DNA from: Hydrogenophaga sp.
GTDB lineage: Bacteria; Pseudomonadota; Gammaproteobacteria; Burkholderiales; Burkholderiaceae_C
Reading direction: 5' to 3'
NCBI RefSeq assembly: GCF_035481345.1
Contig: NZ_DATIGV010000020.1
Location: 2,727 to 66,726, forward strand
DNA: 64,000 bases
The notes below the pieces were generated by a model. That model was not told the origin of the DNA and did not search any database. It saw only the letters and a list, made by a program, of their open reading frames with translations. The position numbers and the translations under genes are program-made. The number at the start of each line of letters is the position of its first letter. Positions within the stretch are counted from its first letter, which is position 1. Below are positions 1 through 64,000 of this stretch, in pieces.

Positions 1-534
1 GGCCGGCTGCACGCAGCCCGCGAGCAGGAGCACCTGGCGCGAATGCGAACGCTTGGGCCAAACGCCCGCCGCTTGCGGTGCGGGCACCTTGGCCTTGAGG
101 GCCGCCGGCAACAGGCCGCGCACCGCCTGGCCCAGCTTCATCGCGGGAGCGAACAGTGGCGAGGTCAGGCCTTCCTTGAGCAGCCAGCGCACGGCACGCT
201 CGCCCGTGGGGCGCGGCACCTTCTGCTCGACGACGGCGCGCCCGATGTCCACCAGGTGCCCGTACTGCACGCCGCTGGGGCAGGTGCTTTCGCAGTTGCG
301 GCAGGTGAGGCAGCGGTCCAGGTGCACCTGCGTCTTGCGCGTGGGCGTGGCGCCTTCCAGCACCTGCTTGATGAGGTAGATGCGCCCGCGCGGGCCGTCG
401 AGTTCGTCGCCCAGCAACTGGTAGGTGGGGCAGGTGGCGGTGCAGAAGCCGCAGTGCACGCACTTGCGCAGGATGGCCTCGGCCTCGCGGCCGTGCGCGG
501 TGCCCTGGAACTCGGGGGCGAGCTGGGTCTGCAT
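1..534 (-). CDS. glcF: Glycolate oxidase iron-sulfur subunit GlcF, N-terminal part (gene continues past the left edge)
   Basis: Minus-strand translation from the ATG at 534 (absent from the ORF track because there is no stop in the window): MQTQLAPEFQGTAHGREAEAILRKCVHCGFCTATCPTYQLLGDELDGPRGRIYLIKQVLEG...LDRCLTCRNCESTCPSGVQYG. Two CxxCxxCxxxCP cluster motifs are arranged as in GlcF. It lies directly downstream of glcE. Confidence 0.85.
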   Translation of the reverse strand, partial: MQTQLAPEFQGTAHGREAEAILRKCVHCGFCTATCPTYQLLGDELDGPRGRIYLIKQVLEGATPTRKTQVHLDRCLTCRNCESTCPSGVQYGHLVDIGRAVVEQKVPRPTGERAVRWLLKEGLTSPLFAPAMKLGQAVRGLLPAALKAKVPAPQAAGVWPKRSHSRQVLLLAGCVQPA

Positions 535-624
535 CAGACCGCCCGCCGGGCCGCCCCAAGGGCGGTCTGCGCCCCCTTGGAGGGCAGCAAATACATGAAG
601 TGATGCGCGTGGGGGTCCATGGGG

Positions 625-1779
625 TCAGAAGAGAGCGGGCGCCTGGAAGATGCCGTGCGGGTCGAAGGCCTCGCGCAGGCGCTGCATGACGGCGCCCAAC
701 GCGGGGCTGGGCGCGTCCGCGCGCGGCACGCCGCCGTCGCCCACGGCCGGGGCGCGGAACAGGTGCGCGTGGCCACCGGCCGCGCGCGCCGCGGTGCGGA
801 TGGCATCGGCCGCGTCCGCGGGCGCCCAGAGCCAGCGCTGCGCGCCCTGCCATTCGATGAGCTGCGGCCAGGCCGCGAGCAGCGGCTCGGCGGTCTGAGG
901 AACGGAGACGCGCCACAGGCCGTGCGCGGGCGATGGCGGCGCGGTGAAGAACGGCAGTTGCTGGTCGCGGCCGGCGGTCCAGCCGGCGGCGGCTTCAAGC
1001 GGGTCGAGGCGCACGCCCGGCGCTTCGCCCAGCAGGCGCACGCACGCGGCCTCGACGGCGGCGACAGCACCGCGCAGCCGCAGGTGCAGCCGCCCCGGGC
1101 CCGCGGCCTCGCCCAGCCAGCGGCTGGCGTTGATGGGCAGCGGCTGCCCGCCCCAGCGGTGCAGGCGTTCCAGCGCGTTGAACTGATCGACCTCGAACAC
1201 CAGCGTGGCCTCGGCCGGCGCCACGGGCAGCACCTTGAGGCTGAGCTCGGTGACGACGCCCAGGGCGCCCCAACTGCCCGCGAGCGCGCGGCTCACGTCG
1301 TACCCGGCCACGTTCTTCATGACCTGGCCACCGAAGGTGAGCAGTTCGCCCCGGCCGTTGATGAGGCGCGCGCCGAGCACGTAGTCGCGCGCGCCGCCCA
1401 CGCTGGCGCGCGCGGGCCCGGCCAGGCCCGAGGCCACGGCCCCGCCGACCGTGCCGCCCGCGCCGAAGCGCGGCGGCTCGAAGGGCAGGCACTGGCCGTG
1501 TTCGGCCAAGGCGGCTTCGACGTCCGCCAGCGGCGTGCCCGCGCGCACGGTGACCACGAGCTCGCTGGGTTCGTGGCTCAGGATGCCGCTGTGGGCGCGC
1601 AGATCGAGCGGATCCCCCGCCACGGGCGCGTGCACGAAGGCCTTGGTGCCGCCGCCCACCAGGCGCAGCGGCGTGCGCGCAGCCACGGCGCTGCGCACCC
1701 GGTCGATGAGTGCCTGGGGGTGGTCGCTGGCGGGAACGAAGGCCGGCTCTGCGGACGGCGCGGCGTGGGGCGCGGACAT
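625..1779 (-). CDS. glcE: Glycolate oxidase FAD-binding subunit GlcE
   Basis: ORF 625..1779 (384 aa). Collinear by eye with E. coli GlcE: RLVGGGTKAF, GGQVMKNVAGYDVSR, LWRVSVP, IEWQGAQRWL, GGHAHLFRA, DPHGIF. Confidence 0.9.
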   Translation of the reverse strand: MSAPHAAPSAEPAFVPASDHPQALIDRVRSAVAARTPLRLVGGGTKAFVHAPVAGDPLDLRAHSGILSHEPSELVVTVRAGTPLADVEAALAEHGQCLPFEPPRFGAGGTVGGAVASGLAGPARASVGGARDYVLGARLINGRGELLTFGGQVMKNVAGYDVSRALAGSWGALGVVTELSLKVLPVAPAEATLVFEVDQFNALERLHRWGGQPLPINASRWLGEAAGPGRLHLRLRGAVAAVEAACVRLLGEAPGVRLDPLEAAAGWTAGRDQQLPFFTAPPSPAHGLWRVSVPQTAEPLLAAWPQLIEWQGAQRWLWAPADAADAIRTAARAAGGHAHLFRAPAVGDGGVPRADAPSPALGAVMQRLREAFDPHGIFQAPALF

Positions 1780-1859
1780 GGCGGCGATGGTAGCGGCCGC
1801 TCACCGCGCAGGCCTTGAATTTTTTGCACGCCCGGCTGCAATGCCGCCAGCGACCCGGC

Positions 1860-2102
1860 TCAGCGCGAGGCGTACCCGAGGCAGGCCCCCGCATCGGGCC
1901 GGCCCTTGCACTCGCGTTTGAGCCGCTGGGCGCGTTCGGCCCGGCTTTCTTCCGACGGCGCCTTGTGGAAGCTCACCTTGCCGGGCAGGCGCCGCTCCGA
2001 TGGTGCAGGGGCTTCGGCCTTGGCGGCCTTGGCCGCAAAGGCATGGCCTGCGCCCAGCAAGACCACCGCCAATGCCACGCCGCGAACGATCTTCAAACCC
2101 AT
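1860..2102 (-). CDS. Small secreted protein (80 aa), unknown function
   Basis: Inner ATG of ORF 1860..2597: MGLKIVRGVALAVVLLGAGHAFAAKA... A signal-peptide-like N-terminus is followed by a charged tail with two Cys (ECKGRPDAGAC). No family recognised. Confidence 0.5.
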   Translation of the reverse strand: MGLKIVRGVALAVVLLGAGHAFAAKAAKAEAPAPSERRLPGKVSFHKAPSEESRAERAQRLKRECKGRPDAGACLGYASR

Positions 2103-2176
2103 GCGCCCTCTCCGGTTGCTGATGCGGGCGGCGATGCTAGGGCCTGGGCGCAGCCCCTGCCCCCCGGGGTACGGAC

Positions 2177-2210
2177 AAAAAAAAGCCCGAGGACCTGTCG
2201 GGCCTCGGGC
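2177..2210 (-). terminator. Rho-independent terminator downstream of amtB
   Basis: Stem GCCCGAGG (2185-2192) / CCTCGGGC (2203-2210). On the minus strand the hairpin is followed by eight T (2177-2184). It lies about 50 nt after the amtB stop. Confidence 0.7.
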
Positions 2211-2260
2211 CGGAGTCGGGAAGCACCCCGTTCGCGAACGGGATGTCCCCCTGGAGTCAA

Positions 2261-3658
2261 TCAGCGGTGGTAGGCCGTCTCGCCGTGCGAGGTGATGTCC
2301 AGGCCTTCGCGCTCGGCTTCTTCGCTCACGCGCAGACCCATCACCATGTCCACGATCTTGTAGCAGATGAAGGCCACGACAGCGGACCAGACGATCGTGA
2401 TGATCACGCCTTCGGCCTGGATGAGCAGCTGGCTGCCGATGGAGAAGTCGTCGCCCTTGACGCCGCCGAGCGTACCGGCCGAGAACACGCCGGTCAGCAA
2501 GGCGCCGACGATGCCGCCCACGCCGTGCACGCCGAACACGTCCAGCGAGTCGTCCGCGCCGAGCATCTTCTTGAGGCCGTTGACGCCCCACAGGCACAGG
2601 AAACCGGCCACCAGACCGATGACGATGGCGCCCATGGGACCCACCGTGCCGCAGGCCGGGGTGATGGCCACGAGGCCGGCGACGGCGCCCGAGGCGGCGC
2701 CCAGCATGGAGGCCTTGCCCTTGCTCAGCGCTTCACCGATGCACCAGGCCAGCACCGCGGCGGCGGTGGCGAACAGGGTGTTGATGAAGGCCAGGCCCGC
2801 ACCGCCCGTGGCTTCCAGGTTGGAGCCGGCGTTGAAGCCGAACCAGCCCACCCACAGCAGCGAGGCGCCCACCATGGTCAGCGTCAGGCTGTGCGGCGTC
2901 AGCGCTTCCTTGCCGTAGCCGATGCGCTTGCCCAGCACGTAGGCGCCGACCAGGCCGGCCACACCGGCGTTGATGTGCACCACGGTACCGCCGGCGAAGT
3001 CCAGCGCGCCCTTGTCGAACAGGTAACCGCCCGCGCCCCAGACCATGTGGGCGATCGGCAGGTAGCTGAAGGTGAACCACAGGGCCGAGAACAGCAACAC
3101 GGAACCGAACTTGATGCGTTCGGCGAAGGAGCCCACGATCAGCGCGCAGGTGATGCCCGCGAAGGTGCACTGGAAGGCGATGAAGATGTACTCGGGAATC
3201 ATCACCCCGGGGGTGAAGGTGGCGGCCAGCGAATCGGCGCTCACGCCCATCAGGAACAGCTTGTCGAGGCTGCCGATGATCAGGCCCTCGCCACCGAACG
3301 CCAGGCTGTAGCCGTAGACGGCCCACAGCACGGAGATGAGCGAGAACACCACCATCACCTGCATCAGCACGGACAGCATGTTCTTGCTGCGCACCAGGCC
3401 GCCGTAGAACAGCGCCAGGCCCGGCACGACCATCAGCAGCACCAGGATGGTGGACAGCATCATCCAGGCGACGTCGCCCTTGTCGACGGTCTCCTTCGGT
3501 GCCTCTTCGGCGGCGGCCGGCGCAGCGGCGGCGGCGGGTGCTTCAGCCGCGGGCGCGGCGGCGGCCGGGGGGGCCTCGGTGGTCGTCTGTGCGATGGCTG
3601 CGCCACCGCCGATCGCCAGGCCGAGGCCCAGCAACAGGGAAGCCAGGAATTTCTTCAT
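2261..3658 (-). CDS. amtB: Ammonium transporter AmtB (with signal peptide)
   Basis: ORF 2261..3658 (465 aa). Amt/MEP family blocks are recognisable (FAGGTVVHINAGVAGLV, DDSLDVFGVHGVGGIVGALLTG). It lies immediately downstream of glnK. Confidence 0.95.
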   Translation of the reverse strand: MKKFLASLLLGLGLAIGGGAAIAQTTTEAPPAAAAPAAEAPAAAAAPAAAEEAPKETVDKGDVAWMMLSTILVLLMVVPGLALFYGGLVRSKNMLSVLMQVMVVFSLISVLWAVYGYSLAFGGEGLIIGSLDKLFLMGVSADSLAATFTPGVMIPEYIFIAFQCTFAGITCALIVGSFAERIKFGSVLLFSALWFTFSYLPIAHMVWGAGGYLFDKGALDFAGGTVVHINAGVAGLVGAYVLGKRIGYGKEALTPHSLTLTMVGASLLWVGWFGFNAGSNLEATGGAGLAFINTLFATAAAVLAWCIGEALSKGKASMLGAASGAVAGLVAITPACGTVGPMGAIVIGLVAGFLCLWGVNGLKKMLGADDSLDVFGVHGVGGIVGALLTGVFSAGTLGGVKGDDFSIGSQLLIQAEGVIITIVWSAVVAFICYKIVDMVMGLRVSEEAEREGLDITSHGETAYHR

Positions 3659-3694
3659 TTGGATTGCTCGGTTGGGGTTCAGGGGATGGCCGGG

Positions 3695-5837
<2,143 letters not shown>

Positions 5838-5888
5838 GAATGCCGCTGAAGTCGCCCCCGACCCGAACACGACACGCAACGCCCATCG

Positions 5889-6410
5889 ATGACCTCTTCC
5901 AATCCCCTGCCCGATGGCCGCGCCGCCGACCTGGTGCGCTGGCTCGGCCTGCAAGCGCACCCCGAAGGCGGCTGGTACCGCGAGACGTTCCGCTCGCCGC
6001 ACCCGGTGCGGCCCGGCGATGGCCGCCCGCCGCGCAGCGCCTTGACGACGATCGACTTCCTGCTGGTGCGCGGCCAGTTCAGCGCCTGGCACCGCGTCGG
6101 CAGCGACGAGGTCTGGCACCTGGTGGAGGGCGGGCCGCTTCGCCTGTGGCTGATGCCGCCCTCGCTGGACGCCCTGCACGGGCTCACGCTGGGCACTGCC
6201 GCCGCGAACCAGGCGCCCCGCCACACCGTGCCGGCCGGCTGGTGGCAGGCGGCCGAACCCCTGGACGCGGACTTCGCCTTGTGCGGCGCGACGGTCGGCC
6301 CCGGCTTCGATTTCGCGGACTTCGGCTTCCTGCGCGACGAACCGCCTGCTTTGGCCGCGCTGCAGCGGTTGCGGCCCGATCTGAGGCGCCTGGTGTTTCC
6401 CCAGACCTGA
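5889..6410 (+). CDS. Cupin-fold protein, DUF985 family
   Basis: ORF 5889..6410 (173 aa). LQAHPEGGWYRETFRS plus WH.V.SDEVWH motifs are typical of DUF985 cupins. Confidence 0.75.
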   Translation: MTSSNPLPDGRAADLVRWLGLQAHPEGGWYRETFRSPHPVRPGDGRPPRSALTTIDFLLVRGQFSAWHRVGSDEVWHLVEGGPLRLWLMPPSLDALHGLTLGTAAANQAPRHTVPAGWWQAAEPLDADFALCGATVGPGFDFADFGFLRDEPPALAALQRLRPDLRRLVFPQT

Positions 6411-6516
6411 ACCCGAACCGCTGGGCGGCCCGTGAGGCCAGCTTGATTTCCGAGGCATTGACGCGGCGAGGCCGCCCGTTTTCATTAATGCCTTTCGGTT
6501 AATTCAAGACACCTCC

Positions 6517-8109
6517 ATGCCCTTGTTTCGTTCATGCCTCCTGATGACCCTGATGGCCGCCACCCCGCTGCTGGGAGGCTGCGGTGGCGGCCAGGCGAAC
6601 GCGCCGTCGGCACCGGCCGTCACGTCCCCGGTGGTTACGGCCCCGACGCCCGCGTCAACCACGTACTCGCTGGAACCGGCCGACCGGGCGGAGCTGCCCG
6701 CTGGCACGCCCATCGTGGCGCGGTTCAGCACCGCGATGGACCCGGGCAGCCTCGCGCTGGACAGCGACTTCGCCCGCCAGGCCACGGCGTCCTGGTCCTC
6801 GTCGGCGCAGGCCAACGACACGCTCACCCTGAGCCCGCCGCCGAGCGGCTGGCTGGGACAAGGCCCGCTGCGGTTCAGCGCGAACGACACGAACGGGCAG
6901 GCGCTCACCGCCGAGGCCTCCTACGAGGTGACCCTGCCCTTGCTGTCCTTCCAGGCCGCCAGCGCCGTGATCGGGCAGCCTGATTTTTCAAGCGATGACG
7001 ACAATGCCGGGGGATCCCCCAGCGCGCAAACGCTGAACGACCCTTCCGGCAGGGTCGCCGTCGGCCCGAATGGCGAGTTCTTCGTGGCCGACATGAAGAA
7101 CAACCGGGTGCTGCGCCACACCCCGCCACTGCCCACCGCCAACGCGGCGGCCGATCTGGTGCTGGGCCAGGTCGACTTCGCCCAGAACGTGGCGCAGACC
7201 ACCCGCTCAGGCATGGACAACCCGTCCAATGTGGCGACCCTGGGCACGCGGCTGGCGGTGGCCGAGCGCATCAACCACCGCGTGCTGCTGTGGAACACCC
7301 TGCCGACGGCCTCCGGCGCGCCCGCCGACGTGGTGATCGGCCAGGCCGACTTCACCATGCGCGCGGCCAGTTGCGATGCGCGCACGCTCGCCTCCGGCGT
7401 CCACGTGGCGTTCTCGCCCGATGGCAAGCTGCTGGTCGCCGACGAGAGCCACCACCGCGTGCTGATCTGGAACCAGGTGCCCACGGCCAATGGCACCCCG
7501 GCCGACCTGGTGATCGGGCAATCCACGTTCGAGCGCTGCGCCGACAACGACGACGACCAGGACGGCTTCTCCAACACCCAGGCCTCGGCACGCACGCTGC
7601 GCGAACCCAGCGACGTCTGGACCGATGGCCAGCGCCTGGTGATCAGCGACGGGGGCAACAGCCGGGTGCTGATCTGGAACCGCTTTCCCACCAGCCACTT
7701 CCAGCCGGCCGACGTGGTGCTGGGGCAGTCCGACTTCGTTCACAACCAGGAAAACGACGACGACCAGGACGGGACGCGCGACGACACACCCTCGGCCCGC
7801 ACCTTCAACACGCCCTGGTCGGTGCACTCGAACGGCGTGCAGCTCGTGGTGGCCGACTACGACAACAACCGCGTGCTGATCTGGGACCGCTTTCCCACCG
7901 CCAGCTTCCAGCCAGCCGACAAGGTGCTGGGGCAAAGCAACTTCAGCCTCGACGCCTACAACGACAGCGACCAGGATGGCGTGGACGACCCCTTCCCCTC
8001 GGCGCGCACCGCCTCAGGCCCTGTCGGCGTGCTGCTGCACGGCAAGTACCTCGTGGTCACCCTGGACGGGCATGGCGGCAACCGGGTGCTGGTGTTCGAC
8101 GCGCCCTGA
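6517..8109 (+). CDS. Lipoprotein with an Ig-like N-domain and a six-bladed NHL-type beta-propeller
   Basis: ORF 6517..8109 (530 aa). Lipobox LLGGC (Cys22). There are six repeats of [VL][IL]GQxxF ... N[NHS]RVL[IL]W. Acidic DDDQDG-type inserts sit in the last three blades. Confidence 0.8.
   Translation: MPLFRSCLLMTLMAATPLLGGCGGGQANAPSAPAVTSPVVTAPTPASTTYSLEPADRAELPAGTPIVARFSTAMDPGSLALDSDFARQATASWSSSAQANDTLTLSPPPSGWLGQGPLRFSANDTNGQALTAEASYEVTLPLLSFQAASAVIGQPDFSSDDDNAGGSPSAQTLNDPSGRVAVGPNGEFFVADMKNNRVLRHTPPLPTANAAADLVLGQVDFAQNVAQTTRSGMDNPSNVATLGTRLAVAERINHRVLLWNTLPTASGAPADVVIGQADFTMRAASCDARTLASGVHVAFSPDGKLLVADESHHRVLIWNQVPTANGTPADLVIGQSTFERCADNDDDQDGFSNTQASARTLREPSDVWTDGQRLVISDGGNSRVLIWNRFPTSHFQPADVVLGQSDFVHNQENDDDQDGTRDDTPSARTFNTPWSVHSNGVQLVVADYDNNRVLIWDRFPTASFQPADKVLGQSNFSLDAYNDSDQDGVDDPFPSARTASGPVGVLLHGKYLVVTLDGHGGNRVLVFDAP
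6964..8106 (+). repeat. Intragenic tandem repeats (six NHL-like blades) inside the lipoprotein gene
   Basis: Units of about 58-69 aa start at residues 151, 215, 273, 332, 401 and 470. The last three are also similar at the DNA level (cgcgtgctgatctgg[ag]accgctttcccacc...ccagcc[ag]gccgac). Confidence 0.7.
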
Positions 8110-8119
8110 GCGCCCTGAT

Positions 8120-10858
<2,739 letters not shown>

Positions 10859-11022
10859 GCGGCTCACCAGGGTTGTTTGCGAAGACACCGGGCTGGTGAG
10901 CGTCGTTGGGGCCGGTTGAGCCCACTCAAGCCTGACGACCCGGGTCCCGTGGGGACTGGCCGCTGCAACGCTCCTTGAGAGGCGGCGATTTTAACGGGCC
11001 ACCCGCGCCGGCCACTGGTGCG

Positions 11023-12633
11023 ATGCTTGCTTTCCCCCACGCCATGCCCGCCGACGCGAACAAGCGCACACAAGAGACCCCCACCGACTGGCGCGCCCAG
11101 GAACTGCTGCTGATGCGCCAGGTGATGGCCCTGGTCGGCCGCAGCCTGGCGCCGGCCGAGGTGTTCCGCGAGATGCTGCACCTGATGAGCGAGCTGCTGG
11201 GCCTCAACCGTGGCCGCCTGGTGCTGGTGGACGATGAACCCGCGCCCGGCGGCCAGCGCCAGGCCTCGATCCGCCACGCCTACGGCCTGACCAAGGCCGA
11301 GACCGCGCGCGGCACCTACCGCTGGGGCGAAGGCATCACCGGCCGCGTGCTGGCCAGCGGCCTGCCCGCCATCGTGCAGGACGTGGACGCCGAGCCCCTG
11401 TTCCTGTTCCGCGCCGTGCGGCGCGCGCAACTGCCGCCGCAGACCGTGGCCTTCATCGCCCTGCCCGTGGCGGTGCGCGGCGCCACCGTGGGCGTGCTGG
11501 CCTGCCACCGCATCCGCAGCCGCCAGCGCCACCTCAACGACGACCTCGCGCTGCTGCGCATCCTGGCCACGCTGACCGGCCAGTTGCTGGAGCTGGAACA
11601 GCTCGTGGCCGAGCAGACGCGCCAGCTGCAGGCGCGCAACGCGGCCCTGGAGCGCGCACTGGACAGCGCCAGCGCGCGCTACGGGCTTATCGGTCGTTCG
11701 AACGCGCTGCTGCAGGCCCTGGCCGAGCTGGAGCGGGTCTCGCAATCGCAGGCCACGGTGCTGCTGCTGGGCGAATCGGGCTCGGGCAAGGAGCTGTTCG
11801 CGCGCGCCGTGCACCTGGCCAGCCCGCGCCACGACCAGCCCTTCATCAAGGTCAACTGCGCGGCCATCCCCGAGTCGCTGTTCGAGTCGGAGCTGTTCGG
11901 CCACGAGCGCGGCGCCTTCACCGGCGCGGCCGGCGCGCGCGCGGGCTGGTTCGAGCGGGCGCACGGCGGCACCCTCTTCCTCGACGAGATCGGCGAGCTG
12001 CCGATCTCGATGCAGAGCAAGCTGCTGCGCACCCTGCAGGAGGGCACCCTGGTGCGCCTGGGTGGCACGCGCGAGCAGCGCGTGGATGTGCGCCTGGTGG
12101 CGGCCACCCACCGCGACCTGGCGCGCGACGTGCAGGCCGGGCGCTTCCGCCAGGACCTGTACTACCGGCTCAACGTGGTGCCCATCCGCCTGCCCAGCCT
12201 GCGCGAGCGGCGCGAGGACGTGCGTGCCATCGCCCTGCACTTCCTCAGCCGTGCCAACCAGGCGCACCAGCGCAACGTGCACCTGGCGGCCGACGCCCTG
12301 GCCGCGCTGGAGGCACACGACTGGCCCGGCAACATCCGTGAGCTGGGCAACCTGATCGAGCGCGTGGTGCTGCTGGCCGAGGGCACGCTGGTGGACGCGG
12401 CCGCGCTGCGCCGCTTCATGCCGGAGCGCGAGCGCGCGGCCGTGGCACCGCCGTCGCCGATCGCCGAGGCCGCGCCACTGGTGCGCGAGTACCAGAGCGC
12501 GCAATCGCACAGCGCGCAGGCCCTGCGCGAGGCCCTGGAGCGCCACCAGGGCAACCAGACCCGCGCGGCACAGAGCCTGGGGCTCACGCTGCGCCAGTTC
12601 AGCTACCGGCTGCGCAAGGCGCAACTGCGCTGA
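11023..12633 (+). CDS. Sigma-54-dependent transcriptional activator with an N-terminal GAF-like domain
   Basis: ORF 10975..12633 (the track start is a TTG; the first ATG is at 11023). Walker [24 protein letters not shown] (GAFTGA loop), C-terminal Fis-type [26 protein letters not shown]. Confidence 0.85.
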
Positions 12634-12642
12634 ACGGACTTG

Positions 12643-12671
12643 CACTGTGTCGACAAAGTGTCGACACAGTG
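12643..12671 (+). promoter_or_regulatory. Perfect 13-bp inverted repeat, candidate UAS for the sigma-54 activator
   Basis: CACTGTGTCGACA-aag-TGTCGACACAGTG. It starts 10 nt after the activator stop codon and is centred about 95 nt upstream of the -24/-12 element. No T-run follows, so it is not a typical terminator. Confidence 0.6.
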
Positions 12672-12752
12672 GCGGTGGCGGGCCTCGGCGTTCAGGCCCC
12701 CGTTGCACAGCAAGCCGTTGATTTGATTCGATATTCGTCTGCTTCAAGGCCC

Positions 12753-12767
12753 TGGCACGACCGTTGC
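12753..12767 (+). promoter_or_regulatory. Sigma-54 (-24/-12) promoter
   Basis: TGGCACgaccgTTGC is an exact match to TGGCAC-N5-TTGC. It lies about 50 nt upstream of the rhodanese ATG, which has a GAGG Shine-Dalgarno. Confidence 0.8.
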
Positions 12768-12818
12768 GAAAAGCAGGTCCGGTACATCCCGCCGGCCCTT
12801 CCACTTCGCGAGGTCTCC

Positions 12819-13706
12819 ATGAACATCGACGCCACCCTGATCGCCCCTGAGCAACTGCAAGCCCTGCAAGCCAGCGAACCCGTGGTCCTCATCGACACAC
12901 GGGACCCCGAGGCCTACGCGGCGGGCCACATCCCCGGCGCGGTGAACCTGCGCGAGGTGTTCACCTACCTGGCCACCTCCACCCCCGAAGGCCTGGAGGC
13001 GCTCAAGGACACCTTCGCCAGCGCGCTCGGCGCGGTCGGCCTCTCCGGCCGGGAAACCGCGGTGTTCTACGAAGACGCCATGAACAGCGGCTACGGCCAG
13101 TCCTGCCGCGGCTACTACCTGCTCACCTGGCTGGGCTACCCGAAGATCAAGGTGCTCAACGGCGGCTTCAGCGCCTGGAAGGCCGCCGGCCTGCCCATCT
13201 CCACCGAGGCCGCCACGCCCTCGCCCGCCACCTTCCCCGAACTGCCCATGGCCGACGTGATGCTCACGCAGGCCGACGTTGAAAAGGCCCTGGGCACCGA
13301 CACCGTGCTGCTGGACGTGCGCGACGTGGACGAGTGGATCGGCGAGAGCTCCAGCCCCTATGGCAAGGACTTCGCGCCGCGCAAGGGCCGCCTGCCCGGC
13401 GCGAAATGGGTGGAGTGGTACCGCTTCATGAAGCCCTCGCCCCAGGGCCCGGTGTTCAAGACGCCCGACGAGGTGAAGGCCGAACTGGCCACCGTGGGCG
13501 TGGGCACCGAGGACAGCATCTACCTCTACTGCTTCAAGGGCGCGCGCGCCTCCAACACCTTCCTCGCGCTCAAGCAGGCCGGCTTCGCCGACGTGCGCAT
13601 GTACTTCGGCTCCTGGAACGAATGGTCGCGCGACCCCGCGCTGCCCATCGAGACCGGCCTGCCGATCAAGGCCGCGACGACCGCGCCGCTGGCCCTGGCC
13701 GCCTGA
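12819..13706 (+). CDS. Two-domain rhodanese sulfurtransferase (thiosulfate/3-mercaptopyruvate type)
   Basis: Inner ATG of ORF 12669..13706: MNIDATLIAPEQLQAL...VLIDTRDPEAYAAGHIPGAVNL (domain 1). Domain 2 carries the active-site loop YCFKGARAS. Confidence 0.9.
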   Translation: MNIDATLIAPEQLQALQASEPVVLIDTRDPEAYAAGHIPGAVNLREVFTYLATSTPEGLEALKDTFASALGAVGLSGRETAVFYEDAMNSGYGQSCRGYYLLTWLGYPKIKVLNGGFSAWKAAGLPISTEAATPSPATFPELPMADVMLTQADVEKALGTDTVLLDVRDVDEWIGESSSPYGKDFAPRKGRLPGAKWVEWYRFMKPSPQGPVFKTPDEVKAELATVGVGTEDSIYLYCFKGARASNTFLALKQAGFADVRMYFGSWNEWSRDPALPIETGLPIKAATTAPLALAA

Positions 13707-13743
13707 GCCTTCCGATTGTTCAACCCTGTCCCCGGAGACATCC

Positions 13744-14301
13744 ATGTCCAGTACCGACACCGCCGAGCCCACCACCGTCAAGGCCTGGCTGCGCCCCATC
13801 GACGCCGCCGGCCTCGCCGCCTTTGCCGCCAAGGGCAAGGCCAATCCCGGCTCGCGCGGCACCAACAAGGTCCACACCGTGATGGAGGGCCAGTACCGCT
13901 CGCTGAGCACCGTAGGCCAGCACACGCCGGTGGTGGTCGACGAGCCGCTGCACCTGTTCGGGCAGGACACCGCGCCCGCGCCCGGCGAGATCGTGCTGTC
14001 GGGCCTGGGCGGCTGCATCGCCGTGGGCGTGACGGCCGTGGCCACCTGGAAAGGCGTGAAGCTCAGCAAGCTGGAGGTCTTCCTCGAAGGCGACATCGGC
14101 AACCCCGCGGCCTGGGGCGCGGGTGGCGCGCTGGAGAAGACGCCGCCCGAGATGGGCTTCCAGGCCATCCGCGTGAAGGTGCTGGTGGAAGGCGACGCGC
14201 CGCGCGAGGTGCTGGACGAGATCGTGCAGCACGCCAATTACTACTCGCCGGTGGCCAACAGCATGCGCAACCCGATCCCCTTCGAGATCTCGATGGCCTG
14301 A
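13744..14301 (+). CDS. OsmC/Ohr-family protein (single-Cys variant)
   Basis: ORF 13744..14301 (185 aa). GEIVLSGLGGCIAVGV (first family Cys) and a C-terminal HANYYSPVANS where the family usually has C-P-x. Confidence 0.85.
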   Translation: MSSTDTAEPTTVKAWLRPIDAAGLAAFAAKGKANPGSRGTNKVHTVMEGQYRSLSTVGQHTPVVVDEPLHLFGQDTAPAPGEIVLSGLGGCIAVGVTAVATWKGVKLSKLEVFLEGDIGNPAAWGAGGALEKTPPEMGFQAIRVKVLVEGDAPREVLDEIVQHANYYSPVANSMRNPIPFEISMA

Positions 14302-14315
14302 GGCCGGAGCCGCGC

Positions 14316-15461
14316 ATGGACCTCGCCGACATCCCCCGCGACCTGCGGCTCGATTCCCCCGAGGCGGTGCTGGCCGCCGTGCGCGAGGTCGCGCACGGTC
14401 CCTTGGCCCGCGTGGCGGAGGCGATCGACCGCGAGGGCTACTACCCACGCGCCGAGTTGCAGCAACTGGCCGCCCTGGGCGCCATGAGCGCCCACCTGGA
14501 CGCGCCCGCGGGCCGCGGCGACTACCGGCTCGCGCTGCGGGCCATGGCCGAGGTCTCGCGCGTCTGCGGCGCCACCGGCTTCATGGTGTGGTGCCAGGCC
14601 GTGTGCGGCCTGTACATGCAGGCCTCGGGCAACCCGGCCCTCATGGGCGAGGCGCTCATGGCGCACGCCAGCGGCGCCTCGCTGGGCGGCACGGCCATGT
14701 CCAACCCCATGAAGAACTACGCGCAGATCGAGGGCCTGCTGCTCAAGGCGGTGCCGGTCGAGGGCGGCTACCGCGTCAGCGGCACCCTGCCCTGGGTCAG
14801 CAACCTGGGCCCGGGCCACGCCTGCGGCGCGCTGGCCGGCGTGGTGAATGAACAAGGCGAGGTGGTGCGCGAGGTGATGTTCCTCTTGCGCTGCGACGCC
14901 GACGGCGTGGAGATGCGCGAGTGCCCCAGCTTCAGCGGCATGGAGGGCACGGGCACCTTCGGGCTGCGGCTGAAGGATCACTTCATCGGCGCGGGCGAGA
15001 TCATGGCCGACCCCGCCAAGCCCTTCATCGCGCGCATCCGCGGCGCCTTCGTGCTGCTCCAGTGCGGCATGGCGGTGGGCGTCACGCAGGGCGCCATCGA
15101 CAGCATGTGGGCGGTGGAGGACCCACTCGGCCACGTCAACCAGTTCCTGGAGGACCGGCCCGCCGCCCTGCAGGCCGAACTGGACGCGCTCACGGAGCGC
15201 GTGATGCGCCTGGCCGAGACGCCCTTCGACCCCTCGGTGGATTTCTTCATCGACGTGCTCGACGCGCGTGCCCACGGCGCCGAACTCTCGCTGCGCGCGG
15301 CGCAGTCGGCCCTGCTGCACCAGGGCGCGCGCGGCTACCTCATGAGCAGCGAGGTGCAGCGCCGCGTGCGCGAGTCGCACTTCGTGGCCATCGTCACGCC
15401 GGCCATCAAGCACCTGCGCAAGGAAATCGCGCGCCTGAGTGCGGAGGCATTGCCCGCATGA
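14316..15461 (+). CDS. Acyl-CoA dehydrogenase-fold flavoprotein (possibly a monooxygenase-type member)
   Basis: Inner ATG of ORF 13716..15461 (381 aa). ACAD-like three-domain layout by eye. The C-terminal QGARGYLMSSEVQRRVRESHFVAIVTPAI occupies the position of the ACAD G.GY...RxxRDa....EGT block. Confidence 0.8.
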   Translation: MDLADIPRDLRLDSPEAVLAAVREVAHGPLARVAEAIDREGYYPRAELQQLAALGAMSAHLDAPAGRGDYRLALRAMAEVSRVCGATGFMVWCQAVCGLYMQASGNPALMGEALMAHASGASLGGTAMSNPMKNYAQIEGLLLKAVPVEGGYRVSGTLPWVSNLGPGHACGALAGVVNEQGEVVREVMFLLRCDADGVEMRECPSFSGMEGTGTFGLRLKDHFIGAGEIMADPAKPFIARIRGAFVLLQCGMAVGVTQGAIDSMWAVEDPLGHVNQFLEDRPAALQAELDALTERVMRLAETPFDPSVDFFIDVLDARAHGAELSLRAAQSALLHQGARGYLMSSEVQRRVRESHFVAIVTPAIKHLRKEIARLSAEALPA

Positions 15462-15483
15462 GCGCAGCACGGAGGGAAGTCCA

Positions 15484-16752
15484 ATGAGCGCGCCGACACT
15501 GCCCACGACTCCGATCGCGCAAGCCGCGCGCGCGCTGGCGCCGTACCGCCAGTACCTGTGCGAGGCCTGCGGCTACGTCTACGACGAGGCCCTGGGCGAC
15601 CCCGATGGCGGCCTGCCAGCCGGTACGCGCTACGAGGACATCCCCGAGGACTGGGCCTGCCCGCTGTGCGGCGTGACGAAGGCCGACTTTCGCCTCTACG
15701 ACGCGCCCGACATGGAGGCTTTGCGCGCGCGCAGCGACCCGGGTGTGGCCGTGGCCACGCGCGGCGGCGAGGCGGGCGTGGTCATCGTGGGCGCGGGCCG
15801 CGCGGGCTGGCAGACGGCCGAGGCCCTGCGCGCCCTGAATCCCACGCTCCCCATCACCCTGGTGAGCCAGTGCGCGGGCGACGTCTACGACAAGCCGCTG
15901 CTGTCCGTGGCCATGGCGCGCGGCCTGGCCGACGGCGCGCTGGTGCGCGAGCGCGGCGCCGACGCCGCCGCGCGCCTGGGCGTGCGCCTGCTCGCGCACA
16001 CCGACGCGATCCGCATCTGCGCCGACACCCACACCCTGCGCACCACCCGCGGCAACCTGCGCTACGCGCACCTGGTGCTGGCGCACGGCGCCACGGCGCG
16101 ACTGCCCGAGGGCCTGGCGCCCGAGCTGTGCTGGCGCGTGAACCACCTGGCCGCCTACCAGCGCCTGCGAGCCCGTCTGGGTGATGCGCCGCGCGAGCTG
16201 CTCATCGTCGGCGCGGGCCTGATCGGCAGCGAACTCGCGAACGACCTGGCCATTGGCGGCCACCGCGTCACCCTGCTCGACACCTGCGAACAGCCGCTGG
16301 CGCGCTGGCAGGACCTGGGCGTGGGCGAACAACTGCTGGACGCCTGGCGCGACCTCAGCATCCGCTTCGTGGGCGGCGTGCAGGTGCGCTCGCTGGAGCG
16401 CGTGGGTGGGCGCTACCGCCTCACCACCGCCGATGGCCAGCGCTTCGCGGCCGACGAGGTGATCGTGGCCGCCGGCCTGCACACGCCGACGCGCCTGGCG
16501 CGCAGCGCGGGCCTGGACTGGGAGAACGGCATCCGCGTGACGCCACACAACCTGCGCACCAGTGTCGATCGCATCCACGCGCTGGGCGACTGCATCGCCA
16601 TCGACGGCCAGCCCAGCCGCTACATCGAACCCATCGCCCGTCAGGCGCGCGCCATCGCGGCCGACATCTGCGGTGCCGAGCCCGCGCCCTACGTGCCGCG
16701 CGCGCCGGTGGTGCGGGTGAAGACGACGTCGCTGCCGCTCACGCTGCACTGA
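15484..16752 (+). CDS. Rubredoxin domain fused to an FAD/NAD(P)H pyridine-nucleotide-disulfide oxidoreductase (rubredoxin-reductase type)
   Basis: Inner ATG of ORF 15439..16752. YLCEACGYVYDE...WACPLCG is the rubredoxin CxxC/CPxCG pair. It is followed by VVIVGAGRAGW (FAD GxGxxG) and LLIVGAGLIGSELA (NAD GxGxxG). Confidence 0.85.
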   Translation: MSAPTLPTTPIAQAARALAPYRQYLCEACGYVYDEALGDPDGGLPAGTRYEDIPEDWACPLCGVTKADFRLYDAPDMEALRARSDPGVAVATRGGEAGVVIVGAGRAGWQTAEALRALNPTLPITLVSQCAGDVYDKPLLSVAMARGLADGALVRERGADAAARLGVRLLAHTDAIRICADTHTLRTTRGNLRYAHLVLAHGATARLPEGLAPELCWRVNHLAAYQRLRARLGDAPRELLIVGAGLIGSELANDLAIGGHRVTLLDTCEQPLARWQDLGVGEQLLDAWRDLSIRFVGGVQVRSLERVGGRYRLTTADGQRFAADEVIVAAGLHTPTRLARSAGLDWENGIRVTPHNLRTSVDRIHALGDCIAIDGQPSRYIEPIARQARAIAADICGAEPAPYVPRAPVVRVKTTSLPLTLH

Positions 16753-16770
16753 GTGAGCGGAGTCGACGCG

Positions 16771-17247
16771 TCAGAACGAGAGCTTGCTCTGGCCGTTGTC
16801 GAACCAGGCGGTGTCGAAACCCTCGCGCAGAAGGACAACTTTTGTCGCTGAGGTCGACACGCCCTGAGCGCGCTCAAGGTACTTGGCCAGCGTGCTCCGG
16901 TCCTCGCTCAGCAAATGGGAGATGCCCTCGCATTCGCACTGCGCGATCAACTTGAAGTCGTCCTTCACCCTGACACGGTCGTCATCCGGGTCGCGCTGAA
17001 GCCGGCGAATCAAGAGGCCGCACGCCATCGCGTGATCGATGTTGAACGGCAGCACGATGAAGCTGCGCAGGGGAAGGTCGTTGATGGCTTGGCGGACCTG
17101 AAACTCCGACACCGCGACGGTCGACAGGTACATCGGCACCTGTCGGTGCACACATTCCTTGTAGTACTGCACCGCCGCAGCGTAATGCGGACGGGACGGG
17201 TCGCTGAAACTGATGAGAAAACTGGTGTCGAGCAAGACGCTGTTCAA
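16771..17247 (-). CDS. PIN-domain nuclease-like protein (VapC-like, 158 aa)
   Basis: ORF 16771..17277. The likely start is the TTG at 17247, which overlaps the upstream stop (TTGA). The four acidic PIN positions are visible: LLDTSF, VSEF, KDDFKLIAQ, LLSEDRS. Confidence 0.7.
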   Translation of the reverse strand: MNSVLLDTSFLISFSDPSRPHYAAAVQYYKECVHRQVPMYLSTVAVSEFQVRQAINDLPLRSFIVLPFNIDHAMACGLLIRRLQRDPDDDRVRVKDDFKLIAQCECEGISHLLSEDRSTLAKYLERAQGVSTSATKVVLLREGFDTAWFDNGQSKLSF

Positions 17248-18014
17248 TGCTCGCCCCCGCGGATCTGATCGACCCATTCGGTGGCGTTGCCAACGTCCTT
17301 CCAGGCATCCTGGCCACGCCTGTTAAGGCGCGCCAACTCTTCCTCATCCACACGAGGGGCGTACTCCACGAACTCGACGAGGCGCGCGTTGCGCAGCTCC
17401 CGTGTGAGAACGTTGTATTCCGCTCGAATCCGCAACATCGCAATCTTGTAGAGGCGATTGGATGTGTCATCACGCAGAGCGTCCCTTTCGGCCGTCACCA
17501 ACAACGTTGACCCATCGGGCAGGCGAACGTGGGCATTGGGTTTGGCCGTTCCACCCAAGTTCTGAACCTCTCCTCGGACATAACGTTCGACCTGCACCCA
17601 TTGATCCGCGTCGTCCGCGTGGAAATCCGTCTCTCGGCTGACGACGATCGGGCGCGACAAGAAAGGAGCTGAAATGCGGAAGCTGAGGTCTGCATTCTTC
17701 TTCACCAACTTTTGCCAGCTTTCGAACACCGAGCGACGCTTGGCGTCAACTGCGTCGAGCCGCTCGTTGGCCGCCAAGTGCTGAAGGTCCTTCAACAGCT
17801 TGGGGGCAGCAATGGGTACCGTTTCAATGGCCAGCGACCCCGAGCGAATCGCCACGTCGAGACCTTGCGGGTCGACCTCTTTCGTGTCACCTCGCAAAAA
17901 AGTGGCTACGTCGCCGGCAAAGTCCACCAAGCTGGACAGGCGCACCCGATCGGGACTGGCTTCATAGCCACCCGATCGGTCGATCAAGGCCACTGTGATC
18001 CGCTGTGCTTCCAT
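17244..18014 (-). CDS. Hypothetical 256-aa protein, translationally coupled to the PIN gene (antitoxin position)
   Basis: ORF 17244..18014. No family recognised. The C-terminal tail EEELARLNRRGQDAWKDVGNATEWVDQIRGGEH resembles tails of PIN-associated antitoxins. Confidence 0.65.
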   Translation of the reverse strand: MEAQRITVALIDRSGGYEASPDRVRLSSLVDFAGDVATFLRGDTKEVDPQGLDVAIRSGSLAIETVPIAAPKLLKDLQHLAANERLDAVDAKRRSVFESWQKLVKKNADLSFRISAPFLSRPIVVSRETDFHADDADQWVQVERYVRGEVQNLGGTAKPNAHVRLPDGSTLLVTAERDALRDDTSNRLYKIAMLRIRAEYNVLTRELRNARLVEFVEYAPRVDEEELARLNRRGQDAWKDVGNATEWVDQIRGGEH

Positions 18015-18063
18015 GGTCGGGGCATTGTAGGACTGCCCTTCACCCAGCGTCCGTTTGTTTGTT

Positions 18064-19104
18064 CTACGCAGCCGCCCGCCGCCGCAGCGCCACCACCCGC
18101 TCCCCCGTCTCCAGCGACCTCGCCCGCAGCTGCCCGCAGCCCGCGTCCACGTCCTGCCCGGCCGAGTGGCGCAGCTTGGTGAGGATGCCCTGGCGGTGCA
18201 GGCGGCGCGCGATGTCGGCGGCCTTCTCCCAGGCGGGGCGCTGGAACGGCAGGCCGTCGACGGCGTTGTAGGGAATGAGGTTGAGCACGCCGTAGCGCCC
18301 GCCCAGCAGGCGCACGATGCCCTCGACTTCGTCGTCGCCGTCGTTCACGCCGTCGAGCAAGGTCCACTGGTATTGCACCGGGTAGCCGGTGGCGCGCGCG
18401 TAGGCGTCGGCGCGCTCCACCAGGTCCTGCGGCGTGAGGCGCGGCGCGCGCGGCAGCAGTTGCTCGCGCAGCCCGGCCTTGGTGGTGTGCAGCGACAAGG
18501 CCAGCGCGGGCTTGACCGCGCCGCGCGGCAAGGCCTCGAAGGCGCGTTCGTCGCCGACGGTGGAGAACACGAGGTTCTTGTGGCCGATGCCGCCCACGGT
18601 GCCCAGCAGCTCGATGGCCTCGAGCACCGCCTCGAGGTTGTGCGCGGGTTCGCCCATGCCCATGAAGACGACCTTGTTCACCGGCCGGCCCGCGCGCGCC
18701 AGCGCCACCTGGGCCACGATCTCGGCGCTGCCGAGCTGGCGCAACAGGCCGCCGGTGCCGGTCATGCAGAAGGCGCAGCCCACGGCGCAACCGACCTGCG
18801 TGGACACGCACAGGCCGCCGCGCGGCAGGCGCACGCTCTCCACGGTCTGGCCGTCGCGCAGGGCCACGAGCAGGCGGGCCGAGCCGTCCTCACCCGGATG
18901 TTCGGCCTGCAGGCGCGCGAGGCCCGCGAGCGCCTCGCGCAGCGCGGGCAGGGCCTCGAACAGGGCTTTGGGGAAGTGGTGCTCGGGCTTGCGCCGGCCG
19001 GCCTCGGGCGGCAGGGCGTACACCCAGTGGCGCAGCACGCGCTGCGCATGCAGCGGCCCAGCCCCGAGGGCGGTGAGGCGGTGGCGCAGTTCGTGCAATT
19101 GCAT
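18064..19104 (-). CDS. RlmN/Cfr-family radical SAM methyltransferase paralog
   Basis: ORF 18064..19104 (346 aa). GGLCVSTQVGCAVGCAFCMTG contains the CxxxCxxC cluster plus the upstream mechanistic Cys. The C-terminal DVDAGCGQL carries the second mechanistic Cys, as in E. coli RlmN. Confidence 0.85.
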   Translation of the reverse strand: MQLHELRHRLTALGAGPLHAQRVLRHWVYALPPEAGRRKPEHHFPKALFEALPALREALAGLARLQAEHPGEDGSARLLVALRDGQTVESVRLPRGGLCVSTQVGCAVGCAFCMTGTGGLLRQLGSAEIVAQVALARAGRPVNKVVFMGMGEPAHNLEAVLEAIELLGTVGGIGHKNLVFSTVGDERAFEALPRGAVKPALALSLHTTKAGLREQLLPRAPRLTPQDLVERADAYARATGYPVQYQWTLLDGVNDGDDEVEGIVRLLGGRYGVLNLIPYNAVDGLPFQRPAWEKAADIARRLHRQGILTKLRHSAGQDVDAGCGQLRARSLETGERVVALRRRAAA

Positions 19105-19198
19105 GGGGCGGGGATTGTCGCCCAGGGGCGGACCATGTGCGCCGGAGTCGGCCCATGCACCCGCGCCGTTCGCGTGGTCGCGCCTGCGGCGCAGTGGC

Positions 19199-20869
19199 TC
19201 AACCCGGGGACGCGGCGAGCAAGGCGGCCAGCGCCGCCGGCCACTGCGCGGACGAGCGGCAGATCCGCACGCTGGCGCGCCCCAGCGCCGCCGCCAGCGT
19301 GGCGGCCTCGCCAGGCGCCAGCACCAGCGCGCGCACGCCCACGCCGCGCCCCTCGGCCTCGCGTGCGGCGCGTTGCAGGTCGGCCGGGAGGTAGGCTGGG
19401 TCGTGCACGTCCACGTCGTGCGGCTCGCCGTCGCTCAGCAGCACGATCAGCCGTCGGCGGCCCGGGTGGCGGCGCTGGTCGAGCGCGCTCAGGTGCAGGG
19501 CGTGGCGCAGCGCGGCGCCCATGCGCGTGGAGCCGCCGCCCCGCAAAGCCGGCAGGCGCGCGAGCACGTGCTCGTCCCAGTGGCGCAGGCAAGGCATGTC
19601 GATGCGGTGGCGGCCCCGACTCGAAAAAGCCCACAGCGCGCAGCGGTGACCCAGCGCGCGCAGGGCCTGGACCGTGGCCAGGGCCCCGCGCTGCAGTTGC
19701 GCGAGCGGCTCGCCCTCGGTGGAGGCCGAGGCGTCGAGCAGCAGCAGCACCGCCAGCGGCGGCGCCGGGCGTTGCGGTGATCGGTAGACCCGCGCCTCGG
19801 GCGTGCGGCCCGCGAGGCGGTCGAGCCGCGCCTCCACCAGCGCGGCGGGGTGCAACTCCTCGCCCTGGGCGCATCGCCCGCCGCCCGCGCGGCGCTGCAG
19901 GCTCAGGCGGGCAAGACGGCGTTGCAGGCGGTGGCGTTCGGCGCGCGGCGGCGGCGCGGCCTCCCCTGCGGGCGGATCGCCACCGAACACGCGGCACCAG
20001 CCGGGCCGGTAACGCGCGATGCGGTGGTCCCATTCGGGATAGATCGCGTCGGGTTCCAGCGCCACCGGTGTGGGCGAGGCCGACGGCGCGTCGTCGCTGG
20101 GCGGCGCGGCGTCGGCGTTCAGGGGGGCCTCGTCGCGGGGCGGCTCGTCATCGGGCCGCCAGAGGTGGCTGTTGTCGTCGCGGTAGCGCGCGGACACGGT
20201 GTAGGTGCGGGCGTTGAACGGCAGCCGCATCTGGCCGATGTCGTGTCCGAGCCGCGAGGCGGCCTCTCGCACGCGCGCCGGTGTGTCGAGCGCGAGGCCG
20301 CCGTCGGGCGCGAAGAACTCCCGCCGCACCTTGGCGACCCAGGCGTGCGGGTCGTCGTGATCGGGGTTCAGCAGGCTGGCCGCGAGGCGCGCGAGCAGGT
20401 CCTCGAAGCCGCTGCCCTGGCGCGCGGCGGCCTCGGTGTGGAAGGACCACCACACGGCGCGCAGGCCGGGCAGCTCCTGGGCCGCGAGCCATTCCACGCG
20501 CGCGTCCTCCAGCACACCCAGCAGGGCCTGCTGCACGGGCTTGAGTCCCGCGCGCGCCTGCGCTTCACCACCGAAGCGCCGGTGCGCTGCGGCGTGCGCG
20601 GCGATGGCCAGGCTGAGGTCCGGCGCGGGCTCGGCCCAGGCGGGCAGGTGCAGCACGGCCGCGGCGTCGTGCGCGCGCTCGGCCTCGCCGTGGTCGTTGC
20701 CATCGCCGAGGTGCCCGCCACCATCGCGACCGACCACGATCACGGCGCGCTGCGCTGCGTCCTTCGCGCCACCGCGCCACTCGACGCGCCATTGCCCGCC
20801 CCACAGCGCGTGCGCCAGGGCGCGCACCTGGCCCGGCAGGTCGGGCGGCGCGGCACCCGGGCGCGACAT
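19199..20869 (-). CDS. NorD/CbbO-type VWA-domain activation protein
   Basis: ORF 19199..20869 (556 aa). Central YPEWDHRIARYRPGWCRV is the NorD hallmark. The C-terminal VWA domain has LLLLDASASTEG (MIDAS DxSxS) and LIVLLSDGEPHD. Confidence 0.85.
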   Translation of the reverse strand: MSRPGAAPPDLPGQVRALAHALWGGQWRVEWRGGAKDAAQRAVIVVGRDGGGHLGDGNDHGEAERAHDAAAVLHLPAWAEPAPDLSLAIAAHAAAHRRFGGEAQARAGLKPVQQALLGVLEDARVEWLAAQELPGLRAVWWSFHTEAAARQGSGFEDLLARLAASLLNPDHDDPHAWVAKVRREFFAPDGGLALDTPARVREAASRLGHDIGQMRLPFNARTYTVSARYRDDNSHLWRPDDEPPRDEAPLNADAAPPSDDAPSASPTPVALEPDAIYPEWDHRIARYRPGWCRVFGGDPPAGEAAPPPRAERHRLQRRLARLSLQRRAGGGRCAQGEELHPAALVEARLDRLAGRTPEARVYRSPQRPAPPLAVLLLLDASASTEGEPLAQLQRGALATVQALRALGHRCALWAFSSRGRHRIDMPCLRHWDEHVLARLPALRGGGSTRMGAALRHALHLSALDQRRHPGRRRLIVLLSDGEPHDVDVHDPAYLPADLQRAAREAEGRGVGVRALVLAPGEAATLAAALGRASVRICRSSAQWPAALAALLAASPG

Positions 20870-21678
20870 CAGAAGCTCGCGCCCACCAGCGCGCGCAGGC
20901 TGGGCGCGAGCTGCGGGTCGTCGCTCAGCGGGTCGGCGATGGCCTGCATGGCGGCCGCGCGGAGCGGCAGGCCCGCGCGGTGCAGCAGCGCGGCGTGCAC
21001 CAGCATGCGCGTGGAGGCGCCCTCGTCCAGGCCCTCCTCACGCAGGCGGCGCGTGCGGATGGCGAGCTGCACCAGGCGCGTCGCGAGCGCGCCATCGACA
21101 CCGCCTTCGCGCGCCACGATGGCGGCCTCCGCCTCGGGCGCCGGGTAGTCGAAGCCCAGGGCCACGAAGCGCTGGCGCGTGGAGGGCTTGAGCTCGCGGT
21201 GCAGGCCCTGGTAACCGGGGTTGTAGCTGACCACGAGCTGGAAATCGGGGTGCGCGCGCAGCAGCTCGCCATGGCGCTCCAGCGGCAAGGCGCGGCGCGT
21301 GTCGGCCAGGGGGTGCAGCAGCACCGTGGTGTCGGCGCGCGCCTCCATCAGTTCGTCGAGGTAACACAGCGCGCCGTGCCGCGCGGCCAGGGCCAGCGGC
21401 CCGTCCATCCAGCGCGTGCCCTCGCCGTCGAGCAGCCAGCGGCCCGCCAGGTCGCCCGCGCTCAGGTCCTCGTGGCAAGCCACGGTCACCAAGGGCAGCT
21501 TGAGCCGCCAAGCCATGTGCTCGACGAAGCGCGTCTTGCCGCAGCCCGTGGGTCCTTTGAGCAGCACCGGCAGGCGCGCGGCGCGCGCGGCCTCGAAGGC
21601 CGCGACCTCCTCAGCCACCGGCTGGTAGAAGGGCTCCTCGGTGAGGCGCCAGTCGGCCAGCGGATCGGCGTGGGACAC
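20869..21678 (-). CDS. CbbQ/NirQ/NorQ-type MoxR AAA+ ATPase
   Basis: Tail of ORF 20869..21987. The GTG start at 21678 lies 2 nt after the amiE stop. Walker A GPTGCGKT, Walker B LCYLDEL, DFQLVVSYNPGYQG. Its stop overlaps the norD-like ATG (TGATG). Confidence 0.85.
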   Translation of the reverse strand: MSHADPLADWRLTEEPFYQPVAEEVAAFEAARAARLPVLLKGPTGCGKTRFVEHMAWRLKLPLVTVACHEDLSAGDLAGRWLLDGEGTRWMDGPLALAARHGALCYLDELMEARADTTVLLHPLADTRRALPLERHGELLRAHPDFQLVVSYNPGYQGLHRELKPSTRQRFVALGFDYPAPEAEAAIVAREGGVDGALATRLVQLAIRTRRLREEGLDEGASTRMLVHAALLHRAGLPLRAAAMQAIADPLSDDPQLAPSLRALVGASF

Positions 21679-21680
21679 GC

Positions 21681-22721
21681 TCAGCGGTGGCCCGCGGTGG
21701 CCGGGTTGGGGATGCCCTCGATCGGGCACTCCTCCGTGCCCACCATGGGCCGCGTGATGGCCTCGACCGCTTTCTGCGTGCCCTCGGGGTCGTTCACCCA
21801 CTTGCCGTAGAACTCGTAGGGGCAGGCGGCCACCCCCTTGTCGCCGTCGCGCGAGTTGATCATGCCCGTGTAGCCGCGGTGCAGCAGCTTGAACAGGTGG
21901 TTCTCGCTCTGCGCGTTCTTGCGGAAGTCGCGGATCAGGCTTTTCGAGAGCGCGGCGTACTGCACGCCGTAGTCCTCCTCGCCGCATTCGCCGAGCGTGC
22001 GGCCGTCGAAGCCGATGAGGGCGCTGTGGCCGAAGTAGCTGTACACGCCGTCCCAGCCGGAGGCATTGGCCACCGCCACGTAGCTGTTGTTGGCCCAGGC
22101 CATGGCCTTGGCCATCAGCACCTGCTGGTCTTTCGCGGGGTACATGTAGCCCTGGCAGCGCACGATGAGTTCGGCGCCCTTCATGGCGCAGTCGCGCCAG
22201 ATCTCGGGGTAGTTGCCGTCGTCGCAGATGATGAGGCTCACCTTCAGGCCCTTGGGGCCCTCGCTCACGTAGGTGCAGTTGCCGGGGTACCAGCCTTCGA
22301 TGGGCACCCAGGGCATGATCTTGCGGTACTTCTGCACGATCTGGCCCTGGTCGTTCATCAGGATGAGCGTGTTGTAGGGCGCCTTGTACGGGTGCTCCTC
22401 GTGCTGCTCGCCGGTGAGCGAGAACACGCCCCAGACCTTGGCCTTGCGGCAGGCCTCGGCAAAGATCTCGGTCTCGGCGCCAGGCACGGTGGACGCGGTC
22501 TCGTACATCTCCTTGGCGTCGTACATGATCCCGTGCGTGCTGTACTCCGGGAAGATCACCAGGTCCATGCCGGGCAGGCCCTGCTTCATGCCGACCACCA
22601 TGTCGGCGATCTTGCGCGCGTTGTCCAGCACCTCGGCCTTGGTGTGCAGGCGCGGCATCTTGTAGTTGACGACGGCCACGCCAACGGTGTCGGCGCTGCT
22701 TGAAATGTCACCGTGCATCAT
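21681..22721 (-). CDS. amiE: Aliphatic amidase (nitrilase superfamily)
   Basis: ORF 21681..22721 (346 aa). Collinear with P. aeruginosa AmiE along nearly its whole length: [62 protein letters not shown]. Confidence 0.95.
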
Positions 22722-22737
22722 GGCTCGGGTTCCTTGT

Positions 22738-23079
22738 TCAGTGGCTGATCATCCAGGGGCGCTTGGAGGGAAACGCCTTTGCGCCATTCGGTGCGGTCAC
22801 CGTGGCCTTGCTGCGCCCGGGGCTGCAACACCCGCAGCCCGCGGGGTGTTTCAGGCGCGCGTAGTCGCCCGATCGTTGGGGCTCGTGCCGCGCGCGCTCG
22901 TTGATGCCCATGGCCGTGCGCGTGGCGCCGTCCATGAGCGCCAGGCGCGGCGCGGTGGCGAACACGCGCGGCGAGGCGGTGCCGCAGTCGGGGCAGAAGG
23001 CCGGATCGTTGCGCTCGCTCAGCGAGCGGTAGGCGTCGAAGCCGCCGCAGGCCGGGCAGGCGTAGTCGTAGGTCGGCAT
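22738..23079 (-). CDS. fmdB: FmdB-family zinc-ribbon putative regulatory protein
   Basis: ORF 22738..23079 (113 aa). [14 protein letters not shown]...CPDCG zinc ribbon, immediately downstream of the formamidase. Confidence 0.8.
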
Positions 23080-23095
23080 GGGCGGCTCCGCGCGT

Positions 23096-24322
23096 TCAGA
23101 GGTCCGGAGACAAAGGCATCTGGATCGAGCCGTCGATGTGCTTGATCGGGCCGCTCGCGTTCGGGTTGATGTCGAAGTCGAAGATCTGCGTGGGCAGCCA
23201 CAGCGTGGCGCAGGCGTTGGGCACGTCGACCACGCCGCTGATGTGGCCCTGCACCGGCGCCGTGCCCAGGATGGAGTAGGCCTGCGCGCCCGAGTAGCCG
23301 AACTTCTTCAAGTACTCGATGGCGTTGAGGCAGGCCTGGCGGTAGGCCACGTTCACGTCCAGGTAGTACTGCTTGCCGCTCTCGTCGACGCTGATGCCTT
23401 CGAAGATGACGTAGTCGTCGTAGGTGGGCTTGATGGGGCTGGGCTTGAAGATGGGGTTCTTGATGCCGTACTTGGCCATGCCGCCCTTGATGAGCTGCAC
23501 CTTCATGTGCACCCAGCCGGCCATCTCGATGGCGCCGCAGAAAGTGATCTCGCCGTCGCCCTGGCTGAAGTGCAGGTCACCCACGGAGAGGCCGGCGCCG
23601 TCCACGTAGACCGGGAAGAAGATCTTGGAGCCGCGCGAGAGGTCCTTGATGTCGCAGTTGCCGCCGTGCTCGCGCGGGGGCACGGTGCGCGCGCCGGTGG
23701 CGGCGGCCTTGGCCAGTGCGTCGCCGGTGAGCTTGCCCATGTGCGCGGTGCCCGCGAACGGCGGGTTGGCCAGGCCGCTGGTGGCGGGGTCGGAGTCGAT
23801 CAGCGCCTGCTCGCGCGTGTTCCACACCTCCAGCATCTTCGGGTCGGGCAGGCAGCCGATGAGGCCGGGGTGGATGAGGCCCGCGTACTTCACGCCGGGC
23901 ACGTGGCGCGAGGTGGTGAACATGCCGTGGAAGTCCCAGATGGACTTCTGCGCCTGCGGGAAGTGCTCGGTGAGGAAACCACCGCCGTTCTTCTTGCTGA
24001 AGAAGCCGTTGAAGCCCCAGAGGCTGTCGTCCTTGGCGCCGATGTCGAGCAGGTCGACCACCAGCAGGTCGCCAGGCTCCGCGCCTTTCACGCCCACCGG
24101 GCCACTGAGGTAGTGCACCGTGGTCAGGTCGATGTCGCGCACGTCGTCGGCGCTGTCGTTGTTCTTGATGAAGCCGCCCGTCCAGTCGTAGGTCTCGAGC
24201 ACGAAGTCGTCGCCGGGATTGACCCAGCAGGCCATGGGGATGTCGGGGTGCCAGCGGTTGTGCACCATCTCGTTGGTGGGCGCGGGCTTGGTGAGGTCGA
24301 CCTTGATCAGGGTGTCGGGCAT
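23096..24322 (-). CDS. fmdA: Formamidase (acetamidase/formamidase family)
   Basis: ORF 23096..24322 (408 aa). HNRWHPDIPM, DWTGG.I.NNDSADDVRDIDLT.VHYLSGPV.V.GAEPGDLL match the FmdA family. Confidence 0.92.
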   Translation of the reverse strand: MPDTLIKVDLTKPAPTNEMVHNRWHPDIPMACWVNPGDDFVLETYDWTGGFIKNNDSADDVRDIDLTTVHYLSGPVGVKGAEPGDLLVVDLLDIGAKDDSLWGFNGFFSKKNGGGFLTEHFPQAQKSIWDFHGMFTTSRHVPGVKYAGLIHPGLIGCLPDPKMLEVWNTREQALIDSDPATSGLANPPFAGTAHMGKLTGDALAKAAATGARTVPPREHGGNCDIKDLSRGSKIFFPVYVDGAGLSVGDLHFSQGDGEITFCGAIEMAGWVHMKVQLIKGGMAKYGIKNPIFKPSPIKPTYDDYVIFEGISVDESGKQYYLDVNVAYRQACLNAIEYLKKFGYSGAQAYSILGTAPVQGHISGVVDVPNACATLWLPTQIFDFDINPNASGPIKHIDGSIQMPLSPDL

Positions 24323-24368
24323 GGCGTGGCTCCTGGGTGGAAGGGGATCGATTGGGGTTGGGGGAAAT

Positions 24369-25058
24369 TCAGACCGACAGGTAGGCCTTGATGCGCTGCT
24401 GGTCGGTGTTGGCGCGTTCGGTCTCGTGCACCAGGCGCCCGCCCTCGATGACGAACAGGCGGTCGGCGACGTCCATGGCGAACGAGAGCACCTGCTCGGA
24501 GACCACGATGGTGATCTTTCGCATCTTGCGGATCTCGTTGAGCGCCTTGGCGATGTCCTTGATGATCGAAGGCTGGATGCCCTCGGTCGGCTCGTCGAGC
24601 AGCAGCACCTTGGGGTCGGTGACGAGCGCGCGTGCGATGGCGAGCTGTTGTTGCTGGCCGCCGGAGAGGTTGCCGCCCTTGCGGCGGCGCATGTCCCACA
24701 GCACGGGGAACAGCGCGTAGATCTCCTGCGGAATCGCCTTGTCCTTCGCGTTCTCCAGGCCGGTCTGGATGTTCTCTTCCACCGTCAGGGTGGGAAAGAT
24801 CATGCGGCCCTGCGGCACGTACGCCAGGCCTTTGGCCACGCGGCGAAAGCTCTCGTCGCGCGTGAGGTCCTGGCCGGCCACGCTGATGTGGCCGCTCTTG
24901 GTGGGCAGCACGCCCATGAGGGCCTTGAACAGCGTGGTCTTGCCCATGCCGTTGCGGCCCATGATGGCCACCGCCTCGTTCTCGCGCGCCTCGAAGCTGA
25001 TGCCGTGCAGCGCCTCGCTCTGGCCATAGGAAACGAACAGGTCCTTGACTTGCAGCAT
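24369..25058 (-). CDS. urtE: Urea/short-chain-amide ABC transporter ATP-binding protein (UrtE-like)
   Basis: ORF 24369..25058 (229 aa). Walker A GRNGMGKTT, signature LSGGQQQ. It is the last of five Urt-order genes. Confidence 0.85.
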   Translation of the reverse strand: MLQVKDLFVSYGQSEALHGISFEARENEAVAIMGRNGMGKTTLFKALMGVLPTKSGHISVAGQDLTRDESFRRVAKGLAYVPQGRMIFPTLTVEENIQTGLENAKDKAIPQEIYALFPVLWDMRRRKGGNLSGGQQQQLAIARALVTDPKVLLLDEPTEGIQPSIIKDIAKALNEIRKMRKITIVVSEQVLSFAMDVADRLFVIEGGRLVHETERANTDQQRIKAYLSV

Positions 25059-25070
25059 GCGGCTTCTCCT

Positions 25071-25814
<744 letters not shown>

Positions 25815-25827
25815 TCGGTGCTCCTGT

Positions 25828-27039
25828 TCAGACGCTCTGGCCGCTGGCGCCTTCGGGCAGCTTCACCTCGGGGGCGCTGCTGGCGACCACCGGCTTGTGC
25901 GGCGCCTGCGGCGCTGGCGAGGGCGGTTGCGCTCGCGCGGCGGACGCCTCGCGCAGCGCGGCGCGCCGGCCCTTCCACCAGGGCACGATGCGGCTCTCCC
26001 ACAGCCCGGCCAGGCCCATGGGGAAGGCCATGGTCACGCCGATGAAGAGCGCGGCCATGAGGAAGAGCCAGAGGTCGGGGAAGCTCTCGGAGAAGAAGGT
26101 CTTGCCCGCGTTGACCAGCAGCGCGCCGTAGACCGCGCCCACCAGGCTCATGCGCCCGCCCACGGCGGCGTAGATGACCATCTCGATGGAGGGCACGATG
26201 CCCACGAAGCTGGGCGACATGAAGCCCACCTGCAGGGTGAACAGCGCGCCGCCGATGCCGGACAGCGCGGCCGCCAGGCAGTACACGAAGATGCGGAAGT
26301 CGGCCACGTCGTAGCCCGAGAAACGCACGCGGTCTTCCTTGTCGCGCATGGCCAGCAGCAGGGTGCCGAGCTTGCTGGTCTGCACCCAGCGGCAGGCCAC
26401 GATGGCCAGCACCAGCAGGCCCACGCAGACGAAGTACAGGATGTATTTGGCGCTGTCGGTGCGCGTGTCCCAGCCCATCAGGGTCTTGAGGTCGGTCATG
26501 CCGTTGACGCCGCCCGTGTAGCCCTGCTGGCCGATGATGAGCACGGTGAGGATGAGCGCCACCGCCTGCGTGATGATGGCGAAGTACACGCCGCCCACGC
26601 GCCGCTTGAACATGGCGAAGCCGATCAGCCAGGCCAGCAGCACCGGCACCACCACCACCGCCGCCAGCGCGAAGGGAAAGCTCTTGAAGGGCAGCCAGAA
26701 CGTGGGCAGTTCGGTGATCTGGTTCCAGTCCATGAAGTCCGGAATGCCGGGCGTGGACTGGATCTTGGTGCTCTCGGGGTCGGAGGCCTCGAGCTTGAGG
26801 AACATGGCCATGGCGTAGCCGCCCAGGCCGAAGAACACGCCCTGCCCCAGGCTCAGCACGCCGCCGTAGCCCCACAGCATCACCAGGCCGATGGCCACGA
26901 AGGCGTAGGTGAGGTACTTGCCCACCAGGTTGAGGCGAAAGATGTCGAGCGACAGCGGCAGCACCACCGCCAGCAGCACGGTGAGCAACACCAGACTGGC
27001 GAGCTGGTAGCGGGTGATCCAGGCTTTCAGGGCGTTCAT
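25828..27039 (-). CDS. urtC: ABC transporter permease (UrtC-like)
   Basis: ORF 25828..27039 (403 aa). Polytopic LivM-type permease with a Pro/Ala-rich C-terminal tail. Confidence 0.85.
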   Translation of the reverse strand: MNALKAWITRYQLASLVLLTVLLAVVLPLSLDIFRLNLVGKYLTYAFVAIGLVMLWGYGGVLSLGQGVFFGLGGYAMAMFLKLEASDPESTKIQSTPGIPDFMDWNQITELPTFWLPFKSFPFALAAVVVVPVLLAWLIGFAMFKRRVGGVYFAIITQAVALILTVLIIGQQGYTGGVNGMTDLKTLMGWDTRTDSAKYILYFVCVGLLVLAIVACRWVQTSKLGTLLLAMRDKEDRVRFSGYDVADFRIFVYCLAAALSGIGGALFTLQVGFMSPSFVGIVPSIEMVIYAAVGGRMSLVGAVYGALLVNAGKTFFSESFPDLWLFLMAALFIGVTMAFPMGLAGLWESRIVPWWKGRRAALREASAARAQPPSPAPQAPHKPVVASSAPEVKLPEGASGQSV

Positions 27040-27064
27040 GGTCGGACTCCGGGTGGCGGGGAAA

Positions 27065-27979
27065 TCAGCGGCGCACTTTGGATGCGAAGAGGCCCTGCGG
27101 ACGCAGCATCAGGATCACGACGATGAGCGAGAGCGTGAGCACCTTGGCCATGGAGCCGGCGAGGAAGAACTCGGTGACGGACTGGGTCTGCGCGATGCCG
27201 AAGGCCGAGACCACGGTGCCCAGCAGGCTGGCCGCGCCGCCGAAGGTGACGACCAGGAAGGCGTCGACGATGTAGAGCGAGCCCGAGGTGGGGCCGGTGG
27301 AGCCGATGGTGGTGAAGGCCGCGCCGGCCACGCCCGCGATGCCGCAGCCGATGGCGAAGGTCAGGCGGTCGGTCTTCTTCGTGTCGATGCCGATGGCGTT
27401 GGCCATCACGCGGTTGCTGACCGTGGCGCGCACCCGCAGGCCCCAGCGGCTGCGGTGCAGGGCCAGCAGCACGCCACCGGTGACCACCGCGGTGAGCGCC
27501 AACACGAACAGGCCGTTGATGGGGATGTCCAGGCCTTCGGTGGGGGCCCAGGAGCCCATCAGCCACTCGGGCAGCGTGGGGCTCACTTCCTTGGGGCCGA
27601 TGAAGGTGCGAAAGCACTGCTGCAGCGCCAGGCTGATGCCCCAGGTGGCCAGCAGCGTGTCCAGCGGGCGCTTGTAGAGGTGGCGGATCAGCGCCCACTC
27701 CACGACCCAGCCCGCGATGAAGGCGAAGACGAAGGCGGCCACGATGGCGAAGGGAAAGTACGCCGCCACCGCGCCGGGGCTGATGGTCTCGGCCAGCGTG
27801 GAGCCGAGGAAGATGGTGTAGGCGCCGATGGTCATGAACTCGCCATGCGCCATGTTGATCACGCCCATCTGCCCGAAGATGATGGCCAGGCCCAGCCCCA
27901 TGAGCAGCAGCACCGCGAACAGGCTCAGGCCCGCGAAGCCCTGCATGACGCCGATGTTGAGCAGGTCGTTGAAACTCAT
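27065..27979 (-). CDS. urtB: ABC transporter permease (UrtB-like)
   Basis: ORF 27065..27979 (304 aa). LivH-type permease. Confidence 0.85.
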   Translation of the reverse strand: MSFNDLLNIGVMQGFAGLSLFAVLLLMGLGLAIIFGQMGVINMAHGEFMTIGAYTIFLGSTLAETISPGAVAAYFPFAIVAAFVFAFIAGWVVEWALIRHLYKRPLDTLLATWGISLALQQCFRTFIGPKEVSPTLPEWLMGSWAPTEGLDIPINGLFVLALTAVVTGGVLLALHRSRWGLRVRATVSNRVMANAIGIDTKKTDRLTFAIGCGIAGVAGAAFTTIGSTGPTSGSLYIVDAFLVVTFGGAASLLGTVVSAFGIAQTQSVTEFFLAGSMAKVLTLSLIVVILMLRPQGLFASKVRR

Positions 27980-28012
27980 GAGGGATCTCCAGACAGATGG
28001 GTGCCGCAGGAC

Positions 28013-29284
28013 TTACTGGTAGCCTTTGGGGAAGGGGTCGGGCTTGATCAGCTCGGGCGACTCCGACACCACCTTGAAGGTGCCGTCCGGCATGCCCATC
28101 GCGATGCGCGACTTGCTCCAGAGGTGGTGGTTGGGGTCGAGCTTCACGTAGCCCTCGGGCGCGTCCTTGAGCTCGATGCCGGTGCGCGAGGCGGCCACCA
28201 CCTTGTCGACGTCGAAGCTCTTGGCCTTCTCCACCGCGGCCTTCCACAGCCAGGGGCCCAGGTAGCCGGCCTGCGTCACGTCGCCGATGACGGCGTCCTT
28301 GCCGTACTTGGCCTTGAAGGCGGCCACGAACTTCTTGTTGTTCTCGTTGTCCAGCGTCTGGAAGTACTTCATCGACGAGTAGAAGCCGGCGAAGTTTTCG
28401 CCGCCCACGCCGGTCATCTCGTCCTCGGTCACCGACAGGGTCACCAGGGTCTGCTTGTCACCGGTGATGCCGGCCGCCTTGAGCGCCTTGTAGAAGGCCA
28501 CGTTGGAGCCACCCACCACGGCGGCGAAGATCACGTCGGGCTTCTGCAGCTTGATCTTGTTCATCAGCGAGCCGAAGTTGGTGCTGCCCAGCGGGTAGTA
28601 CTCCTCGCCGACGACCTTGCCCTTCTGGAAGGCCTCGATGTGCTTGCGCGCGATCTTCATCGAGGTGCGCGGCCAGATGTAGTCGGAGCCGATGAGGAAG
28701 AAGGTCTTGGCTTTCTTCTCCTTCTGCGCCCAGTCCAGGCTGTAGAGGATCTGCTGCGTGGCTTCCTGGCCGGTGTAGATCACGTTCTTGGACTGCTCCA
28801 GGCCTTCGTAGAAGGTGGGGTAGTACAGCAGGCCGTTCTCTTTCTCGAACACCGGCAGCACGGCCTTGCGCGAGGCGCTGGTCCAGCAGCCGAAGACGGC
28901 GGCGCAGCGGTCGTTGATGAGCAGCTTCTTGGACTTCTCGGCGAAGGTGGGCCAGTCGGAGGCGCCGTCTTCCTTGATGACCTTGATCTTGCGGCCCAGG
29001 ATGCCGCCCATGGCGTTGATCTGGTCGATGGCGAGCTGCTCGGCCTGGATGGAGCCCGTCTCCGAGATGGCCATGGTGCCGGTGGACGAGTGCAACTGAC
29101 CGACGGTGACTTCGGTGTCCGTGACCGCGAGCTTGGTGGTGTTCACCTGCGCGGTGGGCTGGCCGAAGCTCCAGGTGGGCAGGCCGGCCAGGCCGGCGGC
29201 GCCCAGCATCTGCAGCACGCGGCGGCGGCTGGCCTCGGGGGTTTCGGGCGAAACGTCGTTCGGATCGGGTTGGTGCTTCATCAA
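28013..29284 (-). CDS. urtA: Periplasmic urea/amide-binding protein (UrtA/FmdD-like) with a twin-arginine signal
   Basis: ORF 28013..29284 (423 aa). SRRRVLQMLGAAGLAGL signal. Type I periplasmic binding fold of the Liv/Urt family. Confidence 0.85.
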   Translation of the reverse strand: MMKHQPDPNDVSPETPEASRRRVLQMLGAAGLAGLPTWSFGQPTAQVNTTKLAVTDTEVTVGQLHSSTGTMAISETGSIQAEQLAIDQINAMGGILGRKIKVIKEDGASDWPTFAEKSKKLLINDRCAAVFGCWTSASRKAVLPVFEKENGLLYYPTFYEGLEQSKNVIYTGQEATQQILYSLDWAQKEKKAKTFFLIGSDYIWPRTSMKIARKHIEAFQKGKVVGEEYYPLGSTNFGSLMNKIKLQKPDVIFAAVVGGSNVAFYKALKAAGITGDKQTLVTLSVTEDEMTGVGGENFAGFYSSMKYFQTLDNENNKKFVAAFKAKYGKDAVIGDVTQAGYLGPWLWKAAVEKAKSFDVDKVVAASRTGIELKDAPEGYVKLDPNHHLWSKSRIAMGMPDGTFKVVSESPELIKPDPFPKGYQ

Positions 29285-29452
29285 GGGCTCCTGGGCGGGT
29301 TGGGTCGGTGAAAACCGGCGATGTGCCGACTGGAGCGAAGCCTAGGGAGAACCCTCGATCGGGCCCATAAGTCAAATAACGTAGAGGCGGCGTACGCGCC
29401 CTGGCACGGGGTCGGTACGGTTCTTGTTAGGCCTTGTCCCACTGGAGCCTTC

Positions 29453-32400
29453 ATGCAGCCGCCCGAGCCCGCCACGCCGCCCGCGACCCCCCCATTGGCC
29501 GCGCAGAAGATCTTTCGCTTCCGCCGGGAATACAACTCGTGGGTGGCCGACGAGACCATGGAGGACTACGCGCTGCGGTACACGCCGCGCGCCTTTCGCA
29601 AGTGGAGCGAGTGGCGCGTGGGCCACACGGCCTTTGGCTCGCTGTCCTTCCTGGCGCTGGAGGCGATCGGCGGCGCGATCGCCGTGAATTACGGCTTCGC
29701 CAACGCCATGTGGGCCATCCTGGTGGTGGGGCTGATCATCTTCCTCACCAGCCTGCCCATCGCCTACTACGCGGCGCGCCACGGGCTGGACATGGACCTG
29801 CTCACGCGCGGCGCGGGTTTCGGCTACCTGGGCTCGACGATCACCTCGCTGATCTACGCGGTGTTCACTTTCATCTTCTTCGCCATCGAGGCCGTGATCA
29901 TGGGCCTGGCGCTGGAGATGGCGACCGGTTGGCCGCTGGCCTGGTGCTACCTCATCTCGGCCGTGGTGATCATCCCGCTGGTGATCCGCGGCATCACGCT
30001 GATCTCGAAACTGCAGGCCTGGACGCAACCGCTGTACCTGTTCCTGCTGCTGCTGCCCTTCGTGTGGATCGCGCTGTCGCAGCCCCAGCTCTACCGCGAC
30101 TTCACCAGCCTCGCCGGCCTGCGCTCGGGCGACAGCGGCTTTCACCCGCTGATGTTCGGCGCCGCGGCGGCGGTGATCTTTTCGCTGGTGGTGCAGATCG
30201 GCGAGCAGGTGGACTTCCTGCGCTTCATGCCCGAGCGCACCGCGAAGAACCGCCTGCGCTGGTGGCTGGCGGTGCTGATCCCCGGGCCGGGCTGGGTGGT
30301 GGTGGGCATGCTCAAGATGGTGGGCGGCGCCTTCCTGGCCTTCGCCGCCATGCAGTTCGAGGTGGACCCCGAGCGCACCGCCGAGCCCACGCAGATGTTC
30401 CTGGCCGGCTTCACCGAGGCCGTGGGCCACCCGGGCCTGGCGCTGATCATGACCGTGGTGTTCGTGGTGCTGGCGCAGATCAAGATCAACGTGACCAATG
30501 CCTACGCGGGCTCGCTGGCCTGGAGCAATTTCTTCGCCCGCGTGACGCACAGCCACCCGGGGCGCGTGGTCTGGCTGGTGTTCAACGTCGCCATCGCCAC
30601 GCTGCTGATGCTGCTGGGCGTGTTCGCGGGCATCGAGAAGGTGCTGGGCGTCTACAGCAACGTCGCCATTGCCTGGGTGGGCGCGCTGGTGGCCGATCTG
30701 GTCATCAACAAGCCCCTGGGCCTGAGCCCGCGCGGCATCGAGTTCCGCCGCGCCTACCTGTACGACTTCAATCCGGTGGGCATGGGCTCGATGATCATCG
30801 CGGCGCTGGCGGCCATCCTGGCCTACAGCGGCCTCATGGGCGAGGTGGCCGCCGCCTTCTCACCCTTCATCGCCCTGGGCCTGTCGCTGCTGCTGTCGCC
30901 GCTGCTGGCCTGGGCCACGGGCGGGCGCTGGTACCTGGCGCGAGAGCCCTCCAACGAATGGTGGCCGGGCCAGGCGGTTCGCTGCTCGGTGTGCGAGAAC
31001 CAGTTCGAATCGGAAGACATGGCGAGCTGCCCGGCCTACCGCGCGCCGATCTGCTCGTTGTGCTGCTCGCTCGAGTCGCGCTGCCACGACCGCTGCAAGA
31101 GCAACTCGCGCGCCATCGACCAGGTGCGCGGCTGGCTGGCGCAGGTGCTGCCGCAGCGGCTGATGGCGCGGGTGAACTTTCGCGCCGGGCAATTCCTCGC
31201 GGTCTGGCTGTCGATCAGCGCCATCCTGGCCTTCCTGATCGGCATGGTCTATGTGCAGGAAAGCCTGCACGGCACGGCCACGCTGCTGGATCTGCCGTTT
31301 CTCAAGCTCTACGCCTTCCTGGTGCTGTTCGCGGCGGTGTGTTCCTGGTGGGTGGTGCTGACCACCGACAGCCGCCGCATGGCGCAGGACGAGTCGGAGC
31401 GCCAGACGCAGCTGCTGATGCGCGAGATCGAGGCGCACCAGCGCACCGACGCCGAGCTGCAGTCCGCGCGCGACCGCGCCGAGGCCGCCAGCCAGGCCAA
31501 GACGCGCTACGTGGCGGGCATGACGCACGAGCTGCGTACCCCGCTGACCAGCATCCTGGGCTACGCGCAGATCCTGCAGAAGAACAGCGACATCTCGGTC
31601 TGGGTGCGCGAGACCATCGCCACCATGCAACGCAGCGGCCAGCACATGCATGCGCTGATCGATGGCTCGCTGGACCTGGCGCGCATCGAGGCCGGGCGCC
31701 TGAAGCTCGACACCGTGCCGCTGCCCCTGCCGCAGCTGATGGAGGACGTGGAGCGCATGGTGCGCCCGCAGGCCGAGGCCAAGGGCCTGCGCTTCACCGT
31801 GCAGCGCAGGGGCGAGGTGCCCGCCTGGGTGCGCGCCGACGCCAAGCGCCTGCGCCAGATCCTCATCAACCTGCTGAGCAACGCGGTGCGCTTCACCGAC
31901 GAGGGCGAGGTCACGCTGCGGCTGGACTTTCGCCAGCAGGTGGCGCGCATCGACGTGGTGGACACCGGCATCGGCATCGCCGAGCAGGACCAGAAGCGCA
32001 TCTTCCTGCCCTACGAACGCGGCGCCGCGGGACGCCGCGCGCGCGATTCGGGCACCGGCCTGGGCCTGACCATCACCCACCTGCTGACCGACATGATGGG
32101 TGGCGACCTCACCCTCAAGAGCGCGCCGGGCCAGGGCAGCACCTTCAGCCTGCGGCTGTACCTGCCGCCCATCGCGTCGGACCCGCAGCACCCCTTGCCC
32201 ATTCCCTCCACCCTGCGCGCGGTGACCGGCTACCTGGGCCCGCGCCGCACGGTGCTGGTGGTGGACGACCAGCCGCTGCACCGGCAGTTGCTGGCGAGTA
32301 TCCTGGTGCCGCTGGGCTTCCTGGTGCGCGAGGCCGCCAGCGGCCAGGAATGCCTGGAGATCATCGAGCAGAGCCCGCCCGACCTGCTGCTGCTGGACCT

Positions 32401-32893
32401 GACCATGGATGGACTGGACGGCTGGCAGACCGCGAGCGCGGTGCGCGAGCGCCTGCCGTCCTCGCGCCTGCCAATCGTCTTCGTCTCGGCCAACCTGATC
32501 GACAACCGGCCCGAGGCCTTCAAGGACCTGGACTACCAGGGCTTCGTTGCCAAGCCCATGAGCGAGGCCGAGCTGCTCGACGCGCTGAGCCATGCCTTGT
32601 CGCTGGAGTGGCTGACCGAGCAGGTGCCCGCCAGCGGCGCGTCCGTGCAGGCGGTGCGCCCGCGCCCCGGCCTGCCGCTGCCCGACGCGCTGCGCGAGGA
32701 ACTGCAGCGCCTGGCGCGCCAGGGCCAGGCCGCGGCGCTGCGCCAGCGCCTGTGGCAGGCCCAGGGCACCGAGCCCGCGCACGCGGCCACGCTGGCGCTG
32801 CTGCTGTCCTGCGCCGACCGGTTCGACTTCCAGACCCTGATCGAATACCTGAGAGACACCGAGGAGCTTGCCGACGATGACACCGTGGTCTGA
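29453..32893 (+). CDS. Hybrid sensor histidine kinase with an N-terminal purine/cytosine-permease (NCS1-like) 12-TM domain, Cys-rich linker, HisKA, HATPase and receiver domains
   Basis: Inner ATG of ORF 29321..32893. The permease-like part resembles CodB (DLLTRGAGFGYLGS, QVDFLRFMPERTAKNR). H-box MTHELRTPLTSILGYAQIL, G-boxes DTGIGI and GTGLGLTI, receiver VLVVDDQ...LLLLDLTMDGLDG. Confidence 0.85.
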   Translation: MQPPEPATPPATPPLAAQKIFRFRREYNSWVADETMEDYALRYTPRAFRKWSEWRVGHTAFGSLSFLALEAIGGAIAVNYGFANAMWAILVVGLIIFLTSLPIAYYAARHGLDMDLLTRGAGFGYLGSTITSLIYAVFTFIFFAIEAVIMGLALEMATGWPLAWCYLISAVVIIPLVIRGITLISKLQAWTQPLYLFLLLLPFVWIALSQPQLYRDFTSLAGLRSGDSGFHPLMFGAAAAVIFSLVVQIGEQVDFLRFMPERTAKNRLRWWLAVLIPGPGWVVVGMLKMVGGAFLAFAAMQFEVDPERTAEPTQMFLAGFTEAVGHPGLALIMTVVFVVLAQIKINVTNAYAGSLAWSNFFARVTHSHPGRVVWLVFNVAIATLLMLLGVFAGIEKVLGVYSNVAIAWVGALVADLVINKPLGLSPRGIEFRRAYLYDFNPVGMGSMIIAALAAILAYSGLMGEVAAAFSPFIALGLSLLLSPLLAWATGGRWYLAREPSNEWWPGQAVRCSVCENQFESEDMASCPAYRAPICSLCCSLESRCHDRCKSNSRAIDQVRGWLAQVLPQRLMARVNFRAGQFLAVWLSISAILAFLIGMVYVQESLHGTATLLDLPFLKLYAFLVLFAAVCSWWVVLTTDSRRMAQDESERQTQLLMREIEAHQRTDAELQSARDRAEAASQAKTRYVAGMTHELRTPLTSILGYAQILQKNSDISVWVRETIATMQRSGQHMHALIDGSLDLARIEAGRLKLDTVPLPLPQLMEDVERMVRPQAEAKGLRFTVQRRGEVPAWVRADAKRLRQILINLLSNAVRFTDEGEVTLRLDFRQQVARIDVVDTGIGIAEQDQKRIFLPYERGAAGRRARDSGTGLGLTITHLLTDMMGGDLTLKSAPGQGSTFSLRLYLPPIASDPQHPLPIPSTLRAVTGYLGPRRTVLVVDDQPLHRQLLASILVPLGFLVREAASGQECLEIIEQSPPDLLLLDLTMDGLDGWQTASAVRERLPSSRLPIVFVSANLIDNRPEAFKDLDYQGFVAKPMSEAELLDALSHALSLEWLTEQVPASGASVQAVRPRPGLPLPDALREELQRLARQGQAAALRQRLWQAQGTEPAHAATLALLLSCADRFDFQTLIEYLRDTEELADDDTVV

Positions 32894-33794
32894 CACCCTG
32901 CCACCGCCCGCGGCCACTCAGCCGGTCGTGCTGGTGGTGGACGACTCGTTGGAGACCCTGCGCATGCTGGGCGACGCCCTGGTGGCCGAGGGCTACGTGG
33001 TGCTGGCCGCGCGCGATGCGCAGGAAGCGCTGGAGCGCTTCGAACTCGCCATTCCCGATGGCGTGCTGCTCGACGCCGTGATGCCCGGCATGGACGGCTT
33101 CGAGCTGTGCCAGCGCATCAAGTCCACGCCGGCCTGGTCGCACGTGCCGGTGCTGTTCATGACCGGCCTGTCCGACAGCGAGCCGCTGCTGCGCGGCTTC
33201 GCCAGCGGCGGCGTGGACTACGTGGTCAAGCCGCTGCGCATCCCCGAGGTGATGGCGCGCCTGGCCACGCACCTGCGCAACGCGCGCGTGGCGCGGCTGG
33301 CGCAGGAGGCGGTGGACGTGGCCGGCCTGGGCACCGTCGTGCTGGATTCGCTCGGACGCATGGCCTGGCGCTCGCCGCAGGCCATGGTCTGGCTGGGCCA
33401 GGCCTTCGGCGGTGACGCGGAGGGGCAGGAGCAGGCCGCGCGCTGGCTGGCCGCCGCGCGGCGCGAGGGCACCGCGCAGGTCGACGGTGCGCAGGGCCGC
33501 CTGCTCGCGCGCCACCTGGGCCAGGGCAGCCTGGGCGAGTCCATGCTGCTGCTGAGCCTGACGCCGCTGAACACCGCGGCCGCGCAGCGGCTGCGCGAGG
33601 TCGCGCTCACGCCACGCGAGACCGAGGTGCTGTCCTGGCTGGCCAAGGGCAAGACGAACCGCGACATCGCCGACATCCTGGGCATGAGCCACCGCACGGT
33701 GAACAAGCACCTGGAGCACGTGTTCGAAAAACTGGGCGTGGAGACGCGCGCGGCGGCCGCGGCTATTGCGGGCAAGCTGCTGCCGCAGGCGTGA
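32877..33794 (+). CDS. Response regulator: receiver domain, unassigned central domain and LuxR-type HTH
   Basis: ORF 32868..33794 (the track start is a TTG). The ATG at 32877 has a GAGGAG about 10 nt upstream and overlaps the kinase stop by 17 nt. VVLVVDDS...LLDAVMPGMDG...K; C-terminal LTPRETEVLSWLAKGKTNRDIADILGMSHRTVNKH. Confidence 0.85.
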   Translation: MTPWSDTLPPPAATQPVVLVVDDSLETLRMLGDALVAEGYVVLAARDAQEALERFELAIPDGVLLDAVMPGMDGFELCQRIKSTPAWSHVPVLFMTGLSDSEPLLRGFASGGVDYVVKPLRIPEVMARLATHLRNARVARLAQEAVDVAGLGTVVLDSLGRMAWRSPQAMVWLGQAFGGDAEGQEQAARWLAAARREGTAQVDGAQGRLLARHLGQGSLGESMLLLSLTPLNTAAAQRLREVALTPRETEVLSWLAKGKTNRDIADILGMSHRTVNKHLEHVFEKLGVETRAAAAAIAGKLLPQA

Positions 33795-33807
33795 AGCCTC
33801 GGCTGCT

Positions 33808-34557
33808 TCAGAGCTGCGCGATGCCGCCGTCCACCACGTACTCCGCCCCCGTGACGAAGGACGCATCGTTCGAGAGCAGGAAGGCGGCCACCGCCGCCAC
33901 CTCGTCGGGCCGGCCAAAACGGCCGAGCGGCACCTGCTGCAGCACGGCCTGGCCGAACTCGGCCACCGCCGTGGCCGCCATTCCCGTGCGATCGAAGAAG
34001 GCGGTTTCGATGGGGCCGGGGCTGACGGCGTTGACGCGGATGCCGCGCGGCGCCAGTTCGCGCGCCAGCACGCGGGTCAGGGTGCGCACCGCGCCCTTGG
34101 TGGAGGCGTAGATCGCCATCGAAGCGAAGCCCTTTTCGCGCGCCACCGAGGTGTTGAGCAGCAAGGCGGCGCCATCGGACAACAAGGGTGCCAGGGCGCG
34201 CGCCTGCAGCAGCGGGCCGCGCACGTTGACCGCATATTGGGCATCGAACTCGTCGGCCGTCACATCCTCCAGCGACTGGAAGCGGCCGAAACCGGCGTTG
34301 AAGAAGGCACCGTCGATCTGCGGCGTGATGGCCTCGATGGCCTCGCGCAAGGCCTGGGCAGCGGCGGGATCGCCCGCGTCGTTCAACAGGTAGCGGGCCC
34401 GCTCGCCGAGCACGCCGCGCGCCGTGTCCAGCGACGACAGTCGCGAACCGGTGACGATGACGCGCGCGCCTTCGTCGGCCAGGCGCTGTGCGGTGGCGAG
34501 GCCGATGCCGCTGGTACCGCCGGTGACAAGCACGGTCTTGTGTGTGAAACGGGTCAT
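33808..34557 (-). CDS. Short-chain dehydrogenase/reductase
   Basis: Inner ATG of ORF 33808..34785 (249 aa). TGGTSGIG cofactor motif, YASTK catalytic motif. Confidence 0.9.
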   Translation of the reverse strand: MTRFTHKTVLVTGGTSGIGLATAQRLADEGARVIVTGSRLSSLDTARGVLGERARYLLNDAGDPAAAQALREAIEAITPQIDGAFFNAGFGRFQSLEDVTADEFDAQYAVNVRGPLLQARALAPLLSDGAALLLNTSVAREKGFASMAIYASTKGAVRTLTRVLARELAPRGIRVNAVSPGPIETAFFDRTGMAATAVAEFGQAVLQQVPLGRFGRPDEVAAVAAFLLSNDASFVTGAEYVVDGGIAQL

Positions 34558-34625
34558 GATCGACGTCCTTTCTGGTTGAGGTGCGCCTATGATGGGTTGT
34601 CGATCTGAACAAGGAAATCCCAGAA

Positions 34626-35618
34626 GTGGGCAAGAAGAATTTGCGCAATCGCACAAGTGCGCTGGATTGGAACGACCTGCGCATGGTGCTGGCCGTGAGC
34701 CGCGCGGGCAGCCTGAACGGGGCGGCCCTCGAGCTGGGCTTGCGTCACTCCACTGTCTTCCGGCGCATTGAGGAGGTCGAAGCACGCGCCGGCGCCCGGC
34801 TCTTCGAGCGTTCGCGCACCGGTTGGCGGGCCAACCTCCAGGGCGAAGCGGTGGCGGCCGCGGCCGCCGAGATGGAGGCCGCGGCGCTGTCTGCCGAGCG
34901 CGCGATCAGTGGGTCTGACGCCCGCGTGGAGGGCGTGATTCGCCTGGCCACCAGCGAGATGCTGGCCGGCTACCTGTTGCCCGCGATGCTGCAACGCTTC
35001 CTGTCGGCGCACGCCGGCATCGAGATCGAAGCCGACGTGTCCAACCGCGCCGTCGATCTGACGCGGCGCGAGGCAGACCTCGCCCTGCGGGCCACTGCCC
35101 GGCCGCCAGACTCCATGGTGGGTCGGCAGGTGGGCGAGTTGCGCTATGCCGTGTACGCCGCACGGTCGCTGCTGCCGCGCCGTGGCGATGTCCAGCCGGT
35201 GCTGCAGGCCCTGCCATGGATCGGCTTCGACGAGCGCATCGCCTACACCGGCATCGCCCAGTGGTTCGCCCGGGCACTGCCCGAGGTGCGCCCCCGGATG
35301 AAGGCCGACTCCCTGCCAGCCATGCTGAAGGCGGGTGCTGCCGGCATCGGTGCCGTCGTGCTGCCGATGTTCGCTGCCGCGCAGGAGCCGGGCCTGCTTC
35401 GCGTCACCCCGCCGATTGAAGGACAGTCCATGGGCCTGTGGCTGCTGCACCACCCCGATGTGCGCGGCAACGCCCGCGTACGGCTTCTGATGCAGTGGCT
35501 GGCGCAGGCGATACCCGAGGAACTGGCGCGGCAGGCGGACGGTGGCAAGACCGTGTCCCGCTTCGCGGATTGCCCGCTGGCGGGTCGGCGGTCGCGCCGA
35601 CCCGCCAGCGGAGCATGA
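34626..35618 (+). CDS. LysR-family transcriptional regulator
   Basis: ORF 34626..35618 (GTG start). LDWNDLRMVLAVSRAGSLNGAALELGLRHSTVFRRI HTH. Divergent from the SDR gene. Confidence 0.85.
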   Translation: MGKKNLRNRTSALDWNDLRMVLAVSRAGSLNGAALELGLRHSTVFRRIEEVEARAGARLFERSRTGWRANLQGEAVAAAAAEMEAAALSAERAISGSDARVEGVIRLATSEMLAGYLLPAMLQRFLSAHAGIEIEADVSNRAVDLTRREADLALRATARPPDSMVGRQVGELRYAVYAARSLLPRRGDVQPVLQALPWIGFDERIAYTGIAQWFARALPEVRPRMKADSLPAMLKAGAAGIGAVVLPMFAAAQEPGLLRVTPPIEGQSMGLWLLHHPDVRGNARVRLLMQWLAQAIPEELARQADGGKTVSRFADCPLAGRRSRRPASGA

Positions 35619-35701
35619 GCACCGCACGGCCCGCGAGACCCCGTCACCGGACAGGCCCGGCCCCCCCGGCCACAATCGCCCCAGCAACCGAGGAGACCAC
35701 C

Positions 35702-36574
35702 ATGCTCGAGACCGTCATCAACGCGCGCCCCGCCGACCTGGGCCACGGCCTGACCGTGCGGCGCGTATTGCCCTACGCGAAACGCCGCATGGTCGGCCCC
35801 TTCATCTTCGTGGACCACGCCGGGCCCGTGACCATGGCGCCCGAGGACACGAGCGCCGCCGACGTGCGTCCCCACCCGCACATCGGCCTGTCCACCGTGA
35901 GCTACCTGCTCAGCGGGCAGGTGATGCACCGCGACAGCCTGGGGGTGGTGCAGTCCATAGTGCCCGGCGACGTGAACTGGATGACCGCCGGGCGCGGCAT
36001 CTCGCACAGCGAGCGCTTCACGCACCCCGACTCCTTCGCGGGCGGCGGCCTGGAGCTGATGCAGCTCTGGGTGGCGCTGCCGGTGGAGGACGAGGAGACC
36101 GAGCCCGCCTTCACCCACTACCCGGCGAAGGACCTGCCGGTGCGCGAGCAGGACGGCGTGTGGATGCGCCTGATCGCCGGCGATGCCTACGGCATGAAAA
36201 GCCCCGTGCGCACGCACTCGCCGCTGTTCTACCTGCACACGCAATGGCAGGCCGGCGCCAGCCTGGCTTTGCCGGGTGGCCACCGCGAACAGGCGGTGTA
36301 CGTGGCGCACGGCGAAATCGAACACGCGGGCGAGGTCTACCACCCGGGGCAACTGCTGGTCTTCGGCGACGACACCGACGCGCTCATCACCGCGCAGGTG
36401 CCGAGCACGCTGATGGTCTTCGGCGGCGAACCGCTGGGCGAGCGGCACGTGTGGTGGAACTTCGTGTCCTCGCGCAAGGAGCGCATCGAGCAGGCCAAGG
36501 CGGACTGGCAGGCGGGACGCATCGCGCTGCCGCCGGGGGATGACCAGGAGTGGATTCCCCTGCCGGGGGCCTAG
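35702..36574 (+). CDS. Pirin-family protein
   Basis: Inner ATG of ORF 35438..36574 (290 aa). GPFIFVDHAGP, PHPHIGLSTVSYLL, GDVNWMTAGRGISHSE. Confidence 0.9.
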   Translation: MLETVINARPADLGHGLTVRRVLPYAKRRMVGPFIFVDHAGPVTMAPEDTSAADVRPHPHIGLSTVSYLLSGQVMHRDSLGVVQSIVPGDVNWMTAGRGISHSERFTHPDSFAGGGLELMQLWVALPVEDEETEPAFTHYPAKDLPVREQDGVWMRLIAGDAYGMKSPVRTHSPLFYLHTQWQAGASLALPGGHREQAVYVAHGEIEHAGEVYHPGQLLVFGDDTDALITAQVPSTLMVFGGEPLGERHVWWNFVSSRKERIEQAKADWQAGRIALPPGDDQEWIPLPGA

Positions 36575-36810
36575 GACCAGTACGGGTCGTCCGCCTTGCG
36601 GCGCTGCACGCGCGCCGATCCCCACACCACGCGCAGCTGCCGGCCCTCGCGGGCCAGGCTGTCGGCCACCTTGTCGATGACGTAGCGGCGCCGGGCCGGC
36701 TCGCCCGGCACGTCGAACTCCCACAGCTTGAGCGAACCGTCGGGCTGCTCCTCCACCAGGATGGCGAAGCGGCCGTAGGGGTCGCGGTACTTGAGGGTGC
36801 GGCAGTACAT
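36571..36810 (-). CDS. Hypothetical small protein (79 aa)
   Basis: ORF 36571..36810. Genome-like codon bias, no family recognised. Its stop overlaps the pirin stop by 4 nt (convergent). Confidence 0.4.
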   Translation of the reverse strand: MYCRTLKYRDPYGRFAILVEEQPDGSLKLWEFDVPGEPARRRYVIDKVADSLAREGRQLRVVWGSARVQRRKADDPYWS

Positions 36811-36871
36811 GCTGGCTCGTCGAAAGCGAGCCGGTGAGTAACTGCGGGGGCCGCGAAAGTTCAGGCCCGCG

Positions 36872-37345
36872 TCACAGGCCCAGCTCGGTCAGCCCCGGGT
36901 GCGTGGCAGGCCGCGGCCCGAGGGGCCAGTGGAACAGCCGCTCACTCTCGTGGATCGGCCGGTCGTTGATGCTGGCATGGCGCTGCTCCATCAGGCCCAG
37001 GTCGGTGAACTGCCAGTTCTCGTTGCCGTGCGAGCGGAACCACTGGCCCGAGTCGTCGCGCCATTCGTAGACGAAGCGCACCGCGATGCGGCGTCCCTCG
37101 AAGGCCCAGAGCTCCTTGATGAGCCGGTAGTCCAGCTCCTTCGCCCACTTGCGCGTGAGGAAGGCGTGCACCTCGGCCCGGCCCACCGGGAACTCCGCGC
37201 GGTTGCGCCAGCGCGTGTCCTCGGTGTAGACCTTGACCACGCGGTCGGGGTCGCGCGTGTTCCACGCGTCCTCGGCCATGCGGACCTTCTCGATGGCCGA
37301 TTCGCGCGTGAAAGGCGGCAGCGGCGGGCGCGGCTCGGCGCTCAT
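36872..37345 (-). CDS. DUF1348 / NTF2-like family protein
   Basis: Inner ATG of ORF 36872..37729 (157 aa). [26 protein letters not shown] is typical of DUF1348. Its start overlaps the cynS stop by 1 nt (TGATG). Confidence 0.75.
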
Positions 37346-37788
37346 CAGTACTGCTTGTAGGGCAGGAACTTGCCCGACATCACGATGTTCACGCGGTCGC
37401 CATTGGGGTCGGCCTGGCGCTTCATGTCCATCTTGAAGTCGATGGCGCTCATGATGCCGTCGCCGAATTCTTCGTGGATGAGTTCCTTGAAGGTGGTGCC
37501 GTAGACGCTGACCAGTTCGTAGAAGCGGTAGATCAGCGGATCGGTGGGCACGCTGGTGGGCAGCGAGCCCTTGTAGGGCACGACCTGCAGCCACTTCTGC
37601 TCGTCCGCCGTCAGGCCGAAGATCTTGCCGAGCGCCTTGGCCTGTTCGGGCGTGGCGGTCATCTGGCCCAGGCACAGGGCCGTGGTCCATTCCTTGGACT
37701 TGCCGACCTTCTTGGCGACGTCTTCCCACTTCAGGCCCTTGCTGACCTTGGTGGAGACGATCTTCTCGGTGACTTCAATGCGACTCAT
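37345..37788 (-). CDS. cynS: Cyanase (cyanate hydratase)
   Basis: ORF 37345..37788 (147 aa). Full-length CynS-like protein: N-terminal HTH-like domain and C-terminal YRFYE...[10 protein letters not shown]...RV.I...GKFLPY. Confidence 0.95.
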
Positions 37789-37905
37789 GTTTGCCTCTTG
37801 AGTAGTGGTGGAGTGAAAGGGTTGAACCGGGGGTGCCGCGGAACCGGCTTTGCCGGGCCGCTGGCGCCGTCCCCCGTGGGGGAAGCCGCGCAGCGGCGCA
37901 GGGGG

Positions 37906-38712
37906 TCAATTCGCTCTCGCTCGAGAGACGAGGAAGTCGACGATGTGGTTGCGCAGCTCGTAGTAGCCGTCCAGGTGGTGCAACTGGGCGCGTGTGCGTT
38001 CGCGCGGCAGGGTGTTGCTCACCACCTCGGCCAGGCCGCCGGGCTTGTAGACGCCCTCCACCTCGCGGCCGTTGCTCATGAGCAGGATGCGGTCGGCCAG
38101 CAGGATGGCCTCGTCCACGTCGTGGGTGATCATGAACACCGTCTGGTGCGTCTCGCGCACGATGGACATGAGCTCGTCCTGGATGGTGCCGCGCGTGAGC
38201 GCATCCAGCGCGCCGAAGGGCTCGTCGAGCAGCAGCATCTTGGGCTGGATCGCGAAGGCGCGCGCGATGCCCACGCGTTGTTTCATGCCACCCGAGAGTT
38301 GCGACGGCTTCTTGTCGATGGCGTGGCTCAGGCCCACCATGGCCACGTACTTCTCGACCTGCGCGTCGACCTCGGTCTTGTTCCACTCGGGCCAGCGCGA
38401 CTTCACCGCGAAGGCGATGTTCTGGCGCACGCTGAGCCAGGGCATGAGCGCGTGGCCCTGGAAGACCACGCCGCGCTCCAGGCTGGGGCCGGCGATCTCG
38501 CGACCGTCCATGAAGGCGTGGCCCTCGCTGGCCGTGTCCAGGCCGGCGAGCACGTTGAGGATGGTCGTCTTGCCGCAGCCGCTGTGGCCGATGATGCAGA
38601 CGAACTCGCCCTTGTCGATGCCGAAGTCGACGCCGGCGAACACGGGCTTGTCGGACTGGTAGGCCTTGGCGAGGTTCTCGACCTGCAGGAAGGCGCGGGG
38701 GTGGGCGCTCAT
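37906..38712 (-). CDS. cynD: Nitrate/cyanate/bicarbonate-type ABC transporter ATP-binding protein (CynD/NrtD-like)
   Basis: Inner ATG of ORF 37906..38781 (268 aa). GHSGCGKTT, LSGGMKQRV, LLLDEPFGALD. Confidence 0.9.
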   Translation of the reverse strand: MSAHPRAFLQVENLAKAYQSDKPVFAGVDFGIDKGEFVCIIGHSGCGKTTILNVLAGLDTASEGHAFMDGREIAGPSLERGVVFQGHALMPWLSVRQNIAFAVKSRWPEWNKTEVDAQVEKYVAMVGLSHAIDKKPSQLSGGMKQRVGIARAFAIQPKMLLLDEPFGALDALTRGTIQDELMSIVRETHQTVFMITHDVDEAILLADRILLMSNGREVEGVYKPGGLAEVVSNTLPRERTRAQLHHLDGYYELRNHIVDFLVSRARAN

Positions 38713-38770
38713 GGCGGTGCCTTTGGTTTGCGTTGAGGGTGCCGCGGAGCCGAGGCCCTGTTGCCGGCTG

Positions 38771-39646
38771 TCACTCCACATAGGTCACCACCTTCTGCAG
38801 CTGCGCGAACATCAGGTCGAGCAGCATGCCCACCACGCCGATCATCAGCACCGCGAAGATCACGTTGGTGAGCGAGAGGTTGTTCCACTCGTTCCACACG
38901 AAGTAGCCGATACCGGTGCCGCCGACGAGCATCTCGGCCGCGACGATGACCAGCCAGGCGATGCCCATGCTGATGCGCATGCCCGTGAGGATGGTGGGTG
39001 CGGCGGCGGGCAGCACCACCAGGAAGGCCTTGCGCAGCGGGTTCACCTCCAGCGTGGCGGCCACGTTGAGCCAGTCGCGCTTGACCGAGGCCACGCCGAA
39101 GGCGGTGTTGATCAGCATCGGCCAGATGGAGCAGATGAAGATGACGAAGATGCCGCTGACGTTGCTGTCCTTCAGCGTGTAGAGCGCCAGCGGCATCCAG
39201 GCCAGGGGGCTGATGGGCTTCAACACCTGCACGAAGGGATCGAAGGCCTTCTGCATGAGCGGCGACATGCCGATGAGAAAGCCCAGCGGAATGGCCACCA
39301 GCATGGCGAGTGCGAAGCCCAGGCCGACGCGCGCCAGCGAGTGCGCGATCTGGATGCCGATGCCCTTGTCGTTGGGCCCGTTGTCGTAGAAGGGGTTGGA
39401 GAGGTGGCCCCAGCTGGCCTTGGCCACGTCCCCCGGCGGGGGAAAGCCGCCGGTCTTGCCGGCGCCGGACCCGGGGTCCTTGCCCATCATCTTGGCGTAC
39501 TCGATCTCCTCGGGCGTGAGGTTGGAGGCGGCGGCGCCCGCGCCACCCCCGCCCGTGGCGAGTTGCCAGGCCCCGATGAAGACCACCAACAGCAGCAGCG
39601 AGACCAGCGCGGCGCGCAGGTTGACGTTCAGTCCGCTCATGGTCAC
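38771..39646 (-). CDS. cynB: Nitrate/cyanate-type ABC transporter permease (CynB/NrtB-like)
   Basis: ORF 38771..39646 (291 aa). NrtB-like permease. Its start overlaps the binding-protein stop (ATGA). Confidence 0.9.
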   Translation of the reverse strand: MTMSGLNVNLRAALVSLLLLVVFIGAWQLATGGGGAGAAASNLTPEEIEYAKMMGKDPGSGAGKTGGFPPPGDVAKASWGHLSNPFYDNGPNDKGIGIQIAHSLARVGLGFALAMLVAIPLGFLIGMSPLMQKAFDPFVQVLKPISPLAWMPLALYTLKDSNVSGIFVIFICSIWPMLINTAFGVASVKRDWLNVAATLEVNPLRKAFLVVLPAAAPTILTGMRISMGIAWLVIVAAEMLVGGTGIGYFVWNEWNNLSLTNVIFAVLMIGVVGMLLDLMFAQLQKVVTYVE

Positions 39647-41064
39647 GCCGCTTTGCTGATCGCGAAGCTCTTGAGGTACTCGGCCGGCTTCGCCGGGTCG
39701 AACACCTTGCCCATGATGGTGTGCTTCTCGTAGCCCGGACCGGCCTTGAAGTCCTGGCCCAGTTCCTTCATGTGCTTGCGCGCGTCGGTGATGAGGAAGA
39801 CGCGCTCGGCGATCTGGTTGTAGTTGACCTCACCCTTGATGTAGCCCCAGCGCTGCATCTGCGTGAGCATCCACACCGCCATGCTCTGCCAGGGCATGGG
39901 GTCGAAGTCGGCGCGCTCGGGCACGTTCTGGACCTTGCCCAGGCCGTCGGCGAAGCGGCCGGTGAGCACTTGCGTGATCACGGCCTCGGGCTGGTTGAGG
40001 TACTGGCTGGGCGCGATGACCTTGGCGATGAGCTCGCGGTTCTTGGGCTGGCGCGCCATGGCCGCGGCGTTGAGCACGGCGCGGTACAGGGCCGCGAAGG
40101 TGTTGGGGTTCTGCTTGATGAACTCGGTGCTGGTGCCGAAGGCGCAGCAGGGGTGGCCGTTCCAGAGGTCCTTCGTCAGCACATGGATGAAGCCCACCTC
40201 CTCGAACACGGCGCGCTGGTTGAAGGGATCGGGGCCGAGGAAGCCGTCGATGTTGCCGGCGCGCAGGTTGGCCACCATCTCGGCCGGCGGGATCACGCGC
40301 AGCTGCACGTCGGTGTCGGGGTTGAGCCCGTTCTCGGCCAGGTAGTAGCGCAACAGGAAGTTGTGCATCGAGTACTCGAAGGGAATGCCGAACTTGAAGC
40401 CCTTCCAGTTCTTCGGGTCGCGGTTGTCCTTGTGCTTGAGCGCCATGGTGATGGCCTGGCCGTTGATGTTCTGCACCGTGGCCACGTTCATGGGCACGGC
40501 GTTGCTGCCGAGGCCGAGCGAGATGGCCAGGGGCATGGGCGAGAGGAAGTGCGAGGCGTCGTACTCCTTGTTGATCATCTTGTCGCGCACCAGGGCCCAG
40601 CCCGCGGTCTTGGTGACTTCGACGTTGAGGCCCTGCTTGCTGTAGAAGCCCAGGGGGTGGGCCATGATCAGCGGCGTGGCGCAGGTGATCGGGATGAAGC
40701 CGATCTTCAGGTTCGTCTTCTCGAGCTTGCCTTTCTCCTGCGCCATGGCCTGCAGGCTGGCGATGGGCAGCACGCTGGCAATCGCCGCCATCGCCGTGCC
40801 CTTGCCCACGGCGCGCAGGAAGCGGCGGCGCACCGCATCCTGCGGGAACAGCGCCTTCACCAGCGTGGCCTCGATGAACTCGCGGCTGTAGGCCTCGAAC
40901 TCGGGGGTTTCGCTGCGCGCGCGCAGGGTGGCGGCGGCCTGTTCGGCGGCGCTGTCCTTCGTTCGTTGTTCGGCCTGGTGCTCGGCCACCGTGTGGTCGC
41001 GCCCGCAGCTGCACTTGAGCATCAGGGGCTTGTCGGCGTTGTACGGGTCGAAGAAGTCGGACAT
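39643..41064 (-). CDS. cynA: NrtA/CynA-like periplasmic binding protein with an N-terminal extension preceding a twin-arginine motif
   Basis: Inner ATG of ORF 39643..41103 (473 aa). About 85 residues (including KCSCGRDH) precede RRRFLRAVGKGTAMAAIASVL. The NrtA-like body follows (KIGFIPITCATPL). Confidence 0.85.
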   Translation of the reverse strand: MSDFFDPYNADKPLMLKCSCGRDHTVAEHQAEQRTKDSAAEQAAATLRARSETPEFEAYSREFIEATLVKALFPQDAVRRRFLRAVGKGTAMAAIASVLPIASLQAMAQEKGKLEKTNLKIGFIPITCATPLIMAHPLGFYSKQGLNVEVTKTAGWALVRDKMINKEYDASHFLSPMPLAISLGLGSNAVPMNVATVQNINGQAITMALKHKDNRDPKNWKGFKFGIPFEYSMHNFLLRYYLAENGLNPDTDVQLRVIPPAEMVANLRAGNIDGFLGPDPFNQRAVFEEVGFIHVLTKDLWNGHPCCAFGTSTEFIKQNPNTFAALYRAVLNAAAMARQPKNRELIAKVIAPSQYLNQPEAVITQVLTGRFADGLGKVQNVPERADFDPMPWQSMAVWMLTQMQRWGYIKGEVNYNQIAERVFLITDARKHMKELGQDFKAGPGYEKHTIMGKVFDPAKPAEYLKSFAISKAA

Positions 41065-41098
41065 GGCGCACCTCGTGAGTTGGAGATGCGCGGAGATT

Positions 41099-41114
41099 TG
41101 CAAGCACCGGGCCA
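41099..41114 (-). promoter_or_regulatory. Sigma-54 (-24/-12) promoter of the cyn operon
   Basis: The minus strand reads TGGCCCggtgcTTGCA (GG and GC correctly spaced, one mismatch to TGGCAC), about 35 nt upstream of the cynA-like ATG. Confidence 0.6.
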
Positions 41115-41209
41115 GTTGCTGCGTTGCAGCAGGCGCTGGCGTGATTTCGTGGGCGGCCGCGCCACGCGGTGTAGGGGTGGCCCTACAAAGCCGCCGGATG
41201 CGCCGCGTC

Positions 41210-41902
41210 TCAGGCGCCCGAACGGTGTCTTTCGGCGTACAGCGCGAGTTCGACGTCGTTCTTGGCGCCCGTCTTTTCCAGGATGCGCGCGCGGTAGGTG
41301 CTCACCGTGTTGGACGCCAGGCCCAGGCGTGCACCAATTTCGCTCACGGTGAGCCCCTGGGTGAGCAGGCGATAGACCTGGTGCTCCCGGTGCGAGAGCG
41401 CCTCGGGGCCCGCCTGCGCGGCGCCACTGCCCACGGCGGCGGCCAGGGCCTCGGCCGTGGCGGGGGTGAGGTAGCGCCCCCCGCCCGCGCACTTGCGCAC
41501 CGCGAGCAGCATGTCGTCCGGGTCGGCGCCCTTGTTGAGGTAGCCGCAGGCGCCCAGGCGGATGCAGCGCACGGCGTACTGCTTCTCGGGGTAGGTGCTG
41601 AGCATGAGCACCGGCAGGTACGGGTGCTCCTTGCGCAGGCGCTGCAGCACGTCCAGGCCGTCGATGCCGGGCATGGCCACGTCGAGCAGCACGAGATCGA
41701 GGCCTTCATTGCCACCAAGGGCGCGCACCTGCGTGAGCACCTCTTCCCCGCTTTGCGCCTCGGCCACCACGCTCACGTCGGGGGCGTCCGCCAGGATCTG
41801 CTTCAGGCCTTCGCGCACGATGCGGTGGTCGTCGCCGATCAGCACGCGGATGGTGTCGGCCAGCAGATCAAAGCGGCTGGCCTCGCTGTATTGGCTGTTC
41901 AT
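41210..41902 (-). CDS. NarL/FixJ-family response regulator
   Basis: Tail of ORF 41210..42979 (230 aa). RVLIGDDHRIVREGL...LDVAMPGIDG. LuxR HTH LSHREHQVYRLLTQGLTVSEIGARLGLASNTVSTYR. Confidence 0.9.
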   Translation of the reverse strand: MNSQYSEASRFDLLADTIRVLIGDDHRIVREGLKQILADAPDVSVVAEAQSGEEVLTQVRALGGNEGLDLVLLDVAMPGIDGLDVLQRLRKEHPYLPVLMLSTYPEKQYAVRCIRLGACGYLNKGADPDDMLLAVRKCAGGGRYLTPATAEALAAAVGSGAAQAGPEALSHREHQVYRLLTQGLTVSEIGARLGLASNTVSTYRARILEKTGAKNDVELALYAERHRSGA

Positions 41903-43110
41903 GTCACCTCCCCGGGCGTCAGCACGATGGACAGTTCCATGTGCGTGCCGCGGCCCAGGATGCTTTCGATCCGGATCTTGCCCCCGAAGTGCCCCGCGCG
42001 TTCGCGCATGCCCATGATGCCGTAGGCGTCGGCCGCCTCGAAGGCCTGGGGGGAAGCGCCGGCGCCATCGTCCTGCACCGAGAGACGCAGCAGGCCATCG
42101 TGGTGACGGATGCGCACGGCGATCCGACGGGCCCGCGCGTGGCGACCCACGTTGGAGAGCATCTCCTGGAAGATGCGAAAGACCGCGATGGCCAGTGGCT
42201 CCGGCGGTTCGGGCGCGCCCTCCACGGCCATGTCCCAGTCGAGCGCGAGCTCGGCGCTGGCCACGAACTCCTGGGCCTGCCATTCCAGCGCGGCCCACAG
42301 GCCCTGGTGGTCGAGGATGCTGGGCCGCAGGTCGGTGATGATGCGCCCGACGTTGTCGACCGCGCTCTCGATGAGGCGGCTCATGTTCTGGCACTTGCAG
42401 CGCATGCGCTCGCGCATGCCCTCGGCCTCCTCGGGCTGGCGCCGCGCCTGTTCGGACAGGCGCTTGTCCATCCAGTTCACGTCCATCTTCAAGGCCACGA
42501 GCAGGCTGCCGAGTTCGTCGTGCACCTCGCGCGCGATGCGCGTGCGTTCTTCCTCGCGAACGGCCTCGCTGCGCGCAGCGAGTTCGCGCACCTGGCGCAG
42601 CGCGGTTTCCAGGGCATGGGTGCGTTCGCGCACACGCTGCTCCAGTTGCTCCTTGGCGCTGCGCAGCGCATCGGCGGCGCGGCGGCGGTCGGTGATGTCG
42701 ATGAAGGTGACGACGGCGCCACGCACCTGGCCGTCGTCGACGATGGGGTGGCTGCTGTACTCGACGGGAAAGGCGCTGCCGTCGCGCCGCCAGAACACCT
42801 CGGTGTCGATGCGGCAGGGCTCGGCCGCACGGAAGGCGTTGAAGATGGGGCAGTCTTCCACCGGGTAGTGCGCACCATCCGCGTGCGAGTGGTGGGTCAG
42901 CTCGTGCATGTTGCAGCCGAGCAGCTCGTCGGGCTCGTAGCCGATCATGCGCGCGCCGGCGTGGTTGATGAACACGCACAGGCCGTCCAGGTCCACGCCG
43001 AACACCCCCTCGCCGGTGCTGGCCAGCAGCAGGCCCAGCGGGTCGCGCCAGGCCGCCGTGGACGGGGCCACGGCGGCGCTGATCAGCTCGGGGAAGGGCT
43101 GGCGGTGCAT
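41899..43110 (-). CDS. PAS-domain sensor histidine kinase (HisKA_3 / NarX-LiaS type), cytoplasmic
   Basis: ORF 41899..43110 (403 aa). PAS (GVFGVDLDGLCVFINHAGARMIGYEPDELLG), H-box EEERTRIAREVHDELG, HATPase DDGAG. It overlaps the regulator start (ATGA). Confidence 0.88.
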   Translation of the reverse strand: MHRQPFPELISAAVAPSTAAWRDPLGLLLASTGEGVFGVDLDGLCVFINHAGARMIGYEPDELLGCNMHELTHHSHADGAHYPVEDCPIFNAFRAAEPCRIDTEVFWRRDGSAFPVEYSSHPIVDDGQVRGAVVTFIDITDRRRAADALRSAKEQLEQRVRERTHALETALRQVRELAARSEAVREEERTRIAREVHDELGSLLVALKMDVNWMDKRLSEQARRQPEEAEGMRERMRCKCQNMSRLIESAVDNVGRIITDLRPSILDHQGLWAALEWQAQEFVASAELALDWDMAVEGAPEPPEPLAIAVFRIFQEMLSNVGRHARARRIAVRIRHHDGLLRLSVQDDGAGASPQAFEAADAYGIMGMRERAGHFGGKIRIESILGRGTHMELSIVLTPGEVT

Positions 43111-43159
43111 GGCACAGGCGCTAGCAACGCCTGTGCCAAGTTGGTGCGTGGTGCCCGGT

Positions 43160-44110
43160 TCAGGTGTTCGGCGCGGTTTTCGCGCTCCAGACCATGGTGA
43201 TCGCCAGGATGCCCACCACCACGCCCAGCGAGACCGCCACCGGGATCTTGAAGACGTCGATCAGCATCATCTTGGTGCCGATGAAGACCAGGATGACGGC
43301 CAGCCCGTAGTTGAGCAGGTGGAACTTGCCGGCCACGGCTTGCAGCAGGAAGAACATGGCGCGCAGGCCCAGGATGGCGAACACGTTGCTGGTGAGCACG
43401 ATGAAGGGATCGCGCGTGATGGCGAAGATGGCCGGGATGGAGTCGACGGCGAAGATCACGTCGGTGACGCCCACCAGCGCGATCACCATCAGCAGCGGGG
43501 TGGCGATGCGCTTGCCGTTTTCGACGGTGAAGAACCTCTCGCCGTCGTAGCGCTGGCTCACGGGCATGAGGCGGCGCAGCAGCTTGAGCGCGGGGTTGTC
43601 GTCCAGCGCGGGCTCCTTGCCCGCGGCCCACCACATCTTGATGCCGGTGAGCACCAGGAAGGCACCGAAGACGTAGAGGATCCAGTGGAACTGGGCGAGC
43701 AGCCAGCCACCGAGCAGGATCATCACCGTGCGCAGCACGATGGCGCCCAGGATGCCGATCATGAGCACCCGCTTCTGGTACGCGGCCGGCACCGCGAAGT
43801 AGCTGAAGATCAGCAGGAAGACGAAGATGTTGTCGACCGCCAGGCTCTTCTCGATGAGGTAGCCGGTGAGGAACTCCAGGGATTTTTCGTTCGCGAGCGC
43901 GGTGGAGCCGGTGCTGTCCTTGATGGCCCACCAGAGCAGGCCATTGAAGATGAAGCTCAAGGCGATCCAGGCGAGCGACCAGTTGAGCGCCTCCTTGACG
44001 CTCACGGCCTGGGCGCCCTGCTTCTTCAGCAGAACGAAATCGACGAACAGGGCCGCCACGACGAACGCGACGAAAACCCCCCACAGCCACAGCGGAGCAA
44101 TGCTTTCCAT
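43160..44110 (-). CDS. terC: TerC-family integral membrane protein (Alx/YkoY-like)
   Basis: ORF 43160..44140 (the track start is a GTG inside the riboswitch). The ATG at 44110 (MESIAPLWLWG) has a GAGG upstream. LIEKSLAVDNIFVF and VTDVIFAVDSIPAIFAIT motifs. Confidence 0.9.
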   Translation of the reverse strand: MESIAPLWLWGVFVAFVVAALFVDFVLLKKQGAQAVSVKEALNWSLAWIALSFIFNGLLWWAIKDSTGSTALANEKSLEFLTGYLIEKSLAVDNIFVFLLIFSYFAVPAAYQKRVLMIGILGAIVLRTVMILLGGWLLAQFHWILYVFGAFLVLTGIKMWWAAGKEPALDDNPALKLLRRLMPVSQRYDGERFFTVENGKRIATPLLMVIALVGVTDVIFAVDSIPAIFAITRDPFIVLTSNVFAILGLRAMFFLLQAVAGKFHLLNYGLAVILVFIGTKMMLIDVFKIPVAVSLGVVVGILAITMVWSAKTAPNT

Positions 44111-44139
44111 GAAAGACCTCGGTTTGGTGTTGACGAACA

Positions 44140-44275
44140 CCCCAAGGTCTGGTCGCCGCCATCCGCTGGATGGCTGGGCGTTCCCGGCGGCCTTATCAGC
44201 CGCGAATTGACGAGAACGCCGCGCTGCCGAGGCCTCGCTGTGCGCGGGGTGGCAGGCCGATTACTCCCCTTGAAG
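44140..44275 (-). promoter_or_regulatory. yybP-ykoY (Mn2+) riboswitch
   Basis: The minus-strand RNA reads CUUCAAGGGGAGUAAUCGGCC...CUCGUCAAUUCGCGGCUGAUAAGGCCGCC...GGCGACCAGACCUUGGGG. This reproduces the conserved GGGGAGUA, GUCAAUUCG and AGACCUU blocks of the family as I recall them from the L. lactis element, with CAAGG/CCUUG closing P1. It lies directly upstream of a TerC gene, the classical context. Confidence 0.8.
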
Positions 44276-44326
44276 GGAAGCGCGATTGTCGGCGGGCCGG
44301 GTATTTCCCGGCGCGGCGTCGGGTAT

Positions 44327-45370
<1,044 letters not shown>

Positions 45371-45441
45371 CGTGTGGATTGTATGAAGCGGCCCCGCCCC
45401 CACGCGGGGCAAGGCCACGGCATGGCCGACAATACGCGCCC

Positions 45442-45845
45442 ATGAAGCACCTGTCCCCCAAGGAAGCCTGGACCTGGCTTCAGGCCGAAACCGCGCGCCG
45501 CGCCGCGCTGGGCCAGGACCCTCCGCTGTTCGTGGACGTGCGCATGGAGATCGAATCGCTCTACGTGGGCCGCCCGCCCGGCGTGGAGAACATCCCCTGG
45601 TACGAATACCCCGACCTCACGCCCGACCCGGCGCGTTTCGCGCAGGCCGTGGCCAACGAGGCGGGTGACAAGGGCCGCCCCATCCTGCTGATCTGCCGCA
45701 GCGGCAAGCGCACCCTTGACGCCGGCAAGGCACTGGAGGCGGCGGGCTTCAGCGACATCGCCCACGTGCTGCACGGCTTCGAAGGCGAACTCAACGACCA
45801 CTTCAAGCGCTCCACCGTGAACGGCTGGCGCCACGACGGACTGCC

Positions 45846-45861
<16 letters not shown>
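45442..45861 (+). CDS. Single-domain rhodanese-like protein
   Basis: Inner ATG of ORF 45379..45861 (139 aa). Active-site loop [11 protein letters not shown]. Confidence 0.8.
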
Positions 45862-47750
<1,889 letters not shown>

Positions 47751-47929
47751 ACCCTCAAGTCGCGAACAAGCGGGCCGATAAACCATCGGGTGACACCGCC
47801 GACCGCCCGTCGGCCAGCCGCCTGTCGCGCAGGGGCAGCCGCTCAAGCCGGAGGCCCTCGTGCCGATGTTCCATGCAAGGGGCGGGATCCGCTCCACGGT
47901 CTCAACGAATCGATTGCACGGAGCGCGTC

Positions 47930-48274
47930 ATGTTTTTCCGCCTGCCCTGGCTGTCCAAGCGAAGGGGCCCCAGCTACCAGCACACCCAGGCCCTCGACCT
48001 GGACTACGTGGTCAATGAGTTCCATTCGGCCATGGCCGACATCCAGGATCCCCTGCGCGTGCGCCTGCACGCCGCCCTGATGAACTGCCGCACGCCCCGC
48101 GAACTGTGGTTCCTGCGCGGCAAGCTGTTCAACCTGATCTGCAAGCACCACCACGAGGGTGAAGCCAACAAGCGCGTGGGCCGCCTGGACGCCAAGCTGC
48201 GCTACTTCGTGGACAACCACCCCGACTACTCGGCGGACGAGGTGCCGAGCCGGCCGATGGCGCTGCTGCACTGA
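47930..48274 (+). CDS. Hypothetical protein (114 aa)
   Basis: Tail of ORF 45971..48274 from the ATG at 47930 (MFFRLPWLSKRRG...). A strong terminator follows. No family recognised. Confidence 0.5.
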   Translation: MFFRLPWLSKRRGPSYQHTQALDLDYVVNEFHSAMADIQDPLRVRLHAALMNCRTPRELWFLRGKLFNLICKHHHEGEANKRVGRLDAKLRYFVDNHPDYSADEVPSRPMALLH

Positions 48275-48296
48275 ACGCAGCGCAGCGCCACAGGAG

Positions 48297-48321
48297 AGGC
48301 CACCTTCGGGTGGCCTTTTTG
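48297..48321 (+). terminator. Rho-independent terminator
   Basis: AGGCCACC-ttcg-GGTGGCCT followed by TTTTT, 23 nt after the stop at 48274. Confidence 0.75.
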
Positions 48322-48342
48322 CTGGCCTCGGCAGAAACCGCC

Positions 48343-48909
48343 TCAGGCGATGCCGCCGCCATGCGGACGTCGGACGGATTCGAACCAGGCGCTGTCGCGC
48401 TCGATCTGCTCCCTTACTCGCGCCGCTTCCTCGTCGTCCAGGAACAGGGTGGATCCCAGGCGAGACCGCACCCGAGGCAAGGAAACGTGCCCGGACAGCA
48501 GCCCCGCGCGAATCCAGCGCAGGTCATTGGCCTGGCTTCGGGCGTACTTCGAGATGGCGGCATCGTCCGGATCGAGGAACCACACGCGCAGACCATCGCG
48601 TTCGATGACCGTCATGCGGACTTCCCAACCGTCCGGCAAGCTCGGCAGGCTGGGCGACACGGGGTCCAGGTAGTAGCCGTGCGCGCGGTGGAAGTCCGAG
48701 CCCTCGCCCAGCGTCGCCCGCACATCGTTGATGCGTCCCGGGTCGGCCTTGGTGTAGCAGTCGATGTCGATGGACATGGACATCTCCGCCGGCACGCCGC
48801 CCTCGTCATCGGAGCCGAGGATGGACAGGCTGCCGATCACCACGAAGTCGCGGTGCCCGGTCAGCGTGTGGGCTTGCTCGAACAGAGTGAACAGGTGCGC
48901 CCGGTTCAC
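48343..48909 (-). CDS. Minimal nucleotidyltransferase-fold protein in the toxin position of a TA-like pair
   Basis: Tail of ORF 48343..49047. The GTG at 48909 overlaps the upstream stop (GTGA). VVIGSLSILGS...MSIDIDCY fits the G-S...D-x-D minimal NTase motif. Confidence 0.65.
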   Translation of the reverse strand: MNRAHLFTLFEQAHTLTGHRDFVVIGSLSILGSDDEGGVPAEMSMSIDIDCYTKADPGRINDVRATLGEGSDFHRAHGYYLDPVSPSLPSLPDGWEVRMTVIERDGLRVWFLDPDDAAISKYARSQANDLRWIRAGLLSGHVSLPRVRSRLGSTLFLDDEEAARVREQIERDSAWFESVRRPHGGGIA

Positions 48910-49370
48910 GGAGTCACCAGCAGCCAGGGGGAGTTCTGCCGCAAGGCCACGCCCCACTCCGGCGATTCGGACGCCATGGCGCGCGCCAGCTCTTCCACGG
49001 GCAGGCCGAGCAAAGCGTCCCACCGCGCGATGTAGTCCTCGCTGCAAAGGCGTTCGCGCCGCCAGCGCTCCACTTCCATGCGGGCCCGGGCGATCAATGC
49101 CTCTCGCTGCGACTGGGACATCAGGACCAGGTCGATCGCCAGGCGCTGGTGTTTGATCAGGCGGTCCTTGTCAACAAGCGCCTGCGCGGCGCGCGCCGCA
49201 CGCCGCTCCGCCAGTTGTCCGTCGCGGTCGGATCGCCCCTGGAACACTTCCGGCGAACAGACGATGGCCTTGACCTTCTTGTGCCGTTCGATGGCCACAG
49301 GCTCGCGCGCCGCGACCTCCAGCAACTCCCCGAAGTTCTGCTTGGCGTGGCTTGAACTTATCTGGCGCAT
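48906..49370 (-). CDS. Phd/YefM-like antitoxin with an extended C-terminal domain (154 aa)
   Basis: Inner ATG of ORF 48906..49637. MRQISSSHAKQNFGELLEVAAREPVAIERHKKVKAIVCSPEVF is a typical Phd/YefM N-domain. About 100 further residues are unassigned. Confidence 0.75.
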   Translation of the reverse strand: MRQISSSHAKQNFGELLEVAAREPVAIERHKKVKAIVCSPEVFQGRSDRDGQLAERRAARAAQALVDKDRLIKHQRLAIDLVLMSQSQREALIARARMEVERWRRERLCSEDYIARWDALLGLPVEELARAMASESPEWGVALRQNSPWLLVTP

Positions 49371-49386
49371 GAGCGAAGCGTACCTG

Positions 49387-49407
49387 TTTTGTCCATTTTG
49401 GACAAAA
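49387..49407 (-). promoter_or_regulatory. Perfect 9-bp inverted repeat upstream of the antitoxin gene (candidate operator)
   Basis: TTTTGTCCA-ttt-TGGACAAAA, 17 nt upstream of the antitoxin ATG and 22 nt after the AAA+ gene stop. It is AT-rich in a GC-rich genome. Confidence 0.5.
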
Positions 49408-49428
49408 CTCCAGATGGCGCAGAGGGGA

Positions 49429-51810
49429 TCAGTGCACGAAGCCCATGCCGCGCGCCTCGCGCACCTCGGGCTTGATGCGGTGCTCGGCCTCGAGTTGGTC
49501 GAGGAATTCGGCCGGCGCCATGGCTTCGCCGAGGATCTCGGACTGGCGCTTGACGGCGGCGAAGTCGCCGGGGCACAGCTGCTCCAGGCGCGCCAGGCGC
49601 TGGCGCAGGGCATCGTCCAGGCGCTCGGCCTTGCCATCGAGGGCCTCGACCACGAACATGGTCTCGCGCTGCTCGCGCGTGAGCGGCTTGAACCGGATCT
49701 TGAAGGTGAAGCGGCGCAGCGCGGCCTGGTCGATGCTGTCCATCAGGTTGGTGGTGCAGACGAAGATGCCCGCGAAGCGCTCCATGCCCTGCAGCATCTC
49801 GTTGACCTCGGTCACTTCGTAGGTGCGCTGGGCGCCGCGGCGGTCTTGCAGGAAGCTGTCCGCCTCGTCGAGCAGCAGCACGGCGCGCTCGGCCTCGGCC
49901 TCGCGGAACATGGCGGCCATGTGCTGCTCGGTCTCGCCCACGAACTTGCTCACCAGGTCGCTGGCGCGGCGAATCATGAGCGGGCGGCCGAGCTGCTGGG
50001 CGATGTGCTCGGCCAGCGCCGTCTTGCCGGTGCCGGGCGCGCCGTGGAAGCACAGGCAGCCGTGGCCACGCGCCTTGAGCGCCTCGATGATGCGCGGGAC
50101 GGGGTGGCGAGACTCCACGTGGAGCATGTCCAGGCTGTACTGCGTGACGCTGGGGCGCTGCAGCACGTCGGGCGCGCGGCCCAGGGCCTGGTCGGCGTGG
50201 CGCAACTGGCGTTCGATGAGTTCGTCCAGCAGGGGCGGCGGCCCCACGCGCGCGGCTTTGCGGCCCGTGGCGCGCGCTGGTGCCGCGGCCAGTTCGGCAA
50301 AGCGCACCGCCGTGCGGATCTGCGCCGGCGTGAGGCCCTTGCGTTCGGTCAGGCGGCCCACCAGGGCCTCGCTCACCGCCGCGCCTTCCAGCGTCTTGCG
50401 CACGAGCTGCTCGCGCGCGCCGGGCGGCGGGCTCTTGAGTTCCAGGTGGTACGCGAAGCGGCGGCGGAAGGCCGGGTCGATCTGCTCGATGCGGTTCGTG
50501 ATCCAGACCGTGGGCACGGCGTTCGATTCGAGCACCTGATTGACCCAGGCCTTGCCGCTGACCGAGTGGCTGTGCGGCGCGGCCACGTGCTCGGCGCGCG
50601 CCATGAACTGCGCGGCTTCGCTGGAGATGGGCGGGAAGACGTCTTCCACCTCGTCGAACAGCAGCGCCGACTGGGCCGTGCCCTTGAGGAACACCTGCGC
50701 GATCTGCAACGAGCGGTAGCGGTCTCGGCCGGAGAGCGCGTTGCCGTCGCGGTCGGCGTATTCCACCTCGAACAACTCGAGGCCGGCGGCCTTGGCCGCC
50801 ACGCGCGCGAGTTCGGTCTTGCCGGTGCCGGGCGGGCCGTAGAGCAGCACGTTGACACCGGCCTCCTTGCGCGCGACGGCCTCGCGCAGCAAGCCGCTGA
50901 GCAGGCGCACGTCCTCGGCCACGTAATCGAAATCATCGGGCACGAGGGTGGAGCGCGCCGCCGGGCGCGTGAACACCGCCATGAGCTCGCTCTGCGAGCG
51001 GTACTCGCGCATCAGCACGGGCGGCAGTTTTTCGCTGACCTTCATCAGATCGGCGAGGTCGGTGATGTTGTGTTCGGAGATGAGGTTCTCGACCATGCCG
51101 ATGCGCTCGAGCCGCGAGCCCGCACGCAGGGCCTCGCCCACCTCGCTGGCCTTGACGCCGGCCACGTCGGCGATGGCCGCGTAGGCCTCGGGCGCGTTAT
51201 TCACCTTGAACTCGACCAGGATGGAGCGCAGGTCGCGCTGGTAGCGCGCCAGCGTGCCGTACAGCAGCAGCGCGCGCTCGGCGCGGTTGAGCTGCAACAG
51301 GCTGGCCAGGGCGTCGATGTTCTTTTCCACCAGGGTGCTCTGCTTCTTGAGCGCCTGGCTCAGCCAGTCGCCGGTGACGGCCAGTACCGAGAGCAGGTCC
51401 TTGGGCGCTTCCTTGGCGTACTCGTCCAGGTAGAAGAAGAGCGTGCCTTCCTCGTAGGGGCCGCGCCAGACGCCGTAGCGGTCCATGAAGGCCGCGGTGG
51501 AGAGCTTGTCGTGGCCGGCCCAGAGGTCGTTGTCGCGGCAGCGGCGCTGCAGGAACTCGCGCAGGCGCTGCAGCACGGTGTGCGGCCACACCAGATGGCG
51601 CCCGGCCAGCGACAGGAGGGTGTTCAGGTCTCGGCGCACGTTGAAGCGCGGGCCCTGGCGCGCCGCGAGCGTGAGCACGAAGTGCGAGCACATGAGGTCG
51701 AGCACGGGGGCCTGCTTGAGGCCGTGCGGCACGTGCAGGCGCCCTTCGCCCAAGGCGCGCGCCTCGGGCGAGCGGATCGCGGGACCGGGGGACAAGGGCC
51801 GTTTGCTCAT
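49429..51810 (-). CDS. Tandem AAA+ ATPase (two classical AAA modules) with an unassigned N-terminal region of about 340 aa
   Basis: Inner ATG of ORF 49429..51948 (793 aa). Module 1: LLYGPPGTGKTELAR / LLFDEVED. Module 2: CFHGAPGTGKTALAE / VGETEQHMAAMFREAE / LLLDEADSF / ALRRF. Confidence 0.85.
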   Translation of the reverse strand: MSKRPLSPGPAIRSPEARALGEGRLHVPHGLKQAPVLDLMCSHFVLTLAARQGPRFNVRRDLNTLLSLAGRHLVWPHTVLQRLREFLQRRCRDNDLWAGHDKLSTAAFMDRYGVWRGPYEEGTLFFYLDEYAKEAPKDLLSVLAVTGDWLSQALKKQSTLVEKNIDALASLLQLNRAERALLLYGTLARYQRDLRSILVEFKVNNAPEAYAAIADVAGVKASEVGEALRAGSRLERIGMVENLISEHNITDLADLMKVSEKLPPVLMREYRSQSELMAVFTRPAARSTLVPDDFDYVAEDVRLLSGLLREAVARKEAGVNVLLYGPPGTGKTELARVAAKAAGLELFEVEYADRDGNALSGRDRYRSLQIAQVFLKGTAQSALLFDEVEDVFPPISSEAAQFMARAEHVAAPHSHSVSGKAWVNQVLESNAVPTVWITNRIEQIDPAFRRRFAYHLELKSPPPGAREQLVRKTLEGAAVSEALVGRLTERKGLTPAQIRTAVRFAELAAAPARATGRKAARVGPPPLLDELIERQLRHADQALGRAPDVLQRPSVTQYSLDMLHVESRHPVPRIIEALKARGHGCLCFHGAPGTGKTALAEHIAQQLGRPLMIRRASDLVSKFVGETEQHMAAMFREAEAERAVLLLDEADSFLQDRRGAQRTYEVTEVNEMLQGMERFAGIFVCTTNLMDSIDQAALRRFTFKIRFKPLTREQRETMFVVEALDGKAERLDDALRQRLARLEQLCPGDFAAVKRQSEILGEAMAPAEFLDQLEAEHRIKPEVREARGMGFVH

Positions 51811-51962
51811 GCGCAGACTCCTGCGACAACCTCCTGAGTGGCGGGGCGCCGCAGACCAGGGCCCCTGTGCGGCGGACCATAACGCAGCTTGATGCGCAGT
51901 GGAAGGGCGTGATGACGGGCGCGCGCGGGCTTTTTCCACGGCGGTCACGCCACAATCGCCGG

Positions 51963-53162
51963 ATGCTTCAAATCGACGACATCCGCGCCGCGGCGGCCCG
52001 CCTCGACGGTCAGGTCCTTCGCACGCCCTGCGTGGAATCCCGCACGCTGTCCCAGCTCACCGGCTGCCAGGTGTTCCTGAAGTTCGAGAACCTGCAATAC
52101 ACGGCGTCCTTCAAGGAGCGCGGCGCCTGCAACAAGCTCGCGCAGCTCACGCCCGAAGAGGGCGCACGCGGCGTGATCGCCATGAGCGCGGGCAACCACG
52201 CCCAGGGCGTGGCGTACCACGCGCAACGCCTGGGGCTGCGCGCCGTCATCGTGATGCCGCGCTTCACGCCCGGCGTGAAGATCGAGCGCACGCGTGGCTT
52301 CGGCGCCGAGGTGGTGCTGCACGGCGACACGCTGGACGAAGCGCGCGCCCACGCGCGCCGCCTGGCCGAGCAGCAGGGGCTGGTGTTCGTGCACCCCTAC
52401 GACGACGAGGCCATCGCGGCCGGCCAGGGCACGGTGGGGCTGGAAATGCTGGCCGACGTGCCCGAGCTGGACACCCTGGTGGTGGCGATCGGCGGCGGCG
52501 GACTCATCGGCGGCGTCGCCACCGCGGCCAAGGCGCTCAAGCCGGGCATCGAGGTGATCGGCGTGCAGACCGAGCGGTTTCCGGCCATGGTCAACGCCAT
52601 CAAGGGCACGCGGCACCCGCAGGGCAGCAGCACCATCGCCGAAGGCATCGCCGTGGGCACGCCGGGCGAGATCAACCTGCCCCTGGTGCGCGAGCGCGTG
52701 GACGACCTGCTGCTGGTGGACGAGGGCGACATCGAGCAGGCCATCGTGATGCTGCTGGAGATCGAGAAGACCCTGGTGGAAGGCGCGGGCGCCGCCGGCC
52801 TGGCGGCCCTGCTCAAGCACCCCGGCCGCTTCGCGGGCCGGCGCGTGGGCCTGGTGCTCAGCGGCGGCAACATCGACCCCCTGCTGCTGGCCTCCATCAT
52901 CGAGCGCGGCATGGTGCGCGCCGGGCGGCTGGCCCGCATCGCCGTGAACGCGCGCGACGTGCCGGGCAACCTGGCGCGCATCACGGCCCTGGTGGCCGAA
53001 GCGGGCGCCAACATCGGCGAAGTGCACCACCAGCGCGCCTTCACCCTGCTGGCGGCGCAGAACGTGGAGATCGAGCTGGTGCTGCAGACGCGCGGGCGCG
53101 AGCACGTGAAGCAGGTGATCGACGCGCTCAACGCCGCCGGCTTCGGCGCCCACGAGCAGTAA
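51963..53162 (+). CDS. ilvA: Threonine ammonia-lyase (short form with one C-terminal ACT-like domain)
   Basis: Inner ATG of ORF 51867..53162 (399 aa). PLP lysine motif YTASFKERGA, SAGNHAQGVA, GGGGLIGG. Confidence 0.88.
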   Translation: MLQIDDIRAAAARLDGQVLRTPCVESRTLSQLTGCQVFLKFENLQYTASFKERGACNKLAQLTPEEGARGVIAMSAGNHAQGVAYHAQRLGLRAVIVMPRFTPGVKIERTRGFGAEVVLHGDTLDEARAHARRLAEQQGLVFVHPYDDEAIAAGQGTVGLEMLADVPELDTLVVAIGGGGLIGGVATAAKALKPGIEVIGVQTERFPAMVNAIKGTRHPQGSSTIAEGIAVGTPGEINLPLVRERVDDLLLVDEGDIEQAIVMLLEIEKTLVEGAGAAGLAALLKHPGRFAGRRVGLVLSGGNIDPLLLASIIERGMVRAGRLARIAVNARDVPGNLARITALVAEAGANIGEVHHQRAFTLLAAQNVEIELVLQTRGREHVKQVIDALNAAGFGAHEQ

Positions 53163-53209
53163 AGCGCGGGACGCCCGCCCGCGCGGGCGCCTCCGCATAA
53201 TCGCGCGCC

Positions 53210-53614
53210 ATGGACAACAGCACCCTGCAGGCCGCCCTGGCCGAGTACTTCGCCCCCTGGGTCCAGGCCCTGGGGCTCGTGGTCGACGGCAGCGCCGAGG
53301 GCGCCGTCACCCTGCGCCTGCCGCAGAACGACCAGCTCAGCCGCGTGGGCGGCATGCTCTGCGGCCAGGCCATGATGGCCGCCGCCGACACCGCCATGGT
53401 GCTGGCGCTGATCCGCCAGTTCGGCGAGTTCCGCCCCTGCACCACGGTGCAGATGAACACCAGTTTCCTCAAGCCGCTGTCGGGCCAGGACGCCCTGGTC
53501 GAGGCGCGCGTGATCCGCGCCGGCAAGAGCCTGGCCTTCGGCGAGATCGACATCCGCGGCGCCAGCGACGGCAAAAGCGTGTGCCGCGCCACGACGACCT
53601 ACGCGCTGTTGTAG
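53210..53614 (+). CDS. PaaI-type hotdog-fold thioesterase
   Basis: ORF 53210..53614 (134 aa). GGMLCGQAMMAAADTAM...VQMNTSFLKP...GKSLAFGEIDI pattern. Confidence 0.8.
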   Translation: MDNSTLQAALAEYFAPWVQALGLVVDGSAEGAVTLRLPQNDQLSRVGGMLCGQAMMAAADTAMVLALIRQFGEFRPCTTVQMNTSFLKPLSGQDALVEARVIRAGKSLAFGEIDIRGASDGKSVCRATTTYALL

Positions 53615-53683
53615 GGCCTGCGGGCCCTGAACGGACTGTTTCACCTAAAATCGCCGCTTTTCGAGACCTGACCGGAGCATTTC

Positions 53684-53824
53684 ATGGCCCACGACGAGCA
53701 CCACACCCCCGAACACACCGAAGACGTGGTCGAGGCCATCACCCCCCTGATGCCCGTCGTGCTGCCCATCGCCGGCGGCGTGCTCATGTTCCTGCTGGCT
53801 TTCATCGCCGTGTTCATGGCCTGA
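53684..53824 (+). CDS. Candidate small membrane protein (46 aa), not in the ORF track
   Basis: My translation: MAHDEHHTPEHTEDVVEAITPLMPVVLPIAGGVLMFLLAFIAVFMA. A His/acidic head is followed by one hydrophobic helix. GGAG lies 7 nt upstream and its own terminator follows. Confidence 0.4.
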   Translation: MAHDEHHTPEHTEDVVEAITPLMPVVLPIAGGVLMFLLAFIAVFMA

Positions 53825-53841
53825 AACCGCCCTCCGTGCAG

Positions 53842-53874
53842 AAGCCGGCCACCCATCGGGCGCCGGCTTTTTTA
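53842..53874 (+). terminator. Rho-independent terminator
   Basis: AAGCCGGC...GCCGGCTT stem followed by TTTTTTA, 18 nt after the small-ORF stop. Confidence 0.7.
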
Positions 53875-54171
53875 TGGGTTTCGGCGCCGGGATTCGTCGA
53901 AACCCTCGTCAATTGCATCACGTCATGCGGGTTTTGCATGTACCCGCCCTGTAACTCCGAGGGGTAAATCCTAAAATCGACCCAGTCGTCGATCAGCGCC
54001 CCTCCCCGCGAGACCACCGCCTTGCCGGGTACGCAGCTTGCCCCCATCCACCGATGGCAAGCGGCGCCGAGCGACCCGAATTTGCTCGCCCAGATCCCCA
54101 CGCCGACAGCCGCTGCCCGCGGCTGTCCCCGTCTTGGGCGGCCGCCGGTTATCAATCTCAGGAGTCACTCG

Positions 54172-56028
54172 ATGAACTCTCCCGTGATGCAGGGCCTGGC
54201 CCTCAACACCCCCGCCCACGTGAAACACGCCCGCCTGATCGCCTGGGTGGCCGACATGGCCGCCCTGTGCAAGCCGGACACCATCGTCTGGTGCGACGGC
54301 AGCGACGAGGAATACCACCGCCTCTGCCAGCAACTGGTGGACGCGGGCACGTTCAAGCGGCTCAACCCGGCCAAGCGACCCAACAGCTACCTGGCCTGCT
54401 CCGACCCGTCGGACGTGGCGCGCGTGGAAGACCGCACCTTCATCTGCAGCGAGCGCCAGGAAGACGCCGGCCCGACCAACAACTGGAAGGCCCCGGCCGA
54501 GATGCGCGCCACCCTTCAGCCGCTGTTCGACGGCTGCATGCGCGGGCGCACCATGTACGTGGTGCCCTTCAGCATGGGCCCGCTGGGCAGCCCCATCGCC
54601 CACATCGGCGTGGAGCTCTCCGACAGCGCCTACGTGGCCGTGAACATGAAGCTCATGACGCGCATGGGCAAGGCCGTATACGACGTGCTCGGCACCGATG
54701 GCGACTTCGTGCCGTGCGTGCACACCGTGGGCGCACCGCTGCAGGCCGGCGAAAAGGACACCACGTCCTGGCCCTGCAACCCCACCACCAAGTACATCGT
54801 CCATTACCCCGAGACGCGCGAGATCTGGAGCTACGGCTCGGGCTACGGCGGCAACGCGCTGTTGGGCAAGAAGTGCTTCGCGCTGCGCATCGCGTCCACC
54901 ATGGGCCGTCAGCAAGGCTGGCTCGCCGAGCACATGCTCATCCTGGGCGTGACCAGCCCGCAGGGCAAGAAGTACCACGTGGCCGCTGCCTTCCCCAGCG
55001 CCTGCGGCAAGACCAACTTCGCCATGCTGATCCCGCCCAAGGGCTTCGAGGGCTGGCAGGTCACCACGATCGGTGACGACATCGCCTGGATCAAGCCCGG
55101 TGCTGATGGCCGTCTCTACGCCATCAACCCCGAGGCGGGTTATTTCGGCGTGGCGCCCGGCACCAACTCGGCCACGAATCCCAACTGCATGGCCAGCCTC
55201 AACAAGGATGTGATCTTCACCAACGTGGCGCTCACCGATGACGGCGACGTGTGGTGGGAGGGCATGGGCGAAGCGCCCGCGCACGCCATCGACTGGCAAG
55301 GCAAGGACTGGACGCCGCAGATCGCCAAGGAAACAGGCGCCAAGGCCACGCACCCGAACGCGCGCTTCACCGTGGCCGCCACCAACAACCCCGCGCTCGA
55401 CGCCGCCTGGGACGACCCCAAGGGCGTGGCCATCGACGCCTTCATCTTCGGCGGCCGCCGCAGCACCACGGTGCCGCTGGTGACCGAGGCCCGCGACTGG
55501 ACCGAGGGCGTGTACATGGCCGCCACCATGGGCTCGGAGACCACCGCCGCCGCCTTCGGCGCGCAGGGCGTCGTCCGCCGCGACCCCTTCGCCATGCTGC
55601 CCTTCACCGGCTACAACATGAGCGACTACTTCCAGCACTGGCTGAGCCTTGGCGGGAAGCTGCAGGCGCAGGGCGCCAAGCTGCCGGGCATCTTCTGCGT
55701 CAACTGGTTCCGCAAGGACGAGAACGGCAAGTTCGTCTGGCCCGGCTTCGGCGAGAACATGCGTGTGCTCAAGTGGATGATCGACCGCCTGGAGGGCCAG
55801 GGCCAGGGCGTGGAGCACGCGTTCGGCGTGTCGCCCCGCTACGAGGACATCCACTGGAGCGGGCTGGACTTCAGCGCCGACCAGTACCGCACCGTCACGG
55901 CCATCGACAAGGCCGCCTGGGAGAAGGAACTGGCGCTGCACGCCGAGCTGTTCGAGCAACTGGCCCACCACCTGCCGCGTGAGTTGCAGGACACCAAGGC
56001 CCGCATCGAGCAGCGGCTGGCGGCCTGA
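54172..56028 (+). CDS. pckG: Phosphoenolpyruvate carboxykinase (GTP)
   Basis: Inner ATG of ORF 54022..56028 (618 aa) with a [18 protein letters not shown]-loop, GDDIAW, NPNARFT and WEGM motifs of GTP-type PEPCK. Confidence 0.95.
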
Positions 56029-56098
56029 TCGGGGCGCTGCACCCACCGTCCAGGGGCCCCTCGGGGCCCTTGTCGTTGGCCCTGCGACCAGACGAAAA

Positions 56099-56124
56099 GA
56101 AGGCCACCCCGCGGGGTGGCCTTC
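56099..56124. terminator. Bidirectional terminator hairpin between pckG and the convergent membrane-protein gene
   Basis: 11-bp stem GAAGGCCACCC-cgcg-GGGTGGCCTTC. On the minus strand TTTTCG follows; on the plus strand CTTCTTG is part of and follows the stem. Confidence 0.65.
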
Positions 56125-56142
56125 TTGTCAGCGCGTGACAGC

Positions 56143-56679
56143 TCAGATGAAGTGCAGCTTCGCGTAGCGGGCGCGGCTGGCGGCCAGGCGCTCCCAGTAG
56201 CTGGCTTCGGGCGCTGCTTCGGCCTTGGCGGCCTCGGGCAGGCCCAGGGGGGCCAGCGCTTCGGTGAAGTCGGCGGCGGCCGGCTCCTGCTCGGCGCGGT
56301 CACGGGCGGCGATCAGCTCGCTCATCAGGCGCTGGTCGTGGCGGGCCATTTCCCACAGACGCATCTCGGCGCGCGCTTCGGCCAGCGAGCGGGACCAGTC
56401 GTCGAGCGCTTCCATGGTGCGGCGGGCCAGACCACGGGCGCTGTCGGCGAACAAGGCCAGACCGGCGAAGACCACGGCCCAGAGCAGCACCCAGGCCAGC
56501 ATCAGGTGGCCGTCGGCCCAGGTGTCGATGAGTTGGTCGGCCACCACGATGAGGGTGGCGATGGCGGCGGCGAGCAGCAGGGCGCTCAGGCCACGGGCGC
56601 CTTCGGGCGCGGTGGCGGCGGTTTTGGCACCCGCGCGCGGGGCGGCGGGCAGCGAGGGGGCGGTAAGGACGGTGCTCAT
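56143..56679 (-). CDS. Hypothetical membrane protein (178 aa)
   Basis: Inner ATG of ORF 56143..56790. Two hydrophobic helices (LSALLLAAAIATLIVV, LMLAWVLLWAVVFAGLALF) then a charged helical tail. No family recognised. Confidence 0.6.
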   Translation of the reverse strand: MSTVLTAPSLPAAPRAGAKTAATAPEGARGLSALLLAAAIATLIVVADQLIDTWADGHLMLAWVLLWAVVFAGLALFADSARGLARRTMEALDDWSRSLAEARAEMRLWEMARHDQRLMSELIAARDRAEQEPAAADFTEALAPLGLPEAAKAEAAPEASYWERLAASRARYAKLHFI

Positions 56680-56801
56680 GGCGAACTCCTGAAAAACCAC
56701 GTCTTGTGGACTGGGTGAAATCTCGTGGACAGGGGTGAATATAGGGATAACCCGTATATGTATCCACTTTATTCTGATGATGGGTACCATTCCCCGTACA
56801 A

Positions 56802-57791
56802 ATGGTTTCCCTGAATTTCCGCACCCTCGACCTGAACCTGCTGCGCGTCTTCGACGAGGTGATGGCAGAGCGCAACCTCACCCGGGCCGCGCACAACCTG
56901 TCGATGACCCAGCCAGCGGTGAGCAACGCCCTGCGCCGGCTGCGCGAGCTGGTGGGCGACGAACTGGTGCGGCGTTCGGGCTTCGGGGTGGAACCCACGC
57001 CCACCGCCCTGGCCTTGTGGCCCTCGGTGCGCGAAGCGCTGGGCCTGCTGCGTGGCGCCCTGGCACCCGGGGCGTTCGACCCGGCCTCCGCCACCAGCAC
57101 CTTCCAGGTCGCCATGGCCGACGCCACCTCGGCCAAGCTGATCCCCAGCCTGATCGACATCCTCGAGCGCGAGGCCCCCGGGGTGAACCTGCGCGTGCTG
57201 CCGCTGACCACGCGCGACCCGCGCCAGCTGCTGGAAAAAGGCGACGCGGACCTCGCCATCGGGCACTTTCCCGCGGTCATCGCCGAGCTGGGGGCGCGCC
57301 AACAACAGGACGAGCTGCCGCGCTTTGCCTTCGAACGCCTGTACGACGGTGACTACGTGGTGGTGATGCGCCGCGGCCACCCGCTGGCCGGGCGACCGCT
57401 GTCGCTGGATACCTACTGCGCGGCGCGCCACCTGCTGGTGAGCTTCTCGGGCCGGCCCTTCGGTTTCGTCGACGAGGCTCTGGCGGCGCGCTCGCGCCAG
57501 CGCCGGGTGGTGATCACGGTCAACCAGTTCTTCACCGCCGGCCGCGTGGTGGCCACCACCGACCTGCTCACCGTGCTGCCGCGCCACTTCCTGTCGGCCA
57601 CCGGCATGGAGGACGAGCTGGCCATCAGCGAGCTGCCCCTGGCCGTGCCCGAGGTGCACGTCGATACGCTGTGGCACCGCCAGCGCCAGCACGACGCCGC
57701 GCACCGGTGGTTGCGCGAGGCGGTGTCGCGCTCCGCTGCCGCCAGCGGCCTGCAGGGCGCCGACGCCGGCACGAACACAATCGCCCCATGA
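56802..57791 (+). CDS. LysR-family transcriptional regulator
   Basis: ORF 56802..57791 (329 aa). LDLNLLRVFDEVMAERNLTRAAHNLSMTQPAVSNALRRLR HTH. Confidence 0.88.
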   Translation: MVSLNFRTLDLNLLRVFDEVMAERNLTRAAHNLSMTQPAVSNALRRLRELVGDELVRRSGFGVEPTPTALALWPSVREALGLLRGALAPGAFDPASATSTFQVAMADATSAKLIPSLIDILEREAPGVNLRVLPLTTRDPRQLLEKGDADLAIGHFPAVIAELGARQQQDELPRFAFERLYDGDYVVVMRRGHPLAGRPLSLDTYCAARHLLVSFSGRPFGFVDEALAARSRQRRVVITVNQFFTAGRVVATTDLLTVLPRHFLSATGMEDELAISELPLAVPEVHVDTLWHRQRQHDAAHRWLREAVSRSAAASGLQGADAGTNTIAP

Positions 57792-58606
57792 TGAAGATCC
57801 AGTTGTTGAGCGACCTGCACCTCGAGGCCAACCGCGATTTCGAGCCTCGCCCCGCGCCCGGTGCCGACCTGCTGGTGCTCGCCGGCGACGTGGGTTCCTA
57901 CCAGCGCCGACGCGACGGCAGCGCCATGCCCGAGCCCGACTGGGGCCTGCGCCGTTTCGCCGACTGGCCGGTGCCGGTGCTCTACCTTCCCGGCAACCAC
58001 GAGTACGACGCGCTCGACGTGGACGAAGCGCACGCCGCGCTGCGAACCACCTGCGAGCGGCTGGGCCTGCGCTGGCTGGAGCGCGAGACCTGGGTCTGGC
58101 GCGGCGTGCGCTTCGTCGGCACCACGCTGTGGAGCGACTACGACGCGATCCGACCGCCCGGTGGCGACCCGCTGCTGCAGCGCGAGAAGGCCTTCCGCGC
58201 CGCCAACCATTACCTGCGGCAGATGGACGCGCGGCGACACGGCGCCCTGTTCGACGCCGCCGCCATGCGCGAGCTGGGCCTGGAGTGCCAGGCCTGGTTG
58301 CGCGAGGCGCTGGCGCAGCCCTTCGACGGCCCCACCGTCGCCATCACGCACTTCGCGCCCACCTTGCACAGCGCCGACCCGCGCTACGGCCTCACGCCCG
58401 GCACCGCGGGCTTCTGCAACGCGCTCGACGACCTGCTGCCGCACGCCGACCTCTGGCTGCACGGCCACCTGCACTGTCCCACCGACGTGCGCGTGGGCCG
58501 CTGCCGCATCCGCGCCAACCCGCTGGGCTACCACGACAAGAAGGAACAACTGGCCTTCGATCCGGCCTGCCTGGTGCCGGTGGAAGTGAGGGCCCAGCCC
58601 GTTTGA
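57788..58606 (+). CDS. Calcineurin-like metallophosphoesterase
   Basis: Inner ATG of ORF 57671..58606 (272 aa), overlapping the LysR stop (ATGA). LSDLHLE, LAGD, GNHE and GHLH motifs. Confidence 0.8.
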   Translation: MMKIQLLSDLHLEANRDFEPRPAPGADLLVLAGDVGSYQRRRDGSAMPEPDWGLRRFADWPVPVLYLPGNHEYDALDVDEAHAALRTTCERLGLRWLERETWVWRGVRFVGTTLWSDYDAIRPPGGDPLLQREKAFRAANHYLRQMDARRHGALFDAAAMRELGLECQAWLREALAQPFDGPTVAITHFAPTLHSADPRYGLTPGTAGFCNALDDLLPHADLWLHGHLHCPTDVRVGRCRIRANPLGYHDKKEQLAFDPACLVPVEVRAQPV

Positions 58607-58685
58607 TCCTGCGCAAACCCGTGGTGCGCCTCGGCCCGTACACTGGCGCCGTTCCTCACTCGATCAACAACCAAGGAGAACCGCG

Positions 58686-59108
58686 ATGAAGATCCTGCTG
58701 GCCGTCGATGGCAGCGAGTACACGAAGAAGATGCTCGCCTACCTGACCACCCACGACGAGCTGTTCGGCGCCAACAACGACTTCACCGCGATCACGGTCC
58801 AGTCGCCGCTGCCGCCCCGGGCCCGCGCCGCTGTCGGTGCCGACGTGGCCAACCAGTACTACGAGGACGAGGCGGCCAAGATCACCGGTCCGGTGGACAA
58901 ATTCCTGAAGCGCCACGGCATCAATGCCAAGCTGGTGCACAAGACCGGCGCGGCCGGCGAGGTCATCGCCAAGACGGCCAACTCGGGCAAGTTCGACATG
59001 GTGATCATGGGCTCGCATGGTCACGGCGCGCTGGGCAACCTGGTGCTGGGCTCGGTGGCCACCCGGGTGCTGGCGCACTGCACGTCGCCGGTGCTGATCG
59101 TGCGCTGA
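58686..59108 (+). CDS. uspA: Universal stress protein (UspA family)
   Basis: ORF 58686..59108 (140 aa). MKILLAVDGSEY...MGSHGHGALGNLVLGSVATRVLAH...PVLIVR. Confidence 0.88.
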   Translation: MKILLAVDGSEYTKKMLAYLTTHDELFGANNDFTAITVQSPLPPRARAAVGADVANQYYEDEAAKITGPVDKFLKRHGINAKLVHKTGAAGEVIAKTANSGKFDMVIMGSHGHGALGNLVLGSVATRVLAHCTSPVLIVR

Positions 59109-59132
59109 AGCGTTCGGCCCACCGATCGAACG

Positions 59133-59155
59133 AAGCCGCCCGCGGGCGGCTTTTT
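59133..59155 (+). terminator. Rho-independent terminator
   Basis: AAGCCGCC-cgcg-GGCGGCTT followed by TTTTC, 25 nt after the uspA stop. Confidence 0.75.
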
Positions 59156-60069
59156 CATGCCCGGCGCAGGCTCAGGGTGGCCGCAGCGCGCAGGGCGGCG
59201 CTCAGCCCATCCAGCACATCGGAGCTGAGGTTCCAGCAATGCCAGTGCAGTGCCACGCCCAGGCGATGCTTCGGCGCCGCGTTCACCAGCTCGCCGCGCT
59301 CGATCAGTTCCCGCACCAGCAGCCAGGGCACCACGCTCAGGCCCCAGCCCGCCAGCACGGCGCGCACCTGCCCTTCGCTGGAGGGCACGAAGCGCTGCTT
59401 GAGCAGCACGCGCTGCAAACCGAAGGCCTCCGACACGAAGGCGTGCTGCAGGTGGTCCTTGCGGTTGAAGGCGATGAAAGGCAGGCGATGGAAATTCTGC
59501 GTGGTCAGCCCGCGCGGGCAGTGCTCGCGCGCGAAATCGGGCTGGGCGATCAGCACGTAGTCCATCACGCCCAGCGGCTCCATGCGGCAACCGCGCAGCG
59601 CCTGGCCGAGCGAGGTGACGCAGCCCAGCACCTGGCCCTCGCGCAGCCATTCGTGTGTGAACTCCTGGTCGTCCGCGATGATCTCGACCGGCAGGCCCCC
59701 GCGCGCCAGTTCATTCAGCGCGGGCAGCGCCCAGGTGGCGATGCTGTCGGCGTTGATCGCCACCGAGATGCGCTCCTCGCCGCGACCGGAGGCGGCGCTG
59801 CTGGGCGCCAGATCCTTCAGGTCCTTCTCCAGGTCGGCGCGCAGCAGCCGCATCATCTTGGCGTGCTTGATCATGAGCTGCCCGGCCGGCGTGGCCTTGA
59901 GCGGGCGGCTGCGCACGATGAGCACCGTGCCCACCTGAGCCTCCAGCGCGCGCAGGCGCTGCGAGACGGCCGACTGCGTGATCGACAGCCGCTGCGCGGC
60001 ACGCTCGAAGCCGCCCTCCTCCACGATGGCGGCCAGGCATTCCAGGGCGTCGGGGTCGAAGGTGCTCAT
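59155..60069 (-). CDS. LysR-family regulator of the ArgP/IciA type
   Basis: Inner ATG of ORF 59155..60090 (MSTFDPDALECLAAIVEEGGFERAAQRLSITQSAVSQRLRALE). Divergent from the dadA-like gene. Confidence 0.85.
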   Translation of the reverse strand: MSTFDPDALECLAAIVEEGGFERAAQRLSITQSAVSQRLRALEAQVGTVLIVRSRPLKATPAGQLMIKHAKMMRLLRADLEKDLKDLAPSSAASGRGEERISVAINADSIATWALPALNELARGGLPVEIIADDQEFTHEWLREGQVLGCVTSLGQALRGCRMEPLGVMDYVLIAQPDFAREHCPRGLTTQNFHRLPFIAFNRKDHLQHAFVSEAFGLQRVLLKQRFVPSSEGQVRAVLAGWGLSVVPWLLVRELIERGELVNAAPKHRLGVALHWHCWNLSSDVLDGLSAALRAAATLSLRRA

Positions 60070-60082
60070 GGGATGGTCCTTT

Positions 60083-60097
60083 ATCAGCAAAACTGAT
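60083..60097. promoter_or_regulatory. LysR-type T-N11-A box in the divergent promoter region
   Basis: ATCAGcaaaaCTGAT is a perfect 5-bp dyad with T-N11-A architecture, 14 nt upstream of the regulator ATG. Confidence 0.5.
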
Positions 60098-60185
60098 GAA
60101 CTCGATTTTGCTTGAATCTCGCTTCACTTGAATGCGCGCTTTCCCGACACTGCCGGGATCAGCGATCCGCTGTTCGGAGAGAGCC

Positions 60186-61532
60186 ATGAAAGTCACCGTC
60201 CTGGGCGCCGGCATCATCGGCGTGAGCACCGCCTGGCACCTGCTGCAGCGCGGGCACGAGGTCACGCTGGTCGACCGCCAGCCCGACGCCGCGCTGGAAA
60301 CCAGCTTCGCCAATGCGGCGCAGATCTCGGTGAGCTATTGCGAGCCCTGGGCCAACCGCGAGGCGCCGCTGAAGGCCCTGAAGTGGATGTTCTCGCCCAC
60401 CTCGCCGCTGCTGTTTCGCCCGCAGATGGACCCGGCGCAGTGGCGCTGGGGCCTGCAGTTCCTGGCGCAGTGCAACGACGCGGCCTTCGAGCGCAACGTG
60501 GCGCAACTGGTGGCGCTGGGCTCGTACAGCCACGCGGCGCTGAAAGACGTGGTGCGCGAGACCGGCATCGAGTACCAGCGGCTGGAGCGCGGCATCGCGC
60601 ACTACTACGTGGACCAGGCATCCTTCGAGGGCGCGGCCGGCGCTGCCGAGCTGATGGCCCGCTTCGGCGTGAAGCGCCGCGTGGTCTCGCGCGAGGAGCT
60701 GCTGCGCATCGAGCCCGCGCTCTCGGCCTTCGCCGAGCGCATCGTGGGTGGCACCTTCACCGAGACCGACGAATCGGGCGACGCGCGGGTGTTCACACAG
60801 GCGCTGGCCGCGCTGTGTGCCGAGCGCGGTGCGCGGATGCTGTTCAACCACGACATCGAACGACTCGACGTGAACGGGGACGCAGTGAACAGCGTGCGCG
60901 TGCGCAGCCGCGCAACCGGCGTGCTCAGCGCGCTCAAGGCCGACGCCACGGTGGTGGCCTGCGGTTCGTACACCACGCCGCTGCTCGCCCGCATCGGCGT
61001 GCGCGTGCCTATCTACCCCGGCAAGGGCTACAGCGCCACGCTGCCGCTGCTGCAGCCCGAGCGCGCGCCGGTGGTGAGCATGATCGACGACAGCCTGAAG
61101 ATCGCGATGTCGCGCCTGGGCGATGAACTGCGCGTGGCCGGCACCATCGAACTCGGCGGCTTCGACCTCTCACTGGATACGCCGCTCGCACGCAAGCGCT
61201 GCGAGATGCTGGTGCGCCGCATCGAGCAGGTCTTCCCCGGCGTGGCCGACACGCGCCTGCCGGCCGAAGGCGGCACCCCGCGCTTCTGGACCGGCCTGCG
61301 CCCCGCCACGCCCACCAACATTCCCCTGATCGGCCGCCTGCCGGTGAAGGGCCTGTGGATCAACGCCGGCCACGGCACCCTGGGCTGGACGCACGGCGCG
61401 GGCTCGGGCAAGGCCCTGGCCGAGCTCATCAGCGGCGAGCGGCCCGCCATGGCCTTTGGCTTCCACGGCTTCGAGGCCACGCGCGCGGCCCGGCAAGCAA
61501 AGGCTCAGGCGTCCTTTTCCCCTGGCTCGTAA
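60186..61532 (+). CDS. dadA: D-amino-acid dehydrogenase family FAD oxidoreductase
   Basis: Inner ATG of ORF 60132..61532 (448 aa). Collinear with E. coli DadA by eye: VLGAGIIGVSTAWHL, ALETSFANAAQIS, PIYPGKGYS, FWTGLRPATP, INAGHGTLGWT. Confidence 0.85.
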   Translation: MKVTVLGAGIIGVSTAWHLLQRGHEVTLVDRQPDAALETSFANAAQISVSYCEPWANREAPLKALKWMFSPTSPLLFRPQMDPAQWRWGLQFLAQCNDAAFERNVAQLVALGSYSHAALKDVVRETGIEYQRLERGIAHYYVDQASFEGAAGAAELMARFGVKRRVVSREELLRIEPALSAFAERIVGGTFTETDESGDARVFTQALAALCAERGARMLFNHDIERLDVNGDAVNSVRVRSRATGVLSALKADATVVACGSYTTPLLARIGVRVPIYPGKGYSATLPLLQPERAPVVSMIDDSLKIAMSRLGDELRVAGTIELGGFDLSLDTPLARKRCEMLVRRIEQVFPGVADTRLPAEGGTPRFWTGLRPATPTNIPLIGRLPVKGLWINAGHGTLGWTHGAGSGKALAELISGERPAMAFGFHGFEATRAARQAKAQASFSPGS

Positions 61533-62770
61533 AGCGTCTCGCGCCCCATGCGGTCGACGATGAGCTCGGCCGTCCAGGGCAGCATGAGCGAGCCGCAGCG
61601 GCTGTCGCGGTACAGGCGCTCCAGCGGCAGGTGCTTCATCATGCTCTGGCCGCCGCAGGTGCGGATGGCCAGGCGCGCGATGTCGTTCGCGCCTTCCATC
61701 ACCGCGTGGTGCGCCGCGTACAGGCGCAGTTTCTCGTCCTTGCCCGGATTCGGCCGCGCCTCGGCGATGGCGCGGGTGAACAGCGCCTTCATGCCCTCGA
61801 GCTGCAGGCGCATCTGCGCCACCGCGATCTGCTTGGTGGGGTACTGGCGGCGCTTCACGGGTGGCTCGCCCGGCACCTCGCCGCGCAGGTACTGCACCGT
61901 GAAGTCGTAGGCCGCGTTGGCCAGACCCAGGTAGGTGGGCGCCAGCGTGAAGAACATGGCTGGCCAGGTCTGCGCCCCGACGAAGTAGATGCCACGCGGC
62001 ATGAGCTGCTCGGCGTCGGTGACGAACACGTCCTTGAAGGTGAGGTTGCGGCTCACGGTGCCGCGCATGCCCAGCGGGTCCCAGTCGCCGCTGATGGTGA
62101 GGCCTTCGCTGGTGGCGGGCACGCTGATGTACATCGTGTCCCGCGGGTCCGGGTCTTTGCCCTCGACGTCTTCGGTGCACAGGATGCCGTAGTAGTCGGC
62201 CGCGCCCGACAGGCTGGCGAAGATCTTGCGGCCGTTGATGAGCCAGCCGCCGTCGACCTTCTTCGCCGTGGTGCCGAAGGGCGCGCGCCCGGCCGCGGCG
62301 GCCGAGCCTTCGCTGAAGGGCTGGGCGTACACCGCGCCGTCGTTGACGATGCGCTGGAAGTGCAGCTCACGCCGCGCGGCGTGTTCGGCGCGCTGGGCCT
62401 CGGTCATGGCGATGCCGTCGGCCAGCACGCCGGTCCACATGGTGCTGCAGATGTGCATGTTCCAGGTGAGCGCGGTGGCGCCGCAGAAGCGCCCGATCTC
62501 GGCCGCGACCATCATGTAGGTCGGGTAGTCGGCGCCCAGGCCGCCGTGGTCCCTGGGGACGCACAGCCGCAGGAAGCCGGCCTCGCGCAGGTCCTCGTAG
62601 TTGGCGAAGGGAAAGCTCGCCTCGCGGTCCCACTGGGCGGCGCGGGGTGCGAACTTGTCGCGGCCCAGGCGGTTCGCCACGGTGAGCAGCTCGCGCTGCA
62701 GGGGCGTGAAGGCCATGTCGCCCACGGCGGGGGTGAAGTCCAGGCCGGTGTTCAGGGGCTCTCGTTGCAT
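61505..62770 (-). CDS. Acyl-CoA dehydrogenase family protein
   Basis: Tail of the run-on ORF 61505..63823 from the ATG at 62770 (421 aa). ACAD-like layout (FSEGSAAAAG, DPLGMRGTVS). Overlaps the convergent dadA-like end by 28 nt. Confidence 0.85.
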   Translation of the reverse strand: MQREPLNTGLDFTPAVGDMAFTPLQRELLTVANRLGRDKFAPRAAQWDREASFPFANYEDLREAGFLRLCVPRDHGGLGADYPTYMMVAAEIGRFCGATALTWNMHICSTMWTGVLADGIAMTEAQRAEHAARRELHFQRIVNDGAVYAQPFSEGSAAAAGRAPFGTTAKKVDGGWLINGRKIFASLSGAADYYGILCTEDVEGKDPDPRDTMYISVPATSEGLTISGDWDPLGMRGTVSRNLTFKDVFVTDAEQLMPRGIYFVGAQTWPAMFFTLAPTYLGLANAAYDFTVQYLRGEVPGEPPVKRRQYPTKQIAVAQMRLQLEGMKALFTRAIAEARPNPGKDEKLRLYAAHHAVMEGANDIARLAIRTCGGQSMMKHLPLERLYRDSRCGSLMLPWTAELIVDRMGRETLYEPGEKDA

Positions 62771-62793
62771 GCGCTTGTCTCCTTGCGTCTCGT

Positions 62794-63609
62794 TCAGTGC
62801 AGGTCGCCCGCGGGCGCGGGCGCGGGCTCGGCCAGGAAGCCGAGCAGCAGGCCATCGAATTCCTCGGGCGCCTCCAGGTTCATAAGGTGGCCAATACCTT
62901 TGAGCTCGGCGTAGCGTGCGTTCGGAATGGCCTCGGCCATCTGCTTCATCACCGAGGGTGCGGCCACGCGGTCGAACTCGCCACCGATGAGCAGCGTGGG
63001 CACGCGAATGTCGCGCAGCGCGGCCTGGCGGTCGAAGGTGACCAGGCAATCGAGCGCGCGCCGGTAGGTGGCGGCGGGCACGCCGCCCATGCAGTGCTCG
63101 GCCAGGCGCAGGCCCTCGGGCAAGGCGCCGGGGCCGGCCATTTGCGGCACCAGCACCTGCGCCATCTCGGCCATGCTCTTGCCGGCGTCCAGCGGCGCGG
63201 TGCGCTGGGCGATGAACTGGCGCGCCCAGGCGTCGGCATCGCGCCCGTCGGTGCGCTTGCCGAAGGCGGCCGAGGTGCCCGCGAGCACGAGCCGGCTGAC
63301 CTTGTCGGGCCGGCGCGCGATCACCTCCTGCGCGACCATGCCGCCCATGCTGTGGCCTACCAGCGCCACGCTGTCGCACTGAAGGGCATCGATGAGGTCG
63401 ACGCAGCTTTGCGCGAGGCCCTTGAAGGTGTAGGGCTCGATGGGCGCGCTGCGGCCGTAGCCGGGCATGTCCCAGGCCACCGCGCGGTAGCCGGCGCCCG
63501 CGAGCGATTCGACCTGCGGCGCGAAGGCCAGGTGGCCACCGCCGATGCCATGCAGCATGAGCACGGTGGCGCCGCTGCCCAGCGCGGTGAAGGTGGGCAG
63601 CGCGTTCAT
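62794..63609 (-). CDS. Alpha/beta-fold hydrolase
   Basis: ORF 62794..63609 (271 aa). HG-box VLMLHGIGGG, nucleophile elbow GHSMGG, C-terminal GIGHL. Confidence 0.88.
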   Translation of the reverse strand: MNALPTFTALGSGATVLMLHGIGGGHLAFAPQVESLAGAGYRAVAWDMPGYGRSAPIEPYTFKGLAQSCVDLIDALQCDSVALVGHSMGGMVAQEVIARRPDKVSRLVLAGTSAAFGKRTDGRDADAWARQFIAQRTAPLDAGKSMAEMAQVLVPQMAGPGALPEGLRLAEHCMGGVPAATYRRALDCLVTFDRQAALRDIRVPTLLIGGEFDRVAAPSVMKQMAEAIPNARYAELKGIGHLMNLEAPEEFDGLLLGFLAEPAPAPAGDLH

Positions 63610-64000
63610 TCAACCACCACCTTGCCGGCGTCGATGACCACGGTGTCGTCCAGCGACACCGTGCAGCCGCGCAGCGGGAAATCGAAGTGCCCGCGCGTGT
63701 GCCGGCCCGCGACCTCGTTGGCGCCGGTGCTGTAGAGGAAGTTGCCGGCGAAGGCGCGCAGTTCGGTGCCGTTGAAGTCGCGCTTGTCGTAGAGCGCCAT
63801 GCTGTCCCAGCGCGCGCGTTCATTGAGCCCGTAACCCACGTGGCTCACGGCATAGGCCCTGGGCTCGCCCCAGGCGGCGTAGTGGCCGCGCAGCAGCTCG
63901 GCGTCGACGCCGTTGCCCTCGATGCGTGTCACGGTGTCGGATTCGATGCGCAGCGTGATGGGCCGCTCGATGTAGCGCTTGAAGGTGAGGTTCACGTCGC
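63606..64000 (-). CDS. C-terminal part of an aminopeptidase-T-like / 2,5-dihydroxypyridine-dioxygenase (NicX)-like protein (gene continues past the right edge); tentative
   Basis: ORF 63606..63995 is open to the window edge. AFAGNFLYSTGANEVAGRHTRGHFDFPLRGCTV resembles NicX/M29-like proteins from memory only. Its stop overlaps the hydrolase start. Confidence 0.45.
   Translation of the reverse strand, partial: DVNLTFKRYIERPITLRIESDTVTRIEGNGVDAELLRGHYAAWGEPRAYAVSHVGYGLNERARWDSMALYDKRDFNGTELRAFAGNFLYSTGANEVAGRHTRGHFDFPLRGCTVSLDDTVVIDAGKVVVE

Follow-up and report, generated by a model that had tools for sequence, protein, structure and literature searches.

Among known thiocyanate clusters, the scnABC genes of Thiobacillus thioparus, which serve the COS pathway, are found with a NitT/TauT ABC transporter, sulfur-transfer proteins, SQR and a cyanase, and the TcDH cluster of Thioalkalivibrio, which serves the cyanate pathway, includes an ABC transporter, a sigma-54 two-component system and fccAB (PMC5328954). 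The locus analyzed here lies in a 64 kb window (the whole stretch of DNA under analysis) and consists of a gene for a sigma-54 enhancer-binding protein (EBP; 11023-12633, forward strand) and, on the same strand, genes for a sulfurtransferase with two tandem rhodanese domains (12819-13706), a one-Cys OsmC-family protein (13744-14301), a protein of ACAD fold (14316-15461) and a rubredoxin fused to a NorW-like NADH:rubredoxin reductase (15484-16752). This unit is the form that a widespread, uncharacterized gene cluster takes in Comamonadaceae, and the literature that we searched yielded no description of a cluster of OsmC and ACAD-like genes. This pair may encode a so far undescribed conversion of thiocyanate, or of a similar S-C-N compound, to cyanate.

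The sigma-54 unit and its regulatory region

A first-pass annotation of this DNA had placed the five genes, a palindrome (12643-12671) and a TGGCAC-N5-TTGC element (12753-12767) where we also find them, with gaps of 37, 14 and 22 nt between the operon genes; the ATG of the rhodanese gene is at 12819, not 12820. Its domain assignments agree with a Pfam profile search, in which the EBP matched GAF (52 bits), Sigma54_activat (241 bits) and HTH_8 (37 bits), the reductase matched Rubredoxin (74 bits) and Pyr_redox_2 (145 bits), and the N-terminal domain alone of the ACAD-like protein scored above cut-off. Its statement that the operon fits none that can be named also holds, as every NCBIfam match of the operon proteins falls under the respective cut-off. 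The EBP presents a Walker A motif at residue 250 and GAFTGA at residue 297, and its NCBIfam matches to NifA (450 bits, cut-off 528.85) and NorR (349 bits, cut-off 476) are likewise under cut-off. Its GAF domain is 45–77% identical among orthologues adjoining the same operon in distant loci. The suggested analogy with sulfide or sulfane-sulfur sensing by FisR finds no backing in this domain, in which the sole cysteine (Cys161) is variable among orthologues (C in 48, V in 10 and A in 3).

The perfect 13-bp inverted repeat noticed earlier, CACTGTGTCGACA-aag-TGTCGACACAGTG, is real, with arms that are 100% complementary, and starts 9 nt past the EBP stop codon instead of the 10 nt first given. Within this 13+3+13 structure, the octamer palindrome TGTCGACA occurs twice (12648-12655 and 12659-12666) at a spacing of 11 bp; these are the only two such octamers in the window and, from sequence and comparison, make up the putative UAS. 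The candidate -24/-12 promoter, TGGCACgaccgTTGC (12753-12767, forward strand), is located 81 nt beyond the end of the palindrome and 96 nt from its center, and the intervening region holds an AT-rich tract (40% GC vs. 69% in the window) with a consensus match for IHF (AATCAACGGCTTG, 12711-12723, reverse strand; pattern WATCAR-N4-TTR). By itself, the sigma-54 motif is unexceptional within one window, where 8 matches with at most one mismatch, 2 of them exact, compare with 7.7 expected. The significance of promoter and UAS comes instead from their conservation across related loci. TGG[CT]A[CT]-N5-TTGC is kept 50–114 nt upstream of the first operon gene in 69 of 73 related Burkholderiales loci. 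Of those 69, 61 also carry TGTCGACA-like boxes in the region 70–170 bp upstream of the -24 element, and 43/69 have at least two, typically spaced by 11 bp. Furthermore, promoter and boxes remain with the operon where 2–5 kb of unrelated genes part it from the EBP gene. We are hence highly confident that a conserved sigma-54 regulatory unit exists at this locus, and its transcription in vivo would be sigma-54-dependent. The EBP domains and the conserved promoter and boxes thus support the initial view of a self-contained, inducible unit of the sigma-54 type.

The OsmC and ACAD-like pair and its genomic partners

The comparison covered 164 loci with the pair, 80 from Burkholderiales and 84 distant ones (41–49% identity), and the presence of partner genes was counted on those with adequate flanks (46 and 29, respectively). 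The invariant core is a one-Cys OsmC gene followed by that of an ACAD-fold protein without the catalytic Glu. In 78/80 Burkholderiales and 77/84 distant loci, no more than 7 kb separates the OsmC gene from the ACAD-like gene, of which it is typically the immediate upstream neighbor. All 80 Burkholderiales loci show OsmC-ACAD-reductase synteny (78/80 for OsmC by the 7-kb count), and the distant loci present the same gene content in shuffled orders. The activator is co-conserved with these genes as anticipated (EBP in 41/46 Burkholderiales loci, OsmC and reductase in 46/46 each). In the four-gene sulfur module proposed at first, the rhodanese, present in 31/46 Burkholderiales and 20/29 distant loci, is an accessory to the OsmC and ACAD-like pair. 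The sulfur-transfer element itself is genuine, in the form of a dedicated rhodanese orthologue with one conserved cysteine per domain (Cys96 in 100% and Cys238 in 99% of 105 orthologues).

The ACAD-like protein, the presumed key enzyme, belongs to a small, distinct subfamily, with 124 clusters at E < 1e-30 among 1.84 billion representatives. Its AF2 model (pLDDT 95) best matches short-chain and other acyl-CoA dehydrogenases in Foldseek, at ~20% identity and a TM score of ~0.8. The profile alignment with ACADs stops before the YEG motif and the segment carrying the IVD-type Glu is deleted, so that the protein has lost the catalytic base of acyl-CoA dehydrogenases; flavin binding is predicted from motif retention. 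Cys84 and Trp92 are invariant in the subfamily, and Cys93 is nearly so. In OsmC, Cys91 is conserved in 100% of 154 sequences and the second OsmC cysteine position is occupied by Ser168. The reductase carries CxxC...CxxC at residues 26/29/59/62 and two GxGxxG motifs, and scores 213 bits against NCBIfam NorW (cut-off 392); the reductases of the cluster are, by sequence, of a class that feeds oxygenases. As a separate observation, OsmC and rhodanese give weak matches, under cut-off, to NCBIfam "(seleno)protein" families.

Across the 164 loci, the recurrent accessory partners of the pair are two-Cys rhodaneses, NADH-type reductases, NitT/TauT-type ABC importers and cyanase. About half of the loci with flanks have a cyanase beside the pair (23/46 Burkholderiales, 14/29 distant), an NMT1_2 binding protein is near it in 27/46 and 25/29, respectively, and TetR-type regulators occur in 19/29 distant loci. 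Part of the adjacency seen in Burkholderiales could reflect inherited gene order. Distant arrangements include TetR< OsmC> ACAD> Rhd> SBP> Perm> ATPase> CynS> and Rhd< CynS< OsmC> ACAD> DUF302> RdRed> EBP< Perm< SBP< ATPase<. Further examples are a one-strand ABC-OsmC-ACAD-Rhd-reductase-cyanase operon in Polymorphum gilvum and, in Thiobacillus, cynSDBA divergent from GAF-EBP-OsmC-ACAD-DUF302-Rd. An Azospirillum-like metagenome contig has an FCSD-like sulfide dehydrogenase instead of the rhodanese, and some loci (e.g., L083) consist of OsmC-ACAD-Rhd alone, without reductase, transporter or cyanase. The binding proteins fall into two deep classes, type I, encoded directly upstream of OsmC, and the CynA-like type II. 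Neither sqr, pdo, sox, ssu nor dsz genes are among the recurrent neighbors of the pair. We consider it likely, on these observations, that the pair is genomically linked to cyanate and sulfur functions, namely cyanase, transporters and sulfur enzymes.

In the window, a cynABDS operon (37348-41064, reverse strand; tblastn) encoding a CynA-like binding protein, a permease, an ATPase and a cyanase that passes NCBIfam cut-offs lies 20 kb from the sigma-54 unit, which it adjoins in about half of the related loci. This partner operon is preceded, at ~50 nt, by its own conserved sigma-54-like promoter, TGGCCC-N5-TTGC (41100-41114), and no TGTCGACA doublet was found upstream of it; the two operons therefore do not form one regulon. 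With formamidase and aliphatic amidase genes besides the cyanase, the neighborhood is a nitrogen-scavenging island.

Thiocyanate as the proposed substrate, and alternatives

That cyanase and NitT/TauT-type importers accompany the pair in many lineages, and in varied gene order, suggests a C-N-S substrate, such as thiocyanate, and a role in scavenging nitrogen, not generic reactive-sulfur detoxification. Since known thiocyanate clusters assemble the same accessories around another key enzyme, we infer an unrecognized pathway from thiocyanate to cyanate and sulfane sulfur that would serve nitrogen scavenging, and assign a probability of roughly 45% to this reading, in which gene neighborhoods are what suggests the substrate. 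In the proposed mechanism, the EBP GAF domain would sense a small ligand, plausibly the substrate itself or cyanate, and the EBP would bind the two TGTCGACA boxes ~100 bp upstream of the promoter and open it with the aid of DNA bending at the IHF-like site. The operon products would then convert thiocyanate to cyanate and protein-bound sulfane sulfur, with the ACAD-like enzyme oxidizing or cleaving the S-C bond and electrons passing from NADH through the reductase and rubredoxin to the ACAD-like enzyme. Sulfur might be held on OsmC or ACAD-like cysteines before being handed to the rhodanese, and cyanase (cynABDS) would turn cyanate into ammonium. The conserved cysteines of OsmC (Cys91), rhodanese (Cys96/Cys238) and the ACAD-like protein (Cys84/Cys93) support the thiocyanate reading, as do the oxygenase-feeding class of the reductases, the missing catalytic Glu of the ACAD-like protein, the existence of two binding-protein classes and the nitrogen-scavenging neighborhood, although OsmC could alternatively provide plain peroxide protection. 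Against this reading, cyanase adjoins the pair in only about half of the loci with flanks and is 20 kb away in the window, outside a common regulon; some loci have OsmC-ACAD-Rhd alone, and the CynA-like transporters could carry cyanate only.

Conversion of cyanide to cyanate is an unlikely alternative, in which the ACAD-like protein and the reductase would act as a cyanide monooxygenase, the rhodanese as a parallel sink (CN- to SCN-) and OsmC as a scavenger of peroxide from uncoupled turnover, with cyanase completing assimilation. Rhodanese is the classic cyanide sulfurtransferase, and reviews draw a route through cyanide monooxygenase and cyanase that is not known to have an assigned gene; the link to cyanase, the oxygenase-feeding class of the reductases and the formamidase and amidase of the window also fit. 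HCN, however, crosses membranes by diffusion, whereas 25/29 distant loci contain dedicated ABC importers. Furthermore, the strong conservation of a rhodanese with two invariant cysteines and its replacement by an FCSD-like sulfide dehydrogenase suggest that sulfur is a product rather than a side issue, and cyanate is no intermediate of cyanide assimilation in Pseudomonas pseudoalcaligenes (PMC6627978).

The first-pass annotation had favored a reactive-sulfur or organosulfur module. Its sulfur-transfer component is upheld by the rhodanese, but the linkage to cyanase and importers speaks against the generic reading, and we find it improbable that the cluster detoxifies or assimilates sulfide, polysulfide, persulfide or organosulfur compounds and is near cyanase by coincidence. 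Such a role would accommodate the joint presence at one locus of a rhodanese, a thiol-based OsmC and an FCSD-like gene, the type I binding proteins weakly resembling the SsuA family (84 bits, cut-off 163.5), and the use of ACAD-fold enzymes on sulfur substrates, for which DszC, MsuC and the sigma-54 regulator SfnR offer precedents; the ACAD-like protein also matches the NCBIfam 3-sulfinopropanoyl-CoA desulfinase weakly (30 bits), with 5af7 at Foldseek rank 50. Against it, about half of the loci of two very different sets have a cyanase no more than 7 kb away, in several orders and even in the same operon, when chance proximity of a single-copy gene would be far rarer; the GAF cysteine is not conserved, and the recurrent neighbors lack the sulfur genes listed above.

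It is quite improbable that the cluster is a cyanate-assimilation accessory that imports cyanate, with OsmC, ACAD-like protein and rhodanese repairing or preventing cyanate damage (e.g., carbamoylated thiols) and no new substrate. Cyanate does react with thiols, and CynA-like transporters and cyanase share the operon of the pair in many loci (e.g., L123 and L125). A second binding-protein class nevertheless stands beside the pair and co-occurs with type II, as part of a complete cynABDS, in L092 and L102, which argues for a non-cyanate substrate. Decarbamoylation would not be expected to involve a sulfide dehydrogenase or a redox chain dependent on NADH, and canonical cyn operons function without OsmC, ACAD-like or rhodanese genes (PMC6627978).

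Another small S-C-N or Se-C-N substrate (selenocyanate, an organic thiocyanate or isothiocyanate, or a thiocarbamate, as opposed to inorganic thiocyanate) would obey the same neighborhood logic and suit the TetR-type regulators, common in xenobiotic pathways, and the "(seleno)protein" matches, but it is very doubtful given transporters of the NrtA/CmpA/CynA small-anion class (type II vs. NrtA, E ~1e-50), and nothing else in the analysis favors one of these compounds in particular.

Comparison with known systems

The E. coli NorR-NorVW system likewise combines a GAF-type sigma-54 activator with rubredoxin and a NorW-like NADH:rubredoxin reductase. The present unit differs from this nitric oxide module in that the NorR match leaves out the GAF domain and, like that to NorW, is under cut-off (349 vs. 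476 and 213 vs. 392 bits), there is no flavodiiron protein, and manual inspection of 12643-12671 revealed no GT-N7-AC NorR boxes. With DszC/DszD, MsuC/MsuE and 3-sulfinopropionyl-CoA desulfinase, the ACAD-like protein would share the use of the ACAD fold for sulfur chemistry instead of acyl-CoA dehydrogenation, with loss of the catalytic Glu; the sfn/msu system also pairs a separate NADH-dependent reductase with sigma-54 control. However, solved ACAD-fold proteins share ~20% identity with the ACAD-like protein, NCBIfam gave no match near cut-off to any of these families, and its partner reductase is of rubredoxin/NorW type and not an FMN reductase. This subfamily alone has OsmC as an obligatory partner and the conserved Cys84/Cys93.

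The cynF-cynABDS locus of P. pseudoalcaligenes CECT5344 has the divergent EBP/cynABDS layout of the Thiobacillus locus, but the N-terminus of CynF is a PAS-like segment instead of a GAF domain, its intergenic repeats differ from TGTCGACA, and it contains no OsmC, ACAD or rhodanese genes; the cynABDS operon of the window, for its part, has its own promoter without TGTCGACA boxes. The scnABC and TcDH clusters resemble the OsmC-ACAD loci in their NitT/TauT-type ABC transporter, sulfur-transfer proteins, sulfide oxidase (SQR or FccAB) and nearby cyanase, and TcDH clusters further share a sigma-54-responsive regulator with this unit. In place of the nitrile-hydratase-like ScnABC or the copper enzyme TcDH, however, the present cluster has a one-Cys OsmC, an ACAD-fold protein and an NADH/rubredoxin reductase, and, in contrast to known thiocyanate systems, it is cytoplasmic and seems to serve assimilation rather than energy generation.

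The sigma-54 unit and its operator

Pfam annotation, the check proposed with the first-pass annotation, recovers on the forward strand of 11023-16752 all five genes with their predicted domains: an enhancer-binding protein (EBP) with GAF, Sigma54_activat and HTH_8 domains (11023-12633), a tandem rhodanese (12819-13706), an OsmC-family protein (13744-14301), a protein with an acyl-CoA dehydrogenase-like (ACAD-like) sequence (14316-15461) and a rubredoxin fused to a NorW-like reductase (15484-16752). The intergenic gaps of 37, 14 and 22 nt between the last four were correctly read, and both the perfect 13+3+13 inverted repeat (12643-12671) and the exact TGGCAC-N5-TTGC element ahead of the operon (TGGCACgaccgTTGC, 12753-12767), a sigma-54-type -24/-12 promoter, are present. 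Taken alone, the promoter motif is not beyond chance for 64 kb, with 8 matches observed at up to one mismatch and 7.7 expected. A TGG[CT]A[CT]-N5-TTGC element is kept in 69 of 73 related loci, 50-114 nt 5' of the first operon gene, and the only two TGTCGACA octamers in the window are those within the palindrome. Counted from the -24 element, these boxes lie at -105 and -94, in agreement with the dyad upstream activating sequence (UAS) anticipated some 80-150 bp upstream of the promoter. Of 69 loci, 61 have similar boxes (up to 1 mismatch) at a distance of 70-170 bp upstream of that element, and 43 have two or more, with a typical spacing of 11 bp, or one helical turn. Where unrelated genes have been inserted between activator and operon, the promoter and boxes remain beside the operon. 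The spacing, conservation and attachment to the operon of these boxes define a predicted operator of two TGTYGRCA palindromes, 11 bp apart on the same helix face, of which the 13-bp arms first noticed are a local extension.

An IHF-consensus match falls within an AT-rich tract between the UAS and the promoter, and neither a sigma-70 promoter nor an intrinsic terminator was detected in 10800-17400. On the comparative evidence, sigma-54 dependence of the operon is well supported, and the reading of the region as a self-contained sigma-54/EBP unit stands, with a GAFTGA-bearing EBP, a conserved -24/-12 promoter and conserved dyad boxes. By manual inspection, the palindrome fits neither the GT-N7-AC nor the TGT-N10-ACA pattern, and a NorR or NifA operator was discarded. 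As a representative of the sigma-54/EBP type the regulatory unit is ordinary and well formed; its operator is newly defined. Varied inserts of 1.3-5 kb between activator and operon were seen in Hydrogenophaga-like and other Burkholderiales loci (L004, L006, L010, L013, L023, L024, L035, L038, L041 and L066 in our numbering of related loci); they include genes for an ECF sigma factor, CMD, DJ-1/PfpI, a T-Q ester domain protein and DUF7660, and the ECF sigma factor, CMD, DJ-1 and DUF7660 genes, varied and unconserved, were rejected as members of the unit.

The EBP matches PF00158 (Sigma54_activat) at 241 bits and HTH_8 at 37 bits, and carries its GAFTGA motif at residue 297. It falls below the cut-offs for both NifA (TIGR01817; 450.2 bits, cut-off 528.85) and NorR (NF003451; 349.5 bits, cut-off 476, with residues 145-522 alone aligned). 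Its GAF domain is 45-77% identical among orthologues from very distant loci, which implies that these proteins probably share a common ligand. FisR-type activators, which sense sulfane sulfur, have conserved sensory cysteines in their N-terminal domain. The GAF domain of the present EBP has a single cysteine (Cys161), and 13 of 61 orthologues have Val or Ala in its place, so the analogy with FisR drawn in the first-pass annotation is disfavoured, as judged against this general property of the FisR type.

Properties of the operon proteins

The ACAD-like protein finds its best matches in Hydrogenophaga proteins (94-96% identity; the window has a GC content of 69%). It belongs to a small and distinct subfamily (124 clusters at E below 1e-30 in a set of 1.84 billion representatives), whose members are named in all sources only as "acyl-CoA dehydrogenase family" or "AidB-like". 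Its AF2 model (pLDDT 95) has the ACAD fold, and a Foldseek search of the PDB returned short-chain and other acyl-CoA dehydrogenases at a TM-score of about 0.8; at ~20% identity these generic matches did not yield a structure-based assignment. Only Acyl-CoA_dh_N passes in Pfam (38.9 bits), Acyl-CoA_dh_2 scoring 18.5 against 22.7. The flavin-contacting motifs are altered but retained, with LSNP for TEP and PWVSN for WITN. Alignment by profile with true ACADs breaks off just short of the catalytic YEG motif, where the family has REAxFVAIVTP, and the helix-G segment that would supply the alternative, IVD/LCAD-type catalytic glutamate is deleted. Since both catalytic glutamate motifs are missing, the protein, for all its modelled ACAD fold, is not a true acyl-CoA dehydrogenase. 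No curated model of the group D flavin monooxygenases (DszC, SfnB, HsaA, HpaB-like) gave a significant match either, the best scores being those of HsaA (22.5 bits against 450) and p-hydroxyphenylacetate hydroxylase (19 against 650). Cys84 and Trp92 are invariant in the family, and Cys93 is nearly so.

Conserved cysteines also mark the partner proteins. The OsmC protein (PF02566, 73 bits; closest solved structure 2opl, a hypothetical protein) keeps Cys91 in 154 of 154 sequences, at least 93% of which have Ser168 where the second cysteine would be; of the peroxidatic and resolving cysteine pair of OsmC/Ohr proteins, only Cys91 is found. The rhodanese, recognized in two Pfam stretches, has a C-terminal active-site loop, C238-F-K-G-A-R-A, that is 99% conserved, and its N-terminal domain has an extra invariant cysteine, Cys96; by these alignments it is a tightly conserved orthologue with one invariant cysteine per domain. 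The reductase combines a rubredoxin Fe(Cys)4 site (Cys26, 29, 59 and 62) with the FAD/NAD GxGxxG motifs GAGRAG and GAGLIG, and reaches 213 bits with the NorW equivalog, below its cut-off of 392. None of the four operon proteins matched a curated NCBIfam family above cut-off, and no description of a rhodanese/OsmC/ACAD/rubredoxin sigma-54 cluster was found in the literature searched, which bears out the initial impression that the enzyme set corresponds to no characterised operon.

Distribution and gene neighbourhood

When one genome per species was scanned with the ACAD-like family alignment, at least 583 relatives were found, the best 80 of which, all at 60% identity or more, come from Burkholderiales and one Methylobacterium. 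In essentially all of these best 80 of at least 583, the OsmC, ACAD-like and reductase genes are syntenic, and in Burkholderiales loci with adequate flanks the activator (41/46) and the rhodanese (31/46) accompany them. Unbiased clustering of neighbouring ORFs revealed, in roughly half of the Burkholderiales loci, a cyanate operon that converges on the unit and encodes a NitT/TauT-family binding protein, permease, ATPase and cyanase. More distant arrangements vary on the same theme. In Thiobacillus (37% identity), a GAF activator is transcribed away from cynSDBA and heads a run of genes for OsmC, ACAD, DUF302 and a free-standing rubredoxin; Polymorphum gilvum has a single operon for an ABC transporter, OsmC, ACAD, rhodanese, a ferredoxin-type reductase and cyanase; an Azospirillum-like contig has an FCSD-like sulfide dehydrogenase in place of the rhodanese; and one Methylobacterium locus holds only TetR, OsmC, ACAD and rhodanese. 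A metagenome scan seeded with a distant clade added 80 loci, constant in content and shuffled in gene order. Among the 29 with adequate flanks, OsmC was a neighbour in all 29, a binding protein in 25, rhodanese in 20, a divergent TetR in 19 and cyanase in 14. That the content stays constant while the order varies, in Alpha- and Betaproteobacteria alike, is strong evidence that the cluster would operate as one functional unit. Some loci lack the reductase, transporter and cyanase altogether, and cyanase adjoins the OsmC and ACAD-like pair in about half of the loci only. A DUF302 gene, absent from the window, lies 3' of the ACAD-like gene in several loci with rubredoxin or rubredoxin reductase (L081, 9173-9565; L087, L088, L093, L095 and L145).

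The NMT1_2 binding proteins linked to the pair (loci L082, L084, L092, L102, L130 and others) fall into two deeply separated clades. The first, far from any solved structure, is always encoded directly upstream of OsmC in the order ATPase, binding protein, permease; the second is CynA-like, near NrtA and CmpA, in the order binding protein, permease, ATPase, cyanase. Both occur together in L092 and L102, and this co-occurrence suggests that the first clade imports a substrate other than cyanate.

In the window, a complete cynABDS operon lies on the reverse strand (37348-41114; CynA-like binding protein at 39646-41064, then permease and ATPase, cyanase at 37348-37788), preceded by a sigma-54-like element (TGGCCCggtgcTTGC, 41100-41114) whose TGGCCC-N5-TTGC form is found again in many Comamonadaceae loci, ~50 nt ahead of cynA. 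Its genes (37348-41064) are 20 kb from the unit and, as no TGTCGACA doublet occurs upstream of cynA in the window or in relatives, the two were not retained as one regulon. The distance, the separate sigma-54-like promoter and the missing boxes in this window weaken the thiocyanate reading proposed below. Directly upstream of cynA, also on the reverse strand, are genes for a receiver/LuxR-type response regulator (ending at 41210) and a PAS histidine kinase (41899-43110). Activation of a sigma-54 promoter would not be expected of a LuxR-type regulator. The only other exact TGGCAC-N5-TTGC in the window (43124-43138, reverse strand) lies just upstream of the kinase gene.

Between the unit and the cyn operon stretches a nitrogen-scavenging island (18064-25814), all on the reverse strand, with genes for a VWA protein (19199-20869), a CbbQ/NorQ-type AAA ATPase (20869-21987), an aliphatic amidase (21681-22721; 716 bits) and the formamidase FmdA (23096-24322; 749 bits), and with ORFs (24369-25814) weakly matching an ABC ATPase query (27-28% identity). 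A Nit1C-like cyanide cluster was considered here and rejected: the CN_hydrolase is the amidase just named, and the radical SAM protein is RlmN-like. The gene for this RlmN-like radical SAM methyltransferase (18064-19104, reverse strand; NF011034, 584 bits) has counterparts not far downstream of the unit in some 13-16 related loci (for example L010, 10389-11456). Immediately upstream of the activator, the gene for MetH, the B12-dependent methionine synthase (8120-10888, reverse strand), keeps this position in 7 close relatives only, so the adjacency is probably not functional. Downstream of the operon, three reverse-strand ORFs of 168, 256 and 275 aa (16771-18811) have no Pfam or NCBIfam match, are not conserved beside the unit and may be spurious in high-GC DNA. 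Not being conserved with the unit, neither flank (MetH upstream, hypothetical genes downstream) was counted as part of it.

Thiocyanate as candidate substrate and comparison with known systems

The recurrent partners of the pair, namely small-anion importers, cyanase and a rhodanese or sulfide dehydrogenase, outline a substrate and product logic for which thiocyanate is the simplest fit: an anion to be imported, cyanate to be passed to cyanase and sulfur to rhodanese or sulfide dehydrogenase. Among the alternatives, a cyanide monooxygenase system is unlikely, since the transporters of the cluster speak against cyanide as the substrate. The module for reactive sulfur or redox proposed in the first-pass annotation fares no better: its inducible sigma-54 unit holds, but FisR-like sensing is not supported, and the linkage to cyanase speaks against a purely sulfur role. 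More doubtful still is a helper of cyanate assimilation, against which stand the second transporter class and the redox chain, and another S-C-N or Se-C-N substrate akin to thiocyanate seems equally improbable.

On the thiocyanate reading, the small anion would be imported by the ABC transporter and then oxygenated or oxidatively cleaved by the ACAD-like protein, with electrons drawn from NADH via the reductase and rubredoxin. The sulfur may be trapped as a persulfide, either by OsmC Cys91 or by one of two ACAD-like cysteines (Cys84 and Cys93), before its relay to the rhodanese, and cyanate would be hydrolysed by cyanase. A possible, "chemically plausible" chemistry is a sulfenyl thiocyanate on the OsmC cysteine, hydrolysed to persulfide and cyanate. 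From the cleavage through the sulfur relay to cyanate hydrolysis, we infer these steps from gene content. [quoted passage not shown] In the literature searched, no genes were found assigned to this use by heterotrophs. We therefore propose tentatively, at a probability of about 0.4, that the pair, with rhodanese and the NADH/rubredoxin reductase, constitutes a third thiocyanate-degrading system, cytoplasmic and flavin- and cysteine-based, yielding cyanate and protein-bound sulfane sulfur, unrelated to thiocyanate hydrolase and TcDH, present in at least several hundred bacterial species and representing the missing genetic basis of the long-known thiocyanate nitrogen use in such heterotrophs as Methylobacterium and Ralstonia.

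Thiocyanate ranks among the main pollutants in effluents from gold mining and coking, and arises naturally when cyanide is detoxified or glucosinolates are broken down. If the proposal is true, the conserved and traceable pair would provide candidate genes and markers for metagenomes and bioreactors, and would add a reaction to those known for the ACAD and OsmC folds. Whatever the substrate, the cluster is widespread (at least 583 species-representative genome matches) and has a clean sigma-54 switch, and its defined operator (TGTYGRCA, twice, 11 bp apart) can be used in regulatory studies and biosensors. The analysis is most useful in giving a widespread cluster a specific assignment that can be tested.

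Two candidate precedents were set aside: the Rhodococcus locus of a DTDB study, in which OsmC and rhodanese are induced near sqr, differs from the present operon (PMC5157978), and the "thiocyanate desulfurase" (PMC8061750) is TcDH. The nearest regulatory analogue of the EBP is CynF of P. pseudoalcaligenes; to the extent displayed in Figure S1 of PMC6627978, however, its N-terminus reads as PAS-like, where the EBP sensor is a GAF domain, and its intergenic repeats differ from TGTCGACA. Known enzyme systems for thiocyanate degradation number only two (PMC5328954; bioRxiv 10.1101/2024.12.18.629290), and in the clustering of neighbouring genes neither scnABC nor TcDH is among the recurrent neighbours of the pair. 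Clusters of scnABC include a NitT/TauT ABC transporter, sulfur-transfer proteins, SQR and cyanase, and those of TcDH an ABC transporter, a sigma-54-responsive two-component system and fccAB (PMC5328954). The accessories are thus alike and the key enzyme is different, so that the present cluster looks, by analogy, like a non-orthologous replacement of the thiocyanate key enzyme.

Follow-up and report, generated by a model that had tools for sequence, protein, structure and literature searches.

A hybrid histidine kinase with an NCS1/CodB-like sensor domain, linked to urea and amide uptake genes in Hydrogenophaga sp. and other proteobacteria

Our analysis of a 64,000-nucleotide stretch of Hydrogenophaga sp. 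DNA (GCF_035481345.1, NZ_DATIGV010000020.1:2727-66726; hereafter the window) revealed a hybrid histidine kinase whose input domain, as judged from structure prediction and alignment, is a permease of NCS1 ancestry with a remodelled central pocket. We consider it fairly likely that this kinase acts as the sensor in a two-component pair, which would detect urea and/or formamide/acetamide and switch on the divergent urtABCDE-fmdAB-amidase operon; the link between the kinase and the amide and urea genes is supported by comparative genomics.

The kinase gene starts at the ATG at 29453, which is preceded by GGAG as a ribosome-binding site (RBS). A database protein of 1146 aa is 100% identical to its product, and orthologues measure 1141-1146 aa. 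A longer frame from 29321 was considered and is unsupported, the RBS at ATG 29453 and the lengths of the orthologues favoring the shorter one. The start of a regulator gene overlaps the last 17 nt of the kinase gene, and on the opposite strand lies a divergent block in the order urtABCDE-fmdA-fmdB-amidase. The gene map thus agrees with the earlier note, which had placed the kinase divergent from an fmd/ami/urt block and overlapping a LuxR-type regulator. The elements of the locus are as follows, with the evidence for each in parentheses:

21681-22721, minus strand: aliphatic amidase of the carbon-nitrogen hydrolase family (Pfam CN_hydrolase, E 4e-48)
22738-23079, minus strand: fmdB, zinc-ribbon protein (Pfam Zn_ribbon_8)
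23096-24322, minus strand: fmdA, formamidase (Pfam FmdA_AmdA, E 2.5e-181)
24369-27979, minus strand: urtB and urtC (permeases) and urtD and urtE (ATPases) of an ABC importer (BPD_transp_2 twice, ABC_tran twice)
28013-29284, minus strand: periplasmic binding protein of the UrtA/FmdD type, encoded at the head of the divergent operon (Pfam Peripla_BP_5, E 6e-124)
29368-29383, no strand: degenerate copy (TAAGTCaaatAACGTA) of the palindrome TACGTC-N4-GACGTA between urtA and the kinase gene (two mismatches)
29453-32893, plus strand: hybrid sensor histidine kinase, 1146 aa (reading frame and translation, RBS, database orthologues)
32877-33794, plus strand: response regulator with REC, a middle part of ~110 aa that has no domain assignment and a GerE/LuxR helix-turn-helix (Pfam; RBS GAGGAG; ATG 32877)

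The regulator matches Response_reg (E 1.4e-22) and GerE (E 3.1e-19) and belongs to the NarL/FixJ (LuxR) type. The kinase itself is built from the following parts, all on the plus strand:

29549-30922, plus strand: NCS1/CodB-like 12-helix LeuT-fold sensor domain, residues ~33-490 (AlphaFold2, Foldseek, hhalign, NCBIfam)
30965-31105, plus strand: cytoplasmic eight-cysteine module, residues 505-551 (conservation, AlphaFold2)
31184-31372, plus strand: TM13 and TM14, residues ~578-640 (Kyte-Doolittle windows)
31373-31495, plus strand: putative coiled coil or signaling helix, residues 641-681 (sequence reading of the segment linking TM14 to HisKA)
31496-31696, plus strand: HisKA dimerization and phospho-acceptor domain, residues 682-748 (Pfam PF00512, E 7.6e-17)
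31838-32164, plus strand: HATPase_c catalytic domain, residues 796-904 (Pfam PF02518, E 3.4e-26)
32252-32587, plus strand: receiver domain, residues 934-1045 (Pfam PF00072, E 3.5e-21)
32684-32878, plus strand: small C-terminal four-helix domain, residues 1078-1142 (AlphaFold2)

The AlphaFold2 model of residues 1-560 (pLDDT 94.6, pTM 0.92) contains 12 membrane helices with a broken TM1. Its best Foldseek match is CodB (7qoa; E 7e-11, TM 0.70-0.79), followed by Mhp1 (E 1e-9 to 3e-8), these being the two solved NCS1 proteins, and other LeuT-fold families (SSS, Nramp and APC members) rank below them at E 1.6e-6 or worse. Profile-profile comparison in hhalign, using a 70-sequence profile of the kinase family and a 6-sequence NCS1 profile, gave 98.6% probability (E 1.2e-15) over 412 columns, with residues 33-511 of the query lying on CodB 1-418 and all 12 helices covered; the probability was 99.6% in global mode and 70.8% against the single CodB sequence. 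Aligned motifs of the family and of NCS1 proteins include DLLTRGAGFGY with HLLARFSFGV, and DFLRF with DFVRF. The NCBIfam CodB model (PRK11017) matched residues 38-457 at E 9.5e-6, scoring 24.6 bits where the cut-off is 326. Neither the full kinase nor its N-terminal 560 aa matched Pfam PF02133, even at E 10, and searching the genome translated in six frames gave no match either; one of 36 diverse family members reached the model, at E 0.0014. Searches of the PDB with the N-terminal domain (phmmer and the family profile) returned just weak zinc-finger-like matches, to the cysteine module. The kinase has no match to the SSF and STAC Pfam domains and so falls outside the SLC5/STAC class. Model and profiles together confirm the predicted sensor as a whole, remodelled membrane domain homologous to NCS1/CodB permeases, lying under Pfam's own NCS1 threshold. 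The description of the first ~500 residues as a 12-TM NCS1/CodB-type permease was thereby borne out, and of the HMM and topology check proposed with it the fold, the 12 helices and the profile-profile match came out in favor, whereas the score stayed below the PF02133 threshold.

The central pocket was mapped by alignment to CodB, in which W108 and F204 sandwich the substrate and roles have been assigned to R216, Y285, N280, T278 and T279 (PMC9379551); the alignment is remote and less certain around TM1 and TM6. CodB N280 and R216 correspond to N346 and R257 in all 70 family members, and Y285 to Y351 in 68, so the family-wide Arg and Tyr and the TM8 substrate Asn that mark NCS1 proteins are kept. 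Gone are the Na2-site hydroxyls, with T278 replaced by K344 (68/70) and the position of T279 taken by I345 (66/70), and the aromatic pair that sandwiches the ring substrate, with W108 aligned to F142 (F in 55 and L in 10 of 70) and F204 to L245 (65/70). We take CodB N280 to be the counterpart of Mhp1 N318; in Mhp1 the TM8 Asn binds the ureide group. Across the family, conservation is highest in the membrane domain, where invariant polar residues lie within helices and on all cytoplasmic loops. A search for residues separating urea-linked from fmd-linked kinases found one position alone, F518 versus Y, inside the cysteine module, and the two contexts formed no clean clades in a quick tree. With no difference between them in the pocket, the pocket fails to explain the presence of two such systems in one genome, a point that speaks against our best explanation.

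Downstream of the permease-like domain, eight cysteines (511, 514, 526, 534, 537, 538, 544 and 548), each conserved in 90% or more of 70 family members and in some cases invariant, follow the pattern C-x2-C-x11-C-x7-C-x2-CC-x5-C-x3-C. AlphaFold2 models this module as four short strands and a helix (pLDDT ~94), and zf-HIT, B-box and C1 fingers resemble it weakly. The module, probably a cross-brace finger with two zinc ions, also occurs on permease-like proteins that stand alone, with no kinase attached. Two hydropathy peaks, at about residues 578-602 and 608-640, correspond to TM13 and TM14, which run into the signaling helix. The enzyme is a HisKA-class hybrid histidine kinase, with the H-box HELRTP at 692 (His692, 31526-31528), all boxes of the ATPase domain (N at 806, G1 at 837, F at 850, G2 at 867), and a fused receiver with the DD, D, S and K motifs and acceptor Asp982. 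The C-terminal domain is modelled as four short helices (pLDDT >90 over the helices) with the RcsD HPt domain as its best Foldseek match, at a non-significant E of 2.6. Pfam Hpt found no match in this kinase or in seven representative hybrid kinases of ~1140 aa, and the domain has no conserved His in the family; on these grounds its assignment as an HPt is unsupported. The lack of a recognizable HPt in the kinase was counted against our best explanation. By Pfam, hydropathy and AlphaFold2, the succession given in the earlier note (Cys-rich segment, two TM helices, HisKA, HATPase, receiver and C-terminal helices, with a putative coiled coil before HisKA) is correct.

Conservation of the neighborhood was assessed in 80 related loci, each from a different species of alpha-, beta- or gammaproteobacteria, with hosts including Bradyrhizobium, Burkholderia, Pseudomonas oryzihabitans, Alcanivorax and Methylophilaceae. 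In 63 of 67 loci the next gene after the kinase encoded a homolog of the REC-LuxR regulator, and a divergent urtA stood back-to-back with the kinase in 53 of 73. Where full flanks were available, a urtA homolog occurred within 10 kb in 46 of 51 loci, leaving five with none nearby; the order of the urt importer genes was conserved among related loci. Loci with at least 8 kb upstream contained fmdA in 43 cases and the amidase in 19, out of 59; fmdB, like fmdA, usually accompanies the importer. The Hydrogenophaga genome itself encodes a second such system, made up of a kinase, a regulator and a UrtA that is 39% identical. A stand-alone permease, 30% identical and passing PF02133, was found directly upstream of genes for an amidase, an AmiC-like protein and AmiR, as a single example in 401 sampled genomes. 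This relative was counted in favor of our best explanation; its being a lone example, and the five loci without urtA, were weighed against it. The kinase family occurs in 44 of 401 sampled Pseudomonadota genomes (30 of 211 genera) and comprises >8000 protein clusters at 90% identity, its input domain being fused to kinase, PAS, GAF, GGDEF or EAL domains depending on the member.

The region between urtA and the kinase gene contains a further conserved element. GACGTA was present in 50 of 55 intergenic regions versus at most 22 in shuffles, and perfect TACGTC-N4-GACGTA dyads numbered 27 in 1.43 Mb of loci, with ~0.3 expected; 25 of the 27 sit just upstream of the kinase gene. This 16 bp inverted repeat, also readable as 7-2-7, is a candidate operator and the predicted binding site of the regulator. 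The second system of the same genome has a perfect dyad of its own, TACGCC-N4-GGCGTA, 63 nt upstream of its urtA, a type that, among the urea-linked systems examined, was seen upstream of urtA in only three. Scanning the whole genome for TACGTC-N4-GACGTA gave zero copies with 0 or 1 mismatch and 17 with two, only those of the window and of the paralog being in a meaningful position. No consensus sigma-70 promoter or terminator was found in a scan of the intergenic region; this lack of a sigma-70-like promoter by consensus and the two mismatches of the window's dyad are likewise points against our best explanation. The proposal, already made in the earlier note, that the kinase is tied to the amide and urea genes is strongly supported by the gene order in three proteobacterial classes, and the shared palindrome lends it further weight.

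The data establish the domain anatomy, homology, gene linkage and conserved dyad; which ligand is sensed, in which direction the operon is regulated, how the signal is coupled and by what route phosphate travels are inferences in the following scheme. Binding of the ligand would shift the rocking equilibrium of the LeuT fold, and this shift would be read at the highly conserved cytoplasmic face by the eight-cysteine, probably zinc-binding, module together with TM13 and TM14; from there the coiled coil would relay it to the HisKA/HATPase core. Phosphate might go directly to the co-translated REC-LuxR regulator, with the kinase's own receiver acting as a sink or modulator, or else travel through an HPt. 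A dimer of the regulator, bound to TACGTC-N4-GACGTA in the interval that separates urtA from the kinase gene, would then activate transcription.

Several other readings of these data were considered. Control of urt and fmd could be real with the permease-like domain sensing a ureide of the classical NCS1 kind (allantoin, hydantoin, a nucleobase), a product, for example formate, or else ammonium or the nitrogen status of the cell, which we regard as unlikely. The nearest named relatives of the domain are indeed cytosine and allantoin permeases, its pocket is alike in urea-linked and fmd-linked kinases, and the Methylophilus fmd cluster is also repressed by ammonia (PMC10781810); yet the aromatic sandwich with which CodB and Mhp1 hold nucleobases and hydantoins is lost (W108 to F142, F204 to L245), the genomic partners are urea and amide importers and amidases rather than allantoin or pyrimidine genes, and the stand-alone relative is located in an amidase operon. 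Somewhat less probable still is a domain that works as a secondary transporter of urea or amides, the kinase reporting flux as a true transceptor like CbrA, which transports as well as signals (PMC13022988). Retention of the 12 helices and of the hallmarks R257, N346 and Y351, and the existence of stand-alone forms, would fit such a transporter, but the sodium-site side chains are replaced (K344, I345) and the adjacent operon encodes a high-affinity ABC importer for these substrates.

It also seems improbable that the eight-cysteine module is the true input, as a redox, metal or Fe-S switch, and the permease-like domain mainly an anchor or scaffold. The near-invariance of the cysteines and the placement of the sole context-separating position (F518 versus Y) within the module would agree with this, whereas the cysteine spacing suits a structural two-zinc finger, the module is also carried by stand-alone proteins lacking a kinase, and the conservation of the membrane domain, with its invariant polar residues in helices and cytoplasmic loops, is not expected of a mere anchor. 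The lowest probability goes to a coincidental neighborhood, with the kinase-regulator pair controlling unrelated genes elsewhere: this very doubtful reading could draw on the full-flank loci without a nearby urtA (5/51) and on the degeneracy of the window's dyad, but it is opposed by linkage across three proteobacterial classes and by a conserved dyad within the shared control region.

The favored reading, a sensor of urea and/or short amides, resembles known systems in part. Like the SLC5/STAC kinases of CbrA/CbrB, CrbS/CrbR (MxtR/ErdR) and RpuS/RpuR, which govern how the small solute they sense is taken up or broken down, the Hydrogenophaga protein has a complete LeuT-fold transporter domain N-terminal to the kinase (PMC9100948; PMC13022988). 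By alignment it also shares a trait with CbrA, whose Na2 site holds a Lys side chain according to a 2026 preprint (PMC13022988), in that the near-invariant K344 replaces the Na2-site Thr. Unlike those kinases, its transporter domain is NCS1/CodB-like rather than SLC5, STAC is absent, with the eight-cysteine module and two TM helices in the coupling position, and the proposed substrate class and regulon concern urea and amide nitrogen scavenging. CodB (7qoa) and Mhp1 (2jln, 4d1a, 2x79) share with it the fold, the 12-helix profile homology and the Arg, Tyr and TM8 Asn; it differs from them in its sub-threshold PF02133 score, its replaced sandwich and Na2 threonines, its cysteine module and its fused signaling domains.

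In the amidase operon of P. aeruginosa, the soluble binding protein AmiC controls the antiterminator AmiR. AmiC/AmiR is, to our knowledge, the only amide inducer-sensing mechanism known in proteobacteria. This pair and the Methylophilus FmdB, a 'putative positive regulator', represent the known or proposed responses of amidase and formamidase expression to short amides, and the genes concerned are of the kind found in the present system (fmdA together with an importer of the Urt/Fmd type, and an aliphatic amidase); unlike AmiC/AmiR, the system described here consists of a membrane-bound permease-like kinase and a DNA-binding LuxR-type regulator. The two-component regulator DVU1156 of Desulfovibrio vulgaris, with target DVU1164, is listed under 'amide metabolism' (Kazakov et al. 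2015, PMC4641369); it is a sigma-54 activator, in contrast to the LuxR-type regulator here. A review on formamide use from 2024 mentions no two-component sensor behind the induction of the fmd cluster by formamide and urea (PMC10781810), and transporter-kinase fusions were still termed rare in the CbrA preprint (PMC13022988). Our literature search found no experimental study of the NCS1-fused kinase family, in line with the earlier note, which knew of no characterized example. Two genome papers include a kinase and regulator of this sort next to urt genes in their gene listings, and JGI automatic annotation names relatives 'purine-cytosine permease-like', so the architecture had already been noticed computationally.

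In soil and water and within hosts, bacteria meet urea and small amides as major sources of nitrogen, and the kinase family would offer a testable answer to how bacteria detect them. It would also be a second structural way of coupling a LeuT-fold transporter to a kinase, beside CbrA, and the sensor, regulator and 16-bp operator would be a natural part for urea or formamide biosensors and formamide-based production strains. More tentatively, and with less confidence than in the sensor function as such, the family might represent an independent second bacterial 'transceptor', in which a sodium-independent, NCS1-derived domain would bind urea, formamide or acetamide through the conserved TM8 Asn and TM6 Gln, sodium being no longer needed because Lys replaces a sodium-site ligand, and in which a zinc-finger clamp and two TM helices, unlike STAC, would couple it to the kinase. 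If so, this would be the long-missing sensor for urea and formamide induction of Urt/Fmd systems, its reach would extend to roughly one in ten of the sampled Pseudomonadota species, and the same sensor would drive c-di-GMP enzymes in other members of the family.

The window is rich in G+C (65-77% in 1-kb windows), and third-position GC picked out a single plus-strand gene at 29321/29453-32893. The ATG at 29453 was taken as its start over the longer frame from 29321, because GGAG precedes it and because a database protein of 1146 aa is identical to the product and its near homologues measure 1141-1146 aa; in protein and locus searches, the closest relatives (88-97% identical) came from Hydrogenophaga, which places the source organism in the Comamonadaceae as a Hydrogenophaga-like member. 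Pfam located the signalling core of the encoded hybrid kinase as follows.

Residues 682-748, plus strand: HisKA
Residues 796-904, plus strand: HATPase_c
Residues 934-1045, plus strand: receiver

The catalytic motifs are complete (phospho-acceptor His692, the N, G1, F and G2 boxes, receiver Asp982), so that the kinase should, judging from these motifs, be active.

The earlier note had proposed that the sensor of this kinase is an NCS1/CodB-type permease. Residues 1-640 gave no Pfam match, whether in the full protein or with the N-terminal part scanned separately, PF02133 had no match anywhere in the source genome, and neither phmmer nor a family-profile search found a transporter among PDB sequences. 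The NCBIfam CodB model matched weakly over its full length (24.6 bits where the cut-off is 326, E 9.5e-6; residues 38-457 on positions 6-380 of the 416-position model). An AlphaFold2 model of the sensor, built with 70 family sequences, had a pLDDT of 94.6 and a pTM of 0.92, with twelve membrane helices, the first of them broken. Foldseek against the PDB placed CodB and Mhp1, the only two solved NCS1 proteins, at the top: CodB 7qoa at E 7e-11 and 2.5e-10 (TM-score 0.70-0.79 on the target) and three states of Mhp1 at E 1e-9 to 3e-8, with the remaining LeuT-fold families (SiaT, Nramp, SGLT, APC) from 1.6e-6. Profile-profile alignment by hhalign against an NCS1 profile (E. coli CodB plus five PF02133-positive genes from same-class genomes) gave 98.6% probability and E 1.2e-15 over 412 columns (99.6% in global mode), pairing residues 33-511 with CodB 1-418 and, among the motifs, DLLTRGAGFGYLGS with HLLARFSFGVKGS, EQVDFLRFMP with TADFVRFGR, and KINVTNAYAGS with WTTNDNALYAS (sensor and NCS1, respectively). 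Together, the predicted fold, the Foldseek ranking and the profile match show that the core observation of the earlier note was correct; its NCS1 fold was borne out by hhalign and by the helix count, and was not recovered by Pfam or above the NCBIfam cut-off. The sensor domain is a diverged NCS1 branch that the curated NCS1 model misses.

Residue roles from the CodB structure were transferred through the profile alignment, a remote one that is weakest around TM1 and TM6. In CodB, R216 and Y285 are NCS1-wide, N280 is the TM8 substrate asparagine, W108 and F204 stack on the ring substrate, and T278 and T279 supply sodium-site hydroxyls (PMC9379551).

Sensor counterparts of CodB residues, with counts in the 70-sequence family alignment
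CodB R216 (NCS1-wide Arg): R257, 70/70
CodB Y285 (NCS1-wide Tyr): Y351, 68/70
CodB N280 (TM8 substrate Asn): N346, 70/70
CodB W108 (ring stacking): F142, F in 55/70 and L in 10/70
CodB F204 (ring stacking): L245, 65/70
CodB T278 (sodium-site hydroxyl): K344, 68/70
CodB T279 (sodium-site hydroxyl): I345, 66/70
CodB A207 (TM6b): Q248, 67/70

Mhp1 N318, which makes a bidentate contact with the hydantoin ring, appears to be the counterpart of CodB N280. In our reading of the aligned residues, the sensor pocket would be unsuited to a flat ring, yet would keep the amide-recognising side chains, and a lysine would replace a sodium-site ligand. A lysine side chain is reported to occupy the Na2 site in the recent structure of CbrA (PMC13022988).

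Between the permease-like core and the kinase lies an elaborate linker. Residues 511-548 carry eight cysteines (C-x2-C-x11-C-x7-C-x2-CC-x5-C-x3-C), invariant or nearly so across the family, in a segment that AlphaFold2 folds with high confidence into a compact, strand-rich knot and whose only sequence similarities in PDB searches are weak ones, with zinc fingers of the zf-HIT, B-box and C1 types; eight ligands would fit a two-zinc cross-brace. Two more hydrophobic helices follow by hydropathy (about 578-602 and 608-640), and a coiled coil separates them from HisKA. By the usual NCS1 topology, the most conserved sensor loops (111-126, 251-280, 363-371, 414-443) would all be cytoplasmic, and we read this face as the surface on which changes in the permease-like core may be detected by the Cys module together with the two added helices.

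Beyond the receiver, residues 1078-1142 form a domain of four short helices (pLDDT >90). An HPt identity was considered for it and found no support: its best structural match was the HPt of RcsD, with other HPt domains lower and none significant (best E 2.6), the family alignment has no conserved histidine in this domain, and Pfam found no Hpt in seven representative hybrid kinases of about 1140 aa.

Gene calls with Pfam agree with the earlier description of the kinase as divergent from an fmd/ami/urt block and overlapping a LuxR-type gene.

Minus strand, in this order from a start 168 nt upstream of the kinase: UrtA-type binding protein, two permeases, two ATPases, FmdA formamidase, FmdB zinc-ribbon protein, carbon-nitrogen-hydrolase amidase (Pfam)
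32877-33794, plus strand: partner regulator, receiver at residues 21-132 and GerE HTH at residues 246-301

The regulator gene, downstream of the kinase, starts at ATG 32877 behind a GAGGAG ribosome-binding site and overlaps the kinase end by 17 nt; about 110 residues in the middle of its product, between receiver and HTH, have no Pfam match at an E-value of 0.001 or lower. Beyond the amidase gene, the window also holds a NorQ-like and VWA (NorD-like) gene pair (19199-21987), and tblastn places such a pair after the amidase in the most closely related loci of Hydrogenophaga and Hylemonella as well (L001-L003, L012).

Scanning one genome per species yielded at least 597 confirmed loci, and linkage was counted by tblastn of the window proteins on the best 80 of them. 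Among these best 80 of at least 597, the regulator lies directly downstream of the kinase in 63 of the 67 loci whose sequence extends far enough, a divergent urtA adjoins the kinase in 53/73, and a urtA homologue occurs within 10 kb in 46 of the 51 loci with full flanks; where at least 8 kb of upstream sequence was available, fmdA was present in 43/59 and the amidase in 19/59. Hosts are betaproteobacterial (Burkholderia, Paraburkholderia, Pandoraea, Achromobacter, Bordetella, Methyloversatilis, Methylophilaceae), gammaproteobacterial (Pseudomonas oryzihabitans, Alcanivorax, Methylococcaceae, Cellvibrionaceae) and alphaproteobacterial (Bradyrhizobium, Martelella, Enhydrobacter), with two cyanobacterial MAGs. 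One locus (L078), on a contig assigned to a MAG of Chitinophaga pinensis (Bacteroidota), has a kinase that falls inside a Comamonadaceae/Burkholderiales clade of the tree, probably through a binning error rather than transfer. A Hylemonella MAG (L012) carries two family kinase-regulator pairs within about 11 kb (10001-14264 and 16774-21209), their kinases 66% and 48% identical to the window kinase.

The kinase-urtA intergenic regions share a candidate control element. GACGTA occurs in 50 of 55 such regions (at most 22 in shuffles) and TACGTCA in 41 of 55 (at most 12), making the palindrome TACGTC-N4-GACGTA or, read alternatively, TACGTCA-nn-TGACGTA, a 7-2-7 inverted-repeat layout familiar from NarL-type regulators. 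Perfect dyads number 27 in 1.43 Mb of retrieved loci, against about 0.3 estimated by chance; 25 stand just upstream of the kinase gene, 22 of the 27 between it and the divergent urtA. The copy in the window is degenerate.

29368-29383: dyad TAAGTCaaatAACGTA, two mismatches

The same two-mismatch copy is found in L002, and single-mismatch copies in L001, L003 and L008, all among the closest relatives. The LuxR-type regulator would be the protein that binds these candidate dyads. In the Hydrogenophaga relative L003, a second dyad, perfect (TACGTCAATTGACGTA, 2596-2611), lies between fmdB and the amidase gene, a hint that the amidase is controlled separately in this relative. Conserved linkage and the dyad thus lend comparative support to the link between the kinase and amide/urea genes.

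A second set of loci places the kinase beside a more distant urtABCDE (UrtA identity about 36-43%) without fmdA, and is taken as the urea system proper; Dechloromonas is arranged in the same way, with urtA and urease genes next to a kinase of 1131 aa and a receiver protein of 308 aa (PMC2907700). The source genome carries both kinds. The paralogue (1149 aa; sensor identity 58%) is accompanied by a regulator of its own and by a UrtA of 39% identity on contig C144 (L083), which terminates just upstream of the paralogue kinase gene.

3560-7009, minus strand: paralogue kinase
2590-3579, minus strand: its regulator
196-1566, minus strand: its UrtA
1629-1644: dyad TACGCCgggtGGCGTA, 63 nt upstream of this urtA

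The paralogue dyad is a perfect but different palindrome, and its half-site recurs unchanged in two other urea-linked loci, which fits two insulated regulator-operator pairs in the source genome. Fmd-linked and urea-linked kinases are not told apart by any residue of the membrane domain, and a quick tree puts most of the urea-linked ones in a single clade; because that clade also includes four fmd-linked kinases, the two kinds may have a common ligand range. Likewise, the Fmd importer of Methylophilus accepts amides as well as urea, and both formamide and urea induce its cluster (PMC10781810).

At 50% identity, the family comprises 1838 representative clusters in an exhaustive profile-free search at E <=1e-3, 466 of them at <=1e-30; a word-based search gave at least 8000 clusters at 90% identity. 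In an even phylum sample, 44/401 genomes and 30/211 genera had members, nearly all in frames of 1120-1250 aa. Distant members fuse the sensor to PAS, GAF, Hpt, GGDEF and EAL domains, and six stand-alone proteins of 519-576 aa (P0176, P0187, P0188, P0192, P0240, P0261) consist of the permease-like domain and the 8-Cys module and stop directly after the latter. One genome (G348, contig C40, L092:7949-13000) encodes a stand-alone NCS1-like permease of 497 aa, 30% identical to the kinase sensor, that passes the PF02133 threshold (36.4 bits) and is closest to the kinase sensors rather than to ordinary NCS1 permeases of the same genome sample. Lying immediately upstream of amidase, AmiC-like binding-protein and AmiR antiterminator genes, it is a candidate amide permease of an ami-type operon and, though a single case, links this branch of NCS1 with the use of amides through evidence separate from the kinase loci.

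Among systems already described, the closest are CbrA, CrbS and RpuS, kinases of the SLC5/STAC type (PMC9100948; PMC13022988). In them, as in the kinase of the window, a LeuT-fold transporter serves as the input of a kinase, but transporter family, coupling module and physiology are different. Full-text literature searches turned up no experimental work on a kinase fused to an NCS1 domain: a CbrA preprint calls transporter-kinase fusions rare (PMC13022988), a 2024 review on formamide mentions no two-component sensor (PMC10781810), genome papers merely list such a kinase-regulator pair beside urt genes, and automatic annotation already labels relatives 'purine-cytosine permease-like'. We class the window kinase with the transporter-fused sensor kinases, in a family that is, as far as we found, widespread and unstudied. 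That this sensor kinase controls the urt/fmd operon by the overall mechanism described here seems to us moderately probable; we are less confident of the ligand and of transport, and more confident that the urt/fmd operon is its target.
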